DNA from: Christensenellales bacterium
GTDB taxonomy: Bacteria; Bacillota; Clostridia; Christensenellales; CAG-138
Direction: 5' to 3'
Length of the DNA stretch: 64,000 bases
Assembly (NCBI GenBank): GCA_045114775.1
Contig: JBGULC010000013.1
Location: 49,176 to 113,175, forward strand
Shown: positions 1-64,000 of the stretch, in pieces
Position numbering within the stretch: the first letter of the stretch is position 1
Layout: each line of letters opens with the position of its first letter
Made by a program: the position numbers and the translations under genes
Notes under the pieces: model-generated
Told to the model about the DNA's origin: nothing
The model's input: only the letters and a program-made list of their open reading frames with translations
The model's database searches: none

Positions 1-666
1 CTGTTCCTCGTCGCGCTCAGGCGCAAGGCGAAGCTGCTCCTGATACTCGCTGAGCACGATCGAGATCTCCTCGTCCGTCAGCTCCTCGCCGGAGGGACGT
101 TCGTTTTCCGGGCTGCCCTTCGCGCGCCATTCCTGCCAAATCGCGGCCTGCTCGTTGAAATTCTCGATCTGTGCCGCAACCTTTTCCTTGGTTTCGGCGC
201 CGGAAAGCCGCTTCACCGGCTTCGGCAGAAGCGCGTTCAGGATGGAAAGCGCTTCCTCCTTTGCAAAGTTCCGCTCCTTCGTGCGGTAAACCGGATAGAC
301 GCCGTCGGCGCGCGTTACGATCTGCGCGTCGATCGTGATGTTCAGCTTGTCGGTGACGGAGACCGAATCGTTCCAGTGCGCCGGGAACGTCTGCCGCATG
401 ACCGGCTGTTCCGACGCTGCCGGTTCGCCTGCCTGCGGCTTTCCCGTCTCCTCCGGTGCGGGAGCGGAAGCCGCTCCGGGGCCCAGATTCGTCGTGGGTT
501 CGGACGCTTCGGCTCGGATCGTGTCCTCAGGGATCGGCAGCGGCGCCGCGTTGAGCTTCTGCTCCAGAAGATCGTCCTGCTTGTTGACGACATACTCCTG
601 CTCCGGCGTCGGAACGCAGGCTGCAAGCAGCGCAAGCGCAAGCAACAGCACAAACAAACGTTTCAT
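1..666 (-). CDS. Secreted lipoprotein, paralog A of the CxPTPE family (DUF6034-like); 3' end runs off the window
   Basis: Not in the ORF track (no stop in window). ATG at 666 after GAAAGGAG; reads MKRLFVLLLALALLAACVPTPEQEYVVNKQDDLLEQKL...RQTFPAHWND...RADGVYPVYRT, colinear with 3342..4814. Lipobox LAAC. Confidence 0.85.
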   Translation of the reverse strand, partial: MKRLFVLLLALALLAACVPTPEQEYVVNKQDDLLEQKLNAAPLPIPEDTIRAEASEPTTNLGPGAASAPAPEETGKPQAGEPAASEQPVMRQTFPAHWNDSVSVTDKLNITIDAQIVTRADGVYPVYRTKERNFAKEEALSILNALLPKPVKRLSGAETKEKVAAQIENFNEQAAIWQEWRAKGSPENERPSGEELTDEEISIVLSEYQEQLRLAPERDEEQ

Positions 667-680
667 AAATCTCCTTTCTG

Positions 681-786
681 CGGGAGGCCGGGGTCGGTCT
701 CCCCCACATGGTGTATCTCCGTAGGGACGACCATCGGTCGTCCGTTGTTTCGAGGATTGCGGCGGACGGGCACTGCCCGTCCCTAC
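681..786. repeat. Three GTAG/GTGG-headed REP-like palindromes; 721-744 and 763-786 form an inverted pair (REPIN-like)
   Basis: 721-744 GTAG-GGACGACC-ATC-GGTCGTCC-G; reverse complement of 763-786 GTAG-GGACGGGC-AGT-GCCCGTCC-G; reverse complement of 681-707 GTGG-GGGAGACCG-ACCC-CGGCCTCCC-G. Confidence 0.7.
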
Positions 787-876
787 CGGCATACAGATTC
801 AAGGTCCGGGCGCCATACAAATCCGTCAAATCCGGCGGCGTAAGAGGTTGAGCTTGTGCCGGTGAAGATCTCTCCC

Positions 877-1070
877 TCCGCCTCGCTTCGCTCGGCACCT
901 CCCTCGTCAGAGGGAGGTCGGATTATACGCCCTTTGTCCGCCGGATAACGAACAGCGTCGCCGTTCGGCACGCAAGCGTGTAACGCAAGTATCACACAGA
1001 TCCGGCAGCGTATGTGCGACACCTCATCCGCCTTCGCTCACGCTACGGCACCTTCCCCTCAAGGGGAAGG
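877..1070 (+). repeat. Two copies of a second small palindromic repeat (877-917 and 1027-1070)
   Basis: TCCGCC...CGGCACCTCCCTC-GTCA-GAGGGAGG and TCCGCC...CGGCACCTTCCCC-TCAA-GGGGAAGG; shared head, CGGCACCT core and terminal hairpin. Confidence 0.6.
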
Positions 1071-1212
1071 CTTTTCGGAAGGTGATCCGTCAGATCCGGC
1101 GACATGCGCGGCGGATCTGACACCTTGCGGCGCAGACCGCCCGAAAATCCCCAGGATTTTAGGTCTGCACCGTGAATCTCGCCGAAATCCTGATTTCGGT
1201 GAAAGCGCAGCG

Positions 1213-1851
1213 TCATAGCATTGTCATCACGCCCGCGTCCATCTCACAGACCGTGTCGCAGAGGACCTCGATGTCGGCGATGTTGTGGCTTGCAAGCAAA
1301 ATCGTCCGTCCGTCGGTGGCGAGCGATTTGAACAGCTCGCGCATTTCGGCGACACCGTTCTTATCGAGACCGTTCATCGGCTCGTCAAGGATCATCAAGG
1401 ATGGATCCTCCATGATCGCCTGTGCGATGCCGAGGCGCTGCCGCATACCGAGACTGTACTTTCCGACGGGTTTAGAGCTCATCGGGTCGAGCCCCACGCG
1501 GCGAATCGTGTCGGCGATCTGCTTCAGATTGATTTTCCGTTTCAGCGACGCAAGGATTTCAAGATTCTTGAGCCCCGAAAGCTGAGGGAGAAAGCCCGGC
1601 GTTTCGATGATCAGCCCGATGTCCTCCGGAAAGTCGACGTCCTTGCCGATCTGCTTGCCGTTCACCAGCACCTTGCCGCTTGTCGGCTGCAGAAACCCGC
1701 AGATGCACTTGAACATGACGGTTTTGCCGGAGCCGTTGTTGCCGACGACGCCGTGGATCTTGCCCGCCTCAAAGTTGCGGTTGATGCCCTTCAGCACCGT
1801 GTCCTGCCCGAACACCTTGATAAGATCGTGTACTTCGATTGCGTTTGTCAT
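1213..1851 (-). CDS. ABC transporter ATP-binding protein (BcrA/LanF-like exporter ATPase)
   Basis: Walker A GNNGSGKT, signature YSLGMRQR, Walker B MILDEP, H-loop LASH; GAGG RBS. Confidence 0.93.
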   Translation of the reverse strand: MTNAIEVHDLIKVFGQDTVLKGINRNFEAGKIHGVVGNNGSGKTVMFKCICGFLQPTSGKVLVNGKQIGKDVDFPEDIGLIIETPGFLPQLSGLKNLEILASLKRKINLKQIADTIRRVGLDPMSSKPVGKYSLGMRQRLGIAQAIMEDPSLMILDEPMNGLDKNGVAEMRELFKSLATDGRTILLASHNIADIEVLCDTVCEMDAGVMTML

Positions 1852-1863
1852 AACCGTTTCACC

Positions 1864-3330
1864 TCAATAGCCCTTTCTCCAGTCGATGATGCTGCCGTCG
1901 ATCGCGTTGATGACGCAGATCGGACTAAGTTCCCGATGATCGCCGTCCGCGCTATCATAGGTTCCGCAGAGAATCCACGCGGGGATCATCAGCCCCGTTT
2001 CCATACTGTTTTGTTCGCGGATGCGGAACAGTCCGAGCTTGACGCCCGTGATCTGAACTGTCGCGCCTTTTCCGTAAAGCTGTCGGTTCATCTGTTGCTC
2101 AAACAGCCGCATGATTTCTTCAAAGGAAAGCAGCGGCGTCGATTCCGTGATCGTTTCCGTGATTTTCGAAGCGCCGTACCATGCAAGGGACAGCGGCTTG
2201 CCGTCTGCAGAAACCGCCGCGATCACGCTTTCGTAATACCATTCGGGCGCATACTGCAATTCCGCTTCCTCCCTGTCCGAATGAACTCCGTAAAGGTTGA
2301 TATACGGCGCCTCCGAACCGTCATACACCGGCGTCAGACGAATCAGGTATCCATATGTGCCGACGACGCCCGCACCGTCGCCGTCGGTATCGGCGTTGTT
2401 GCTCCAGTATACGTCGTCGATGCCAAGCGTGACCAGCCCGTCAAAATACGCCAAAGCCGCATCTGCCGCTGCCCGCGGCGTGACCGATGCGCCGTCGTGC
2501 ACGACGTCATAGTCTTCCGGTTCGATCCGCTCCACGCCGGGCTTGCTTGTGATATTGAAACCGGACGCAGTCACGTTCTTGCTTCGGTCGCTCTGCGGTT
2601 CGGTGTATTCGATCGCGCGTCCCCGGTCGTCCCGGAACACGAAAACGTTCGGTTGAAACGCAATGTTCGTCCTGCCCTCGGACTCCGTTACAATGATCGT
2701 AAAGGTCGTTTCCCCGGTCGGCGCGGCACCGTCCCATTTTTGGAACGGCATCGGCGCGTCATCCGCCGGGATGTTGCGATAGTATTCCTGCCAGTAGGCG
2801 AGCTGTTCCCTGCGGTATGAAATGAACGCATCGTAATCTTCTTTTGTCGCCCCGGAGAACGCATAGTCCTTCCGGTATTCCTCAAAGGTCGGCTCTTCCA
2901 GCAATCCGCGAATCATATCTTCGACGCTTTTACGGCTCAGCACATCCTGATAGATATACAGATCATCGGTTCCCAAAAACCTTGCGGCAAGCGTCAGACG
3001 CTCCGCGTCGGTCAGACTGCGGCGTTCGACGCGCAGCATCGGAAACACGCTGTCCGTTAGAATGCGGATCAGTACGTCGCCTTCGATTCTCGCCCCGTCG
3101 TTTGTCACAAAATCGCATTGAAACCGTTCCGGCATCAGCGCTTTCGCCGGCTCCGGCGTCGGTATTGCTTCGCCCTGCTGCTCCGGTTTCTGTTCGTCTC
3201 TCTGTTCTTCCTTGATAACCGTATCGATCAGCACATTGGTATTCTTTTGCTTGACCGCGTCCTCCTCCGGCGTGGGCTGGCAGGCAAGAAGCAGCGCAAG
3301 CGATAAGCAAAGAATTATGATTCGTTTCAT
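1864..3330 (-). CDS. Lipoprotein paralog B (CxPTPE family, DUF6034-like), 488 aa
   Basis: Start reassigned to MKRIIILCLSLALLLACQPTPEE (GAGG RBS); C-terminus LLSFEEI...MIPAW...INAIDGSIIDWRKGY. Confidence 0.85.
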   Translation of the reverse strand: MKRIIILCLSLALLLACQPTPEEDAVKQKNTNVLIDTVIKEEQRDEQKPEQQGEAIPTPEPAKALMPERFQCDFVTNDGARIEGDVLIRILTDSVFPMLRVERRSLTDAERLTLAARFLGTDDLYIYQDVLSRKSVEDMIRGLLEEPTFEEYRKDYAFSGATKEDYDAFISYRREQLAYWQEYYRNIPADDAPMPFQKWDGAAPTGETTFTIIVTESEGRTNIAFQPNVFVFRDDRGRAIEYTEPQSDRSKNVTASGFNITSKPGVERIEPEDYDVVHDGASVTPRAAADAALAYFDGLVTLGIDDVYWSNNADTDGDGAGVVGTYGYLIRLTPVYDGSEAPYINLYGVHSDREEAELQYAPEWYYESVIAAVSADGKPLSLAWYGASKITETITESTPLLSFEEIMRLFEQQMNRQLYGKGATVQITGVKLGLFRIREQNSMETGLMIPAWILCGTYDSADGDHRELSPICVINAIDGSIIDWRKGY

Positions 3331-3341
3331 CTTTTTTCCTC

Positions 3342-4814
3342 TCAATACCCATAATCCGGGCGCACGATCGAGCCGTCGACCGCGTTGATGACCAGCACGT
3401 CGTGCCCCGTGTTCGGATCGTTCAGTTCCTGATTTCGCGTCGATTTGAGGTATTCCCAGCTGGCTTCGCCGTTCAACGGAAAGCACCAGTCGTAGGAGAC
3501 GATCCAGCAGGGCATCTCATAGAAATCCGAGGAGTCCTTCACGCGCAGGGTGAATGTCGAAAGCATGACGTCATAGATCTCAAGCTCCAACCGCGGCCAA
3601 TTTTCTTCGTAATCCTGCGTACACTGCTGGATCATTTCATAGGGGAAGCACGTGATAAGCGCATTTGCGATCCGTTCCTTGATCTCGTCGAAGGGAAGCA
3701 GCTCCACATTCGCGTTGACCAGTCCCGATACATCCTTCGGACCGTCATATCGGATCATCTGCAAGCCATCCTTTGTGACGAACATCAAGAGCTTTTCCGG
3801 CGGGATGACTTTGTTGAACATATAGCCGTCGCCGCTGCCGTATTCGAGATCCTGTGTCGCCTCCACATGGCTTGCAAGCTGCGGATAGCCATCAAAGTCG
3901 CGTTTGAGCCCGAAGCACCAGCCGCCCGCGATTGCTGCGTCCGGGTGTTTGCTTTCAAACAGCGTTGCTTCGTAGCTACCCGTGATCGAAAAGCCCGCAA
4001 AGCCGAGCCGTTCCGCTTCCGAAAGACAGATGTTCTTTGCGTCCTCGTAAGAGATTTCGGGCTCCATCCATTCTGCGTATCTGCCTTCTTTCCATTTGAG
4101 GTCCTCCTGATAGTTATACACGGAGTAGAGATTGGGAAAGTCACGACAGCCCTTTGTGATGACATAGAAGCCCTTTTCGAAACAGATGCTTGCATCCCCG
4201 CCGGAAGCAAGCGTAAACGCCAAGGTTTTGTTCTCCTGCAGCCCGGAATAATCGTTGACCGCCTGCGAGGTCAAACTGTCCGGCGCGTTTTGGATCCACT
4301 TCTTGTACCGGTTCATCTGTTCCTCGATCTCCTCCGGCGTCCATTCGTACTCGTCCACATTGGTCCAGTCATCCGGTTTGCCCGCGGCGACCCATTCGTC
4401 ATAGCGTGCACGCTCGTCTAAAAAGTGCTGCAGCTGCCGTTCATAGTCCTTCTTGGTCATCAGCGATTCCGAGGACGACGTCGGCTTATCCAGAAACTTG
4501 ACCGCAATGTTTGCGACGGTATCCGCTGTGATCTCAGTTTCACGCGTGCGGTAAACAGGATAGAGTCCATCCGCTTTGGTTCGGACGTCGGCGTGCGCGC
4601 GAACGACAAGGTGCTCGCTTTCTTTCAGAGGTTCTTCGTCCCAGCGATCGGGGAAGGATTGCCGTCCGACGCCTTTTTGGGCGTCGCCCTGCGGCTCGTT
4701 CAGCTTTTGCTCCACGGTGTCGTCGCCCTTGTTGACGACAAACTCCTGCTCCGGCGTGGGTTGACAGGCTGCAAGCAATGCAAGGATCAGACAGACAATG
4801 ATAATACGTTTCAT
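3342..4814 (-). CDS. Lipoprotein paralog C (CxPTPE family, DUF6034-like), 490 aa
   Basis: MKRIIIVCLILALLAACQPTPEQEFVVNK; C-terminus LLPFDEI...MPCW...INAVDGSIVRPDYGY; AAGGAG RBS. Confidence 0.87.
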   Translation of the reverse strand: MKRIIIVCLILALLAACQPTPEQEFVVNKGDDTVEQKLNEPQGDAQKGVGRQSFPDRWDEEPLKESEHLVVRAHADVRTKADGLYPVYRTRETEITADTVANIAVKFLDKPTSSSESLMTKKDYERQLQHFLDERARYDEWVAAGKPDDWTNVDEYEWTPEEIEEQMNRYKKWIQNAPDSLTSQAVNDYSGLQENKTLAFTLASGGDASICFEKGFYVITKGCRDFPNLYSVYNYQEDLKWKEGRYAEWMEPEISYEDAKNICLSEAERLGFAGFSITGSYEATLFESKHPDAAIAGGWCFGLKRDFDGYPQLASHVEATQDLEYGSGDGYMFNKVIPPEKLLMFVTKDGLQMIRYDGPKDVSGLVNANVELLPFDEIKERIANALITCFPYEMIQQCTQDYEENWPRLELEIYDVMLSTFTLRVKDSSDFYEMPCWIVSYDWCFPLNGEASWEYLKSTRNQELNDPNTGHDVLVINAVDGSIVRPDYGY

Positions 4815-4829
4815 AGCGTTCTCCTTCCT

Positions 4830-6590
4830 TTACGATTGTTCGGTTCCGAGGAACATGAAGTTATACTTGCGGATGGCAAGCAGGATGCCGATCATCAGCA
4901 AAACGATCATTCCGGCAAAGATCGCATACGTCTGCCAGAGCCGCGGCAGAAGGTCGTAGCCGAAGTTGTGCATGTGATACGTCGCCTGATTCAAGGGGCT
5001 CAGCCAGCCCACAGCAACGTTTGCCTTGTACATCAGCTCGTCCGGCAGATTGAACATCTGCTTGATGAGTTCCGGGTTCAGGAGCAGTCCGTACAGCGAG
5101 AAGGCAAATGCCGCGACCACGCCCGCGCTCTTACCGCGGAGGAGCTTCATGAAGAGCATAAGCAGCGCGAGCACGAGCGTGTACAGCAGCATCAGGAGGA
5201 AAATCGTCGCAGCGCATTGGTACGGACGTGACATCTCGAGTGTTTTGACGAGCGCCGGCAGCGCAACCGCCTTGCCCGCGCCGGAATAGCCGAGGATTGC
5301 CGCCGTTTCCGACCACATATTGCCGATAAAGCTGTTCTGCATGCAGATCAGCGTCGTCGCAATCAGAATGAAAACCATATAGATGAGCGTCGCAAGTATC
5401 AGGTACAAAAGCTGTCCCCATGCCCATGTCGACCGCTTCATACGGACGAGATAATACGGTACGCCCGCGCCGAGGAACGGAATGTCCGCAAAGAGCAGAA
5501 CGAGCAGCAGCGATATGAGCAGCACGGAGTTCGCGTCGCCGAAGGTCCAGACGAACGGCTCGAACGCCTGCATGGCTGTGCCCATGTCGTAGGCGAAGCT
5601 CGCCGCCTTATCCGAAAGCAGGAAGCACAAAATGAACGCAAGTGCAAACGTCAGAATGATGCGGACGTTGCCGCGCCACATGCGGAAGTTGTACCGCACA
5701 ACCGCCCACACCTGCGACAGCGTATAAAGAACGGGATTCTGCTGTTTCACCGCTTTCGGCTTTGCTTGTGCAATGCGCTTTTCAAGCAGCTTTTGCGAGA
5801 AGTTCTGCGCCCCGTAATGGTGCTTCTGCCGCTTGTCGTCGCGAAGTTCGGTCTGCACGGTCATATAAAAGACAAGCTGCAGGATCAATGTAAGCATCAA
5901 AAGCGTCAGCGCCGCGCTCTTGCCCTCGAGCGGCCACGCGCCCTGCATGGTCAGATAGTTTTTCGGGTTCAGCATGAACGTCGTGCGGAAGTAGCGCTCC
6001 TGCAGGATGATCAAAACATAGTAGAAGATAAACGGCGCGGCATACGCAAGGTACACGTTCTGCGTCAGCGACGAGCAAAGAAGCCCGACGCTTGCCCACA
6101 TGGCGCCGGAGAGGAAGAACAAAAAGCAGCGCAGAACGATGTCCGGAATCTTCGATTCGACCGCCCATTCGCCGTACGCTTCCATCGGGGAGAACACGAG
6201 CATGAAGACGCCGAGCGCGGTCAAGATTCCGAGCACGAGCGCCAGCCCGCCCGAGACCGCCGCGCCGATGCCCTTGCCGAGGATGTAGCGCGTCACGCTG
6301 GTGCGCGTCAGGTATGGCTTCAGATACCCGGACTTCACGTCGTCGGTGAACGCGGTCGTGTAGGGGATCGCGGCAAGGATCGGAACGGCGAACAGGATGA
6401 TATCGCTTGAGAGCGCATTCAGCAAAAGCTCACGGTGATAGCCGTAGAGTACATAGCCGTCCTCCATGCGGAACACGGAAAGCGCATCCGAGAACGCGCC
6501 GATACATAGGCACAATACCATGCCGCCGTACGCGATCAGAAACGATCGCCCGAATATTGCTCTTCTGATGTCTCCCCAGATTTGTCTCAT
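4830..6590 (-). CDS. ABC exporter permease; two ABC-2-like membrane domains fused, 586 aa
   Basis: Start at MRQIWGD (AAAGGA RBS). Two multi-TM halves (DVKSGYLKPYLTRTSVTRYILGK; DIPFLGAGVPYYLVRMKRSTW) joined by a hydrophilic K/Q-rich linker; same strand and cluster as the ATPase. Confidence 0.75.
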   Translation of the reverse strand: MRQIWGDIRRAIFGRSFLIAYGGMVLCLCIGAFSDALSVFRMEDGYVLYGYHRELLLNALSSDIILFAVPILAAIPYTTAFTDDVKSGYLKPYLTRTSVTRYILGKGIGAAVSGGLALVLGILTALGVFMLVFSPMEAYGEWAVESKIPDIVLRCFLFFLSGAMWASVGLLCSSLTQNVYLAYAAPFIFYYVLIILQERYFRTTFMLNPKNYLTMQGAWPLEGKSAALTLLMLTLILQLVFYMTVQTELRDDKRQKHHYGAQNFSQKLLEKRIAQAKPKAVKQQNPVLYTLSQVWAVVRYNFRMWRGNVRIILTFALAFILCFLLSDKAASFAYDMGTAMQAFEPFVWTFGDANSVLLISLLLVLLFADIPFLGAGVPYYLVRMKRSTWAWGQLLYLILATLIYMVFILIATTLICMQNSFIGNMWSETAAILGYSGAGKAVALPALVKTLEMSRPYQCAATIFLLMLLYTLVLALLMLFMKLLRGKSAGVVAAFAFSLYGLLLNPELIKQMFNLPDELMYKANVAVGWLSPLNQATYHMHNFGYDLLPRLWQTYAIFAGMIVLLMIGILLAIRKYNFMFLGTEQS

Positions 6591-6637
6591 ACTGTTTCCT
6601 TTCACCAAGATGCCAAACGCATCCTATCTTTCGGGTC

Positions 6638-8044
6638 TCAATAGCCGAGATACCGGTCGATGACGCTGCCGTCAACGGCGTTGATCGTCAGGATGGACAT
6701 ACGCTCGAAAAAGGCCTGGCTGATCGCTTTCTCGCCGGGCGTCGCATCCCAGTCGTAAACCACGTAGCCGATGAAATCCCATACGGGAACCAGCCGGTAT
6801 TCGTCGGAATTCGGCACCTGCACCCGCATATAGGAGAACTGAATGCTCGTGACCCTGTACGTCAAATCATATCCCTCATCGAGATAAACGCTCATGAACA
6901 CCTGCCGCTTGAAGATCTCCATGATCCGCTCGAACGGCAGCAGCGGCACGTTCTCGTTTTCCACCTGTGTGACCGTAAAGGGACTTCTCCACTGCAGCTG
7001 AACCACTTCGCCGTTGTACAGCGTGCCGAAGATCTCCTCCTGATCCAGATTGCGGGCAAAGGAAACACCCGCCGCCTGACGCCCGGTGTCGGAGCCGTAC
7101 ATGGTCACGTACGGGTAAACCGGAATGCCCTCGTAAACGGGCAGCAGGGAGAAAACCTTATATCCGCTTTCAAACCCGGTCTCGACGCTGTATCGCATCC
7201 GGGTCATCTCGTCCGCGTCGTTGATGTACTGCGGGATCACGCGGGCGTAGCCCAAACTGTTCGCAAAGTCCGCGGCGTTATTAAGCCATTGCCGTTCTTC
7301 TTCGTTCCGTGGACCTCTGGGATGATCTATCCAGTCGCCGATGGACGATGGATGATTCCCCGCACTGTAAACAAAGTGACTGCTGCCGACGTTGTGCATG
7401 CCGATCCCCTTTTCGCCGCTGCTGATGCTGATCGCTTCCTTGGCGTCGTCAAAGGATCCGGTCCACGGCTGACTCGGATGGTCGTTTTCTCCGGTCGCCA
7501 TTCGATAGCTCTCGGCATAGGCGTCCAGATGCTGCTGTACTTCGTTCCGGATGGCGTCGTAGTCCGCAGTCGGGCCGTACGGCTTTTGGTCCAACGCATT
7601 GAGCCATTTTTGATAGAACGCCAGATGGACTTCGGCATATGCCCGTTCGCTGTGTCCGGGGCGAATATAGGGCCCGTCGCCCAATAGAAGCTTCGCGATG
7701 CGCTCCGCCGCTTTTTCCGGCTCATAGCCGACCTGTCCGCGCAGGACCGGGACCTTTTCCACGTTCGGGACCTCCACCTCGGCGTCCATTTCGATATACA
7801 GATGAGCGCCGACGGCGTTCCCGTCGAAGTTCTCCTGCACCCGTTCCGGCGCATTCAGCGAAAGGCACAGAGTGTTCTGCTCCGATGCTGTGTCGGTCTC
7901 ATCCGAATAATCCGGAACCGGCGTCGCCGCAAGCTGCTGCTCGAGTGTGCCTTCGTTTTTATGGATCACGACTTCTTCCTCCGGTGTCGGTACGCAGGCA
8001 AGAAGCAGCATTATAAAAGCCATCAGAACCGCAATCCGTTTCAT
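6638..8044 (-). CDS. Lipoprotein paralog D (CxPTPE family, DUF6034-like), 468 aa
   Basis: Start at MKRIAVLMAFIMLLLACVPTPEEEVVIHK after GGAGGA; C-terminus LLPFERI...LVPVWDF...INAVDGSVIDRYLGY. Confidence 0.87.
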   Translation of the reverse strand: MKRIAVLMAFIMLLLACVPTPEEEVVIHKNEGTLEQQLAATPVPDYSDETDTASEQNTLCLSLNAPERVQENFDGNAVGAHLYIEMDAEVEVPNVEKVPVLRGQVGYEPEKAAERIAKLLLGDGPYIRPGHSERAYAEVHLAFYQKWLNALDQKPYGPTADYDAIRNEVQQHLDAYAESYRMATGENDHPSQPWTGSFDDAKEAISISSGEKGIGMHNVGSSHFVYSAGNHPSSIGDWIDHPRGPRNEEERQWLNNAADFANSLGYARVIPQYINDADEMTRMRYSVETGFESGYKVFSLLPVYEGIPVYPYVTMYGSDTGRQAAGVSFARNLDQEEIFGTLYNGEVVQLQWRSPFTVTQVENENVPLLPFERIMEIFKRQVFMSVYLDEGYDLTYRVTSIQFSYMRVQVPNSDEYRLVPVWDFIGYVVYDWDATPGEKAISQAFFERMSILTINAVDGSVIDRYLGY

Positions 8045-8145
8045 TTCAATTCCTCCATCTGTATCGTATCGGTTTTTGCGCGAAAAGTTGTTGCCGTTTT
8101 GTAATCGAATTGTAATCATTCGACCGTTTTTCCTTTTACAACATC

Positions 8146-8210
8146 ATTATAAAATCGAGATGTCACAGAGTTGTCACAAAGTTGTCACGGAGTTGTAAAA
8201 TCTTGTCGCA
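8146..8210 (-). promoter_or_regulatory. Promoter of the lipoprotein/ABC cluster with 11-bp-periodic TGTCAC direct repeats
   Basis: Minus-strand TATAAT at 8146-8151; no consensus -35; TGTCAC at 8161, 8172, 8183, with degenerate TGTAAA (8194) and TGTCGC (8204). Confidence 0.6.
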
Positions 8211-8557
8211 TTTTTGCGGTTTAATCGTTTTTTTGCGATTTTCGTCAAAACAAACAGCCTCTCCGTCATATAAGACGTTCGAACCCGGCCGGATGTAACA
8301 TGCCGCAGGTGATTTTTCAGCAAAACCGAATCCTCCCGGACCGTTCATTCTGTATAACGATCCGGGAGGCGAAAGGCTGCAGCGTTCGGAAGATTTTTTT
8401 GCATTCCCGCGGTGGGGAAGGGGAGAGATTTCACGGGGAAAACGGAATGTGCGCCCGCGGGGACACAGCTTTTCCGGACGCCTGACGCACGCGCGCCGCC
8501 GGATCGTCCGCCGAAAGAACGGAGCAGTCATTTGGGCGCGGAACCGGCTACTTTTCG

Positions 8558-8586
8558 TTGACAATGACGGCCGGATATGGTAAATT
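8558..8586 (+). promoter_or_regulatory. Sigma-A-type promoter for the proline catabolism cluster
   Basis: TTGACA-17 bp-TAAATT with an extended TG. Confidence 0.55.
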
Positions 8587-8688
8587 ATCCATGGTGCATT
8601 TCAGATGCTTTTTTATGGTATTCCAAATGGTTTGGAAATATAAAAAAGGCTTGACTCTCTTGCGGATAAGCCGAAAATAGGAGGATCT

Positions 8689-10317
<1,629 letters not shown>

Positions 10318-10328
10318 AGTACTGTTCG

Positions 10329-10359
10329 GAAGAAAGCCATGAATCATCTGGCTTTCTTC
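10329..10359 (+). other. Intergenic stem-loop (terminator or mRNA-stabilising hairpin)
   Basis: GAAGAAAGCCA...TGGCTTTCTTC inverted repeat just after the pruA stop. Confidence 0.5.
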
Positions 10360-10402
10360 CTTCTATAAAAAGAGAATCATACTTATGAAAGGAACTGCCC
10401 AA

Positions 10403-10708
10403 ATGAGGATTACCGAACACCCGATCCTTACCTTTGATCGCGGTAAGGAGCTCCATTTCACCTTCAACGGCGAGCCGATGAAGGGATATGAGGGAGAAAC
10501 GATCGCAGCCGCGCTTCATGCCGCAGGCGTCAAGGTGCTTGCGAAAAGCCCGGAACTGCACCGCCCGCGCGGGTTCTACTGTGCGATCGGAAACTGTGCT
10601 TCCTGTCAGATGGTCGTCGACGGAGAACCGAACGTCCGCACCTGCATCACGCTTCTCAAAGAGGGCATGCGGGTAGAGACACAGGACGGAAAGGGGAGGA
10701 TCGAATGA
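10403..10708 (+). CDS. [2Fe-2S] protein, equivalent to the N-terminal domain of proline dehydrogenase/sarcosine oxidase alpha subunits
   Basis: MRITEHPIL...GETIAAALHAAG...PRGFYCAIGNCASC...NVRTC. Confidence 0.85.
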   Translation: MRITEHPILTFDRGKELHFTFNGEPMKGYEGETIAAALHAAGVKVLAKSPELHRPRGFYCAIGNCASCQMVVDGEPNVRTCITLLKEGMRVETQDGKGRIE

Positions 10709-11787
10709 GAGAAGTTGAACTGCTGATCATCGGGTCCGGTCCCGCGGGCCTGTGCGCCGCGATCTCCGCGGCTTCGTCCGGCGCGAAGGTGCTCGTTTTA
10801 GAGCGCAGCTTTCGCCCCGGCGGACAGCTTATCAAGCAAACCCACATGTTCTTCGGCTCGGAGAGCCAGTACGCTTCCCACCGCGGTGTGGACATCGCCG
10901 GGATCCTTCTCAAAAAGATCGAGGAATTCGGCGACCGGATCGAGACCATGCTCAACGCCACCGCCGTCGGCTTTTACGAGGACAACGTGGTCACCGTGCT
11001 GAAGGACGAAAAGGAATACTTCAAGATCAAGGCGAAATCCGTCATCTGCGCCACCGGCGCGTATGAAAAGTCCCTTGCCTTCCCGAACAACGACCTGCCC
11101 GGCATCTACGGCGCAGGCGCCGTGCAGACGCTGATGAACGTTTACGGCGTCCGTCCCGGCAACCGTGTCCTCATGGTCGGCGCGGGCAACATCGGCGTGA
11201 TCGTGAGCTACCAGCTCATGCAGGCGGGCATCGAGGTCGTCGCGGTTCTCGACGCGGCGCCGCGCATCGGCGCATATCTGGTACACGCTTCCAAGCTTGC
11301 CAGAATGGGCGTACCGATCCTCACCTCCCACACAGTCAAGGAAGCGATCGGCACCGACTGTCTCGAAGCCGCGATCGTGTGTGAAGTGGACGAAAAGTTC
11401 CGGCCGATCCCCGGCACCGAAAAGCGCTATGACGTCGACGTCATGTGCATCTCGGTCGGCCTGAGCCCCCTAAACGAGCTTCTTGCTATGCGCGGTGTGG
11501 ATATGAAATACGTCGCGCAGCTAAGCGGCTACGTTCCCATGCGCACCGAAAACTGCGAGACCTGCATCCCCGGCATTTTCGTCGCGGGCGACGCCTCCGG
11601 CATTGAGGAGGCGAGTTCCGCCATGGCGGAGGGTTACCTTGCGGGACTTTGCGCCGCCGCAAAGCTCGGCTATGAGCCGGAGGATTATGAGCAGCGCAGG
11701 CAGACGTACCTCGGGCAGCTTGAGGATCTGCGTTCCGGCCCCGTCGGCGATCGGATCCGTGCCGGCATGAAAATCAGTCAGCTGTAA
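10705..11787 (+). CDS. NAD(P)/FAD-dependent oxidoreductase (alpha-subunit flavoprotein portion)
   Basis: GSGPAG, ATGA, second Rossmann motif VGAGNIG, FVAGDASG; ATGA overlap with the upstream gene. Confidence 0.88.
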   Translation: MREVELLIIGSGPAGLCAAISAASSGAKVLVLERSFRPGGQLIKQTHMFFGSESQYASHRGVDIAGILLKKIEEFGDRIETMLNATAVGFYEDNVVTVLKDEKEYFKIKAKSVICATGAYEKSLAFPNNDLPGIYGAGAVQTLMNVYGVRPGNRVLMVGAGNIGVIVSYQLMQAGIEVVAVLDAAPRIGAYLVHASKLARMGVPILTSHTVKEAIGTDCLEAAIVCEVDEKFRPIPGTEKRYDVDVMCISVGLSPLNELLAMRGVDMKYVAQLSGYVPMRTENCETCIPGIFVAGDASGIEEASSAMAEGYLAGLCAAAKLGYEPEDYEQRRQTYLGQLEDLRSGPVGDRIRAGMKISQL

Positions 11788-11800
11788 GGAGGTAAGGAAT

Positions 11801-12289
11801 ATGTTTGAGAAAACAGGCGTGGCCTCCCGTGAAATGGTCATGGAAAAATTCCCCTCTGTCGAGCGGATCAACAAAGGTCCCGTCGCGGTGGTGGAATGCT
11901 ATCAGAAGATCCCCTGCAACCCGTGTCAGACCGCCTGCCCCGTCGGTGCGATCCGAATCGGTGACGACATCAACAACATCCCCGCGCGGGATGAAAACCT
12001 CTGCGGCGGCTGCGGACTCTGCGTTTCCAAGTGCCCCGGTCTGGCGATCATGATCGTCGACGGTTCCAAATCGGCTGAAACCGTGGAATTCCGCATCCCC
12101 TACGAGTTCCTGCCGCTGCCCGAGGCGGGCGAAACGGTCATCGGGCTTGACCGCGCGGGACAGCCGATCTGCAAGGCGCTGGTCAAACGGGTCATGAATC
12201 CTGCCTCCTTCGACCGCACGCCGGTCGTCACGCTCGAGGTAGACCGCAAGTATCTCTATGACTTCAGAAACTTCAGGAGGGAGGCGTAA
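11801..12289 (+). CDS. 2x[4Fe-4S] ferredoxin-domain subunit (gamma/PdhF-like)
   Basis: CYQKIPCNPCQTACP and CGGCGLCVSKCP; PYEFLPLP C-terminal domain. Confidence 0.85.
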   Translation: MFEKTGVASREMVMEKFPSVERINKGPVAVVECYQKIPCNPCQTACPVGAIRIGDDINNIPARDENLCGGCGLCVSKCPGLAIMIVDGSKSAETVEFRIPYEFLPLPEAGETVIGLDRAGQPICKALVKRVMNPASFDRTPVVTLEVDRKYLYDFRNFRREA

Positions 12290-12293
12290 GCAC

Positions 12294-12575
12294 ATGGATG
12301 AAAACACCATTATTTGCCGCTGCTCCGACGTTACGCTGAAGCAGATCAGAGACCTCATCGCGCAGGGCTATGTGACCTACGACGAGATCAAGCGCATCAC
12401 GCGCGTCGGCATGGGCCCGTGCCAGGGCAAGACCTGCGGGCAGCTCGTGCTTCGGGAGATCGCCAATGCGACCGGTCAGAGCATGGCGGATCTTAAGTTC
12501 CATAACCTTCGTCCCCCGGTGGTGGGCGTCAAGCTGCATTTGATTGCGGAGGAGGCCGAAAGACATGAAGACTAA
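12294..12575 (+). CDS. BFD-like [2Fe-2S] subunit (delta/PdhX-like)
   Basis: IICRCSDVT...KRITRVGMGPCQGKTC...RPP; start at MDENT after GGAGG. Confidence 0.85.
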   Translation: MDENTIICRCSDVTLKQIRDLIAQGYVTYDEIKRITRVGMGPCQGKTCGQLVLREIANATGQSMADLKFHNLRPPVVGVKLHLIAEEAERHED

Positions 12576-13713
12576 AGCGGATATCGTCATCATCGGCGCC
12601 GGTATGTCCGGCTGCTCCATTGCCTACAACCTCGCAGTCCGCGGCGCGAAGAACATCGTCGTGCTCGAGAAGGGCTTCATCTGCTCCGGCTCCACCGGCG
12701 CATGCGGCGCAGGCTTCCGTATGCAGTGGGGCACCGAAATGAACTGCCGCATGTCCAAGTTCTCCACGGAGTTCTATGAGCACGCAAACGAGATCCTCGA
12801 ATACGACGGCGACATCGAGCTGCGTCAGAGCGGCTATCTGATGATCGCCGACACCGAGAAGGAGCTTACGCAGTTTAGGAAGAACGTCGAGGTCCAGCAC
12901 GCCTGCGGGATCCCGTCTCGCATGATGAGCCTGGAGGAAGCGAAGGAACTGGTCCCGCACCTCAACACCGACATCCTTTCCGGCGCGGCCTATTGCCCGA
13001 AGGACGGCTTTCTGAACCCGCACAAGACCACCGACGCGTTCTATAAAGCCGCAAAACGTCTCGGCGTCGAGTTCAACACGTTCACCGAGGTCACGGGCAT
13101 CAGGGTCGAACACGGCCGCGTCGTCGGCGTGGAGACCAACAAAGGCTATATCGAGACCCGCATCGTCGTCAACGCCGCAAACGCCTGGTCGCAGGGCATT
13201 GCAAAGATGGTCGGGCTGGAGCTGCCGCTCTATTCGGAGCGTCACCAGATCCTCGTCACCGAACCGGTCGAGCATATGCAGGATCCGATGGTCATGGCGT
13301 TCAACCTGAACCTCTATGTGCAGCAGACGCCGCACGGCTCGTTCATCATGGGCCGCAGCGACTCCGGCGAGCCGAGAGATCTTCGGCGCACCTCCTCGTG
13401 GCACTTCCTGGAGGAAATGGCGAAGACGATCGACAACGTGCTCCCCGCCATCGGCAAGCTTCGCGTGATCCGTCAGTGGGCCGGTCTTTACAACATGTCT
13501 CCGGACCGTCAGCCCATCTACGACAAGGCGGAAAACGTCGAGGGCTTCTATATGGCGGTCGGCTTCAGCGGGCACGGCTTTATGTTCGGTCCCGTCACCG
13601 GCACCGTCATGTCCGAAATGATCCTTGGCCTTACGCCAACCATTGACGCATCGCGGCTCAGGCTTTCCCGTTTTGCAGAGGGCAATCTGTTTACCGAACC
13701 GTCGGTCGTGTAA
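12565..13713 (+). CDS. FAD-dependent amino-acid dehydrogenase, DAO family (proline dehydrogenase/sarcosine oxidase beta-like)
   Basis: IIGAGMSG, GSTG, RQWAGLYNMSPDRQPI, GFSGHGFMFGP; start at MKTKAD after GGAGG. Confidence 0.88.
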   Translation: MKTKADIVIIGAGMSGCSIAYNLAVRGAKNIVVLEKGFICSGSTGACGAGFRMQWGTEMNCRMSKFSTEFYEHANEILEYDGDIELRQSGYLMIADTEKELTQFRKNVEVQHACGIPSRMMSLEEAKELVPHLNTDILSGAAYCPKDGFLNPHKTTDAFYKAAKRLGVEFNTFTEVTGIRVEHGRVVGVETNKGYIETRIVVNAANAWSQGIAKMVGLELPLYSERHQILVTEPVEHMQDPMVMAFNLNLYVQQTPHGSFIMGRSDSGEPRDLRRTSSWHFLEEMAKTIDNVLPAIGKLRVIRQWAGLYNMSPDRQPIYDKAENVEGFYMAVGFSGHGFMFGPVTGTVMSEMILGLTPTIDASRLRLSRFAEGNLFTEPSVV

Positions 13714-13730
13714 GAATCAACTGAAAATCA

Positions 13731-13758
13731 GAGGCTGTCGTAACGACAGCCTTTGTTC
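13731..13758 (+). terminator. Rho-independent terminator
   Basis: AGGCTGTCG-TAA-CGACAGCCT followed by TTGTTCTT. Confidence 0.65.
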
Positions 13759-13993
13759 TTATACGGGAAAATCGCTTGCGCGACGAGCGGTTTGAAAGTT
13801 TGCGCAGGCTTCCGTGCGATCTGCCTGCGGAACGCAGCGCAAAGAAGGGTATACGGTCGTCATGCAGCAGAATGGGTTCTTTCGATCCTTTGAATCCGGG
13901 CAACAGCCGATCCCGAACAGGAAAAACCGAAAACAGAAGGTCGGTTTGCTGTCAAACTGCTTGGCAAAATGCGGCAAACGGCCGATACGGCTC

Positions 13994-14022
13994 TTGCGCT
14001 TCCGTTAATTATCGTGTAAAAT
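13994..14022 (+). promoter_or_regulatory. Sigma-A-type promoter of the GH32 gene
   Basis: TTGCGC-17 bp-TAAAAT. Confidence 0.5.
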
Positions 14023-14057
14023 AATATATCATAACGAACGCGGAAAGGAAGACGACC

Positions 14058-15524
14058 ATGAAGACGTGGACGAAGGAAGAACGCTATCGCGTGCTGCAAA
14101 GCGCAGAGGAGATCCGTGACCTGCACGAGCGCATCGCGCAGTCGGACTATCGCCAGCAGTATCACATCCAGCCTGTCACGGGACTGTTGAACGATCCGAA
14201 CGGCTTCGTCTTCCATGACGGCGTCTGGCATCTGTTCTATCAATGGTGCCCGTGGGGCGCGGTCCACGGCTTGAAGTACTGGTATCACACGGTTTCCAGG
14301 GATCTTGTCGGCTGGCGCAACAAGGGCGTCTGCATCCGTCCCGACACGGAGTACGATAATAAAGGCGCCTATTCCGGCTCCGCACTGCCGACCGACGACG
14401 CCGTTTGGCTGTACTATACGGGCAATCACCGTGACGAGGACTGGACGCGGCGGCCGTACACCTGCGTCGTAAGACTGAACGACGACGGATCCGCAAAAAA
14501 GCTTCCGCCGCTGTTCGGACCGAATCCGGATTATACGGAGCATCAGCGCGATCCGAAGATCATCCACAACGAGCAAAACGGGAAGTATTACCTCGTTATC
14601 GGCGCGCAGACCAAGGAGAAACACGGCTGCGTGATGATCTACATATCGGATGCGCCGACGGAGGGATGGACGTTTGCGGGACAGCTCAGGGTCCCGGGCT
14701 TCGAGGACTTCGGCGACATGTGGGAGTGCCCGTCGATCGAAACGATCAGCGGATACGACGTGCTGATCTTCTGCCCGCAGCACCTCAAGCTGCCCGGGAG
14801 AGGGGAGTCCGTGCATCACAACGGGTATCTGCTCGGACACATGGATTGGGAAACGCTCACCTTCACGCCGGACAACACGCGCTTCCACGTGCTGGACTTC
14901 GGCTTTGATTCCTATGCCGCCGAATGCGCTGCCAATCCGAACGATAAGAACAAGGCGACGCTCGTCGCGTGGATGGGCCTGCCCGACGCGTCCTATCCGA
15001 CCGACGAGGAGGACTGGTCCGGCTGTCTGACGCTGCCGCGCGAGCTCAGAGTGCGGGATCGCCGCCTGATCCAACAGCCGCTGGATGAGCTGCGCGCGCT
15101 TCGCGGGAACAAGGTCGATCTGGAATCCACCGATCTTTTGCCGCGTGTGTGCGAGCTGGAACTGATCAGCCGCGGCGGCGATCTGGATCTCAGACTGTTT
15201 GCGCACGCGGACGGTTCCGGCGGCTTGCGCATTGCCTACGACGACGCACAGAAAACGATCACGGTCGACCGCTCCGGTATGGCGAAACGCTTCAATACCG
15301 AGCAGGGCGAATCGCGCACGCGCCCGCTGCCGAAAGGCCTGTTCCATCTGCGCATCTTCATCGACCGCAGCTCCGTCGAGATCTTCGTCAACGACGGCGA
15401 CGCCGTGTTTTCCTCCCGCATCTTCCCGACGCCGGGAGAGAAGCGGCTGTTTGCGAAGGGCGACGTCTCGATCCATCTTTGGGAGCTGAACCGCGCGGTG
15501 CAGGACGATTTCACGGTGGATTGA
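14058..15524 (+). CDS. scrB: Sucrose-6-phosphate hydrolase (GH32)
   Basis: LLNDPNG, YSGSA, QRDPK, MWECP, LDFGFDSYA, DRSSVEIF; no signal peptide; near a sucrose-type PTS. Confidence 0.92.
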   Translation: MKTWTKEERYRVLQSAEEIRDLHERIAQSDYRQQYHIQPVTGLLNDPNGFVFHDGVWHLFYQWCPWGAVHGLKYWYHTVSRDLVGWRNKGVCIRPDTEYDNKGAYSGSALPTDDAVWLYYTGNHRDEDWTRRPYTCVVRLNDDGSAKKLPPLFGPNPDYTEHQRDPKIIHNEQNGKYYLVIGAQTKEKHGCVMIYISDAPTEGWTFAGQLRVPGFEDFGDMWECPSIETISGYDVLIFCPQHLKLPGRGESVHHNGYLLGHMDWETLTFTPDNTRFHVLDFGFDSYAAECAANPNDKNKATLVAWMGLPDASYPTDEEDWSGCLTLPRELRVRDRRLIQQPLDELRALRGNKVDLESTDLLPRVCELELISRGGDLDLRLFAHADGSGGLRIAYDDAQKTITVDRSGMAKRFNTEQGESRTRPLPKGLFHLRIFIDRSSVEIFVNDGDAVFSSRIFPTPGEKRLFAKGDVSIHLWELNRAVQDDFTVD

Positions 15525-15536
15525 CGAAAATACGGG

Positions 15537-15564
15537 AAAGCAGGACATACGTGTCCTGCTTTTT
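15537..15564 (+). terminator. Rho-independent terminator
   Basis: AAAGCAGGACA-TACG-TGTCCTGCTTTTT. Confidence 0.7.
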
Positions 15565-15596
15565 GCGTTCAGCGGAAAAGACGTGACGGCTTTTCC

Positions 15597-15625
15597 TTGC
15601 ATTTGCTTCGACGATACGGTATACT
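15597..15625 (+). promoter_or_regulatory. Promoter of the fructokinase-amylosucrase-HAD operon
   Basis: TTGCAT-17 bp-TATACT. Confidence 0.55.
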
Positions 15626-15669
15626 GAAAACAACAGAGCGGCGCCACCGTTCGCAGAAAGGATAGTGTA

Positions 15670-16608
15670 ATGATGAAAATCACGACCATCGGAGAGATCC
15701 TGATCGACATGACGCAGACAGGGACGGATGCGAACGGCAACGCGATCTTTGCCGCGATCCCGGGCGGCGCGCCCGCCAACGTTGCGGTCGCCGCGCGCAA
15801 GCTCGGCGTGGAGACGGCGTTCGTCGGCTGCGTCGGAAACGATCCGTTCGGCGAGATCCTGAAGCGCACGCTCGAGCGCTACGGCGTGGACGACAGCGCG
15901 CTGCAGACGACGGATCATGCAGATACGACGCTTGCCGTCGTGACCGTCGATCCGCACGGCGAGCGCAGCTTCGCCTTTTGCCGGAAGCCCGGCGCGGACA
16001 CACAGATCGACCGCGAACGCGCGCTTGAAGCGGTTTCGCACACGGACATTCTGCATTTCGGAAGCGTTTCGCTGGCGGCGGAGGCTTGCCGCGATACGAT
16101 CGTTTCCGCGGTGCGCCGCGCAAAGGAGAACGGCGCGCTGATCACCTACGATCCGAATTACCGCGCTTCGCTCTGGAACAGCGAAGCGGAAGCGATCGCG
16201 ATCATGCGCTCGGTGCTGCCGCTTTGCGATATCGTGAAGATCAGCGAGGAGGAGACGCTCCTTTTGACGGGGCGCGAGGCGCCGGAGGAGGCTGCGCAGG
16301 CGTTGATGGAGCAGGGCGTTACGCTCGCGATCGTCACGCTCGGCGCAAACGGCGCCTATTGGAGATACGGCGCGGATTCCGGCACGGTCCCGGGATTCAG
16401 GGTCAAGGTCGCCGACACCAACGGCGCGGGCGATACGTTCTTCGGCGCGTTTCTGAGCCGCGTCGCCAAGCACGGCGGGCTGTTCCGCATGCGGCCGGAC
16501 CGGATCGAACGTTATGTGCGCTACGCGAACCGCGCGGCGTCGATCACGGCAAGCCGTCCCGGCGCGATCCCCGCAATGCCGACTGAAGATGAACTGACGG
16601 AGGAATAA
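15670..16608 (+). CDS. scrK: PfkB-family carbohydrate kinase, probably fructokinase
   Basis: GGAPANVA, YDPNYR, VKISEEE, DTNGAGDTFFG. Confidence 0.88.
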   Translation: MMKITTIGEILIDMTQTGTDANGNAIFAAIPGGAPANVAVAARKLGVETAFVGCVGNDPFGEILKRTLERYGVDDSALQTTDHADTTLAVVTVDPHGERSFAFCRKPGADTQIDRERALEAVSHTDILHFGSVSLAAEACRDTIVSAVRRAKENGALITYDPNYRASLWNSEAEAIAIMRSVLPLCDIVKISEEETLLLTGREAPEEAAQALMEQGVTLAIVTLGANGAYWRYGADSGTVPGFRVKVADTNGAGDTFFGAFLSRVAKHGGLFRMRPDRIERYVRYANRAASITASRPGAIPAMPTEDELTEE

Positions 16609-16611
16609 GCC

Positions 16612-18462
16612 ATGATGGAACGCGAGCACTGGGCACAGGAGTTTACCGCAAGATACGTCCTCCGCGAGGACGAGCTGAAATGGCTCTACTGCGAGCTGTA
16701 TCACAACGACATGAAGGCATATCGGTACTTTGTCGATATGCTGTACCGCGCTTACGGGGCGCGGCCCGAATCCCTGAAGAATATGGACCGCGCGCGGGAA
16801 GCGTATCCCGAATGGTACCGCGGACACGACCTTGTCGGCATGCTGATGTATGTCAACGCCTTCGCGGGAACGCTCAAGGGCGTCAAGAAAAAGATCGACT
16901 ACATCACCGACTGCGGGGTCAACTATCTGCATCTGATGCCGCTTCTCGAAAGCCCGAAGGGCAGAAGCGACGGCGGCTACGCGGTCAGCGATTTCCGGAA
17001 GGTGCAGCCCGAGCTCGGCACGATGGATGACCTTCTTTCGTTGTCCGAGGCGTGTCACGAGCGCGGCATCGCCGTTTGTCTCGACTTCGTCATGAACCAT
17101 ACGAGCGAGGATCACGAGTGGGCGAAGCGCGCGCGCGCCGGCGAGAAGGAATATCAGGACCGGTATTTCTTCTATGACAACTGGGAGATCCCGAATGCGT
17201 ACGAGCAGACCGTCCCGCAGGTGTTCCCGACGACCGCGCCGGGCAACTTTACCTGGTGCGAGGAAGCGAAAAAGGTCGTGATGACGACGTTCTATCCGTA
17301 TCAGTGGGACCTCAATTACGCGAATCCGACCGTGTTCAACGATATGACGGACAATATGCTGTTCCTCTGCAATCACGGCGTGGACATCATCCGGCTCGAC
17401 GCGGTGCCGTATATCTGGAAAGCGCTCGGCACGCAGTGCCGCAATCTCAAAGAGGTCCATTCGCTCGTGCGCATGATGCGCATGGTCTGCGAGATCGTGT
17501 GCCCGGGCACGCTGCTTCTGGGCGAGGTCGTGATGGAGCCCTCTAAGGTCGTTCCGTATTTCGGAACGGTCGAAAAGCCCGAATGCCATCTGCTCTATAA
17601 CGTGACCACGATGGCGTCCATCTGGCATACGGTCGCCACGAAGGACGTACGGCTTTTGAAGCATCAGATGGAGCAGGTGTTCTCGCTCCCGAAGGAATAC
17701 ACGTTCCTGAATTATCTCCGCTGCCACGACGATATCGGCTGGGGATTGGATTACGGTTTTTTGCGCTGCTTCGGGCAGGAGGAGATCCCGCACAAGAAAT
17801 ACCTCAACGACTATCTGACCGGCAAATGGCTGGGCAGCTTCGCCCGCGGCGAGCTGTACAACGACGATCCGCGGCTCGGCGACGCGCGGCTTTGCGGCAC
17901 GACCGCTTCGCTCTGCGGCATTGAAGCGGCGGAGCAGAGCGGCGACAAGGCGGCGCTTTCGGACGCCATCCGGCGTGACGCCATGCTGCACGCGCTGATG
18001 TTTACGATGAGCGGCGTTCCGGTTTTGTACAGCGGCGACGAGATCGCTGCGGAGAACGACTACGCGTACCACGACGATCCTTTGCGGGCGGAGGACAGCC
18101 GCTACCTGCACCGCGGGAATCTCGACTGGAAGAAGGCGGCGCGCAGGGGACTGAAAACCTCGACCGAGGGCAAGGTCTTCCGCGCGATCAAGCGGCAGGA
18201 GGAGCTCAGAGCCGAATATCGCGTATTCGACGACGCAGCGGACACCTGGGCGCTTGAAACGCACAACGATCACGTGCTCGGGATCGGGCGGTATTATCAA
18301 AAGGAAAAGCTGCTGGCGCTGTTCAATTTCTCGGACGAGCAGCAGATCGCATGGGTGCAGGATCTGAGCATGTTTACAGATCTGATCACCGGCGAACGCC
18401 GCGACGCGGGCGCTGTGACGCTCCCGGCGGGCGGTTACATCTGGCTTTGGCAGACATTATAA
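16612..18462 (+). CDS. Amylosucrase/sucrose hydrolase (GH13 subfamily 4-like), cytoplasmic
   Basis: SDGGYAVSD, DFVMNHTS, QWDLN, RLDAV (nucleophile), GEVV (acid/base), RCHDDIGW, RLCGTTASLCG; no signal peptide. Confidence 0.85.
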   Translation: MMEREHWAQEFTARYVLREDELKWLYCELYHNDMKAYRYFVDMLYRAYGARPESLKNMDRAREAYPEWYRGHDLVGMLMYVNAFAGTLKGVKKKIDYITDCGVNYLHLMPLLESPKGRSDGGYAVSDFRKVQPELGTMDDLLSLSEACHERGIAVCLDFVMNHTSEDHEWAKRARAGEKEYQDRYFFYDNWEIPNAYEQTVPQVFPTTAPGNFTWCEEAKKVVMTTFYPYQWDLNYANPTVFNDMTDNMLFLCNHGVDIIRLDAVPYIWKALGTQCRNLKEVHSLVRMMRMVCEIVCPGTLLLGEVVMEPSKVVPYFGTVEKPECHLLYNVTTMASIWHTVATKDVRLLKHQMEQVFSLPKEYTFLNYLRCHDDIGWGLDYGFLRCFGQEEIPHKKYLNDYLTGKWLGSFARGELYNDDPRLGDARLCGTTASLCGIEAAEQSGDKAALSDAIRRDAMLHALMFTMSGVPVLYSGDEIAAENDYAYHDDPLRAEDSRYLHRGNLDWKKAARRGLKTSTEGKVFRAIKRQEELRAEYRVFDDAADTWALETHNDHVLGIGRYYQKEKLLALFNFSDEQQIAWVQDLSMFTDLITGERRDAGAVTLPAGGYIWLWQTL

Positions 18463-18475
18463 GCGGAGGGGAATC

Positions 18476-19300
18476 ATGAACCGAAAACTGATCTTTCTGG
18501 ACATCGACGGCACGCTGACCCCGGCAGGCAGCAACACGCCCCCCGCGAGCGCGATGCGGGCCATCAAAGCGGCGCAGAAGAACGGACATCTCGTGTTCCT
18601 CTGCACGGGGCGCAATCCCGCCATGCTCGCGCCGGTGCTGGCGCTCGGATTCGAGGGCGCGGTCGCGGCGGCGGGCGGCTATGTATTCGCGGGCGACAAG
18701 GTGCTCTTTGATTGCCCGATGACGCCGGAGCAGCTCGAAACCGGCATGCGGCTTCTGAAGGAAAACGGCGTGTTCCGCACGATCGAGGCGAAGGACGCGA
18801 CCTGGGGCGACGAGGACCTCGGCGATTTTCTCGCAAGCGCGGGGGAGGGCAACAGCGAGCTCGTGCGCTGGCGCAAGGCGCTCGCGGAGGAACTGAACAT
18901 CCTGCCGATGCACGAATACGACGGGCGTCCGGTCTATAAGATCGTGTTCATGTGTACCGAGGCGAAGCAGCTTGTTCCGGCGAGAGAAGCGCTGGAAAAG
19001 GATTTCAAGTTTGTCGTGCAGGACGTCGCCGCGCATCACTGCCTGAACGGCGAGCTGATCAACCGCAATTTCGACAAGGGCAAGGGCGTGCGCATCGTCG
19101 CGGACGCGTTCGGGATCGCGATCGAGGACACGATCGGCTTCGGCGACAGCATGAACGACCTTGAAATGATCGAAACGGTCGGCACCTCGGTCTGCATGGA
19201 CAACGGCAGCCCGAAGCTCAAGGAAGTGAGCGACATCGTCTGTCCCGCGGTAGACGCGGACGGCCTTGCGATCGCCTTTGCACAACTGGGTTTGATTTGA
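18476..19300 (+). CDS. Cof-type HAD-IIB phosphatase
   Basis: FLDIDGTL, CTGR, DKGKG, GFGDSMNDLEMI. Confidence 0.92.
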   Translation: MNRKLIFLDIDGTLTPAGSNTPPASAMRAIKAAQKNGHLVFLCTGRNPAMLAPVLALGFEGAVAAAGGYVFAGDKVLFDCPMTPEQLETGMRLLKENGVFRTIEAKDATWGDEDLGDFLASAGEGNSELVRWRKALAEELNILPMHEYDGRPVYKIVFMCTEAKQLVPAREALEKDFKFVVQDVAAHHCLNGELINRNFDKGKGVRIVADAFGIAIEDTIGFGDSMNDLEMIETVGTSVCMDNGSPKLKEVSDIVCPAVDADGLAIAFAQLGLI

Positions 19301-19306
19301 AAAGAG

Positions 19307-19332
19307 AAAGGACTGCGTACCACAGTCCTTTT
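19307..19332. terminator. Bidirectional terminator between convergent genes
   Basis: AAAGGACTG-CGTACCA-CAGTCCTTTT. Confidence 0.6.
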
Positions 19333-19333
19333 G

Positions 19334-19633
19334 CTATTCTATCGTATCTCGGACGGAGAAACGCCGTTCCGAGGGATCCGGCGCGATCGGTTCGATCGCG
19401 CAATGCGTGATCCGGATGTGCGGCTGGCTCTTAAGCTGCAGCACAAACCGCCGGAGATCGGAAACGCCGCCCTGCACCTCGGACTCCACGCGCCCGTCCG
19501 GAAGGTTTCGAACCCAGCCGGAAAGGTTGAGCTTCTTTGCCAGAAGCCGCGCGGTATAGCGGAAGCCGACGAACTGTACGTCGCCTTCGAACAGAATATG
19601 CCACCGCGTCGGGTTGTTCGTTCGTTCCTCCAT
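19334..19633 (-). CDS. acyP: Acylphosphatase
   Basis: GDVQFVGFR and GWVRNLPDGRVE motifs; start at MEERT after AAGGAG. Confidence 0.85.
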   Translation of the reverse strand: MEERTNNPTRWHILFEGDVQFVGFRYTARLLAKKLNLSGWVRNLPDGRVESEVQGGVSDLRRFVLQLKSQPHIRITHCAIEPIAPDPSERRFSVRDTIE

Positions 19634-19741
19634 CCGCCGCTCCTTTCGGATCCCAGTATAGCATGCGGACGCGAAAAAGAAAAGCGGAAACACGGACAAA
19701 ACAGAGAAATATATAAATTTGCGCCGATACAGAAATAGTAT

Positions 19742-19770
19742 TTGCGTTTTGCGAAAACATACGGTATAAT
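19742..19770 (+). promoter_or_regulatory. Promoter of the PTS operon
   Basis: TTGCGT-17 bp-TATAAT. Confidence 0.6.
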
Positions 19771-19835
19771 GTATAAGAATACAGACCTTTTTCAGCTCCG
19801 AAGGAGGTTTGAATCAAAAAGGGGGTAAGCAATCT

Positions 19836-21899
19836 ATGGCACTGGATTACCGCAAGTGCGCTGAAGAGATCGCCAAATATATCGGCGGCGGCAGCAATGT
19901 CATCAGTGCGGCACACTGCGCGACCCGGCTCAGGCTGGTAATCGCAGACAACAGTAAGATCGATAAGAAAGCGCTTGAAGACGTCGAAGGCGTCAAGGGT
20001 ATGTTCGAGTCGAACGGTCAGCTCCAGCTGATCATCGGAACAGGTACGGTCAACAAGGTGTACGACGAGTTCCTCGCCGTCACCGGCGTGTCCGCCGCAA
20101 CGAAGGCGGACGTCAAGGCGGCTGCGGCATCCAAGATGCCGTGGTGGAAGAAGATCCTGAAGACCCCGGGCGACATCTTCGTCCCGATCCTCCCCGCAAT
20201 CGTCGCCTCCGGTCTAATGATGGGTATCGTCGAAGCGATCCCGAAGTTTGCGCCGGCATTCGGCAACACAGGTTGGTTTGCGTTCCTTGACCTTGTCGCG
20301 AACACCGCGTTCGCGCTGCTGCCCGTACTGGTCGCGATCTCCGCGGCGCGTGTATTCGGCGGCAACGTCTTCCTTGCTGCCGTCATCGGTCTGATGATGG
20401 TGCATCCGGCGCTTTTGAACGCATGGAACGCCGGTTCTGTACAGCAGGTAGCGATGTTCTTCGGGAAACCGCTTCCTTTGGATGCGGTACAGAACGCAAT
20501 CAATGGGTTGGAACCTGAGATAGCACAGTTGATACCGGCCAACTATCTCGCAATGTTCGATACGACAAACGGCGTCAGCGCTTCGGTGATCAACAGCCTG
20601 CCGGCAGATGCGGCAAGCGGGATTTGGGATGCGCTGAACTCCTCGCTGACTGTTGCGGACATCGGCGGCATCTCCCAGTTCACACTCTTCGGCAGCTACG
20701 GTATTTCGCAGGTCGGCTATCAGGGACACGTCATCCCGGTCATGCTTGCGGTATTCTTCATGTCGAAGCTTGAAAAACTGCTGCATAAGATTGTTCCCGA
20801 AATGATCGACCTGTTCGTCACGCCGCTCGTCACGGTCCTCGTCACGGCGCTCCTGACATTCACGGTCATCGGACCGATCTTCTCCCTCCTTGAGAACTAC
20901 GTATTGATCGGCGCCAAGTGGCTCGCAAGCACACCGTATACGTCATGGATTATGGGCGCGATCTATCCGTGGACCGTATTCCTGGGGCTGCATCATATGT
21001 ACAATGTCATAGAAGCCGGCATGATCGCGCAGACCGGTCTCAACACCTGGATGCCGATCGCATCCGCAGCGAACTTCGCACAGTTCGGCGCGTGCTTGGC
21101 GGTCGCGGTCAAGGTCAAGAACGCAAAGACCAAGTCGGTCGCGCTGCCCGCTTCGCTCTCCGCGTCCCTGGGCATCACGGAGCCCGCGATCTTCGGTGTC
21201 AACTACCGCTTCATGAAGCCGTTCCTGTTCGGCATGGCGGGCGGCGCGGTCGGCGCGCTGTTCGGTGCGTTGTTTAAGCTCGGCGCGCCGGTATACGGCG
21301 TCACCGGCATTCCGGCGATTCCGGCGGTCAACAATATTCCGCTGTATCTGGTCGAACTCCTGATCTCCGCGGGCGTAGCCTTCGTACTGACGATCTTCTT
21401 CTGGAAGGAAGAAAAGCCTGAAGAAAAGGCGAAGGAGCCCGAGCCCGAAAAGCCTCTGGAGCTTCCGACGGTCTCCGTCATCCGCTGCGCAGCCGGTACG
21501 GTCATGCAGCCGGTCGCGGGCAACGTCATCGCGCGTGATGCGATCCCGGACGATACCTTCGCTTCCGGTGTGCTCGGCGACGGCGTCGGCATTGAACCGA
21601 CGGAAGAGCTCGTCGTCGCGCCGTTTGACGGCACGATCAGCTCGGTCGCCGAAAGCAAGCATGCCATCGGCATCGAGGCGAACGGCATGGAAATGCTGAT
21701 CCATGTCGGCGTCGATACCGTCAATATGCAGGGCGACGGCTTCGAATGCCTCGTGAAAGAGGGCGACGAAGTCAAGCTCGGCCAGCCGCTGATCCGCTTC
21801 AGCCGTGAAAAGATCAAGGCGGCGGGCTACAGCGATACCGTTGCGGTGCTTCTTACCAATTCTGACGACCTCGAAGGCGTCGAATGCGGTGCGAAATAA
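19836..21899 (+). CDS. scrA: PTS sucrose/beta-glucoside-family EIIBCA
   Basis: EIIB HCATRLR; EIIC GYQGHVIP, GLHH, GITEPAIFG; EIIA D(T)FASGVLGDG, HAIG, LIHVGVDTV; start at MALDY. Confidence 0.88.
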   Translation: MALDYRKCAEEIAKYIGGGSNVISAAHCATRLRLVIADNSKIDKKALEDVEGVKGMFESNGQLQLIIGTGTVNKVYDEFLAVTGVSAATKADVKAAAASKMPWWKKILKTPGDIFVPILPAIVASGLMMGIVEAIPKFAPAFGNTGWFAFLDLVANTAFALLPVLVAISAARVFGGNVFLAAVIGLMMVHPALLNAWNAGSVQQVAMFFGKPLPLDAVQNAINGLEPEIAQLIPANYLAMFDTTNGVSASVINSLPADAASGIWDALNSSLTVADIGGISQFTLFGSYGISQVGYQGHVIPVMLAVFFMSKLEKLLHKIVPEMIDLFVTPLVTVLVTALLTFTVIGPIFSLLENYVLIGAKWLASTPYTSWIMGAIYPWTVFLGLHHMYNVIEAGMIAQTGLNTWMPIASAANFAQFGACLAVAVKVKNAKTKSVALPASLSASLGITEPAIFGVNYRFMKPFLFGMAGGAVGALFGALFKLGAPVYGVTGIPAIPAVNNIPLYLVELLISAGVAFVLTIFFWKEEKPEEKAKEPEPEKPLELPTVSVIRCAAGTVMQPVAGNVIARDAIPDDTFASGVLGDGVGIEPTEELVVAPFDGTISSVAESKHAIGIEANGMEMLIHVGVDTVNMQGDGFECLVKEGDEVKLGQPLIRFSREKIKAAGYSDTVAVLLTNSDDLEGVECGAK

Positions 21900-21929
21900 A
21901 CCATATCAATCATACAGGAGGACAATTCA

Positions 21930-22187
21930 ATGAAGTCGTTTGAGTACACCATCACCGATCCGGTCGGCATCCATGCGCGTCCCGCGGGCATTCTGGTCAA
22001 GGAGATCAAGAAGTACGGCGCGACCGTTACCGTCAATAAGGGCGAAAAATCCGTCAACGCGCTGAAGCTGATGGCGCTGATGGGCATGGGCATCAAGCAG
22101 GGCGACACGATCCGTGTCGACGTCGAAGGTGCGGATGAGGAGAAAGTTGCCGCCGAGATCGAGGCGTTCTTCAAGGCGAATCTGTAA
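21930..22187 (+). CDS. ptsH: Phosphocarrier protein HPr
   Basis: GIHARPA with His15; position 46 is Lys. Confidence 0.92.
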   Translation: MKSFEYTITDPVGIHARPAGILVKEIKKYGATVTVNKGEKSVNALKLMALMGMGIKQGDTIRVDVEGADEEKVAAEIEAFFKANL

Positions 22188-22198
22188 TCACCGTAATG

Positions 22199-22226
22199 AG
22201 GCGGCTGTCAGAACGGCAGCCGCCTT
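22199..22226 (+). other. Stem-loop between ptsH and ptsI
   Basis: AGGCGGCTGTC-AGAA-CGGCAGCCGCCT; no clear U tract. Confidence 0.45.
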
Positions 22227-22254
22227 AGTACATTTTCAGATATGGAGGTAAACT

Positions 22255-23937
22255 ATGATCACGATCCAAGGTAAGGGCGTAAGTACCGGCGTTGCGCTCG
22301 GCCCCCTGTATTTCTATCAGCGCGCCAAGAGCACGGTCACGCGCTATGAAGTGACCGACACGGACGCCGAATGGGCGCGGTTCAAGGCGGCGCAGGAGAA
22401 GGCGATCGCAGAGCTCGGCGAGCTGGCCGAGAAGGCGAGAGCCGAAGCGGGCGACGAGGCGGCGATGCTGTTTGAAACGCATCAGATGATGGCGGAGGAC
22501 CTCGATTACGAGGAGAGCATTCAGAACGCGATCAACGAGAACAAACTGAACGCCGAAGCGGCCGTTTCCGATACCGCGGAGCAGTTTGCGGAGATGTTCG
22601 CGTCCATGGACGATGCGTATTTCCGTGCGCGCGCGGCGGACGTCAAGGACGTGTCCGGCCGGATCTTAGGCATTCTGACCGGCGCGGTCGCGGGCGGCGT
22701 GGATTCGCCGGTCCCGGTCATCCTCGCGGCGGACGATCTTGCGCCGAGCGAGACGGTGCAGCTCGATAAGAGCAAGATCCTGGGCTTTATCACCGAGGGC
22801 GGCAGCGGATCGAGCCACACGGCGATCCTTGCGCGCACGATGGGCATTCCCGCGATCATCGGCGTCGGCGACGCAATGAAGCCCGAGATGGCGGGGCATG
22901 AGGTCATCATCGACGGCTCGAACGGCAACATTCTGGTTGACGCGGACGACGCGGCCCGCATGAAGATGCTGAAGAAGCTGGAAGAGCAGAAAAAGATGCA
23001 GGCGCTTCTCGATGAGCTCAAGGGCAAGCCGAACGTCACGAAGGACGGACAGAGCGTACGCATCTACTGCAACATCGGCAGCCCGGACGACGTCGCGGCC
23101 GTGCTGAAGAACGACGCGGGCGGCGTCGGCCTGTTCCGCAGCGAGTTCCTGTACCTGAACTGCGAGGACTATCCGGACGAGGAATACCAGTTCGAGGCAT
23201 ATAAGAAGGCGCTGTCCGACATGGGCGGCAGAGAGGTCGTCATCCGCACGCTCGACATCGGCGCGGACAAGCAGATCGGCTATTTCAATCTTCCGAACGA
23301 GGAGAACCCGGCGCTCGGCAATCGCGCCCTGCGCATCTGCCTGAACCGCCCGGAGATCTTCCATACGCAGATCCGCGCGCTCTACCGCGCATCCGCGTTC
23401 GGAAAGCTCAGTATCATGTTCCCGATGGTCACGTCCGTCTGGGAGGTGCGCGAGGCGAAGAAGATGTGCGAACGTGTCAAGAAGGAACTGCACGACGAGG
23501 GCATCCCGTTCGACAACGACGTCGAGGTCGGCATCATGATCGAAACCCCGGCGGCGGCGATCATCTCCGACCGCCTTGCGAAGGAAGTCGACTTCTTCTC
23601 CTGCGGCACGAACGACCTGACGCAGTACACGCTTGCCTGCGACCGTCAGAACAACGACCTCGGACGGTTCTTCAACCCGCATCATCCGGCGGTGCTGCGC
23701 CTTCTCAAGATGGTCTGCGACAACGCGCATAAGAACGGCATCTGGGTCGGCATCTGCGGAGAGCTCGGCGCAGACCTTGCGCTCACGGAAACGTTCCTGT
23801 CGATCGGCATCGACGAGCTTTCCGTTTCGCCGCGTTCGGTGCTGCCGCTTCGGCAGAAGGTCCGCGAGACCGATGTGCGCATCGTGCGCGAAAAGGTGCT
23901 CGCCGATCTCATGGGCGACGCGAACACCGAGATCTGA
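22255..23937 (+). CDS. ptsI: PEP-protein phosphotransferase (PTS enzyme I)
   Basis: SSHTAILAR, GLFRSEFLY, RTLDIGADK, MIETP, GTNDLTQY, GICGEL. Confidence 0.96.
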   Translation: MITIQGKGVSTGVALGPLYFYQRAKSTVTRYEVTDTDAEWARFKAAQEKAIAELGELAEKARAEAGDEAAMLFETHQMMAEDLDYEESIQNAINENKLNAEAAVSDTAEQFAEMFASMDDAYFRARAADVKDVSGRILGILTGAVAGGVDSPVPVILAADDLAPSETVQLDKSKILGFITEGGSGSSHTAILARTMGIPAIIGVGDAMKPEMAGHEVIIDGSNGNILVDADDAARMKMLKKLEEQKKMQALLDELKGKPNVTKDGQSVRIYCNIGSPDDVAAVLKNDAGGVGLFRSEFLYLNCEDYPDEEYQFEAYKKALSDMGGREVVIRTLDIGADKQIGYFNLPNEENPALGNRALRICLNRPEIFHTQIRALYRASAFGKLSIMFPMVTSVWEVREAKKMCERVKKELHDEGIPFDNDVEVGIMIETPAAAIISDRLAKEVDFFSCGTNDLTQYTLACDRQNNDLGRFFNPHHPAVLRLLKMVCDNAHKNGIWVGICGELGADLALTETFLSIGIDELSVSPRSVLPLRQKVRETDVRIVREKVLADLMGDANTEI

Positions 23938-24137
23938 CGGCCGACGGATCCGCGTAAATCGAATGTGCCGTGTTCCGCCGGGCTGCTCCGGGAACGGTTT
24001 GGGAGACGGAAAGACGCCCTGACGATTCTGCAAACAGCGTTTAGCCGGAAGAAAACGGCTGACATCCGTTCGGAAAAGACGTTTCAGACATTTCGCGGCA
24101 TCGAAAATAACGTGCACACGGAGAAAAAGACATATGG

Positions 24138-24184
24138 AAAGTCCTGTCTTCCGAGGAACAATACCTCGGGAAACAGGACTTTTT
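24138..24184. terminator. Rho-independent terminator, probably bidirectional
   Basis: AAAGTCCTGTCTTCCGAGG...CCTCGGGAAACAGGACTTTTT. Confidence 0.6.
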
Positions 24185-24348
24185 GCGATTGCAGAAGCGT
24201 TGTTCGCCGATCAATCCGCTCAGCTTTTCGCGTCAAGGAGTGACCGGAATGACGCTTGTTTATCGATCGCCTGACGGACTGACCGGATCGCGCGGACACG
24301 GTCTGCATGTTTGGCAGCATGCCTCTTGCCGGGCGGAGAATATAGCGA

Positions 24349-24975
24349 TCAAAGCATTTCGACAATTTGCTCGTAAACCGTTTGGGAGATCTCCAAAGTT
24401 CGATGCAGCAGGTCTTCTCCCTTCAAACGGTAAGACTCTGCTTTTTCTCTGTCTTTCAGAAAGGACAGATTGATCAGAACGTTCAGCCAGGCGCTTTGGA
24501 CGGCGGCGCCGAGCATCAGCGCAGCGACGCCCATGTCGCTCACGGCGTTGACGTTGGTTTTTCCCAGCATACCCTGAACCAGACTGACCGTCTCAAGTGA
24601 GAGGCTCATCACGTGCAGAGGGGATTCGATACAGGAGATCAGCGCGTCCTGTATTGCGGCGGAACGAATGGCTTTTTCCTCCGCGGTCTGCTTGGGAAGC
24701 TTCAGCGCGGCGGAGAAGCCGTGGAAGACCTCGGCGTCATACTCCATTGCGTCCAGAAAGGCGGTACGGAGGGCGGCGCATTTTTCCATGCCGGCGGCGG
24801 TCTCCTCCTGATACTGCGCGTAGCGTTCCCGAAAGGACGTCAAGGCGAAAACCATTTCGGCAAGGGAGGATCCCAGGGAGCCGGTCAAAGCAGCCGCTGC
24901 ACCTCCGCCGGGAGCGGCGGCATCGGACCCAAGCAATTCAAAGAAAGAACGTACGGTCAGATCGGAAAGGCTCAT
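24349..24975 (-). CDS. Cyclodeaminase/cyclohydrolase family protein (FTCD_C; FchA-like methenyl-THF cyclohydrolase)
   Basis: LGSDAAAPGGGAAAA, LKLPK, NAVSDMGVA, AWLNVLINL; start at MSLSD after AAGGAG. Confidence 0.85.
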   Translation of the reverse strand: MSLSDLTVRSFFELLGSDAAAPGGGAAAALTGSLGSSLAEMVFALTSFRERYAQYQEETAAGMEKCAALRTAFLDAMEYDAEVFHGFSAALKLPKQTAEEKAIRSAAIQDALISCIESPLHVMSLSLETVSLVQGMLGKTNVNAVSDMGVAALMLGAAVQSAWLNVLINLSFLKDREKAESYRLKGEDLLHRTLEISQTVYEQIVEML

Positions 24976-25169
24976 AGGTGTTTCTCCTTGTATCGTTTTT
25001 TGCGGGGGACCGGTGAGATCAATGCCCGAAAGTACATACATATTATATAGCCTATTCTGCCGTAAAAAGCAAGTGATTTTCTGCTCGTCGACAATCTGCG
25101 GTCATAAGAACGGGCGATTCTTTTCCCCAAACCGGTATTATATATCTGCTTGACAGCTTCGCTTTGGGG

Positions 25170-25199
25170 TTGACAGAGCGCACCGCCTTGTGATAGAGT
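25170..25199 (+). promoter_or_regulatory. Promoter of the pyr-pur cluster
   Basis: TTGACA-18 bp-TAGAGT with TG extension; a second TTGACAG lies 20 bp upstream. Confidence 0.45.
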
Positions 25200-25248
25200 A
25201 GAAACGTTGATTGGAAAGCAAGCCCCTGCGAACACGAGAGGACAAATC

Positions 25249-26463
25249 ATGGCAGAGAACCGTTTTATCAGCGAATATCTCCGGAATGCCGGGGGATCGG
25301 TCCCCCTTGATACGGCGGGATTTCTGCCCCCTTCCGACCACAGCACGATCATACTGCCCGGCTTTTGCGATGTACACGTACATCTCCGCGAGCCGGGTTT
25401 TTCTTATAAAGAAACGATCGCAAGCGGCACCGCGGCAGCCGCAAGAGGCGGCTATACCGCCGTGTGCGCCATGCCGAATCTGAACCCCGTGCCGGACAGT
25501 ATTGCGCATCTGGCGATTCAGGAAGCAAGCATCGCCGCGCAGTCGCGCGTTCACGTTTACCCCTACGGCGCGATCAGCGTGGGCGAACGGGGCGAGCAGC
25601 TTGCCGATCTTGAGACTTTAGCGCCGCGCGTGATCGCTTTTTCCGACGACGGCAAAGGTGTGCAGAACGACGATCTGATGCGCGAGGCGATGCAGACAGC
25701 GAAGCGGCTTCATAAGCTGATCGCCGCACATTGCGAGGACAACCGTCTTTTGCACGGCGGATATATCCACGACGGCGCGTACGCTTCGGCGCACGGTCAT
25801 GCGGGCATCTGCTCCGAAAGCGAGTGGGGACAGATCCGCCGGGACCTTGATCTGGTCCACGAAACGGGCTGCGCCTACCACGTCTGTCATATCTCGACAA
25901 AGGAGAGCGTCGCGCTGATCCGGCAGGCAAAGCGGGAAAGGCTGAACGTGTCCTGCGAGACCGCGCCGCACTATCTGGTCCTGGACGAAACCGATCTCAA
26001 AGAGGACGGACGCTTCAAGATGAACCCGCCTCTGCGGAGTCCTAAGGACCGCGAAGCGCTGATCGAGGGACTTTTGGACGGTACGATCGATATGATCGCC
26101 ACCGATCACGCGCCGCACAGCGCCGAAGAGAAGGCGAAGGGCCTGCGCGGCAGCGCGTTCGGGATCGTCGGACTGGAGACCGCTTTCCCGGTGCTCTATA
26201 CCAAGCTGGTCGTTTCGGGCGTGCTGCCCCTCGAAAAGCTTGTCGATCTGCTTGCGTACCGCCCGAGGGAACGTTTCGGGATCCCGCTTCGGGAAAACGA
26301 TTATTCGGTCTGGGATCTGGACGCGGCGTATACCGTCGATCCGGATGCATTCTTAAGCAAAGGCCGCGCGACGCCGTTTGCGGGCATGCAGGTACACGGC
26401 AGATGCCTGATGACCGTATGCGGCGGCAAGCCGGTTTACACGGCGGAGGACGGAGCGATATGA
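25249..26463 (+). CDS. pyrC: Dihydroorotase
   Basis: PGFCDVHVHLREPG, MPN, AHCED, CHIST, KMNPPLR, ATDHAPH, GIVGLET. Confidence 0.93.
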   Translation: MAENRFISEYLRNAGGSVPLDTAGFLPPSDHSTIILPGFCDVHVHLREPGFSYKETIASGTAAAARGGYTAVCAMPNLNPVPDSIAHLAIQEASIAAQSRVHVYPYGAISVGERGEQLADLETLAPRVIAFSDDGKGVQNDDLMREAMQTAKRLHKLIAAHCEDNRLLHGGYIHDGAYASAHGHAGICSESEWGQIRRDLDLVHETGCAYHVCHISTKESVALIRQAKRERLNVSCETAPHYLVLDETDLKEDGRFKMNPPLRSPKDREALIEGLLDGTIDMIATDHAPHSAEEKAKGLRGSAFGIVGLETAFPVLYTKLVVSGVLPLEKLVDLLAYRPRERFGIPLRENDYSVWDLDAAYTVDPDAFLSKGRATPFAGMQVHGRCLMTVCGGKPVYTAEDGAI

Positions 26464-27194
26464 ACGATGTGATCTTTACCGTCGCGGCGCAGAAGCGTCT
26501 GACGGACAACGTATATGAGATCCGGCTCACGGGCGACACGTCGGCGATCACCCGACCGGGACAGTTTGTGAATCTGAAGCTGGACGGGCTTTTTCTTCGG
26601 AGACCGCTGTCCGTCTGCGATCTCGAGGGAGACGCGCTGACGCTGATCTACAAGGTCGTCGGCCGCGGTACGGCGTTTTTACGCGGCATGACGCCGGGAC
26701 AGACGATCCCGGTGCTGACAGGGTTAGGCAACGGCTATAATACGGCGCTTTCCGGAGACAGGCCGCTGTTGATCGGAGGAGGCGTCGGTGTACCGCCGCT
26801 GTATCTGTTGGCAAAGCGCCTGCGCGCCGAGGGAAAGAACGTCTTTGCGGTCCTCGGCTTCAATACCGCCGCGGAGAGCTTCTATGAAGAGCAATTCCGG
26901 GCGCTCGGCTGCACGGTCGTCGTGACTACGGCGGACGGTTCCTGTGGGATCCGGGGCTTCGTCACCGACGCGCTGCCGGAGGATTATACCCATGTTTACA
27001 CCTGCGGTCCGGAGCCGATGCTGCGCGCCGTGTACCGCAAGATCAAAACAGGCGGGTCGTTCAGCTTTGAGAAGCGCATGGGCTGCGGCTTCGGCGCGTG
27101 TATGGGCTGTTCCTGCAAAACAATCGCCGGATACAAGCGCATCTGCAAGGAAGGTCCCGTACTGGAGAAGGAGGAGATCCTATGGGAAGACTGA
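26460..27194 (+). CDS. pyrK: Dihydroorotate dehydrogenase B electron transfer subunit
   Basis: PGQFV, LRRPLS, GGGVGVPP, CGPEPM, MGCGFGACMGC, ICKEGPV. Confidence 0.93.
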   Translation: MNDVIFTVAAQKRLTDNVYEIRLTGDTSAITRPGQFVNLKLDGLFLRRPLSVCDLEGDALTLIYKVVGRGTAFLRGMTPGQTIPVLTGLGNGYNTALSGDRPLLIGGGVGVPPLYLLAKRLRAEGKNVFAVLGFNTAAESFYEEQFRALGCTVVVTTADGSCGIRGFVTDALPEDYTHVYTCGPEPMLRAVYRKIKTGGSFSFEKRMGCGFGACMGCSCKTIAGYKRICKEGPVLEKEEILWED

Positions 27195-28087
27195 GCGTTG
27201 ATCTCTGTGGGATCGAGCTGGACAATCCCGTCATCCCGGCGTCCGGCACGTTCGGGTACGGCTGGGAGTTTGCCGAGCTGTACGACATCAATATTTTAGG
27301 CACGTTCTCCTTTAAGGGGACAACGCGGGAACCGCGCTTCGGCAACCCGACGCCGCGGATCGCGGATTGCTCCGCAGGCATGCTGAACGCCGTGGGGTTG
27401 CAGAATCCCGGCGTGGACCGGGTCATCGATACGGAACTGAAGAAGCTCGAGGCCGTTTTTCATAAGCCGGTCATGGCGAACGTCAGCGGGTTTTCCGTCG
27501 AGGAATACGCGGAGGTCAGCGCGAAGCTGGACGCGCAGCCGCAGGTCGGATGGCTGGAGGTCAATATTTCCTGCCCGAACGTCCACGGTGGCGGCATGAG
27601 CTTCGGCACCGATCCCGCGCAGGCGGCATCCGTGGTGCGCGCGGTCAAGGCCGTAACGACAAAGCCAGTGATCATCAAGCTGACGCCGAACGTGACGGAC
27701 ATCGTGACGATCGCAAAAGCCTGCGAGCAGGCGGGCGCGGACGGGATCAGCCTGATCAATACGCTTCTGGGCATGCGGATCGATTTGAAAACCCGTAAGC
27801 CCGTTCTTGCCAACGTGACCGGCGGGCTTTCGGGTCCCGCGGTCTTTCCGGTTGCCCTGCGCATGGTATGGCAGGTCGCACGCGCCGTAAAGATCCCCGT
27901 CGTCGGCATGGGCGGGATCTCCTGCGCCGAGGACGTACTGGAAATGCTGACGGCAGGCGCCGCTGCCGTCGAGGTGGGGGCGGCGAATCTTGTCGACCCG
28001 ATGGCATGTAAAAAGATCATCGAGGCTTTACCGGAAGCAATGGACCGGTACGGCATTTGCAATCTTCATGAACTGAGAGGAGCATAA
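27182..28087 (+). CDS. pyrD: Dihydroorotate dehydrogenase B catalytic subunit
   Basis: ASGTFG, GNPTPR, NAVGLQNPG, NISCPN, KLTPN, INT, GGLSG. Confidence 0.95.
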   Translation: MGRLSVDLCGIELDNPVIPASGTFGYGWEFAELYDINILGTFSFKGTTREPRFGNPTPRIADCSAGMLNAVGLQNPGVDRVIDTELKKLEAVFHKPVMANVSGFSVEEYAEVSAKLDAQPQVGWLEVNISCPNVHGGGMSFGTDPAQAASVVRAVKAVTTKPVIIKLTPNVTDIVTIAKACEQAGADGISLINTLLGMRIDLKTRKPVLANVTGGLSGPAVFPVALRMVWQVARAVKIPVVGMGGISCAEDVLEMLTAGAAAVEVGAANLVDPMACKKIIEALPEAMDRYGICNLHELRGA

Positions 28088-28088
28088 C

Positions 28089-28787
28089 ATGGGAAAAGAC
28101 GTCATCATCGCCTGCGATTTTCCGACCGCGGCGCAAACCATGACCTTTCTGGACCGCTTTCCCGAACGGAAGCCGTTCGTGAAGATCGGCATGGAGCTTT
28201 TCTATGCCGAGGGACCGTCCGTTGTGCGCGAGATCAAAGCCCGCGGACATAAGATCTTTCTGGACCTGAAGCTGCACGACATTCCGAACACCGTCAAAAA
28301 AGCGATGGCGGTACTGTCCGGACTGGACGCGGACATCGTGAACCTTCACGCCGCGGGGACGGCGGAGATGATGCGCGCCGCGCTGGAGGGGCTGACCCGC
28401 CCCGATGGCACCCGACCGCTTTTGATCGCCGTGACGCAGCTGACCTCGACCGATCAGACCGCTTTGGAACATGAACTTCTGATCGACCGTCCGATGGACG
28501 AGGTGGTCCTCGCTTATGCCGAAAACGCGAAGAACGCGGGGTTGGACGGCGTGGTCTGCTCGCCGCTGGAGGCGGGGAAGGTCCACAGCCGCTGCGGGTC
28601 CGGTTTTCTGACCGTCACCCCGGGCATCCGGTTTGCCGACGGGGAGAAGGGCGATCAGAAACGGATCATGACGCCCGCGCAGGCAAAGCTAGAAGGTTCG
28701 GACTACATCGTCGTGGGCCGTCCGATCACTGCCGCAGCCGATCCCGCAGCCGCGTACGCGCGCTGCTGCGCCGAGTTTATAGATTGA
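28089..28787 (+). CDS. pyrF: Orotidine-5'-phosphate decarboxylase
   Basis: FLDLKLHDIPNT, VTQLTS, TPGIR, VVGRPIT. Confidence 0.96.
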   Translation: MGKDVIIACDFPTAAQTMTFLDRFPERKPFVKIGMELFYAEGPSVVREIKARGHKIFLDLKLHDIPNTVKKAMAVLSGLDADIVNLHAAGTAEMMRAALEGLTRPDGTRPLLIAVTQLTSTDQTALEHELLIDRPMDEVVLAYAENAKNAGLDGVVCSPLEAGKVHSRCGSGFLTVTPGIRFADGEKGDQKRIMTPAQAKLEGSDYIVVGRPITAAADPAAAYARCCAEFID

Positions 28788-28804
28788 GAAAGGAAACGAA
28801 AGAC

Positions 28805-29449
28805 ATGGAACTGTCAACGCTGATCGCAAAGGACCTGTTGTCCATTCGCGCGGTCTTCTTCCGCCCCGAGGAGCCCTTCCTCTGGGCGAGCGGGATCAAG
28901 AGCCCCATCTACTGCGACAACCGTCTGACGCTCACGGCGCCTGCGGTCCGCAACGATGTGGAAAACGGTCTTGCGGAGCTAGTCCGAACCTATTACCCGG
29001 AGGTCGAGGTCCTGATGGGCACGTCCACCGCGGGAATCGCGCACGCCGCCATCGTCGGGCATCTTTTGGGGCTGCCGATGGGCTACGTCCGCGGCGGGAA
29101 CAAGGATCACGGCCGTCAGAACCGCATCGAGGGACGGCTGGAGCCCGGGCAGAAGGTGGTCGTGGTGGAGGATCTGATCTCCACCGGCGGCTCTGTCATC
29201 GAGGTCGTGGAAGCGCTGCGGGACGCGGGTGCAGAGGTCCTCGGCGTCGTATCCATCTTCACCTACGGCATGAAAAAAGGCCTGGAACGGCTTTGCGCCG
29301 CGCAGGTCGAGAACCATTCTCTGACGGACTTCGACCGCATCGTCGCGGTCGCCGCCGAAGAGAACTATATCAAAGCAGAAGACGTGGAACGGCTGATCGC
29401 CTTCCGCGATAACCCATCGGATGAAAGCTGGATCGGAGGTAACAAATGA
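28805..29449 (+). CDS. pyrE: Orotate phosphoribosyltransferase
   Basis: [29 protein letters not shown]. Confidence 0.96.
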
Positions 29450-30372
29450 AACGAAGCATCATCGACATTCTGGATCTGAGCACTCAGGAACTGGAGGAGC
29501 TCATCGCAACGGCGGAGGACATCATCGCCGACCCCGACAAATATGCGCATGCATGCGACCGCAAGAAGCTGGCGACGCTCTTCTTTGAACCGTCGACCCG
29601 TACCCGCATGAGCTTCGAAGCGGCGATGTACGAGCTGGGCGGACACGTGATCTCCGTGTCCAGCGCCATGTCGTCCTCGGCGGCCAAGGGCGAGAGCGTA
29701 GCGGACACGGCGAAGACCGTCTCCTGCTATGCGGACATTATCGCCATGCGGCATCCCAAGGAAGGCGCTGCCTACGTGGCGGCCACCAACGCGACGATCC
29801 CCGTGATCAACGCGGGCGACGGCGGGCACTGCCACCCCACGCAGACGCTGGCGGACCTTCTGACCATCTGGCGTGAAAAGCGCCGCTTCGAGGGGCTGAC
29901 CATCGGCCTTTGCGGCGACCTGAAGTTCGGGCGCACGGTGCATTCCCTGATCAACGCCATGTCCCGCTACAACGGCAATCGGTTCGTGCTGATCTCGCCC
30001 GAGGAGCTCAAGGTTCCCTCGTACGTGAAGAAGGGCAGTCTGAAGAAATTCAACATTCCCTATACCCAGACGACCGATCTCGAGGCGGTCATGCCCGAGC
30101 TTGACATTCTCTACATGACCAGAGTCCAGCGCGAGCGTTTCTTCAATGAAGAAGATTACCTTCGCCTGAAGGACAGCTACATCCTTACCCCGGACAAGCT
30201 GAAGAACGCGAAGCCCGATCTCGCCATTCTGCATCCGCTGCCCCGCGTCAACGAGATCAGCGTCGCCATCGACGACGATCCGAGAGCCTGCTATTTCAAG
30301 CAGGTATTGAACGGCAAATACATGAGAATGGCTTTGATTTTGAAACTTTTAAAGGAGGCCGGCACAATATGA
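29446..30372 (+). CDS. pyrB: Aspartate carbamoyltransferase catalytic subunit
   Basis: [41 protein letters not shown]. Confidence 0.96.
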
Positions 30373-30788
30373 ACATTGATTCCATCCAGAACGGCGTGGT
30401 CATTGACCACATCACCGCAGGCCAGGGCATGAAGCTCTATCACCTGCTCAAGCTCGACGAAACCGACCTGTCCGTGGCGATCATCCGCAACGTGGTGAGC
30501 CGCAAGATGGGGAAGAAGGATATCATCAAGATCGACGCCGACATCCCGGTGAACCTGGACGTCGTTGCGTACGTGGATCCCGGCGCCACCGTCAACATCA
30601 TTCGCAACGGCGAGCTGGTGGAGAAACGGCAGATGGAGCTTCCCGAAATGCTGACCGACGTTCTGACCTGCAAGAATCCGCGCTGCATCACGTCCACCGA
30701 ACAGGAGCTCAAACACATCTTCCGCCTGACGGACCGTGAGAACAAGGTCTATCGCTGCATCTACTGCGAGACCAAGGCGGGTATCTGA
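30369..30788 (+). CDS. pyrI: Aspartate carbamoyltransferase regulatory subunit
   Basis: GVVIDHI, KKDIIK, zinc site CKNPRCIT...CIYC. Confidence 0.94.
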
Positions 30789-30805
30789 CGGAAAAGGAGC
30801 CGCTC

Positions 30806-31303
30806 ATGAAGAAAATCGGAATCGTCATGGGAAGCAAGAGCGATCTTCCCGTGGTGCAGAAGGCGATCGACGTGCTCAGCGAGCTGGAGATCCCCTTTGA
30901 AGCGCACATCTATTCCGCGCACCGGACGCCCGTCGAGGCGGCGGAGTTTGCCCGCGCCGCGCAGGAGAACGGCTTTGCCTGCGTGATCGCGTTTGCCGGC
31001 ATGGCGGCGCATCTGGCGGGCGCGATCGCCGCGAACACCACGCTGCCGGTCATCGGCGTGCCCTGCAAGGGACCCGTCTTCGACGGAATGGACGCGCTGC
31101 TGTCCACTGTGCAGATGCCTTCCGGCATTCCTGTGGCGACCGTGGCGGTCAACGGCGGCGCGAACGCCGCGCTGCTGGCTGCGGAGATCCTGTCCGTTGA
31201 AGATCCGGACCTTGCCCGTCGTCTGCGGGAAAAACGCGAGACCGCCGCGGCCGCGATCCTGGAGCAGGACGCGCAGCTTTCCGAAGATCTTTCGCATTCT
31301 TAA
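30806..31303 (+). CDS. purE: N5-CAIR mutase / AIR carboxylase
   Basis: [37 protein letters not shown]. Confidence 0.95.
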
Positions 31304-31350
31304 TCAACAAACACTTTGTATCAAAACTCATTGAAAAGGGGTATTTCATC

Positions 31351-32037
31351 ATGGAAAACAAGCTTGTATACACCGGCAAAACCAAGAACGTCTATGCGCT
31401 GCCCAACGGCAACTACCTGCTGAAATTCAAGGACGACTGCACCGGCAAGGACGGCGTCTTTGATCCCGGCGAGAACAGCGTCGGTCTGACGATCGACGGC
31501 GTGGGCGATGTGAACCTTCGCATGTCCATCTATTTCTTTGAAAAGGTCAACGCGGCGGGGATCCGCACGCACTACGTTTCCGCGGACCTCAAGAACACCA
31601 CCATGGAGGTCCTGCCCGCCAAGGTCTTCGGCAAGGGTCTGGAGGTCATCTGCCGCCACAAGGCGGTCGGCAGCTTCCTGCGTCGCTACGGCGAATACAT
31701 CGAGGAAGGCGCGGACCTGCCCGCCTACGTGGAGACCACGTTCAAAAACGACGCGAAGGGCGATCCGCTGGTTACCAAGGACGGCCTCGTGGTTCTCGGC
31801 GTGATGACCGCGGAGCAGTACGACGAGATCAAGGTCATGACCCAGAAGATCACGCAGATCGTCGCGGACGAGATGGCAAAGCGCGGCATGGTGCTCTACG
31901 ACATCAAGTTCGAGTTCGGCTACGACGCCGAGGGCAAGGTCATGCTGATCGACGAGATCGCTTCCGGCAACATGCGCGTGTATAAGGACGGCAAGTACGT
32001 TGATCCGATGACGCTGTCCAAGCTCTTCTTTGCGTAA
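31351..32037 (+). CDS. purC: SAICAR synthetase
   Basis: [15 protein letters not shown]...GSF, DIKFEFG, LIDEI. Confidence 0.92.
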
Positions 32038-32061
32038 GCTGCATTTTCAGGAGCGTCCCAA

Positions 32062-33486
32062 ATGGGAGGATTTTTCGGCATTACATCGAAACAGGACTGT
32101 CTGACCGACGTTTTCTTCGGTACGGATTACCATTCCCACCTCGGCACCCGCCGCGGCGGGCTGGCGGCGTACGATCCGGAGATCGGTCTGCAGCGCAAAA
32201 TACACAACATTGAAAACGCGCCGTTCCGCACCCGCTTCGAGCATATCTTCGAGGAGATGTACGGGACCGCGGCGATCGGCTGCATCAGCGACAGCGAACC
32301 GCAGCCGCTTTTGATCCGTTCCTGTCACGGCACCTACGCCATCTGCGTGATCGGCCGCGTCAACAATACGGAAGCGCTGATCGGGCAATATCTGTCCTGC
32401 TCAGGCGGTCACTTTGACGCAAAGACCGGCGGCGCGGTGAACACCGTGGAGCTGCTTGCCGCCTTGATCGACCAGAAACCCGATTTTGTGGAGGGCATCC
32501 GCTTTGCGCAGGAGGCCGTCGAAGGCACGGCGTCCATTCTGATCCTCAAAGAGGACGGAACGCTGATCGCAGCCCGCGACCGGCTGGGCAGGCTTCCTGT
32601 CACCGTGGGCAGGCGGGAGGACGGCTATGCCGTTTCCTTCGAGTCCTTCGCCTACGAGAAGCTCGGATTCCTCTTTGAGAAGGAGCTCGGCCCCGGCGAG
32701 ATCGTCGAGCTGACGCCGGAGCGCATGACGCAGCTTCGCGCGCCCGACAAAGAGAAGCGCATCTGCGCCTTCCTTTGGTCCTATTACGGCTATCCCACAT
32801 CCACCTACGAGGGGGTCAATGTGGAGACGATGCGCTATCGCAACGGCGCGATCCTTGCCCGGGCGGACCGGGGCAGGGAGGAGCTGAAGGAGATCGACTA
32901 CGTCGGCGGCGTTCCGGATTCCGGCACGCCCCATGCCATCGGCTACGCCATGGAGAGCGGAAAGCACTTTGCACGTGCCTTCATCAAGTACACGCCGACC
33001 TGGGCACGCAGCTTTATGCCGCCCGCGCAGGTGGATCGCAACACCATTGCCAAAATGAAGCAGATCCCGGTCACGGAACTGATCCGGGACAAGGACCTGC
33101 TCTTTGTGGACGACTCCATCGTCCGCGGCACGCAGCTTAGGGAGACCGTCGAGTTTCTCTATGAAAACGGTGCGCGGTCCGTCCATATGCGGTCTGCCTG
33201 CCCGCCCATCATGTTCGGCTGCAAGTATCTGAACTTCTCCCGCGCGACCTCGGACCTGGAGCTCATCGCCCGCAGGGTGATCCTGGAACTGGAAGGCGAG
33301 GAGGGCTTCAAGTATCTGGACGAATACGCCGACGGCTGCACGGAACGTGGCAAAAAGCTTCGCGCGAATATCTGCGAGCGTTTCCATTTCGCTTCGCTGG
33401 AATTCCAATCGTTGGACAGCGTGATCGAGGCGATCGGTCTGCCGGAATGCGAGCTTTGCACCTACTGCTGGAACGGAAAGGAATAA
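32062..33486 (+). CDS. purF: Amidophosphoribosyltransferase-like protein lacking the N-terminal Cys nucleophile
   Basis: ARDRLGRLP, VPDSG, PRPP loop VDDSIVRGT, C-terminal LCTYCW; N-terminus MGGFFG; lies between purC and purM. Confidence 0.88.
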   Translation: MGGFFGITSKQDCLTDVFFGTDYHSHLGTRRGGLAAYDPEIGLQRKIHNIENAPFRTRFEHIFEEMYGTAAIGCISDSEPQPLLIRSCHGTYAICVIGRVNNTEALIGQYLSCSGGHFDAKTGGAVNTVELLAALIDQKPDFVEGIRFAQEAVEGTASILILKEDGTLIAARDRLGRLPVTVGRREDGYAVSFESFAYEKLGFLFEKELGPGEIVELTPERMTQLRAPDKEKRICAFLWSYYGYPTSTYEGVNVETMRYRNGAILARADRGREELKEIDYVGGVPDSGTPHAIGYAMESGKHFARAFIKYTPTWARSFMPPAQVDRNTIAKMKQIPVTELIRDKDLLFVDDSIVRGTQLRETVEFLYENGARSVHMRSACPPIMFGCKYLNFSRATSDLELIARRVILELEGEEGFKYLDEYADGCTERGKKLRANICERFHFASLEFQSLDSVIEAIGLPECELCTYCWNGKE

Positions 33487-33489
33487 AGC

Positions 33490-34533
33490 ATGAACGAGTT
33501 TTCCAAATCTGAAGCATACGCGGCCGCCGGCGTGGACATCACCGCCGGTTATCGCGCCGTGGAACTGATGAAACGGCATATCGCCAAAACGGTCACCCCG
33601 GGCGTCTGCTCCGACGTGGGCGGCTTCGGTGGGCTGTTTGAACTGGATCTTACGGGGATCCGCCGTCCGGTTCTGGTCTCCGGCACCGACGGCGTCGGCA
33701 CCAAGCTGAAGCTTGCCTTTCTGATGGACAAGCACGACACGGTCGGCGTCGACTGCGTTGCGATGTGCGTCAACGACATCATCTGCTGCGGGGCGAAGCC
33801 ACTGTTCTTTCTGGACTACATCGCCTGCGGCAGGAACGTCCCGGAGCGCATCGAGCAGATCGTCAAGGGTGTCTGCGACGGCTGCGTGCAGGCGGGCTGC
33901 GCGCTGATCGGCGGCGAGACCGCCGAGATGCCCGGCTTCTATCCCGAAAACGAATACGATCTCGCGGGCTACGCCACCGGCGCGGTGGACCGGGACCGCA
34001 TCCTGAACAACGCCGAGACGGAACCCGGGGACGTCATTATCGCGCTGCCGTCAAGCGGCGTCCACTCCAACGGCTTTTCTCTGGTGCGCAAGGTCTTCGA
34101 CGTGGAGCACGCCGACCTTACCGCGCCCGTTGAAGCGCTCGGCGGAAAGTCTCTGGGCGAAGTTCTGCTCACCCCCACCCGCATCTATGTGAAGCCGATG
34201 CTGGCGCTGATGGAGAAGATCCGGGTCAAGGGCGTTTCCCACATCACCGGCGGCGGCTTCTATGAAAACATCCCGCGTATGATCCCCGATGGGCTTTGCG
34301 CAAGGATCCGCGAACAGGACGTGCGCGTCCTGCCGATCTTTGAGCTGATCGAAAAGACCGGCGGCATTTCCCGCCGCGATATGTTCAACACCTTCAACAT
34401 GGGCGTCGGCATGTGCCTGACGGTGTCCGCAAAGGACGCCGACGCCGCGCTTGCCATTCTGCGCGAGCAGGGCGAGGACGCCTATGTCCTCGGCGAGATC
34501 GTCCGGGGCGAGCGGAGGATCGAGCTATGCTGA
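33490..34533 (+). CDS. purM: AIR synthetase
   Basis: [51 protein letters not shown]. Confidence 0.96.
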
Positions 34534-35138
34534 ACGGCAAGGTCCGCGTGGCGGTCCTGGTCTCCGGCGGCGGCACGAATCTGCAGGCGATCCTGGACGC
34601 AAGAGGCAAGGTGATCCGAAGCGCCGAGATCGCGCTGGTGGTTTCCAATAAGCCGAATGCCTACGCATTGGAGCGGGCGAAGGCCGCGGGCATTCCCGCC
34701 CTCGCGCTCTCTCCGAAAGCGCTGGGCGGCAAAGAAGCCTTTGAACGGGAGCTCCAGAAAGAACTGGAGCGCGAAAAGATCGACCTCATCGTCCTTGCGG
34801 GCTTTCTTGTCATCCTTTCGCCGGAATTCACGCGCCGTTGGGATCACCGCATCCTCAACATCCATCCGGCGCTGATCCCGTCCTTCTGCGGAAAGGACTA
34901 CTACGGTCTGCACGTCCACGAGGCGGCGCTTGCGCGCGGCGTCAAGGTCACTGGCGCGACCGTGCATTTCGTCAACGAGATCCCGGACGGCGGCGAGATC
35001 CTGCTGCAGAAGGCGGTGGAGATCCTGCCCGACGATACGCCCGAAACGCTGCAGCGCCGCGTCATGGAGCAGGCGGAATGGATCCTACTGCCGAGAGCGG
35101 TCGAACTGGTTTCCGAACAAATCATAGCAGGAGAATAA
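34527..35138 (+). CDS. purN: Phosphoribosylglycinamide formyltransferase
   Basis: [30 protein letters not shown]. Confidence 0.95.
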
Positions 35139-35139
35139 T

Positions 35140-35859
35140 ATGGAACTTTACGAATCCCTTCCGATCGCGGACCGCGTCCGCGGCAACGCCTACCCCGGCA
35201 GGGGCATAGTACTGGGGCTTACGGAGGACGGAACGCGCGCCGTCGCGGCGTACTTCATCATGGGCCGCAGCGCAAATTCCCGGAACCGGATCTTTGCCGT
35301 CCGAAACGGCGAAGTCTTTACCGAGCCTTTCGATGCTTCCAAGGTGGAGGATCCGAGCCTCATCATCTACGCCGCGCTCCGGCAGTTTGAAAACAGGCTG
35401 ATCGTCACCAACGGCAATCAGACCGACACCGTTTTTGAGGGCTTAAGAGCGGGGAAGACCTTTTCCGAATCGCTGGAATCCCGCTGCTTCGAGCCGGACG
35501 CGCCAAACTTTACGCCGCGCATCAGCGGCATGTTCACTTTGGATCCAACCGCACCGCGGTACGAAATGAGCATCCTGAAAAGCGTCGACGCCGCGGGAAC
35601 CGCTTGTGCGCGTTATACCTTTTCTTATCCCACCGTGCCTGGGCTCGGTCACTTCATCCATACCTACATCCGGGACGGGAACCCGCTGCCTACGTTTACG
35701 GGCGAGCCGGAGCGCGTCAGCCTCGGCAGCGACATCGACGCATTTACCGCGTCGCTCTGGGACAATCTGGACCCGGACAACCGCATCTCCCTGTACGTCC
35801 GCTTCGTCGAACTCCAATCCGGGACGTATGCGGAACGCATCATCAATCGCAATCGGTAA
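35140..35859 (+). CDS. IMP cyclohydrolase, PurO-like (archaeal-type Ntn fold)
   Basis: YPGRGIV, YFIMGRSANSRNR, IVTNGNQTD, FEPDAPNFTPRISG; directly upstream of a PurH lacking its cyclohydrolase domain. Confidence 0.82.
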   Translation: MELYESLPIADRVRGNAYPGRGIVLGLTEDGTRAVAAYFIMGRSANSRNRIFAVRNGEVFTEPFDASKVEDPSLIIYAALRQFENRLIVTNGNQTDTVFEGLRAGKTFSESLESRCFEPDAPNFTPRISGMFTLDPTAPRYEMSILKSVDAAGTACARYTFSYPTVPGLGHFIHTYIRDGNPLPTFTGEPERVSLGSDIDAFTASLWDNLDPDNRISLYVRFVELQSGTYAERIINRNR

Positions 35860-35868
35860 GGAGCAAGT

Positions 35869-37053
35869 ATGAACGAATTTGAACTGAAATACGGCTGCAA
35901 CCCCAATCAAAAGCCCGCCCGCATCTATATGGAGGACGGGAGCGATCTGCCCGTGGAGGTCCTCAACGGACGTCCGGGTTACATCAATTTTCTGGACGCG
36001 CTGAATTCCTGGCAGCTGGTGCGGGAGCTCAAGCAGGCGTTGGGACTGCCCGCCGCGGCGTCCTTCAAGCACGTGAGCCCGACCTCCGCCGCCGTCGGTC
36101 TGCCGCTGCCGGAGCGGCTCAAAAAAGCCTGCTTCGTGAACGATATTCCCGCGTTGGATCAGAATCCGCTCGCATGCGCTTACGCAAGAGCGCGCGGCGC
36201 CGACCGGCTCTGCTCCTTCGGCGACTGGGTCGCGCTCTCGGACGAGTGCGACGCGCTGACCGCTTCGCTGATCAAGCGCGAGGTCTCCGACGGTGTGATC
36301 GCGCCGGGCTACACCCCCGAAGCGCTCGAGATCCTGAAAACCAAGCGCAAGGGCGGCTACAACATCGTGAAGATCGACCCGGATTACGTTCCCGCCGCAA
36401 AGGAGCACAAGCAGGTTTTCGGCGTGACCTTTGAACAGGGCCGCAACGACAGCAAAATCGACGCCTCGCTGCTTCACAACATCGTGACCGAAAACAGAGA
36501 CCTGCCCGAAAGCGCGGTCCGCGATCTGATCGTGTCCATGATCACGCTGAAGTATACGCAGTCCAATTCGGTCTGCTACGCCGTCGACGGACAGGCGATC
36601 GGCGTCGGCGCGGGGCAGCAGTCCCGCATCCACTGCACGCGTCTTGCGGGCTCCAAAGCGGACACCTGGTTCTTACGGCAGGCGGACAAGGTCCTGGATC
36701 TCCCGTTTTTGCCGAAGATGGCGCGTCCCGACCGCGACAACGTGATCGACGGATACATCAACCGGAACGAGGAGGACGTCTGCGCCGAGGGCGTCTGGCA
36801 GCGGTTCTTTACCCGCCGCCCGGAACCCTTCACCCCGGAAGAACAGCGCGCGTACCTGAATACCGTGCAAAACGTCGCGCTCGGCTCCGACGCGTTTTTC
36901 CCGTTCTCGGACAACATCGAACGCGCCTATTTAAGCGGCGTGAAGTATGTTGCGCAGCCCGGCGGTTCCATTCGGGACGACGCGGTCATCGACTGCTGCA
37001 ACAAGCACGGCATGGTCATGTGCTTTACGGGCTTAAGGCTGTTCCATCATTGA
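35869..37053 (+). CDS. purH: AICAR transformylase (monofunctional, C-terminal PurH domain only)
   Basis: Begins at LKYGCNPNQ; SFKHVSP, KYTQSNSV, GAGQQSR, GSDAFFPF, QPGGSIRD, RLFHH. Confidence 0.9.
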   Translation: MNEFELKYGCNPNQKPARIYMEDGSDLPVEVLNGRPGYINFLDALNSWQLVRELKQALGLPAAASFKHVSPTSAAVGLPLPERLKKACFVNDIPALDQNPLACAYARARGADRLCSFGDWVALSDECDALTASLIKREVSDGVIAPGYTPEALEILKTKRKGGYNIVKIDPDYVPAAKEHKQVFGVTFEQGRNDSKIDASLLHNIVTENRDLPESAVRDLIVSMITLKYTQSNSVCYAVDGQAIGVGAGQQSRIHCTRLAGSKADTWFLRQADKVLDLPFLPKMARPDRDNVIDGYINRNEEDVCAEGVWQRFFTRRPEPFTPEEQRAYLNTVQNVALGSDAFFPFSDNIERAYLSGVKYVAQPGGSIRDDAVIDCCNKHGMVMCFTGLRLFHH

Positions 37054-37063
37054 GGAGTACGAT

Positions 37064-38332
37064 ATGAAAATCATGGTGATCGGCGGCGGCGGGCGCGAGC
37101 ACGCCATCGTCAAAAAACTGAAGGAGAATCCGAACGTCGCCGCGCTTTACTGCCTGCCCGGCAACGGCGGCATCGCAAGGGACGCGACCTGCGTTCCCGT
37201 CGCCGCGACGGACCTCGACGGCATTGTGCGCTTTGCAAAGGAGCAAAAGATCGACTATGCCGTGGTCGCGCCGGACGATCCGCTCGCAATGGGCGCGGTG
37301 GATCTGCTGGAAGCGATCGGCGTACCCTGTTTCGGCCCGCGGAAGAACGCCGCGATCATCGAAGCGTCCAAGGTCTTTGCAAAGGAACTGATGAAGCGTT
37401 ACGGGATCTCCACGGCGCGTTACGAGACCTTCGACAATATGGCGGCGGCGCTTCGCTATCTCGAAACCGCCCCTATGCCTGCGGTCATCAAGGCCGACGG
37501 TCTCGCGCTCGGCAAGGGCGTGATCATCGCGCAGACGCTTTCGGAGGCAAAGGAAGCCGTCCGCGTCATGATGGAGGACAAACGCTTCGGCAAGAGCGGA
37601 GAACGCATCGTGATCGAGGAATACCTCGAGGGCTCGGAGATCTCTGTGCTTTCCTTTACGGACGGCAAAACCGTCGTTCCGATGGTTTCCTCCATGGACC
37701 ACAAGCGGGCGGGGGATGGCGATACCGGATTGAACACCGGCGGCATGGGAACCGTTGCGCCGAATCCGTACTACACCCCGGAGGTCGCCGAACGCTGTAT
37801 GCGAGAGATCTTTCTGCCCACGATCCGCGCCATGTCGGCGGAGGGGCGTCCGTTCAAGGGCTGTCTCTATTTCGGGCTGATGCTGACCGAGGACGGTCCG
37901 AAGGTCATTGAGTATAACTGCCGCTTCGGCGACCCCGAAACGCAGGTGGTTCTGCCGCTTTTAAAGACCGATCTTCTGACGGTCATGCAGGCGGTGACCG
38001 AAGAACGGCTTGCGGACTGTCCCGTGAAATTCTCCGACGGCGCCGCAGCCTGCGTGATCCTGGCGTCCAAGGGATATCCCGGATCCTATGAAAAGGGATT
38101 TCCCATCCGTATTCCTGCGGATCTGAACGCCGAGATATTTACAGCGGGCGTCAAGGAACAGGACGGACAGCTTGTGACGTCCGGCGGACGCGTCCTCGGC
38201 GTCACGGCAACCGCGCCGACGCTTCCGGAAGCGATTCAAAAGGCGTACGCTGCGGCGGAGCAGATCCGGTTTGAGAACGTCTATTACCGCCGGGACATCG
38301 GAAAGCGCGCACTGGCGGCGTCGGAGGATTGA
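37064..38332 (+). CDS. purD: Phosphoribosylamine-glycine ligase
   Basis: GGGGREHA, KADGLALGKGV, DHKR, NTGGMG, EYNCRFGDPETQ, GGRVL. Confidence 0.96.
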   Translation: MKIMVIGGGGREHAIVKKLKENPNVAALYCLPGNGGIARDATCVPVAATDLDGIVRFAKEQKIDYAVVAPDDPLAMGAVDLLEAIGVPCFGPRKNAAIIEASKVFAKELMKRYGISTARYETFDNMAAALRYLETAPMPAVIKADGLALGKGVIIAQTLSEAKEAVRVMMEDKRFGKSGERIVIEEYLEGSEISVLSFTDGKTVVPMVSSMDHKRAGDGDTGLNTGGMGTVAPNPYYTPEVAERCMREIFLPTIRAMSAEGRPFKGCLYFGLMLTEDGPKVIEYNCRFGDPETQVVLPLLKTDLLTVMQAVTEERLADCPVKFSDGAAACVILASKGYPGSYEKGFPIRIPADLNAEIFTAGVKEQDGQLVTSGGRVLGVTATAPTLPEAIQKAYAAAEQIRFENVYYRRDIGKRALAASED

Positions 38333-38333
38333 T

Positions 38334-41300
38334 ATGGTCTATCGCATTTATGTAGAAAAGAAGCCCGGTTTTGCGCAGGAGGCGGAAGCGCTGTGCGGCG
38401 AGTTGCGTTCCTTTCTCGGGATCGCGGGGCTCAATAAGGTCCGCATTCTGAACCGGTACGACGCCGAAACGATCAGCCGGGAGCAGTTTGAAGCCGCCGT
38501 TTCCACGGTCTTTTCCGAACCGCAGGTGGACGATGCCGCGGAGGTCGTCGATTTAAGCGACGCCGACGCCGTTTTTGCCGTCGAGTATCTCCCCGGACAG
38601 TTCGATCAACGGGCGGATTCCGCCGCGCAGTGCATTCAGATCCTCTTTCAGTCCGAGCGCCCGGTGATCCGCTCGGCAAAGGTCTACGCGTTTTACGGCA
38701 CGCTGAACGCGGAGGATCTTACACGGATCAAGAAATATGTCATCAATCCCGTCGAGGCGCGGGAAGCGGCGCAGGAGCTGCCCGAAACGCTCAGGATCCC
38801 GTATGAGATCCCCACCGCCGTCCGCACGCTGGACGGATTCCGGACGCGGAACGAAGCGGAATTGTCGGGCATGATCCGCGATTACGGCCTTGCCATGGAT
38901 GAAGCGGATATCGCGTTCTGCCAGGCATACTTCCGGGACGAAGACCGCGATCCCACGATCACCGAGCTCAGGATGATCGACACCTACTGGTCCGATCATT
39001 GCCGGCATACCACGTTCCACACGATCATCGACAGCGTGCGTTTCGCGGATCCGGAGCTGCAGAAAACGTACGAGGATTACTTTGCGCTGCGCAAAGAGCT
39101 CGGCAGGACCAAGCCGCCGTGCCTTATGGACCTTGCCACCATTGCGGTGCGCGATCTCAAGCGAAAGGGGAAACTGGACAAACTCGACGAATCCGAGGAG
39201 ATCAACGCATGCACCGTCAAGATCACGGTGGACGTGGACGGCAAGCCGGAACCGTGGCTGCTCCTTTTCAAAAACGAAACGCACAACCATCCGACCGAGA
39301 TCGAGCCGTTCGGCGGCGCCGCTACCTGCATCGGCGGTGCGATCCGCGACCCGCTTTCGGGCAGAGCGTACGTCTATGGGGCGATGCGCGTCACCGGCGC
39401 GGCGGATCCCACGACGCCGGTCTCCGAAACCATCCCGGGCAAGCTTCCGCAGCGCAAGCTGGTCACGACGGCTGCCGCGGGGTATTCCTCCTACGGCAAT
39501 CAGATCGGTCTAGCCACCGGTCTTGTCGAAGAGCTTTACCATCCCGGCTACGCCGCAAAACGCATGGAGATCGGCGCGGTCATCGCTGCGGCGCCGCAGG
39601 CGAACGTCCGGCGGGAACGCCCCATACCGGGCGACGTCGTGATCCTTCTCGGCGGCAGCACCGGCAGAGACGGCATCGGCGGCGCGACCGGCTCCTCCAA
39701 AGCGCATACGACGCATTCCGTCGAGGTCTGCGGCGCCGAGGTCCAGAAGGGCAACGCACCTGAGGAGCGCAAGCTGCAGCGCCTGTTCCGGTCGCCCGAG
39801 GCTGCGCGGCTCATCAAACGCTGCAACGATTTCGGCGCGGGCGGCGTCAGCGTCGCCATCGGCGAGCTGGCGGACGGCGTGAAGATCGACCTCAACGCCG
39901 TTCCCCGCAAGTATGAAGGATTGGACGGCACCGAGCTTGCGATCTCCGAATCGCAGGAGCGTATGGCGGTCGTAGTCGCAGCCGGGGACGCCCCGCGGTT
40001 TCTGGAACTTGCGGCGTCGGAAAATCTGCAGGCGTGCGTCGTGGCAAAGGTCACGGAAGAGCCCCGCCTGGTCATGGAATGGAACGGAAGACGCATTGTG
40101 GACTTGAGCCGCGCGTTTTTGGATTCCAACGGCGCGGAAAAGCATATCGACATCGAGACCGTCGCGCCGCAAAAGGAAGAGCCGGCGGAGGAAACGAGCT
40201 TCCGGGCAGCCTGCGAGCACATTGCGGACGATCTGAATCTCTGTTCGCATCGCGGACTTTCCGAACGCTTCGATTCCACCATCGGCGCGGGGACCGTGCT
40301 GATGCCGTTCGGCGGCAAACATCAGCTGACGCCCATTCAGGCGATGGTCCATAAGATCGCCGCGGAGCAGGGGCAAATCGACGACTGCTCCCTGATGGCG
40401 TACGGCTTCGATCCGTACCTGTCCTCCCGAAGCCCCTATCACGGCGCGTATCTTGCCGTGACGGATTCCGTCTCGAAGCTGGTCGCTTCCGGCGCGAAGT
40501 TTGAGGACGTCTATCTGAGCTTTCAGGAATACTTTGCAAAACCCGGCCGCGATCCGAAACGCTGGGGACAGCCGCTTTCGGCGCTGCTCGGCGCGTTCCG
40601 CGCGCAAACGGAGCTCGGCGTCGGCGCGATCGGCGGCAAGGATTCCATGTCCGGCACCTTTGAAAAGCTCGACGTGCCGCCCACGCTCGTGAGCTTTGCG
40701 GTCACGACGGACAAAACGGCGCATATCGTTTCTCCCGAATTCAAGGCCGCCGGACACAGCGCGGTCCTGTTCGCCCCGGAGCGGGACGAAAACGGTCTTC
40801 CCAAGGCCGCGTCGCTGCTTGCGCTGTTCGATCGCATTACCGCGCTGCAGCGCGCGGGGATCGTCACGGCGTGCCGGGCCGTCGGTTTCGGCGGGATCCT
40901 GGAGGGCGTGCTGAAAATGTCGTTCGGCAACGGCTTCGGGTTCCGCTTCGATGAAACGCTCTCCGTAAACGAACTGACGCAAAAGCAGTACGGCGCCTTC
41001 CTTGCGGAGGTGACGGAGGACGTTTCGGACGGCAAACCCGTCGGCGTCGTCACCGAAGCGCCGTTCTTCACATACGGCGAAACGTCTCTGGACGCAGAAG
41101 CCCTGCGCTTAAAATGGGAGCGTCGCTTGGAATCCGTCTATCCTGCCGGGATCGAAGAAACGGTCGAGACCTATGAGGCGCTTTCCTATCATACCGAACG
41201 CAGGACTGCGCCTGCCGTTCGCTGCGCAAAGCCACGCGTTCTGATTCCCGTGTTTCCCGGCACCAACTGCGAGTACGACAGCGCAAGAGCCGTTCGTGAA

Positions 41301-42032
41301 GCGGGGGCGGAGCCTGAGATCCTGGTCATCAACAACCTTTCCGCCGACGGCATTCGCCGTTCTGTGGACCGCTTCGCCGAAGCGCTGAAAAGCGCGCAGA
41401 TCGTCTTTATTCCGGGCGGCTTTTCCGGCGGCGACGAACCGGACGGCAGCGGCAAGTTCATCACCGCGTTCTTCCGGAACGCGGCGATCCGCGAAGGCGT
41501 GACGACGCTATTAGAGAGGCGCGACGGCCTGATGCTGGGCGTCTGCAACGGCTTTCAGGCGCTCATTAAGCTCGGGCTCGTGCCGTACGGAAGGATCACC
41601 GATCCGGATCCGGACAGCCCGACCCTGACGTTCAACACCATCGGACGTCACCAATCCCGCATCGTACGTACCCGCATCGTTTCCGATAAGTCGCCGTGGT
41701 TCTCGGGGCTTCGGGTCGGGGAAATCGTCAACGTACCGATCTCGCACGGCGAAGGACGCTTCATTGCCTCCGACGCCATGCTGAGCGAGCTGATCCGAAA
41801 CGGGCAGATCGCCACGCAGTACGTGGACCTGAACGGCGTTCCGACCTCCGACCTGCGGTTCAATCCGAACGGCTCCGTCCTTGCCGTCGAGGGGATCACC
41901 TCGCCTGACGGCCGGGTCCTCGGCAAGATGGGACACTCCGAACGCATCGGCGCCGACCTGTATAAAAACGTTCCCGGCAGCTACGACAGCCATCTGTTCG
42001 AATCGGCTGTCCGCTATTTCCGCGGGAACTGA
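38334..42032 (+). CDS. purL: Large single-chain FGAM synthase (PurS/L/Q fused)
   Basis: YWSDHCRH, KNETHNHPTEIEPFGGAAT, DFGAGG, ESQERM, GGKDSMS, glutaminase FPGTNCE, GVCNGFQ, MGHSER; start at MVYRI. Confidence 0.95.
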   Translation: MVYRIYVEKKPGFAQEAEALCGELRSFLGIAGLNKVRILNRYDAETISREQFEAAVSTVFSEPQVDDAAEVVDLSDADAVFAVEYLPGQFDQRADSAAQCIQILFQSERPVIRSAKVYAFYGTLNAEDLTRIKKYVINPVEAREAAQELPETLRIPYEIPTAVRTLDGFRTRNEAELSGMIRDYGLAMDEADIAFCQAYFRDEDRDPTITELRMIDTYWSDHCRHTTFHTIIDSVRFADPELQKTYEDYFALRKELGRTKPPCLMDLATIAVRDLKRKGKLDKLDESEEINACTVKITVDVDGKPEPWLLLFKNETHNHPTEIEPFGGAATCIGGAIRDPLSGRAYVYGAMRVTGAADPTTPVSETIPGKLPQRKLVTTAAAGYSSYGNQIGLATGLVEELYHPGYAAKRMEIGAVIAAAPQANVRRERPIPGDVVILLGGSTGRDGIGGATGSSKAHTTHSVEVCGAEVQKGNAPEERKLQRLFRSPEAARLIKRCNDFGAGGVSVAIGELADGVKIDLNAVPRKYEGLDGTELAISESQERMAVVVAAGDAPRFLELAASENLQACVVAKVTEEPRLVMEWNGRRIVDLSRAFLDSNGAEKHIDIETVAPQKEEPAEETSFRAACEHIADDLNLCSHRGLSERFDSTIGAGTVLMPFGGKHQLTPIQAMVHKIAAEQGQIDDCSLMAYGFDPYLSSRSPYHGAYLAVTDSVSKLVASGAKFEDVYLSFQEYFAKPGRDPKRWGQPLSALLGAFRAQTELGVGAIGGKDSMSGTFEKLDVPPTLVSFAVTTDKTAHIVSPEFKAAGHSAVLFAPERDENGLPKAASLLALFDRITALQRAGIVTACRAVGFGGILEGVLKMSFGNGFGFRFDETLSVNELTQKQYGAFLAEVTEDVSDGKPVGVVTEAPFFTYGETSLDAEALRLKWERRLESVYPAGIEETVETYEALSYHTERRTAPAVRCAKPRVLIPVFPGTNCEYDSARAVREAGAEPEILVINNLSADGIRRSVDRFAEALKSAQIVFIPGGFSGGDEPDGSGKFITAFFRNAAIREGVTTLLERRDGLMLGVCNGFQALIKLGLVPYGRITDPDPDSPTLTFNTIGRHQSRIVRTRIVSDKSPWFSGLRVGEIVNVPISHGEGRFIASDAMLSELIRNGQIATQYVDLNGVPTSDLRFNPNGSVLAVEGITSPDGRVLGKMGHSERIGADLYKNVPGSYDSHLFESAVRYFRGN

Positions 42033-42241
42033 CCGAACGGACTTAGCAGCACACGCCGGTCGCATCCCCGGGAGGCGCAGCACAATTCTTCTCTGCAGAA
42101 AGAAAAACAAAGACCGCCGTCTGAGGGCTTCACTTAGGGATTTGGCAAAACAACCATATTTCAAGTGAGATAGCCTTCAAGCGGGGTCAAATGAAATAAC
42201 GGCTATATTGAGCATCGTAGCCCGATATAGTCGTTTTTCTT

Positions 42242-43360
42242 TTATATGGATGCATCAAATACGCTTATTAGTTTTGTTCGCACGTCTGGTCTGCTGGGAA
42301 CATCGATTATTCCAAAACCGAGTTTCGCACCATTTATTTGATGGCGGATATGCGGCGCGATGAAAGTATTGTAGAGGTCAGCAGCAAATTCATATGATCC
42401 ATGGGTCAGGAGCTGGCCCCGGATAAATCCGTTGAAAGCGCCAACCACATAATCCGCCAACTGCACGCCGGGACTATAGATGTGGCTCAAGAGATCGATC
42501 TGATCCTTTTTGATCTCTTTGCCGTCGGGCGTCACGTAATCGTCGGCTTCCGCCACGAACGTCATCTTGGGGATGCCCGGCGTGTCCCATGCGGAGCGGG
42601 TGTAGTCCTCGATCAGACCGAGCTTCACGGCGGCAAGACCGCGTACCTTTTCCAGAAGATCGAGCTTTGCTTCGTCGGCGTCCAGCGCGGAGGGCAGCTC
42701 CTTGCCGGTCAAGCCAAGATCCTTCGCGCGGGCAAAGACCAGCGGATTGGCGGCGTCCACGATCGAGACCTCCACGGGACCGAAGCCCGGAACGTCCAGA
42801 ACGTCGATCGCGTTGCCGGTGGGCAAAAGCCCGTGTCCCAGGGTCCCGGAGGGATCGACAAATTTCAGCTTCACCGGCGACGCCGTTCCCGGAACGCCCG
42901 CAATGGCAAAATCGCCGTCATAGTCCACGCAGCCGTCGGCGGTGTGAACGTCGGCTTCGATGATCTTGTCGGTATTGGTGTTGTAGATGCGCACGGAGGT
43001 CAGACAGTCCTTCGGCTCCACAAGACTCTTTTCAATGGCAAAGGGACCGGCGCCGGAGGAGATGTTGCCGCAGTTGCCCTTGTAGCTGACGAGCGGCTTA
43101 TCCACGGAGACCTGCGCAAAGGTGTAATCCACGTCGGCGTCCGGGCGATCGGATTTCTTGACGATGGCGACCTTGCTGGTCACCGATTGCGAGCCGCCGA
43201 GCCCGTCGATCTGCTTTTTGTCGGGGCTGCCCATGAGCCGCAGGAGCAGCGGTTCCCATTCCGCTTTGTCGGCAGGCAGATCGGTTTCCAGAATGTAGAC
43301 GCCCTTGCTGGTGCCGCCGCGGAGAATGGTCACGGGAAGTCTGGTTACGGTTTTCGTCAT
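42242..43360 (-). pseudogene. PrpF-family isomerase (3-methylitaconate isomerase-like), truncated and fused in frame to an unrelated DUF3800-like C-terminus
   Basis: RGGTSKG, QIDGLGGSQSVTSKVAI, GNCGNISS, IAGVPGT, VDAANP; after IDLLS (about 42485) the sequence switches to HIYSPGVQLADYVVGAF, lacks the expected MQKxH...A.TG half-site and becomes more AT-rich. Confidence 0.7.
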
Positions 43361-43626
43361 AAGATACCCTCCTCTGTGAAAAAAGTGCTTTCAAGCCGGG
43401 CACGCTTTGGCAATGGGACGTATCCGCCTTTTTCCAATGCGGCTCTGCCCTCATGATTCTCTATATATTATTATGACTGTTATTTGCAATAATCAAATCG
43501 AACATCCGCTGAATTTGCATAAATATACATAACGTTTCCAGTGCAGATAACAGATCGTGAAGCCAAAAGCAAGGATATCGAATCGGTTTGTCTGGCCTGA
43601 AGCCCCGTGCTTCGGGACTTTTTTGA

Positions 43627-43655
43627 TTGCAAATAACCCGGAAAACGGCTATAAT
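43627..43655 (+). promoter_or_regulatory. Sigma-A promoter of the flavin reductase gene
   Basis: TTGCAA-17 bp-TATAAT. Confidence 0.65.
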
Positions 43656-43685
43656 GACCTTATAAACGAAAAGGAGATTTTCATC

Positions 43686-44237
43686 ATGAGCAGAGTCAAC
43701 TACGGAGCAAAACCGATCATGCTGCCGCAGCCGGTCCTGATTATCGCGACCTACGACGAGAACGGCGTGCCGAACGCCATGAACGCCGCGTGGGGCATTA
43801 CGACGGATTTTTCGGAGATCACGATCAGCCTCGGCAAGCATAAGACCACGGACAATCTGATGATCCGGAAGGCGTTTACGGTCAGCATGGGAACGGAGGA
43901 GACGGTGATCCCGTGCGATTACGTCGGGATCGAATCCGCCGCAAAGGTTCCCGAAAAGTTCAAAAGAGCCGGATTTCACGCCACAAAGAGCGCGTTTGTC
44001 GACGCGCCGCTCATTGACGAGCTTCCGATGGCTCTGGAGTGCAGGGTGAAAAGCTTCAGTGACGGCATCCTCGTCGGCGAGATCGTCAACGTGTCGGCGG
44101 ACGAAAGCGTCGTGACCGACGGCAAAATTGATCTCAAGAAGCTGAAGCCGATCGCGTTCGATCCGTGCAACTATGCCTACGTCGGGCTCGGCGAAAAGGT
44201 GGGCAACGCGTTCAAGGACGGCGCAAAACTGAAATAA
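43686..44237 (+). CDS. Flavin reductase-like (flavoredoxin) family protein
   Basis: PQPVLIIATY...PNAMNAAWG, HKTTDN, DYVGIES, APLIDELP, LEC; start at MSRVN after AAGGAG. Confidence 0.88.
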   Translation: MSRVNYGAKPIMLPQPVLIIATYDENGVPNAMNAAWGITTDFSEITISLGKHKTTDNLMIRKAFTVSMGTEETVIPCDYVGIESAAKVPEKFKRAGFHATKSAFVDAPLIDELPMALECRVKSFSDGILVGEIVNVSADESVVTDGKIDLKKLKPIAFDPCNYAYVGLGEKVGNAFKDGAKLK

Positions 44238-44261
44238 ACCGGCGCTTGATGAGGTATTCAT

Positions 44262-44582
44262 ATGCCGTATGAAGAGGAATCCGTTGTTGCCGAGTGGATG
44301 GATCGGCTCAAAGGGCTGAACGTCCGCACGAAAAAGATGTTCGGCTGCTATTGCCTGTATTGCGACGGGCAGGCAGTCGGCTGGATCCATGACAGCGTTC
44401 TTTCCCTGCGCGAGGTCGGGCTTACGTTTCTCCCCGAAGAGATTCAAAGACCGACCCAGAAAGACAAAATTCAGGAGCTGGTGATTCCTTTTGACTGTAT
44501 CGATGCCGAATGGCTTCCGAAGGCGGTTTTGGACACTGCCGATATCCGGAAGAAACAGGCAGCCCGCAATTTGACGAGATAA
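44262..44582 (+). CDS. TfoX/Sxy N-terminal-domain-like protein
   Basis: RTKKMFGCYCLYCDG...IHD..L.L pattern; GAGGT RBS. Confidence 0.65.
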   Translation: MPYEEESVVAEWMDRLKGLNVRTKKMFGCYCLYCDGQAVGWIHDSVLSLREVGLTFLPEEIQRPTQKDKIQELVIPFDCIDAEWLPKAVLDTADIRKKQAARNLTR

Positions 44583-44630
44583 GGAAAAAACGCAAGAAAG
44601 ATTTGGGCGCGATCTTACGCGGTGATGCGA

Positions 44631-45662
44631 ATGAAAAAGACGAGAGCTATCCTGTATGCGATCCTCGCGGCGGCATTTTATGCCGTCAATATTCCCGTGT
44701 CCAAATTGCTGCTGAACCGTGTCGGAGCCATGACGATGGCTGCGCTGCTTTATCTCGGAGCCGGTATCGGCATCGGGATCGTATCGTTGTTTGATCGAAA
44801 AGAAAAGCGGGAGAAGCTGAACAGGAAGGACCTTCCGTTTGTGATCGGCATGATCGTATTGGATATTGCCGCGCCGATCCTCCTGATGCTCGGATTATCC
44901 ATGGGCTTTGCTTCGAACGCCGCTCTGCTCGGCAATTTCGAGATCGTCGCAACGGCGCTGATTGCGCTTGCGGTATTCAGGGAAACCGTATCAAAGCGCC
45001 TGTGGACAGCGATCGCGCTCATAACGCTTTCCAGTATTCTGCTTTCGTTTGACGGCGCGGAAAGCTTTCGTTTCTCATACGGTTCCCTGCTGGTGCTTGC
45101 GGCAACGATCTGCTGGGGATTTGAAAACAACTGCACGAGAAAAATCTCGTCGAAAAGCACGTATGAGATCGTCATTCTGAAAGGCGTCTTTTCCGGTCTC
45201 GGCGCATTGGCGATCGCTTTTATTCAGAAAGAAACGGTACCGTCGCTTCTTTATATTGCTTTGGCGCTTTTGTTGGGCTTTGTTGCCTACGGTCTGTCCA
45301 TCTTTCTATATGTCCGCGCGCAGAACGTCCTCGGCGCTGCAAAGACGAGCGCGTATTATGCCGTGGCGCCGTTCATCGGCGCGCTGCTGTCCTTTCTTTT
45401 CCTGAAAGAAAAACTGACATGGATGTATCTTGCCGCGCTTGCGGTCATGATCCTCGGAACGGTGTTGGTGGTCATGGATACCCTGATACGGAATCACGCG
45501 CACGTTCATACACATACGTTCACCCATACGCACGACGGTTCGACGCATACGCATACGGTCACCCATTCCCATGCGCATAACCATTACGTCACGGATGAAA
45601 ATCACGGGCACCGGCACACTCGAAGCGAGCTGGAAAAGCTGCCGGGCGCGTCGCACCGGTAG
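44631..45662 (+). CDS. DMT/EamA-family transporter with a His-rich C-terminal tail
   Basis: About ten hydrophobic segments, LLYLGAG, NFEIVAT, ENNCTR, APFIG; tail HAHVHTHTFTHTHDGSTHTHTVTHSHAHNH. Confidence 0.85.
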   Translation: MKKTRAILYAILAAAFYAVNIPVSKLLLNRVGAMTMAALLYLGAGIGIGIVSLFDRKEKREKLNRKDLPFVIGMIVLDIAAPILLMLGLSMGFASNAALLGNFEIVATALIALAVFRETVSKRLWTAIALITLSSILLSFDGAESFRFSYGSLLVLAATICWGFENNCTRKISSKSTYEIVILKGVFSGLGALAIAFIQKETVPSLLYIALALLLGFVAYGLSIFLYVRAQNVLGAAKTSAYYAVAPFIGALLSFLFLKEKLTWMYLAALAVMILGTVLVVMDTLIRNHAHVHTHTFTHTHDGSTHTHTVTHSHAHNHYVTDENHGHRHTRSELEKLPGASHR

Positions 45663-45768
45663 ATCCCGGCTTGCAGAATCGTTTCGGCATCAAACAAAAC
45701 GAAGCAATCCGGGACAGGATTTTTGCCGCATACAGGTTTATCATCTATGGTGAAAGGAGGGAGACCGA

Positions 45769-46614
45769 ATGGATTGGGTCAGGACGATCAATGCCGCCAT
45801 CGACTACATGGAAGACCATCTCAAAGATACGGTTACGCTTTCGGACATAGCGAAGCACGTGCATCTTTCGGCGTTTCATTTTCAGAGGGCGTTTTCTCTG
45901 CTGACGGGCATGTCTCCGGCGGAATACCTGCGGAAAAGACGTCTTTCGCAGGCGGGGGCGGATCTTGTCGGCGGAGAAGAAAAAGTGATCGACGTTGCGA
46001 TGCGGTATGGCTACGATTCGCCGGAGAGCTTCACAAAGGCGTTTACAAGGTTTCACGGCGTGTCGCCGATGCAGGTCAAAAAAGGAAGTCCGATCCGGTT
46101 CATGAACCGGTTCTCCGTCCGGATCACCATGGAAGGAGGCTGTATGATGGAGTACACGATTGAAAAATGGGAAGCGATGGACCTGCTCGTCCATGCGAAA
46201 ACGTTCCATGCCGAAACAAGCGAAGCGGAGATCCCGAAGTTCTGGGACGCATATTCTGCCGATGCCCAATGCAGGAAGGTTCCGGGGTATCTCGGCGTCT
46301 GCGCGCAGACAAAAACGGACGGCGACGAATTCCGATACGGAATCGGCTGCAAAGCGTCCGACGTCAACGGGATCCCGGAGGGATTCGAGATCCTTCATAT
46401 CCCGTCCTACACGTGGGCGGTTTTCAAGTGCGTCGGACCGATGCCCGAGACGATCCAGACCATGTGGGAGAAGATCTACCGGGAATGGCTGCCGGTATCG
46501 GAGTATGAGCTGATCCCCGATTATGACATCGAAAATTACCTGCCCGGCGATCCGGCGTCCTTGGATTACGTCAGCGAGATCTGCATCCCTGTCAGAAAAC
46601 GCAAACAGCAGTGA
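45769..46614 (+). CDS. AraC-family regulator with a GyrI-like effector domain
   Basis: AIDYMEDHL, SAFHFQRAF, YLRKRRL, YGYDSPESFTKAFTRFHG; C-terminal WAVFKC...IYREWLP...EICIPV. Confidence 0.92.
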   Translation: MDWVRTINAAIDYMEDHLKDTVTLSDIAKHVHLSAFHFQRAFSLLTGMSPAEYLRKRRLSQAGADLVGGEEKVIDVAMRYGYDSPESFTKAFTRFHGVSPMQVKKGSPIRFMNRFSVRITMEGGCMMEYTIEKWEAMDLLVHAKTFHAETSEAEIPKFWDAYSADAQCRKVPGYLGVCAQTKTDGDEFRYGIGCKASDVNGIPEGFEILHIPSYTWAVFKCVGPMPETIQTMWEKIYREWLPVSEYELIPDYDIENYLPGDPASLDYVSEICIPVRKRKQQ

Positions 46615-46863
46615 AGGGGATCCGATCACATTGATTTGTCAAAAACCGGTTTTTCGCCGGGATCATCGGACGCATTCAGTCCGCCATACTATTGAAAAAC
46701 GCGCGACGGAGGAGACTTCGACGCGCATTTTTGTCAAAGACTGAAACAAGAATAACCGTTCCTGCTGCGGAACGGTTTTTGATTACGCATTTTTTCATTT
46801 TTTTAATTTCGTTTTAGGAAGCGCCTGTATGATGATATCATCAAAGAAAGCGAGGATGCGCGT

Positions 46864-47793
46864 ATGAATAGCGAACAGGAACCGGTCAAAGTTCAGAAAG
46901 TGTTCCCGGCGATGGGAACGGTACATACGCTCGCCGTCGAAGGAGAACAGGCGCTTATTGCAGCCGAGCAGATCAGGGAACGGATGCAGGAGATGGATCG
47001 GAAATGGTCGGTCTTTCGTGAGGACAGCGAGATTGCTGTGCTGAAACGCGGCGGGCTTGTCACGGTCAGCGAGGATACGATGCGGATTCTCAAAGAGAGC
47101 GTGATGCTCTCCGAAGAGACCGGAGGCGCGTTCGACATCACGGCGGGATCGCTGACAAAGCTCTGGCGGCAGGCAATGCGTGACGAGCGGATCCCGAACA
47201 CGCGCGAGATCTCCGAAGCGCTGCGGCACACCGGCGCGGCAGGCATTCGGATTTTCGGAAATCATGTGAAGCTGAAAAGGGGATGGTCCGTCGACCTCGG
47301 AGGGATCGCAAAGGGCTATGCACTTGACCGGGCGCTGGAACTGCTGAAAGACACGGGAACGGGAAACGCGATTCTGAATCTCGGCGGTACGATCGGCGTG
47401 ACCGGCAGGCCGATCGAAATCGGCATCCGCAACCCCTTCGATCCGGACGGCGAGCCGATGGGCACGCTGACCCTCGACAATCGCTGCGCGGTCACCAGCG
47501 GATCGTACGAACGGTTTGCCCGCATCGACGGCAGGACATTTCATCACATCATTGATCCGCGTATGGGGTACCCCTCCGATTCCGGACTTGTTTCGGCCAC
47601 GCTGATCGGAAGCAATGCGACCGTTCTGGATGCGTTCGCGACCGCGGCGTTTATCCTCGGCCCGTTTTCCGCGATGCCGTTTCTCAAACGGCACGGAATC
47701 GAAGCGATCTTCATCAAAGCGGACGGCAAAGTGCTAAAGACCGAGGGGCTTTCGGACGCATTTCAACTCCGCGCGAATATGCGCACAGCATGA
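46864..47793 (+). CDS. apbE: FAD:protein FMN transferase (ApbE family), no visible signal peptide
   Basis: AMGT, GAFDIT, DLGGIAKGYA, NLGG, TSGSYER, HHIIDPR, DAFATA. Confidence 0.92.
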   Translation: MNSEQEPVKVQKVFPAMGTVHTLAVEGEQALIAAEQIRERMQEMDRKWSVFREDSEIAVLKRGGLVTVSEDTMRILKESVMLSEETGGAFDITAGSLTKLWRQAMRDERIPNTREISEALRHTGAAGIRIFGNHVKLKRGWSVDLGGIAKGYALDRALELLKDTGTGNAILNLGGTIGVTGRPIEIGIRNPFDPDGEPMGTLTLDNRCAVTSGSYERFARIDGRTFHHIIDPRMGYPSDSGLVSATLIGSNATVLDAFATAAFILGPFSAMPFLKRHGIEAIFIKADGKVLKTEGLSDAFQLRANMRTA

Positions 47794-47808
47794 GAAAGGA
47801 AAACCATT

Positions 47809-49635
47809 ATGTTCCAGTATGAAAAAGGATCGATCGTTCTGAAAAACGGCAAACGATTCTCGGTCACGCAGATTCTGCGCCATGTGATCCAGCTCGGCGC
47901 GTTCTTCCTGTTTCCCGGTCTGTTTCTGACCGCGTTCCATGCGATCAGGGATCTGGTCGTTTCTCTGATCCAAGGGACGTTCTCGTTCTCGGCACAGGCG
48001 CCGGGGCTTGTGACGCTTCTGATTCTTTTTGCGGTCACGGCACTGTGGGGACGCTTCTTCTGCGGGTATCTCTGTTCGTTCGGCGCAATGCAGGAACTTG
48101 TTGCGTTTGCTTCCCGTAAGATCATTCCGCGAAAGAAGAGCATTCCCGCAAAGGCGGATCGCATCCTGAAGTTCCTGAAATACGCTGTTCTGTTCGCGAT
48201 CGTGCTCTTTGTGTGGGTACTGCAGCTTCCGGTTGACAGCTCGTTCTCCCCGTGTGGCGTGTTCGGCATGCTCATTTCAGGCAACGGCAGCGTCATGCTT
48301 TCCGCAATCCCGACCGTCGGCTTTGCGATCCTTGTCGCGATCCTGATCGCTTCGTTCTTTGTCGAGCGGTTCTTCTGCCGCTATCTCTGCCCGCTCGGCG
48401 CACTGTTCACACCGGCGTCCAAGGGACGGCTGTTCCGCATCCGCCGGAAGGCGTCTGCCTGCAGCGGCTGCGCGAAATGCTCCCGCACCTGTGCCATGGG
48501 CGTGACCGTGCATGAGAACGATCATGTCACAAGCGGTGAATGCATCGACTGTATGCGCTGCACGGGCGTGTGCGCGCCGGAAGCGCTCACGGCAAATCCG
48601 CATCCCGCAATTGCGGGAACGGCTTCCGCGCTCATTTTGTGCGGTGCGCTCGGCGTCAGCCGCATGATCCCGGTCCAGAGCAGTACGACGGAGGCGGTCG
48701 CTTCGGCAGACGTTGCGCAAGAGCAGGGACGTTATGCGGACGGCGTCTATACCGGCAGCGGCACGGGCTTCCGCGGCGACGTCACATCCAAGGTGACCGT
48801 GCAGAACGGCAAGATCACGGATATCACAATCCTGTCGTATCGCGATGATTCGGATTATTTCGGCCGCGCACAGTCCGGTGTGATCGGCGCAATTCTGTCT
48901 TCGCAGACGCCGCAGGTCAACGCGGTCAGCGGCGCGACGTTTTCCTCCTACGGCATCATGGAATCGGTTGCGGATGCGCTGCAGCTTGTCGAGATCAAGG
49001 ACGTGGTCGCAGAGCAGTCAGAGAGCGCCGAGCAGAACAGATCACAAGGAATGAAGCAGCGCGAGGGTGAGGGCTTCACCATGCAGCCGAATGACGATTC
49101 GCAGAACGGTGAAAGACAGCACGGCAATCGCAGCGCCTCTGAAAACGGAACAGGCGGTCGGGGCGGACATAAGCACAGGACCAAGAACGGCGGCAAATCC
49201 GAAAACGCGGATCAAAATCGAAACAGAGGAAGAGACCGGGATCAAAGCGGAGAACCGGAGCAGGGGACTCTGACGATTGACCCGGAAACGCTTCCGCAGG
49301 AAACGACCGAAACGACGGAACAACCGATCACGGTTTCGGACGGCACCTATATCGGGAAAGGAACCGGCTTCCGCGGCGAAACAGAGGTTTCCGTCACGGT
49401 CGAAAGCGGCAGGATCACCGACATCACGATCCTTTCCTATCGGGACGATGAACGCTACTTTTCCCGCGCGGAGAATTCGATGATCGAAGCGATCCTCAAC
49501 AACCAGTCCCTGCGCGTCAACACCGTCAGCGGCGCGACGTTCTCCTCGAACGGGATTCTGGAAGCCGTCGCCGACGCGTTGGATCTTTCCTTCACCAACC
49601 CGAACACATCTAATAACCGTCAGGGAAGACACTGA
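47809..49635 (+). CDS. NapH/YccM-like polytopic Fe-S membrane protein with two C-terminal FMN-binding domains
   Basis: GRFFCGYLCSFG, RFFCRYLCPLG, CSGCAKCSRTC, CIDCMRCTGVC; two G.Y.G.GTGFRG...V..G.ITDI...SGATFSS repeats separated by a low-complexity linker. Confidence 0.88.
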   Translation: MFQYEKGSIVLKNGKRFSVTQILRHVIQLGAFFLFPGLFLTAFHAIRDLVVSLIQGTFSFSAQAPGLVTLLILFAVTALWGRFFCGYLCSFGAMQELVAFASRKIIPRKKSIPAKADRILKFLKYAVLFAIVLFVWVLQLPVDSSFSPCGVFGMLISGNGSVMLSAIPTVGFAILVAILIASFFVERFFCRYLCPLGALFTPASKGRLFRIRRKASACSGCAKCSRTCAMGVTVHENDHVTSGECIDCMRCTGVCAPEALTANPHPAIAGTASALILCGALGVSRMIPVQSSTTEAVASADVAQEQGRYADGVYTGSGTGFRGDVTSKVTVQNGKITDITILSYRDDSDYFGRAQSGVIGAILSSQTPQVNAVSGATFSSYGIMESVADALQLVEIKDVVAEQSESAEQNRSQGMKQREGEGFTMQPNDDSQNGERQHGNRSASENGTGGRGGHKHRTKNGGKSENADQNRNRGRDRDQSGEPEQGTLTIDPETLPQETTETTEQPITVSDGTYIGKGTGFRGETEVSVTVESGRITDITILSYRDDERYFSRAENSMIEAILNNQSLRVNTVSGATFSSNGILEAVADALDLSFTNPNTSNNRQGRH

Positions 49636-49651
49636 AGGGCAATATAATGAA

Positions 49652-49676
49652 AAAAGTCCCTGATTCAGGGACTTTT
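49652..49676 (+). terminator. Rho-independent terminator
   Basis: AAAAGTCCCTGA-T-TCAGGGACTTTT. Confidence 0.7.
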
Positions 49677-49788
49677 GGTTGCGGGGGGGATTGAAGAGAA
49701 CTTCCCGCTTCTGCTGGGCAGGGAAGTACGGTTCAAAATGTGATTCCTCCGGAAAGTGTTTTATCTTTGCGGATGGTCATTGACACGG
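49676..49788 (+). repeat. Composite direct repeat, copy 1 (att-like)
   Basis: TGGTTGCGGGGG (49676-49687), 34-mer ACTTCCCGCTTCTGCTGGGCAGGGAAGTACGGTT (49700-49733), TGACACGG (49781-49788); same order at 62832-62948. Confidence 0.75.
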
Positions 49789-49809
49789 ATCGATTTTGAA
49801 TCGTATAAT
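49780..49809 (+). promoter_or_regulatory. Consensus sigma-A promoter of the GH5 lipoprotein gene
   Basis: TTGACA-18 bp-TATAAT. Confidence 0.65.
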
Positions 49810-49878
49810 CATTACAGGATCCGATTCCTGACAATAATGTTTTGCTTACCTTACAAAAAAATACAAGGATGCTGCCAT

Positions 49879-50892
49879 ATGAAAAAAACTTTGATTTTGC
49901 TGCTCTCGATACTGTTTCTGCTGTCCGCCGCAAGCGGATGCGGCGCGAAAAACGCCGTGAAGGATGGCAGGGCCCGTCCGTCCTCCTGCGGGAAGCTGCA
50001 GGTGCTTGACGGGAAGCTGTGCGATCAAAATGGAGATCCGGTCATGCTGCGGGGCGTCAGCACGCACGATCTTATCACCACCGAATCCTTCATCAACGAC
50101 GACCTGTTTCGGGAACTGTCGGAGGAGTACGGCGTGAACGCTGTCCGGCTTGCCGTCTATACCTACGGCATGGGTGTGATCGGATACTGTGCTAAGGGAG
50201 ACAAAGGACGGTATCGGAAAAATATTGCAAACGGCGTCGCGTATGCGAAGGCGCATGATATGTATGCGATCATCGACTGGCATATTTTGAGCGACGGCGA
50301 TCCCAATCGCTATCTGGATGACGCAAAAGCTTTTTTCGCGGAGATGGCAGAGCAGTATTGCGATCACAGCAACGTGCTGTATGAGATCTGCAACGAGCCG
50401 AACGGCGTGGACTGGCAAACGGTGAAACGCTATGCGGAGGAGATCATCCCGATCATTCGTGAGAAAGACCCGGATTCCGTGATTCTTGTCGGCAATCCGG
50501 ATTGGTCGAAGGACTTAAGGAGCGTCGCCGCCGATCCGCTTTCGTTCGGCAACGTCATGTACACGCTGCATTTCTACGCCGCGACCCACGGACAGGAATA
50601 CCGGGACATGCTTGCCGAGGTGCGCAGAGCGGGGCTGCCGGTCTTCGTCACCGAATACGGCGTGACGGCGTCCAGCGGCGGGCTGCCCAGAGATCTTGAA
50701 AGCGCCGATCTGTGGATCGACCTTCTGGAACGGGAAAATATCTCGTATTGCATGTGGGCGCTGTCGAAAGCGCCGGAGGCGTGTTCAATGGTTCGTTCCG
50801 CCGTTCCGAAGTACAGCGGCTTTGAGCCTGACGACTTTACCGAGACCGGACTGTGGCTTTTTGAAACGCTGAAAAAGCATAACGCCCGCTGA
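49879..50892 (+). CDS. GH5 endoglucanase, lipoprotein (subfamily 2-like)
   Basis: Signal MKKTLILLLSILFLLSAASGC; LRGVSTH, IIDWH, YEICNEP, HFYA, TEYG. Confidence 0.9.
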   Translation: MKKTLILLLSILFLLSAASGCGAKNAVKDGRARPSSCGKLQVLDGKLCDQNGDPVMLRGVSTHDLITTESFINDDLFRELSEEYGVNAVRLAVYTYGMGVIGYCAKGDKGRYRKNIANGVAYAKAHDMYAIIDWHILSDGDPNRYLDDAKAFFAEMAEQYCDHSNVLYEICNEPNGVDWQTVKRYAEEIIPIIREKDPDSVILVGNPDWSKDLRSVAADPLSFGNVMYTLHFYAATHGQEYRDMLAEVRRAGLPVFVTEYGVTASSGGLPRDLESADLWIDLLERENISYCMWALSKAPEACSMVRSAVPKYSGFEPDDFTETGLWLFETLKKHNAR

Positions 50893-50962
50893 CAAGGCAT
50901 AAGGTGAAAAGCACGGCGGAACGCTGTGCTTTTTATATGCCTGCGCAGATCCTATATAATTA

Positions 50963-51013
50963 CGAAATCGATTAAGATTTTTCTTGACAAGTCGGATCAG
51001 AGGCATTTATAAT
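50963..51013 (+). promoter_or_regulatory. LacI-type operator plus promoter of the sugar ABC ATPase gene
   Basis: CGAAATCGATTAAG at 50963-50976; TTGACA (50984)-18 bp-TATAAT (51008). Confidence 0.65.
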
Positions 51014-51015
51014 GA

Positions 51016-51227
51016 AATCGTCCGAACCGGGACGATTGTCTTTTCAATCGGTCGAACCCCGCGCACTCCACTGTATGTGCGGAGAACGGCTGCATATAAG
51101 GAGGAAACCCATCCCCTCGGCTTGGGGTGCGGCAGTGTGGAGACCTGCCGCAATGCGCGACCGACGTATGCGCGGCGCGCGAGGCGGTTCGTTGATGAAG
51201 ATCGGGGCCGCTAAAGTCAAATGCAGT
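51016..51227 (+). ncRNA. Candidate structured 5' leader of the MalK/MsmX ATPase gene
   Basis: About 210-nt leader with several hairpins (AATCGTCC/GGACGATT; TGCGGCAG/CTGCCGCA; TATGTGCGG/CTGCATATA); family not identified. Confidence 0.3.
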
Positions 51228-52349
<1,122 letters not shown>

Positions 52350-52362
52350 ACAACAGCAATTC

Positions 52363-52400
52363 AGAAAGAACCTTGCCCGAAAAGCAAGGTTCTTTCTTTT
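52363..52400. terminator. Bidirectional terminator
   Basis: AGAAAGAACCTTGC...GCAAGGTTCTTTCTTTT between convergent genes. Confidence 0.7.
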
Positions 52401-52436
52401 ATCAGGAGGGATATGAAGAATATGTAAGGAAGGGGA

Positions 52437-54848
52437 TCAGATCGTCAGTTCAACGGTGCAGACGGGCACGTCGGTCAGCGGAACGATATTGCCCGGAACA
52501 GACTTTCCGTTGACGATCAGACCTTTGTTCTCGCCGCGGCGAACGGTGACGTCATAACGTGTGCCGCGGAACAGACGGGAGAGACGGCAGCCGGCCATTG
52601 TGTCGGGCAGGCAGGGATCGACGATCAATCCGTCGTAATCCGGGCGGATGCCGAGGATGCCCTGACTGACGGCGACGAACGACCATGCGGCCGTACCGGT
52701 GAGCCATGCGTTCTTTGCTTCGCCGTATGTTTTCGCGTCGCGTCCGGCGATCGTTTGGCTGTAGCAATAGGGCTCAGTGCGGTGGATCTCGCTCTTGTCC
52801 TCGATATAAGCCGGCGCGTTGCGCTTGTAGAGATCGAATGCGCCGTTGCCGTCCTTCACGGTGCAGTATGCCAGCGTGATCCACGGATTGTTGTGGCAGA
52901 AGACGGAGCCGTTCTCCTTGTAGCCCGGGGGATACGAGGAGATCTCGCCGAGATAGTCGTGATACTCCGTATAGCAGGGATGCAGCACCTCGATACCGAA
53001 TTCGTTGCCGAGCAGCGCTTCGGTCGATGCAAGCGCGCGCTTGCCGTACTCCGGTCCGCCGATGCCTGCCATGACGCAGAAGCCCTGCGGTTCGATGAAG
53101 ATTTTGCCTTCGTCGTTCTCACGGCTGCCGATCGGGCGTTCGAATGCGTCGTATGCGCGGCGGAACCATTCGCCGTCCCAGCCGTATTTCAGCGTTGCCT
53201 GCTCGATTTCTTCGACGGATACGCGCACGTCCGCCGCTTCTTCGGACAATCCGATCCGGTCACACAGCGCGGCGTATTCCTTGCCGTATTTTACAAACAT
53301 GCCAGCGATGAAGACGCTCTCCGCCTTGCCGCTTTCGAAGTTCGAGCAGGTCTGGAAGCTTTCACCGGGCGTCAGGCTGAAACAGTTCAGGTTCAGACAG
53401 TCGTTCCAGTCGGCGCGTCCGATCAGCGGCAGCCCGTGCGGACCGCGGTGCTCGATTGTGTAGCGGAGGCTGCGGCGCAGATGCTCCATGAGCGGGACCT
53501 CGGTGCCGGTTTCGTTGTTGAACGGCGTCGGCGTATCAAGGATCGAGAAATCGCCGGTCTCGCGGATGTACGCGCAGGTGCAGGCGATGAGCCACAGCGG
53601 ATCGTCGTTGAAGCCGGAACCTACGTCGGCGTTGCCGCGCTTGGTCAGCGGCTGATACTGGTGATAGGTGCTGCCGTCCGCAAACTGGATCGACGCGATG
53701 TCGATGATGCGTTCTCTTGCGCGCTCCGGGAGCAGATGCACAAAGCCGAGGAGGTCCTGACAGCTGTCGCGGAAGCCCATGCCGCGGCCGGTGCCGCTCT
53801 CATAATAGGAAGCGCTGCGCGACATGTTGAACGTGACCATGCACTGGTACTGGTTCCAGATGTTGACCATGCGGTCAAGCTTTTCCTCGCTGCTTTGTAC
53901 CGTGAAGCGGGACAGCAGGGAAGACCAGTATGCTTTGAGCGCATCGATCGCGGCGTCAAACTGCGCCTCGGTTTCGAACGCGGCGAGCATGGCCTGCGCT
54001 TTCTCCTTATTGATTACATTGAGCGCGGTGAACTTCTTCTCCTGCGGGTTTTCGACATAGCCGAGCCGGAAGAGGAGGGTTTTCGATTCTCCCGGGGCAA
54101 GGATCACGGAAAGCCGTAAAGCGGCGATCGGCGCCCAGCCCGCGGCAATGCTCATGAATGAGGTACGGCTTTCGACCGCCTGCGGTTCGCTCCAGCCGCG
54201 GAAGCGCCCGAGGAACGTGTCCCGATCGGTATCGAACCCGTCGATCGGGGCGTTGACGGAATAGAAAGCATAATGGTTGCGGCGTTCACGGTACTCGGTC
54301 TTGTGATAGACTGTGCCGCCTTCGATCTCGACCTCGCCGATGTTCCAGTTGCGCTGGAAGTTCGTCGAATCATCGACTGCATTCCAAAGACACCATTCGG
54401 TCACGCCGTACAGAATCAGCTGTTTTTCCGAATCGCTCTCGTTTTTCAGAACCAGCTTCTGCACTTCCATGTCGGTGTGCATCGGAACGGTCACGGTCAG
54501 CGACGCGGCAACGCCGTTCTTTTTACCCTCAAAGACGGAATAGCCGAGACCGTGACGGCAGCGATAGAAATCAAGCGCCGTCTTTGCCGGCAAAAACGCC
54601 GGGCTCCACACCGTTTCGCCGTCGCAGATGTAGAAACAGCGTCCGCCTTCGTCGTGCGGAACGTTGTTGTACCGGAACCGCGTAATGCGCCGGAGCTTTG
54701 CATCCTTATAAAAACTGTATCCGCCGCAGGTGTTGCTGATCAGCGAGAAGAACCCGTCGCTGCCGAGATAGTTGATCCAGGGGAGCGGCGTGTCCGCCCG
54801 CGTGATGACGTACTCCTTTGCGGCGTCGTCAAAATATCCGTACTGCAT
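52437..54848 (-). CDS. Cellobiose phosphorylase (GH94)
   Basis: YGYFDD..KEYVI..TPLPWINYLG, RGMGFRDSCQD, ADWNDCLN, KENGSVFCH, WLTGTAAW; cellulase neighbourhood. Confidence 0.88.
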   Translation of the reverse strand: MQYGYFDDAAKEYVITRADTPLPWINYLGSDGFFSLISNTCGGYSFYKDAKLRRITRFRYNNVPHDEGGRCFYICDGETVWSPAFLPAKTALDFYRCRHGLGYSVFEGKKNGVAASLTVTVPMHTDMEVQKLVLKNESDSEKQLILYGVTEWCLWNAVDDSTNFQRNWNIGEVEIEGGTVYHKTEYRERRNHYAFYSVNAPIDGFDTDRDTFLGRFRGWSEPQAVESRTSFMSIAAGWAPIAALRLSVILAPGESKTLLFRLGYVENPQEKKFTALNVINKEKAQAMLAAFETEAQFDAAIDALKAYWSSLLSRFTVQSSEEKLDRMVNIWNQYQCMVTFNMSRSASYYESGTGRGMGFRDSCQDLLGFVHLLPERARERIIDIASIQFADGSTYHQYQPLTKRGNADVGSGFNDDPLWLIACTCAYIRETGDFSILDTPTPFNNETGTEVPLMEHLRRSLRYTIEHRGPHGLPLIGRADWNDCLNLNCFSLTPGESFQTCSNFESGKAESVFIAGMFVKYGKEYAALCDRIGLSEEAADVRVSVEEIEQATLKYGWDGEWFRRAYDAFERPIGSRENDEGKIFIEPQGFCVMAGIGGPEYGKRALASTEALLGNEFGIEVLHPCYTEYHDYLGEISSYPPGYKENGSVFCHNNPWITLAYCTVKDGNGAFDLYKRNAPAYIEDKSEIHRTEPYCYSQTIAGRDAKTYGEAKNAWLTGTAAWSFVAVSQGILGIRPDYDGLIVDPCLPDTMAGCRLSRLFRGTRYDVTVRRGENKGLIVNGKSVPGNIVPLTDVPVCTVELTI

Positions 54849-54870
54849 ACGATCACCTCGTCATAATGAT

Positions 54871-54918
54871 TACTTAATCGATTAAGTACATTATACGCAC
54901 AACAACGAAAAAAGGCAA
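54871..54918 (-). promoter_or_regulatory. Perfect 18-bp palindromic operator and promoter of the GH94 gene
   Basis: TACTTAATCGATTAAGTA at 54871-54888; minus-strand TTGCCT (54918-54913)-17 bp-TATAAT (54895-54890). Confidence 0.75.
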
Positions 54919-55012
54919 GGGGTAATTTGAGAAATCTGCATATTTTTCGGAAAGCAGGCAGAAAACTGCATTTCGACATCAAAAATCCTTGAAAAAAAGT
55001 ACGAAAAACCTC

Positions 55013-55063
55013 TTGACGAATGTATGGTACGGCGTTATAATGAGTTTGACGAAATCGATTAAG
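55013..55063 (+). promoter_or_regulatory. Promoter and operator of the lacI-ABC operon
   Basis: TTGACG-17 bp-TATAAT (55013-55041); CGAAATCGATTAAG at 55050-55063. Confidence 0.72.
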
Positions 55064-55091
55064 ATTATATCATTTCGAAAGGGGACGGCGC

Positions 55092-56102
55092 ATGGTCACC
55101 ATTACGGATATTTCCAAAGCATGCGGCGTATCCCGCGCAACGGTCAGCAAAGCGCTCAACGGCGCGCCGGACATTGCCCCGAAAACCGCGGAACGGATCC
55201 GTGAGCAAGCGAAAGCGCTCGGTTATCTGCCGAATGCGACGGCGAGAGCGCTGAAGGTCGGCAGAAGCTACAACATCGGCGTTCTGTTTTCGGACACGAC
55301 GGGCGGCGGCATCACGCACGAGTACTTTTCACAGATCCTCGAAAGCGTGAAGGCTGAGGCGGAGCGGCTCGGATACGACATCACTTTCATCAGCAAGGAT
55401 CTCGGTGCGATGTCGATGGATTATTACGAACACGCGAAGTACCGCAGCTGCGACGGCGTGGTCATTGCCTCGGCGGACTTCCAGGATCCTGCGATCGTGC
55501 GGCTTGCGACAAGCGAGATCCCTACGGTGACGCTGGACTACACGTTTGACAGCCGGACGTCGATCCTTTCGGACAACGTGCACGGTATGGAGGCGCTGGT
55601 ACGGTTCGTATATGAGAACGGACACCGGAAGATCGCGTTCATTCACGGCGAGATGACCTCGGTCACACAGAAGCGTATCGCAAGCTTCAAGAAGACCTGC
55701 GCGGAGCTGAAGATTTCGATTCCGCCGGAATACATCCGACCGGCGGTGTATCACGATCCGAGGTCGAGCGGTCTCGCGACAAGGGCGCTTCTGGAGCTTT
55801 CGGAAAAGCCGACCTGCATCTTCTACCCGGACGACCTGTCGTTCCTCGGAGGGATGAGCGAGCTCGAACGTCACGGAATCGCGATTCCGAAGGATATGAG
55901 CGTCGTCGGATACGACGGCATCCCGCTCTCACAGGTGCTTCGCCCGAAGCTCACGACCTACCGGCAGGGAGCGACGGAGATGGGCACGGAGGCGGCGAGA
56001 CAGCTGATCGAACAGATCGAGCATCCGGATACCTGGCTGCCGCAGAGCATCATGGTAGAGGGCGAGCTTTTGCCGGGCAGCACCGTCCGCAACATCGGTT
56101 GA
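55092..56102 (+). CDS. LacI-family transcriptional regulator
   Basis: TITDISKACGVSRATVSKALNG HTH; SVVGYDG, PKLTT. Confidence 0.95.
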   Translation: MVTITDISKACGVSRATVSKALNGAPDIAPKTAERIREQAKALGYLPNATARALKVGRSYNIGVLFSDTTGGGITHEYFSQILESVKAEAERLGYDITFISKDLGAMSMDYYEHAKYRSCDGVVIASADFQDPAIVRLATSEIPTVTLDYTFDSRTSILSDNVHGMEALVRFVYENGHRKIAFIHGEMTSVTQKRIASFKKTCAELKISIPPEYIRPAVYHDPRSSGLATRALLELSEKPTCIFYPDDLSFLGGMSELERHGIAIPKDMSVVGYDGIPLSQVLRPKLTTYRQGATEMGTEAARQLIEQIEHPDTWLPQSIMVEGELLPGSTVRNIG

Positions 56103-56178
56103 AGCGCGGAAGCGTTTTGATAAAAGGAAAGAGGAGCCGAAAAGGTTTCAAAAAACAAAATAAAAAGGAGTAACAATC

Positions 56179-57480
56179 ATGAAAAAACTGGTCGCAATCC
56201 TGATGGCAGCATTGATGCTCGTCGGCATCGTTGCCTGCACCGCAAAGTCCACAGAGACTGCTGCACAGGGCAAGGTATTCAATATCTATGCCTGGAACGA
56301 TGAATTCAAAGGATTCTTTGAGAAGTACTACAAAGTACCCGAAGGCGTCACCGTCAACTGGATCATCACCCCGAGCGACAACGGCGCATATCAGCAGAAG
56401 CTCGATGAAGCGCTTCGGAACCAGGAAAAGGCAGCAGCGGACGACAAGATCGACCTGTTCCTCGCAGAGGCGGACTACATCGGCAAGTATGTCGATTCCG
56501 CTTATACGATGGACATCAGCAAGATCGGTTACAAGAATGCCGACACAATGTATGACTACACCATCAAGGCGGCTACCGACAAGAACGGCGTCTGCAAGGG
56601 TGTTTCCTTCCAGTGCTGCCCGGCGGCTGTCATCTATCGCAAGAGCATTGCGAAGGACGTTCTCGGCACCGACGATCCCGCAGAAGTTCAGGCTGCAATG
56701 GATAACTGGGAGAAGTTCAACGATGTCGCTGCAAAGGCAAAGGAGAAGGGCTATTACATGACCGCTTCCTTCGCAGAGACGTTCCGCGCGTTCTCCAACA
56801 ACTGCACGTCTCCCTGGGTCGACGAGAACAACAACCTGCAGTTTGACCCGCAGATCACCAAGTGGATCGAGCAGACCGACAACTTCATCGCAAACGGCTA
56901 CACCCTGACCGCGGGCGTTTGGGATCAGGAAAAGACGGATCAGATGTTTGCAGACGGCAAGACCATGTGCTTCTTCGGACCGGCATGGTACTACAACTTC
57001 TGCATGACCAACGCGATGGATGCCGAAAAGGGCTGCGTCGGCGACTGGCGCATCGTTCAGGGCCCGCAGCCGTACTTCTGGGGCGGCACGTGGCTGCTGG
57101 CAGCAACCGGTTCGGACAACACCGAGATGCTGAAGGACATCTTTGAGACGTTCACCATCAACGAGGAAGTCTGCACCAACCTCGTTAAGAATGACAATCA
57201 GTTCCCGAACAACACCAAGGTTGTTGACAAGTTTGCGGAAGATGCCACCTATGGCAACACCGCGATCCTCGACGGTCAGAACGACATCGCGATCTTCAGA
57301 GATCTTGCGAAGAACATCAAGTGGGAGAACCATACCAACTACGATCAGCTGCTGAATGAAGGCCTGCAGACCCAGCTTATGGAGTTCTACAAGGGCTCCG
57401 TCACCAAGGAAAAGGCGTTGGCGAACTTCTATCAGTACGTCAAGGAGACCTATCCGAAAATCAACGTACCGCAGAACTGA
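56179..57480 (+). CDS. Carbohydrate ABC transporter substrate-binding lipoprotein
   Basis: Lipoprotein signal MKKLVAILMAALMLVGIVAC; IYRKSIAK, FGPAW, FWGGTW; upstream of two permeases. Confidence 0.9.
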   Translation: MKKLVAILMAALMLVGIVACTAKSTETAAQGKVFNIYAWNDEFKGFFEKYYKVPEGVTVNWIITPSDNGAYQQKLDEALRNQEKAAADDKIDLFLAEADYIGKYVDSAYTMDISKIGYKNADTMYDYTIKAATDKNGVCKGVSFQCCPAAVIYRKSIAKDVLGTDDPAEVQAAMDNWEKFNDVAAKAKEKGYYMTASFAETFRAFSNNCTSPWVDENNNLQFDPQITKWIEQTDNFIANGYTLTAGVWDQEKTDQMFADGKTMCFFGPAWYYNFCMTNAMDAEKGCVGDWRIVQGPQPYFWGGTWLLAATGSDNTEMLKDIFETFTINEEVCTNLVKNDNQFPNNTKVVDKFAEDATYGNTAILDGQNDIAIFRDLAKNIKWENHTNYDQLLNEGLQTQLMEFYKGSVTKEKALANFYQYVKETYPKINVPQN

Positions 57481-57493
57481 TTCGGTAACTCGC

Positions 57494-57520
57494 TGCGGCA
57501 GGGGAAAATCCCCTGCCGCA
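57494..57520 (+). other. Stem-loop after the substrate-binding protein gene (possible mRNA stabiliser)
   Basis: TGCGGCAGGGGA-AAA-TCCCCTGCCGCA without a U tract. Confidence 0.55.
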
Positions 57521-57554
57521 ACCTTTCCGGAAGACCTCTTGAGAGGAGCATCCT

Positions 57555-58538
57555 ATGGCTAAGATCCAACAGGGGACAGGCAAGATCAAGTCCGTCAGCT
57601 ATGCAAAATGGGGCTACATTTTCATTCTGCCGTTCTTTATCGCTTACATCATCTTTACGCTGGTTCCGCAATTTTTAACGATTTACAACAGTTTTTTCGA
57701 GTATTTTGAAGACGGTCTGGAAACGGTCGGTCCGCGCTTTGCCGGGTTGGAGAACTATAAAACATTGTTTACGCCCGATCAGTCCGGCACGATCCTTATC
57801 CTGAAGTACGCGCTGAACACGATCATCATGTGGTTCATCGGCGCCGTACCGCAGTTCGTTGTCGCAATGCTGCTCGCGCTCTTTTTCACGAGTGCCCGCT
57901 TGAATATCAAGGGACAGGGATTCTTCAAGACAGTTATCTATATGCCGAACCTGATTATGGCGGCGGCGTTTTCGATGCTGTTTTTCACGATGTTTTCGAG
58001 AACCGGTCCGGTGCAGGCGCTTCTTGAAAATTGGGGCGTGCTGGACCACGAGTTCGATTTCTTTGCGCATACATTCACCGTACGGGGCATGATTGCGTTG
58101 ATGAACTTTTTGATGTGGTTCGGCAATACGACAATCGTGCTGATGGCAGGCGTCATGGGCATCGACCAAAGCCTGTTCGAGTCAGCCACGATCGATGGCG
58201 CGAACTCCGTGCAGGTCTTCTTCAAGGTCACGCTGCCGCTTTTGATGCCGATACTCATCTACTGCCTGATCACGGCTATGATTGGCGGTATTCAGATGTT
58301 CGACGTGCCGCAGATCTTAACCAAGGGCATCGGTGTGCCGGACGGGACCACAAAGACGCTGGTCATGTATCTGAACGGTTATATGAAGGGCGACACGAAC
58401 TACGGTATGTCCGGCGCGATCTCCGTCGTCATCTTTATCATCACGGGCGGTCTCAGCGCAGTCGTTTACAAGATGCTGTCTGCACAGTATAAGGATTCGA
58501 GCCGCAAGCACAGAATGAGAAAGGGGAACGTATTATGA
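57555..58538 (+). CDS. Carbohydrate ABC transporter permease (MalF-type)
   Basis: GYIFILPF, FAGLENY, EAA loop LFESATIDGAN...FFKVTLPLL. Confidence 0.93.
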   Translation: MAKIQQGTGKIKSVSYAKWGYIFILPFFIAYIIFTLVPQFLTIYNSFFEYFEDGLETVGPRFAGLENYKTLFTPDQSGTILILKYALNTIIMWFIGAVPQFVVAMLLALFFTSARLNIKGQGFFKTVIYMPNLIMAAAFSMLFFTMFSRTGPVQALLENWGVLDHEFDFFAHTFTVRGMIALMNFLMWFGNTTIVLMAGVMGIDQSLFESATIDGANSVQVFFKVTLPLLMPILIYCLITAMIGGIQMFDVPQILTKGIGVPDGTTKTLVMYLNGYMKGDTNYGMSGAISVVIFIITGGLSAVVYKMLSAQYKDSSRKHRMRKGNVL

Positions 58539-59782
58539 TCTGTAAGCTGTTCTCCGATGCATCGGTCGCTGCAGCGCAGGAAACCTCGGCGCAGAGCACT
58601 GCACAATTCAGCGCAGCAGTCATTGTGTACAGTATTCTGGCAAGTATTTGCCTGATCGGCATTGTTCTCGGCGCTATGGGGTTTGTAACCAGCGTTCGCC
58701 GCTCGACGCGTTCCGCTTCCGGCATTGTGATGAGTATCATCAGCGTGTTCATTCTTCTCGAAGGTTTGGCGTTGGCGATCTTCTTCATTCTTGTCGACAG
58801 AGCTTTCGTATGCCTTGCCGATGAAGGCGTTGACGCCAAACTGCCGATTTGGATACATATAGCGGCGTGGACCTTCAGTATCGTCGGATTGGTGCTGTCG
58901 GTTCTTGCATTCAGTCACAAGTTCAGTGAGAATACGCAGGGAAAAGTCAAGCTGACGGTACTTCGCGTGGTCGTATATTCGATTCTGGTCTTTCTGACGG
59001 TCCTTTGTCTGTTCTTTTTCTACCTGATGATCATCAACGCGACGCGTTCCAACGCGGAGCTTGCAACGGGTTTCACACTGCTGCCGAAGGGGAACTTTAT
59101 GAACAACCTGAAGAACGCCTGGAATGACCACTCGCTGATCAACATTCCGCGAGGTATGCTGAACAGCCTGATCATCTCGCTGTCTTCGGCGATCATCACG
59201 ACCTACTTCTCGGCGCTGACCGCGTTTGGTATTCACGCGTACAATTTCCGCGGAAAGAAGCTTGTGTTCACGTTTATCATGGCGATCATGATGATCCCGT
59301 CGCAGGTCTCTACGCTCGGCTTCATTCAGCTGCTGAATACGTTTAATCTGCGCGACAGCTTCCTTCCGCTGATCATTCCGGGCATTGCGGCGCCGGTCGT
59401 GTTCTTCTACATGAAGCAGTACATGGAAAGCGTGCTGCCGCTTGACGTTATCGATGCGGCACGCGTGGATGGCTCGAGCGAATTCCGCACATTCAATACC
59501 ATCGTGCTGCCGATGATCAAGCCCGCGATCGCGGTGCAGATGATTTTCTCTTTTGTCAGCTCATGGAACAACTATTTCGTTCCCGCACTGGTGCTCGACA
59601 GCCCGAAAAAGTATACCGTTCCGATCATGATCGGTCTTTTGAGAAGCGCAGACTTCGCAAAGTTCGATATGGGCAAAGTGTATATGTTCATCCTGCTCTC
59701 GATCCTGCCAGTGCTCATCGTCTACATTATTCTGTCCCGTTCGATCATCAAAGGCGTTACCGCCGGCAGTGTAAAAGGGTAA
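58535..59782 (+). CDS. Carbohydrate ABC transporter permease (MalG-type) with an extra N-terminal membrane region
   Basis: NSLII, MMIPSQV, IDAARVDGSSEFRTF..IVLP, WNNYF, GVTAGSVKG; ATGA overlap with the upstream gene. Confidence 0.9.
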   Translation: MICKLFSDASVAAAQETSAQSTAQFSAAVIVYSILASICLIGIVLGAMGFVTSVRRSTRSASGIVMSIISVFILLEGLALAIFFILVDRAFVCLADEGVDAKLPIWIHIAAWTFSIVGLVLSVLAFSHKFSENTQGKVKLTVLRVVVYSILVFLTVLCLFFFYLMIINATRSNAELATGFTLLPKGNFMNNLKNAWNDHSLINIPRGMLNSLIISLSSAIITTYFSALTAFGIHAYNFRGKKLVFTFIMAIMMIPSQVSTLGFIQLLNTFNLRDSFLPLIIPGIAAPVVFFYMKQYMESVLPLDVIDAARVDGSSEFRTFNTIVLPMIKPAIAVQMIFSFVSSWNNYFVPALVLDSPKKYTVPIMIGLLRSADFAKFDMGKVYMFILLSILPVLIVYIILSRSIIKGVTAGSVKG

Positions 59783-59870
59783 TTTCTTCATTACCTTCCC
59801 TCCTGACAACCGCTCTGGTCATGCAGAGCGGTTTCTTTCAAAAACAATATTTCAAAATAGGAGCAATCGA

Positions 59871-60899
59871 ATGAGAAACTGGAACGGTTATCAAAAAGGC
59901 GTCAATCTCGGCGGATGGTTTTCGCAGTGCGACCACACGCAGAAACGGTATGACACCTTCATCCGCGACGAAGACTTCGCGGTGATCAAAGGCTGGGGCG
60001 CGGATCATGTGCGCGTGCCGATCGACTATGAGCTTTTGGAGGAGAAGAGCGGCACACCGCGGGAGGACGGATACCGGCGTCTCAGAAAGACGATCGAGCT
60101 CTGCAGGCGGAACGGACTCAATATGGTCCTCGATCTGCATAAGACGGCGGGCTTTTCCTTCGACGCAAACGAGGGAGAAGCGGGATTCTTCGACAACGAA
60201 GCATATCAGGAACGGTTTTACCGGCTCTGGGAACGCATTGCAGAGCAGTTCGGAAACGATGCGGATATGCTTGCGTTTGAACTTCTGAACGAGGTGACGG
60301 ATCGGGAGTATTGTGATACGTGGAATCGGATCGCGGCGACCTGCATCCGCCGCATTCGGGCGATCGCGCCGAACGTGTGGATCCTCGTGGGCGGGTATTA
60401 TCACAACAGCGCCGTCGCGGTCAAGGACATCGACGTGCCGTATGACGATCGCATCGTCTATAACTTCCATTGCTACGAACCGCTGATCTTCACGCACCAG
60501 GGTGCGGACTGGATCCCTACAATGGATCCCGCGTTCCGCATCCCGGTCACGGCGACCTTTGCGGAAATGGCGGAAGCGGACGTTCGCATGGGAACGCTGT
60601 CCTGCGCAGGGTACGATCGGTTTCCGCTCGATACGGTGCTTTCATCCGCATACTTTGAAGCGTTTATGGCAGAAGCCGTATCGGTTGCGGAACGGAAGAA
60701 CGTGCCGCTGTACTGCGGCGAATACGGCGTGATCGACCGTGCAAACCCGGAGGACGCCGTCGCATGGTTCCGTATGATCCATACGGCGTTTGAAAAGTAC
60801 GGCGTCGGACGCGCGGCGTGGAGCTACCGCGAAATGGACTTCGGTCTTTCCGACGCGCGCATGGACGCCGTGCGGGAAGAATTGCTTCGGTATCTGTGA
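59871..60899 (+). CDS. Cytoplasmic GH5 cellodextrinase/endoglucanase (CelC-like)
   Basis: GVNLGGWFSQ, DHVRVPIDY, LDLHK, FELLNEV, FHCYEP, YCGEYG; no signal peptide. Confidence 0.9.
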   Translation: MRNWNGYQKGVNLGGWFSQCDHTQKRYDTFIRDEDFAVIKGWGADHVRVPIDYELLEEKSGTPREDGYRRLRKTIELCRRNGLNMVLDLHKTAGFSFDANEGEAGFFDNEAYQERFYRLWERIAEQFGNDADMLAFELLNEVTDREYCDTWNRIAATCIRRIRAIAPNVWILVGGYYHNSAVAVKDIDVPYDDRIVYNFHCYEPLIFTHQGADWIPTMDPAFRIPVTATFAEMAEADVRMGTLSCAGYDRFPLDTVLSSAYFEAFMAEAVSVAERKNVPLYCGEYGVIDRANPEDAVAWFRMIHTAFEKYGVGRAAWSYREMDFGLSDARMDAVREELLRYL

Positions 60900-60905
60900 T
60901 TCTAT

Positions 60906-60929
60906 GAAAAGCCTCTTCGGAGGCTTTTC
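60906..60929 (+). terminator. Rho-independent terminator
   Basis: GAAAAGCCTC-TTCG-GAGGCTTTTC. Confidence 0.7.
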
Positions 60930-60979
60930 TTGAATTCGGCGCCGAACCGCCGTATAATGACAGTGTACAAAGGAGCTGC

Positions 60980-62740
60980 GTGATGAAAAAACGTTCCGAC
61001 ATGATCACAAACCTGTTTTTCCGGCTTCTTCCGGTGCAGATCCTTCTGCTTGCCATCGGAAGCATCAATTCCGTGATCGACGGCGTCATGGCGAGCAATT
61101 TCATCGGCGCGGACGCCATGACCGTGACCGGTCTCTATATGCCGCTTATCAAGGTTGCGGAGACGATCAACATCGTGCTGTTGGGCGGTTCGCAGATCCT
61201 GTGCGGACAGTTTCTCGGCAAGAATCAAGTCGATCGCACGCGAAAGGTGTTTTCGCTGGATATGATCCTGATCGTGTCGGTCTCCGTCCTCTTTACGCTG
61301 ATTTCCTTGCTCTTTCCGATGAGCCTTGCCCGCGCGGTCGGCGCGGATGCACAGAACGCGGAGGGGCTCAGAGACTATATTCTCGGAATGGCGATCGGCG
61401 TTCTGCCGCAGATGCTCGGCACGCAGCTGACCGCATTTCTGCAGCTTGAACAGCAGCAGAAGCGCACCTATGTCGGGATCGGGCTGATGATGCTCGTCAA
61501 CGCCGCGCTCGATTATCTCTTCATCGTCGTGCTGCATATGGGCATGTTCGGGCTCGGGCTTTCCACCTCGATCAGTTACTGGGCGTTCTTCCTTGTGCTC
61601 GGCTCGTATTATTTCCAAAAGAAAGCAATCATCCGGTTCTCGCCGCGCGGTCTACTGCGGTCGGACCTTTGGTCAATTATTCGCATCGGCATTCCCGGCG
61701 CGATCACAACGCTCTGCCTGTCGATCCGCGGATTCGTTCTGAACGCGCTGCTGCTGAACACTTCCGGCGGCGACGGCGTTGCGGCGCTTGCTGCGCTGAA
61801 TACGTTCGGCGGGCTTCTGTATGCGGTGTCGGGCGGTCTTGCGGCGACGACCCGGCTGCTGGTCAGCGTGTATGCGGGCGAGGAGGATCGCGACGGCATC
61901 GTAAGGATTATGAAAACCGCGCTGTTCAAGGGCGTTCCGCTCGTGTGCGGCGTCGCGCTGCTGACCGCCTGCCTTGCGGTCCCGCTTACCCGTATGTTCT
62001 TTCAGGATCCGAACAGCAGCGTCTTTTTTCTGACGAAATGGCTGTTCCGGATCTATCCGCTGTGCATGCCTCTGTCGGCGATCTGCGTTATCTTCACCAA
62101 TTACAATCAGAGCATGGCACGCATGAAGATCGTACATGTGCTGTCCGTCATGGACGGACTTCTCGGCACGTGCCTTGCGTCGCTGGCGCTTGCGCCGCTG
62201 TGCGGTGCGATCGGTGTGTGGATCGCGCATGTGCTGAACGGCGTGTTCACCACGGTTGCCATCGTCGTTTATGCGATCCTCGTGCGGAAGCGGTTTCCGC
62301 GGTCGACGGAGGATCTGATCGCGATCGCGGACGGCTTCGGCGTACCGGACGAGCGGAGGCTATCGATCCCGATCCGCGATGCGCGGGAGGTGACCAACGC
62401 GTCCGAACGGATCATGGCGTTCTGCAGCGCACGCGGGATCGATCGAAAGCATGCGTATTATGCGGGGCTGTGCATGGAGGAGCTGGCGGCAAACATCACG
62501 GAACACGGATTCAACGACGGAAAGCCGCATACGGCAGAGATTCGCGTCGTGCAGAAGGATGACGGATTGCTGCTGCGCATTAAAGACGACTGCCGTGCGT
62601 TCAACCCGCAGGAGGCGATGGAACTGATGGATCCGAAGGACCTTATGCATAACATCGGTCTGCGCATCGTGCAGCGGTACGCAAAGAGAATGTATTACAA
62701 CAGCGCTTTGGGACTCAACGTGATCACAATCGAGCTGTAA
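60980..62740 (+). CDS. MATE-family transporter fused to a C-terminal RsbW/SpoIIAB-like HATPase_c domain
   Basis: NSVIDG...FIG, NAALDYLFI...MGMFGLGLST, GIP; C-terminal CMEELAANITEHG, LRIKDDC..FNP, IGLRIV; promoter TTGAAT-17 bp-TATAAT upstream. Confidence 0.85.
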   Translation: MMKKRSDMITNLFFRLLPVQILLLAIGSINSVIDGVMASNFIGADAMTVTGLYMPLIKVAETINIVLLGGSQILCGQFLGKNQVDRTRKVFSLDMILIVSVSVLFTLISLLFPMSLARAVGADAQNAEGLRDYILGMAIGVLPQMLGTQLTAFLQLEQQQKRTYVGIGLMMLVNAALDYLFIVVLHMGMFGLGLSTSISYWAFFLVLGSYYFQKKAIIRFSPRGLLRSDLWSIIRIGIPGAITTLCLSIRGFVLNALLLNTSGGDGVAALAALNTFGGLLYAVSGGLAATTRLLVSVYAGEEDRDGIVRIMKTALFKGVPLVCGVALLTACLAVPLTRMFFQDPNSSVFFLTKWLFRIYPLCMPLSAICVIFTNYNQSMARMKIVHVLSVMDGLLGTCLASLALAPLCGAIGVWIAHVLNGVFTTVAIVVYAILVRKRFPRSTEDLIAIADGFGVPDERRLSIPIRDAREVTNASERIMAFCSARGIDRKHAYYAGLCMEELAANITEHGFNDGKPHTAEIRVVQKDDGLLLRIKDDCRAFNPQEAMELMDPKDLMHNIGLRIVQRYAKRMYYNSALGLNVITIEL

Positions 62741-62795
62741 ACATCAGTACGAGTCACCTTCCGGATTGTCCCGGCACTCCTTTTCGAAAGAAGAA

Positions 62796-62826
62796 AGTGG
62801 CGATAACGAAATCCGTTATCGCCACT
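62796..62826 (+). terminator. Hairpin, probable terminator
   Basis: AGTGGCGATAACG-AAATC-CGTTATCGCCACT. Confidence 0.55.
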
Positions 62827-62831
62827 CGACA

Positions 62832-62948
62832 TGGTTGCGGGGGAGATTTTTGTCCGTTACACAGAAGAACACTTCCCGCTTCTGCTGGGTAGGGAAGTGC
62901 GGTTGTTCCTATGATTTCCTTGAAATAATACGAAGCACGATGACACGG
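62832..62948 (+). repeat. Composite direct repeat, copy 2 (att-like)
   Basis: TGGTTGCGGGGG (62832-62843), 34-mer at 62871-62904 (32/34 identical to copy 1), TGACACGG (62941-62948). Confidence 0.75.
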
Positions 62949-63250
62949 TTGTCCAACTTTCCAAGGGAAACATATCGGGTCAGAATGTTAGAGTTGAATT
63001 CTCTCTTGATGACATAGACATGTCCAGGTTTCAGCAAGGGGCTACATACGAGCAGATCCAGAAGTGGGTGAAGGAGAAGTACGGATTACATGTGGCACAC
63101 TTGAATATTGCAAAGACAAAGCGCAAATGTGGGATCATAGAGCGGCAGAACTATAATCTGCCGAAGAATGAGGACAGTAGGTCGTCGGAGACACCGAAGG
63201 AAAAGGAAGAGGCGATTATCAACGTCAATAAACACTTTCAGATGATTTGA
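62930..63250 (+). pseudogene. Orphan C-terminal fragment resembling RlmD/RumA 3' replacement tails
   Basis: The frame of ORF 63020..63250 extends upstream as TKHDDTVVQLSKGNISGQNVRVEFSLDDID (degenerate TxHVETVVxLS), then ATYEQIQKWVKEKYGLHV...IERQNYN...EKEEAI...HFQMI; no methyltransferase body. Confidence 0.65.
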
Positions 63251-63400
63251 TAATGTATTTATTAACACGAATCTTATCACAGACGCGGCTGATGGACTGC
63301 GACGGGGAACTGAAATTGTAATGTGACAAACGGGGCCGATGCATTTTATGATGTATCGGCCTTGCTTCATAGGTTTTTACGCATAAAGAGCAACTGATTA

Positions 63401-63429
63401 TTGACTAACGAACGAACGTTAGGTATAAT
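63401..63429 (+). promoter_or_regulatory. Promoter with an overlapping TetR-type operator
   Basis: TTGACT-17 bp-TATAAT; inverted repeat CTAACG-AACGAA-CGTTAG at 63405-63422. Confidence 0.7.
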
Positions 63430-63478
63430 AGGCGATGTCATTCAGCATTACTTCGATTTTGGAGAGAGGGCGAAGAGC

Positions 63479-64000
63479 ATGGAAAAGAGCAACACACGGG
63501 AAGAAATACTGGAAGCGGCGCTGGATCTGTTCGCTGTGAACGGATACGAAGCAACCAGTATCTCGCAGCTCGCCGATGCGGTGGGTATCCGTAAGGCATC
63601 CCTTTACAGCCACTTTGCAGGTAAGCAGGACATTCTGGATACTGTCGTCGAAACCGTTCTGAAAGGATATGCGGATCGTTCGATTTTTGTACGTGCCAAC
63701 TGGGACGATCCGGAATTCACGAAGGATAAGACCGGCATGACTGCAGAAGATGTGGCAAAGCTCATCCAGGGGCAGATGCGTTACATCCTGCATGACCCGC
63801 ACATCAGCAAGGGCAGGAAGATGCTTATGATCGAGCAGTTCCGCAATGCAGAACTGGCAGAACTGCAGACGAAACAGAACTATGGTGACGTCCTGAACTA
63901 TTTTACAGGGATGATGAGATTCCTGATCCGTGAAGGAACCGTGAAAAATGCAGATCCTGAGATTATGGCCGCGCAGTTCTCATCTCCGATCACCGTCTGG
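63479..64000 (+). CDS. TetR/AcrR-family regulator (runs off the window)
   Basis: Not in the ORF track; MEKSNTREEILEAALDLFAVNGYEATSISQLADAVGIRKASLYSHFAGKQDIL. Confidence 0.92.
   Translation, partial: MEKSNTREEILEAALDLFAVNGYEATSISQLADAVGIRKASLYSHFAGKQDILDTVVETVLKGYADRSIFVRANWDDPEFTKDKTGMTAEDVAKLIQGQMRYILHDPHISKGRKMLMIEQFRNAELAELQTKQNYGDVLNYFTGMMRFLIREGTVKNADPEIMAAQFSSPITVW

Follow-up and report, generated by a model that had tools for sequence, protein, structure and literature searches.

The repeats that bracket a 13-kb cellodextrin-use block in the 64,000-nt stretch of DNA analysed here (the window) are copies of one unit of 110-135 nt, which begins with a 12-nt core and marks breakpoints in arrays of islands anchored at the initiator tRNA gene (tRNA-fMet). 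It probably represents a 3′ end, with tail codons, stop and terminator, that was displaced from the gene of a large serine recombinase, whose attachment site would be located within the end of its coding sequence. Below, G numbers denote genomes, G000 being the source genome, and C numbers denote contigs; the window lies on contig C13 of G000. The features are collected in Table 1.

Table 1. Features of the two unit copies and of the block between them (window positions).
Feature	Position	Strand	Basis or remark
Terminator hairpin closing the FMN-binding-protein gene	49652..49676		hairpin scan
Core, copy 1; final 12 nt of tRNA-fMet (CCCCCGCAACCA) as reverse complement	49676..49687	+	
Tail reading frame, copy 1: 22 codons and stop (LVAGGIEENFPLLLGREVRFKM, stop), with 15-nt in-frame deletion	49675..49743	+	
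Diverged 3′ part of copy 1	49744..49809	+	family profile
Cargo of the bracketed island	49880..62740		Pfam and Rfam scans
GH5 lipoprotein	to 50892		
malK-I RNA	51048-51233		
MalK/MsmX-type ATPase	to 52349		follows malK-I RNA
GH94 phosphorylase	52437-54848	-	
LacI regulator	55092-56102		
Probable binding protein	56179-57480		no Pfam match
Two ABC permeases	57555-59782		
GH5	59871-60899		
MatE and HATPase_c_2 ORF	60980-62740		
Hairpin immediately left of copy 2 ('class 2' left flank)	62795..62827		
Core, copy 2	62832..62843	+	
Tail reading frame, copy 2: 27 codons and stop (MVAGEIFVRYTEEHFPLLLGREVRLFL, stop)	62831..62914	+	
Spacer and left half of the family terminator hairpin (AAGCACGATGACA)	62915..62946	+	
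Long-form RlmD C-terminal remnant, ~104 codons	62936..63250	+	abuts truncated hairpin; outside repeat family

The core TGGTTGCGGGGG is exact in both copies, and these are its sole matches in the window at up to one mismatch; 0.43 matches were expected by chance, and at least two occurred in 6 of 100 shuffles. A 34-mer (49700-49733 and 62871-62904) is identical at 32 of 34 positions, with no match at all in 100 shuffles, and in copy 2 it codes for ..HFPLLLGREVR... Both copies also share TGACACGG (49781-49788 and 62941-62948). A first-pass annotation of the window had pointed to this repeat pair, with a hairpin right before each copy, and both observations were confirmed. It had further described the repeat as consisting of three parts with unrelated spacers; the shared sequences stand, but the division and the spacers do not. 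Both copies align over ~95 positions to a single family profile (E 1e-12 for copy 1 and 1.6e-29 for copy 2), and the deletion in copy 1 is absent from the orthologous copies of G013:C7 and G027:C19, so that the repeat is one unit with indels and does not consist of three parts. On sequence comparison, the window repeats are thus two diverged copies of the same unit.

The two copies differ at their ends. Ahead of the GH5 lipoprotein gene, the 3′ part of copy 1 now holds a sigma-70-like promoter, TTGACA-18-TATAAT at 49780-49809, with 12 of 12 positions matching; TGACACGG of this copy falls within the -35 box. In copy 2 the terminator hairpin is truncated, while most other family copies have the full hairpin and a T run. 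The hairpin before copy 1 is of the same type as the one found after tRNA-fMet in relatives (the 'B-prime' flank). A strict motif places this type next to the core in 14 of 52 unique junctions, inspection by eye adds several more, and in G018:C186 it lies directly 3′ of an intact tRNA-fMet. The class 2 hairpin before copy 2 is common to junctions in G012, G014, G021, and G027. Beyond copy 2, the frame open from 62924 reads ..KHDDTVVQLSKGN..YEQIQKWVKEKYGLHVAHLNIAKTKRKCGIIERQ.. and shows 42-73% identity to the C-termini of the long-form RlmD proteins (544-629 aa) of relatives, in agreement with the degenerate RlmD motif noticed earlier. The accompanying idea of rlmD as an integration site did not survive, as G000 has an intact rlmD of 449 aa on C44, its sole other PF05958 match being a weak one on C8, and the remnant follows only copy 2 and its orthologue at the same junction in G003:C19. 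The RlmD fragment is incidental.

Read on the opposite strand, the core is identical to the 3′ end of the only initiator tRNA-fMet of G000 (C2:16793-16868, ending CCCCCGCAACCA). Among 27 further genomes of the genus, 20 contain the unit, with 1-10 copies per genome, and G000 holds three. All copies had the same orientation on each of the 10 contigs with at least two of them. Likewise, on all 10 contigs that contain both a copy and tRNA-fMet (full or 3′ half), including C2 of G000, the copy is on the opposite strand and on the 3′ side of the tRNA; in G018:C186, for example, copies at 3831, 10146, 26672, and 31522 on the plus strand precede a tRNA at 32142-32217 on the minus strand. The modules thus delimited measure 0.6-28 kb and are multi-gene with their own regulators and promoters; arrays reach four copies within 7 kb, and two copies are separated by 600 nt.

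In relatives, synteny stops exactly at the 12-mer, on either side of it. The flank of apbE plus hairpin is common to G000, G012, G014, G021, and G027:C62 and is followed by four different right sides; unit 1 and the cellodextrin block are common to G000, G013:C7, and G027:C19 with differing left sides; and unit 2 with the RlmD remnant is common to G000 and G003, again with a different left side. Three relatives lack the cellodextrin block: in G012:C92, G014:C18, and G021:C8, only one unit comes after the apbE flank, at a distance of no more than ~70 nt. Exact core-to-core excision of the block would not yield these arrangements, which retain the class 2 hairpin between the old terminator and the core. 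In G027:C62 the ApbE/FMN-binding pair is bracketed by two unit copies and a cellodextrin-like block precedes it, an order that is reversed in G000. The view of the first-pass annotation that the 12-mer is a tRNA-fMet end, that the repeats are boundaries of a block which relatives may lack, and that modules are stacked in tandem was borne out by all of these comparisons.

No recombinase or relaxase Pfam domain was present in the nine ORFs of 49756-62740 (16 ORFs were scanned over 44622-64000), and neither PF00589 (Phage_integrase) nor PF00239 (Resolvase) matched anywhere on the whole 114,989-nt contig C13, which extends the earlier remark that the window contains no recombinase gene. With units at both ends and no recombination or transfer genes, the cellodextrin block has the make-up of a cis-mobilisable element (CIME), and, C13 having no recombinase, it would be one of the islands of a tandem array, lacking a recombinase of its own. 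Since the marks at its ends are likely cut-off tails of recombinase genes, the 13-kb sugar-use block is probably an old island that has lost its enzyme. We consider it very improbable that the arrays work today like an integron, with a trans-acting recombinase that captures such recombinase-less modules, excises them, and changes their order. The reversed order in G027:C62, the close spacing of copies, and the many internal junctions with common left-flank classes, which resemble complete two-armed sites, would be expected in that case, but the same patterns are accounted for by successive insertions at the tRNA with subsequent deletion and homologous exchange. Moreover, no sign of movement of recombinase-less modules was seen, the Logan contigs were too fragmentary and yielded no informative joints, and integron cassettes are not multi-gene modules with their own regulators and promoters.

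Judged by its substitutions, the unit beyond the core evolves like coding DNA. In the unit frame, Fitch changes at the three codon positions were 44:22:91 (chi-square p 5e-11, 37 sequences), and past the stop they were 24:23:21. The unit frame is the same frame in which the serine recombinase on C2 runs into tRNA-fMet. The 34-mer had also been considered as a possible small RNA, and this candidate was rejected. Rfam gave no match at gathering score at either window copy, and although the 7 stem pairs are all kept in 23 of 35 unique copies, 12 break one to three of them; compensating changes were found at only two of the seven pairs, in one and three sequences. This lack of stem covariation argues against a structured RNA, as does the codon-type evolution.

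The same coding-type pattern would also fit a free-standing small gene that has a terminator of its own and encodes a peptide of 27-35 aa, or a dispersed repeat of the MITE type, with the position at module borders being secondary. In most copies an ATG, GTG, or TTG precedes the GTT codon and an intrinsic terminator follows. However, the NTG codon is forced by the tRNA end, conservation begins exactly at the TGG that complements the CCA end of the tRNA, and upstream there is no conserved ribosome-binding site or promoter, the left flanks being unrelated terminators or other sequence classes. Furthermore, the copies occur only in same-strand arrays 3′ of tRNA-fMet and are not dispersed, with just three in G000. 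We therefore regard this reading as having very little chance of being correct.

A displaced recombinase end directs attention to the gene beside the tRNA. Outside the window, C2:16825-18291 encodes a 488-aa protein with the Resolvase, Recombinase, and Zn_ribbon_recom domains (PF00239, PF07508, and PF13408) of a large serine recombinase. Its orthologues adjoin tRNA-fMet or its 3′ half in 4 of 4 genomes (G000:C2, G008:C65, G020:C2, and G007:C3), and in three of the four a unit copy is present at the other island end, at distances of 24.3, 15.3, and 19.3 kb. It is the best candidate for the trans-acting recombinase that the first-pass annotation had postulated. The protein family comprises 802 database proteins at E<=1e-20 among 8000 scored. 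Among the 120 best homologues, 85 have a tail readable as antisense tRNA and 17 more have long tails with QH.[LF]PEILF, resembling EEHFPLLLG of the unit. Comparison of recombinase tails with units without the core by hhalign gave P 0.002 but a probability of only 14%, and a profile of the unit peptide had no significant match in the recombinase set. At one natural junction (L028/L089), the last ~14 nt of the recombinase gene (~25 nt at looser similarity) are fused to core and unit.

A recombinase with the unit as its tail was absent from the 28 genomes of the genus, where all 55 tblastn matches (E<1e-3) lie in open frames of at most 104 aa, and from 401 genomes of the order. A protein database search for longer unit-bearing proteins gave only three matches and no recombinase among them: two are unrelated genes (a deacetylase and a helicase) that read through into the unit, and the third is a 102-aa ORF across two tandem cores. 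Pattern scans for the fused gene in metagenome and viral contigs gave no matches.

The 3′ ends of tRNA genes are classical targets of tyrosine integrases, and tyrosine integrase genes are indeed found beside three unit junctions (G000:C2:41291-42205, G004:C82, and G018:C204), ending ~125-300 nt left of the hairpin-plus-core junction. The unit could then be an attachment-site arm of tyrosine-integrase islands at the tRNA-fMet 3′ end and the serine recombinase a bystander. We consider this improbable, as the tyrosine-integrase islands of the same arrays are bounded by a different repeat, the 45-48-nt 3′ half of the tRNA (positions 29/32-76), while the unit has only 12 nt in common with the tRNA. 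In addition, these integrases lie across the core from the unit, beyond a tRNA-type terminator hairpin, which is the expected seat of a tRNA-adjacent island that predates a later insertion. Such an arm would also leave the codon-periodic pattern that ends at the stop unexplained.

For the preferred reading, a displaced recombinase end, we propose the following mechanism. A circular element would carry recombinase, core, and tail in continuity, and the tail would be translated in this excised form as part of the recombinase. The circle would recombine with the 3′ end of tRNA-fMet, the exchange falling in the 12-nt core, and the tRNA would be rebuilt; the integrated recombinase would run antisense into it, ending ..MVAGAGLEPAASGL and a stop. 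The native tail and its terminator would stay at the far end of the island, beside the old terminator hairpin of the tRNA. Every new insertion at the tRNA would shift older islands outward, and these might then lose their recombinase. Under this scheme, 49676-62831 would be an island that carries a cellodextrin-use locus but no recombinase; copy 1 would mark its outer limit, and copy 2 that of the next island on the tRNA side. Contig C13 ends 1.8 kb past the window without tRNA-fMet and without a recombinase; thus, we only infer that the window array is tied to the C2 locus. The C2 enzyme may still act on sites made of core and unit. More speculatively, large serine recombinases with an attachment site in their last codons could be widespread and target tRNA(CAT) genes. 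Integration would then swap a native, conserved C-terminal tail for an antisense-tRNA tail, so that the free and integrated forms of the enzyme would not be alike, giving a built-in switch of direction or activity, and orphan tails would be complete two-armed sites, making recombinase-less modules movable in trans like giant integron cassettes. We find this extension rather unlikely.

Several known systems resemble the arrays in part. Integrons are same-orientation arrays in which a site of ~60-140 nt closes each unit and many units are recombinase-less, and both the orientation and the closing sites are found here. Nevertheless, the arrays were rejected as integrons: they have no IntI-type integrase or attI, C13 has no tyrosine recombinase, each module comprises several genes, and the site is probably part of a gene rather than an imperfect palindrome folded as single-stranded DNA. 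In SSV1-type elements, attP lies in the gene of an archaeal tyrosine recombinase, and integration into a tRNA gene breaks the recombinase gene, separating large parts of it. The attachment site within the recombinase gene and the tRNA target are similar, whereas here the exchange would concern just the last 23-31 codons and leave the catalytic and DNA-binding domains whole. In the annotations of the Clostridium tetani prophages phiCT453B, phiCT19406B, and phiCTC2B, a serine recombinase ~30% identical to the present one (bases 4-1479 of the prophage record) overlaps attL, and its 3′ end therefore also abuts the attachment site; these, unlike the present elements, are prophages and not IMEs.

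Tandem accretion with recombinase-less remnants is known from ICESt1/ICESt3-CIME at fda. Islands of serine recombinases, by the usual description, insert within dispensable genes through 2-bp crossovers. According to the account of Firmicutes serine-recombinase IMEs in PMC5704250, these have very short direct repeats and insert in and disrupt dispensable genes. The present islands share with them, including those targeting rumA (rlmD), a large serine recombinase with a relaxase module, site-specific integration, and the lack of conjugation pore genes, none of which was found among the ORFs scanned, but differ in that an RNA gene is targeted and rebuilt, the repeat has 12 nt, and rlmD is not the target (PMC5704250). 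As in the Faecalibacterium ICE/IME tandems, integrase-less decayed elements persist between att sites, and the cargo includes carbohydrate uptake and defence genes (PMC12084326). The Firmicutes ICE/IME/CIME tandems treated there mostly use tyrosine integrases, or serine recombinases within genes, and their descriptions contain no gene-internal attachment site with tail exchange (PMC12084326).

For rumen Clostridia with fragmented genomes, the unit provides a precise marker of the limits of accessory modules, among them defence islands, redox modules, and loci for fibre degradation, and by this marker the cellodextrin-use locus appears to travel as such a module. The recombinases also represent a large protein family reading antisense into tRNA genes, in contrast to the textbook view of tRNA 3′ ends as tyrosine-integrase territory. 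The closest precedent, as far as it is described in PMC3146451, is the Dehalococcoides ssrA islands with the serine recombinase DsiB. These are likewise tandem, downstream of a small-RNA gene, and flanked by direct repeats of its 3′ end; as here, they have a large serine recombinase beside attL, whose 3′ end crosses into the RNA gene or the next island, a ParB-like gene in the module, and extra conserved bases beside the repeat (PMC3146451). There, dsiB always overlaps attL/ssrA at its 3′ end, and many islands lack the integration module and were proposed to be cis-mobilisable (PMC3146451). Our arrays are distinguished by their target (tRNA-fMet instead of tmRNA), a common core of 12 nt instead of 20, a rumen Clostridia host, and a cargo of carbohydrate and redox modules and defence genes (PMC3146451). 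Above all, the displaced tail is long and conserved here (23-31 codons, stop, and terminator) with codon-type substitutions; DsiB C-termini are divergent, and that the gene is complete in the circle was stated as speculation only, an idea that the codon-conserved tail makes directly testable (PMC3146451).

Two copies of a repeat flank the 13-kb cellodextrin block on contig C13 of the studied genome (G000), each directly preceded by a hairpin. The first-pass annotation had described the repeat as three parts separated by unrelated spacers and read it as possible cassette boundaries for a recombinase acting in trans. This interpretation is supported in part. The 12-mer, the 34-mer and TGACACGG were recovered at both copies, and no match to the 34-mer arose in 100 shuffles. 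What had been divided into three is instead one unit, in which conservation always starts at the TGG of the 12-mer (hereafter the core) and continues over 110-135 nt. The supposed third part corresponds to the hairpin-loop region of copy 2 and, in copy 1, to the -35 box of a 12/12 promoter. Copy 2 is a typical family member with its terminator severed in the loop, while copy 1 has diverged and lacks 15 nt in frame; orthologues of it that kept their full length lie upstream of the same cellodextrin block in two relatives (G013:C7 and G027:C19). G000 holds only three units in total, the third being on contig C2. The coordinates are collected in the table.

Coordinates of the repeat unit, the tRNA-associated elements and other features
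Location	Feature	Remarks
Window 49676; 62832	Core, TGGTTGCGGGGG	Exact at both
Window 49700; 62871	34-mer	32/34 identity
Window 49781; 62941	TGACACGG	
Window 62795-62827	Hairpin left of copy 2	
Window 62924-63250	RlmD long-form C-terminal fragment, 108 aa	Fused to the unit within its terminator hairpin after GCACGATGACA, same frame; same junction in G003:C19
Window 51048-51233	malK-I RNA (Rfam)	123.6 bits, gathering score 60.3; just upstream of a MalK/MsmX-type ATPase gene
Window 60980-62740	586-aa ORF	MatE (residues 28-180) and C-terminal HATPase_c_2 (467-583)
Window 48737-49587	600-nt tandem duplication, 75-81% identity	Within the gene of a 608-aa 4Fe-4S/FMN-binding protein; yields two FMN_bind stretches
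Window 543-8044	Repeat of 71-94 nt, in three to four copies	Ends in CGTTTCAT, the minus-strand start of paralogous lipoprotein-type genes
Window 36-42 kb	G+C 0.62	
Window 42 kb to end	G+C 0.51-0.59	
G000:C2:16793-16868	Initiator-type tRNA(CAT)	Ends CCCCCGCAACCA
G000:C2:41165	End of the third unit	..CTCCCCCGCAACCA, on the tRNA strand
G000:C5:28592-30091	Second serine recombinase	60% identity; its frame runs antisense into another tRNA(CAT); ends ..LVAAIRFERMTGRV*
G022:C25:29450-29497, 37844-37888; G007:C3:59011-59059; others	45-48-nt tRNA-fMet 3' halves	

The distribution of the unit was assessed by BLAST with 116 nt around copy 2 against 240 genomes including G000. It recurs in 20 of the 27 other genomes of the genus and in five genomes from two other genera of the family (26/240 with G000). 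Most copies close with an intrinsic terminator, AAGCACGATGACAGCATCGTGCTTTTTT. Its 27-aa reading gave 55 tblastn matches at E<1e-3 in 21 of the 28 genus genomes, at most 10 per genome, none of them in an open frame longer than 104 aa. In the frame xTG GTT GCG GGG GAG.., a Fitch-type tally on a tree of 37 copies counted substitutions at codon positions 1:2:3 as 44:22:91 (p 5e-11), and directly past the stop codon as 24:23:21. The apparent start codon consists of N and the TG complementing the tRNA CA, and no conserved ribosome site or promoter was found upstream. A leaderless small gene or attenuation leader was rejected, as the left edge is the tRNA CCA end and the upstream flanks are unrelated. 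A degenerate rlmD 3' end was likewise rejected: judged by eye, the peptide matches RlmD ..GF....V.PVDMFP.T.HVETV only weakly and in a shifted register, and a single 572-aa frame matched only at E 0.99. The KHDD(S/T)(I/V)V reading of the unit hairpin is similar to HVETVV of RlmD. At gathering score, Rfam returned nothing at either repeat, malK-I RNA being the only match in the window, which speaks against the earlier suggestion that the 34-mer is a small RNA; ARAGORN found no tRNA or tmRNA in the window.

ARAGORN predicted three tRNA(CAT) genes in G000, and the end of the initiator type on C2 is the exact complement of the core, as had been proposed from the typical 3' end of this tRNA. Read on the tRNA strand, the C2 unit ends in ..CTCCCCCGCAACCA, and therefore a 24.3-kb segment is bracketed by the tRNA end and a 12-nt repeat. 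On all ten genus contigs with at least two copies the copies share one strand; G176:C4, a contig from the sister genus, has them on mixed strands. Likewise, wherever a copy shares a contig with tRNA-fMet or its 45-48-nt 3' half (10/10), the copies lie on the opposite strand on the tRNA 3' side. G018:C186, for instance, carries four copies, the last of them 600 nt ahead of the tRNA, and further tRNA-anchored examples are G021:C4, G020:C2, G022:C25 and G007:C3. Successive copies enclose unrelated accessory modules, which comprise redox enzymes, sugar loci, HipA, regulators and defence genes. We infer that the C13 array is tied to the C2 tRNA-fMet locus. These arrays also contain boundary repeats of another kind, made up of the tRNA-fMet 3' half and located close to tyrosine integrase genes. 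The tRNA-fMet hotspot is shared by at least two element families.

To locate synteny breaks, 19 kb of the window were compared across the genus and the junctions (left flank, core and unit) were read individually. The ApbE/FMN-binding genes and their terminator hairpin are common to G000, G012:C92, G014:C18, G021:C8 and G027:C62, with four different right sides. Unit 1 and the cellodextrin block are common to G000, G013:C7 and G027:C19, following directly after an AraC-type gene in the two relatives, while unit 2 and the RlmD fragment recur in G003:C19, where another left flank precedes them. The ApbE pair of G027:C62 itself lies between two units. The breaks thus fall at the core on either side, in line with the proposed role as boundaries. 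Alleles with one repeat were also found: G012, G014 and G021 carry the left flank and a single unit within about 70 nt of the apbE flank hairpin, and the 13-kb block is absent. All three retain an additional hairpin at this junction and thus do not represent clean excision products. To the left of copy 1 stands the kind of hairpin that serves as tRNA-fMet terminator in relatives. This gives copy 1 the appearance of the outermost junction, running from the old tRNA terminator through the core into the island. Among Logan contigs of four public runs compared with 47000-64000, one 857-nt contig of run X15 spans copy 1 in the window arrangement and one X15 contig departs from the window sequence at about 62808; these short pieces gave no informative joints over the interval.

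Several other features of the window were recorded. The mechanical start of the MalK/MsmX-type ATPase ORF at 51012 overlaps the malK-I RNA; the true start therefore probably lies beyond 51233. The MatE/HATPase_c_2 ORF is either an unusual fusion or a kinase-like gene to which a truncated MATE gene has become joined. Considering the drop in G+C at about 42000, the accessory zone may start at a considerable distance to the left of copy 1.

The tRNA on C2 is adjoined by a large serine recombinase of 488 aa, whose gene continues antisense into the tRNA in the frame of the unit and gives the C-terminus ..NLKSVCVE-MVAG-AGLEPAASGL*. ParB-like and relaxase genes come after it, along with defence cargo. 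Orthologues adjoin tRNA-fMet or its 3' half in 4/4 genomes, three of which have a unit at the opposite island end, 15-24 kb off; G000:C2 and G020:C2 have a common backbone with different cargo. Tyrosine-integrase islands could instead lie behind the junctions, three of which are adjoined by such integrases, but this is improbable, as tyrosine-type islands in these arrays use the 45-48-nt tRNA halves as their repeat. Under the serine-recombinase reading, which is the likely one, the attachment site would lie inside the final codons of the enzyme's gene. When circular, the element would have this gene close with the tail and terminator of the unit; after integration it would end within the tRNA, and the native tail would mark the far end of the island. 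The cellodextrin block would then be an old island without its enzyme, a domain search having found no recombinase domain on C13, which extends the earlier observation for the window to the whole contig. A blastx comparison of the window's flanking sequence with the set of recombinases gave no remnant at E<0.1. In another frame, the hairpin left of copy 2 reads ..TKSVIATRHGCGG, by eye like the ..TLKSVLG..GCGG ends of some family members, a likeness that is not significant. Plasmid and phage collections gave matches of only 27-39% identity.

The second recombinase of G000, on C5, reads into a different tRNA(CAT), indicating that the antisense-reading habit is common to paralogues with different targets. 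At locus L080 (G002:C253) the frame of a second-type recombinase crosses two cores, in the order core, 46 codons, hairpin, core, tRNA; this is a tandem junction whose reading frame stayed open.

Among the 120 best database homologues of the recombinase, 35 end in ..VAGxG[LF]EPxxSGL*, 43 in ..GCGGRI*-like tails (same tRNA, another frame), seven in ..VAAIRFERMTGRV*, antisense of the second tRNA(CAT) as at G000:C5, and 17 in a long tail with QH.[LF]PEILF (for example public protein P0042, VAGEGFVEYLKQYLPEILFKYY, vs unit VAGEIFVRYTEEHFPLLLGRE); 18 have other or truncated tails. With the core removed, hhalign aligned units and long tails at P 0.002 with a probability of only 14%, and the homology suggested between unit and recombinase tail is weak. 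Using hmmsearch, a unit-peptide profile found nothing below E 1 among the recombinases and 10,130 genome ORFs. The natural junction at loci L028 and L089 connects the final 14 nt of the recombinase gene (up to about 25 nt at looser similarity), with 1 nt deleted, to core and unit; a junction-pattern scan of genome_contigs gave one match, of the same kind as L028, while metagenome_contigs (two patterns) and viral_contigs gave none. A search for a fused gene across the order gave four weak matches in longer frames, all antisense noise. Searching the protein database for longer proteins with the unit peptide yielded three matches, none a recombinase: two read-throughs (deacetylase, helicase) and a 102-aa ORF across two tandem cores. 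The public polysaccharide deacetylase and helicase-type protein that end in the unit peptide (P0123, P0124) look like gene calls reading through into an adjoining unit. An intact fused recombinase-unit gene was found in none of the genus, the order, the protein database and the metagenome and viral contigs searched.

A search of an open-access library listed no paper on serine recombinases targeting tRNA-fMet, which does not prove absence. In a review of IMEs, serine-recombinase IMEs are described as having very short repeats and inserting within genes such as rumA (PMC5704250), and element tandems and remnants are common in Faecalibacterium (PMC12084326). The closest description to the tRNA-fMet arrays is of the Dehalococcoides ssrA islands, which are in tandem, have a repeated 20-bp piece of the tmRNA 3' end at their borders, and in many cases are without an integration module; the 3' end of the serine recombinase gene always overlaps attL there, and its describers raised the possibility that only the circle carries this gene in complete form (PMC3146451).
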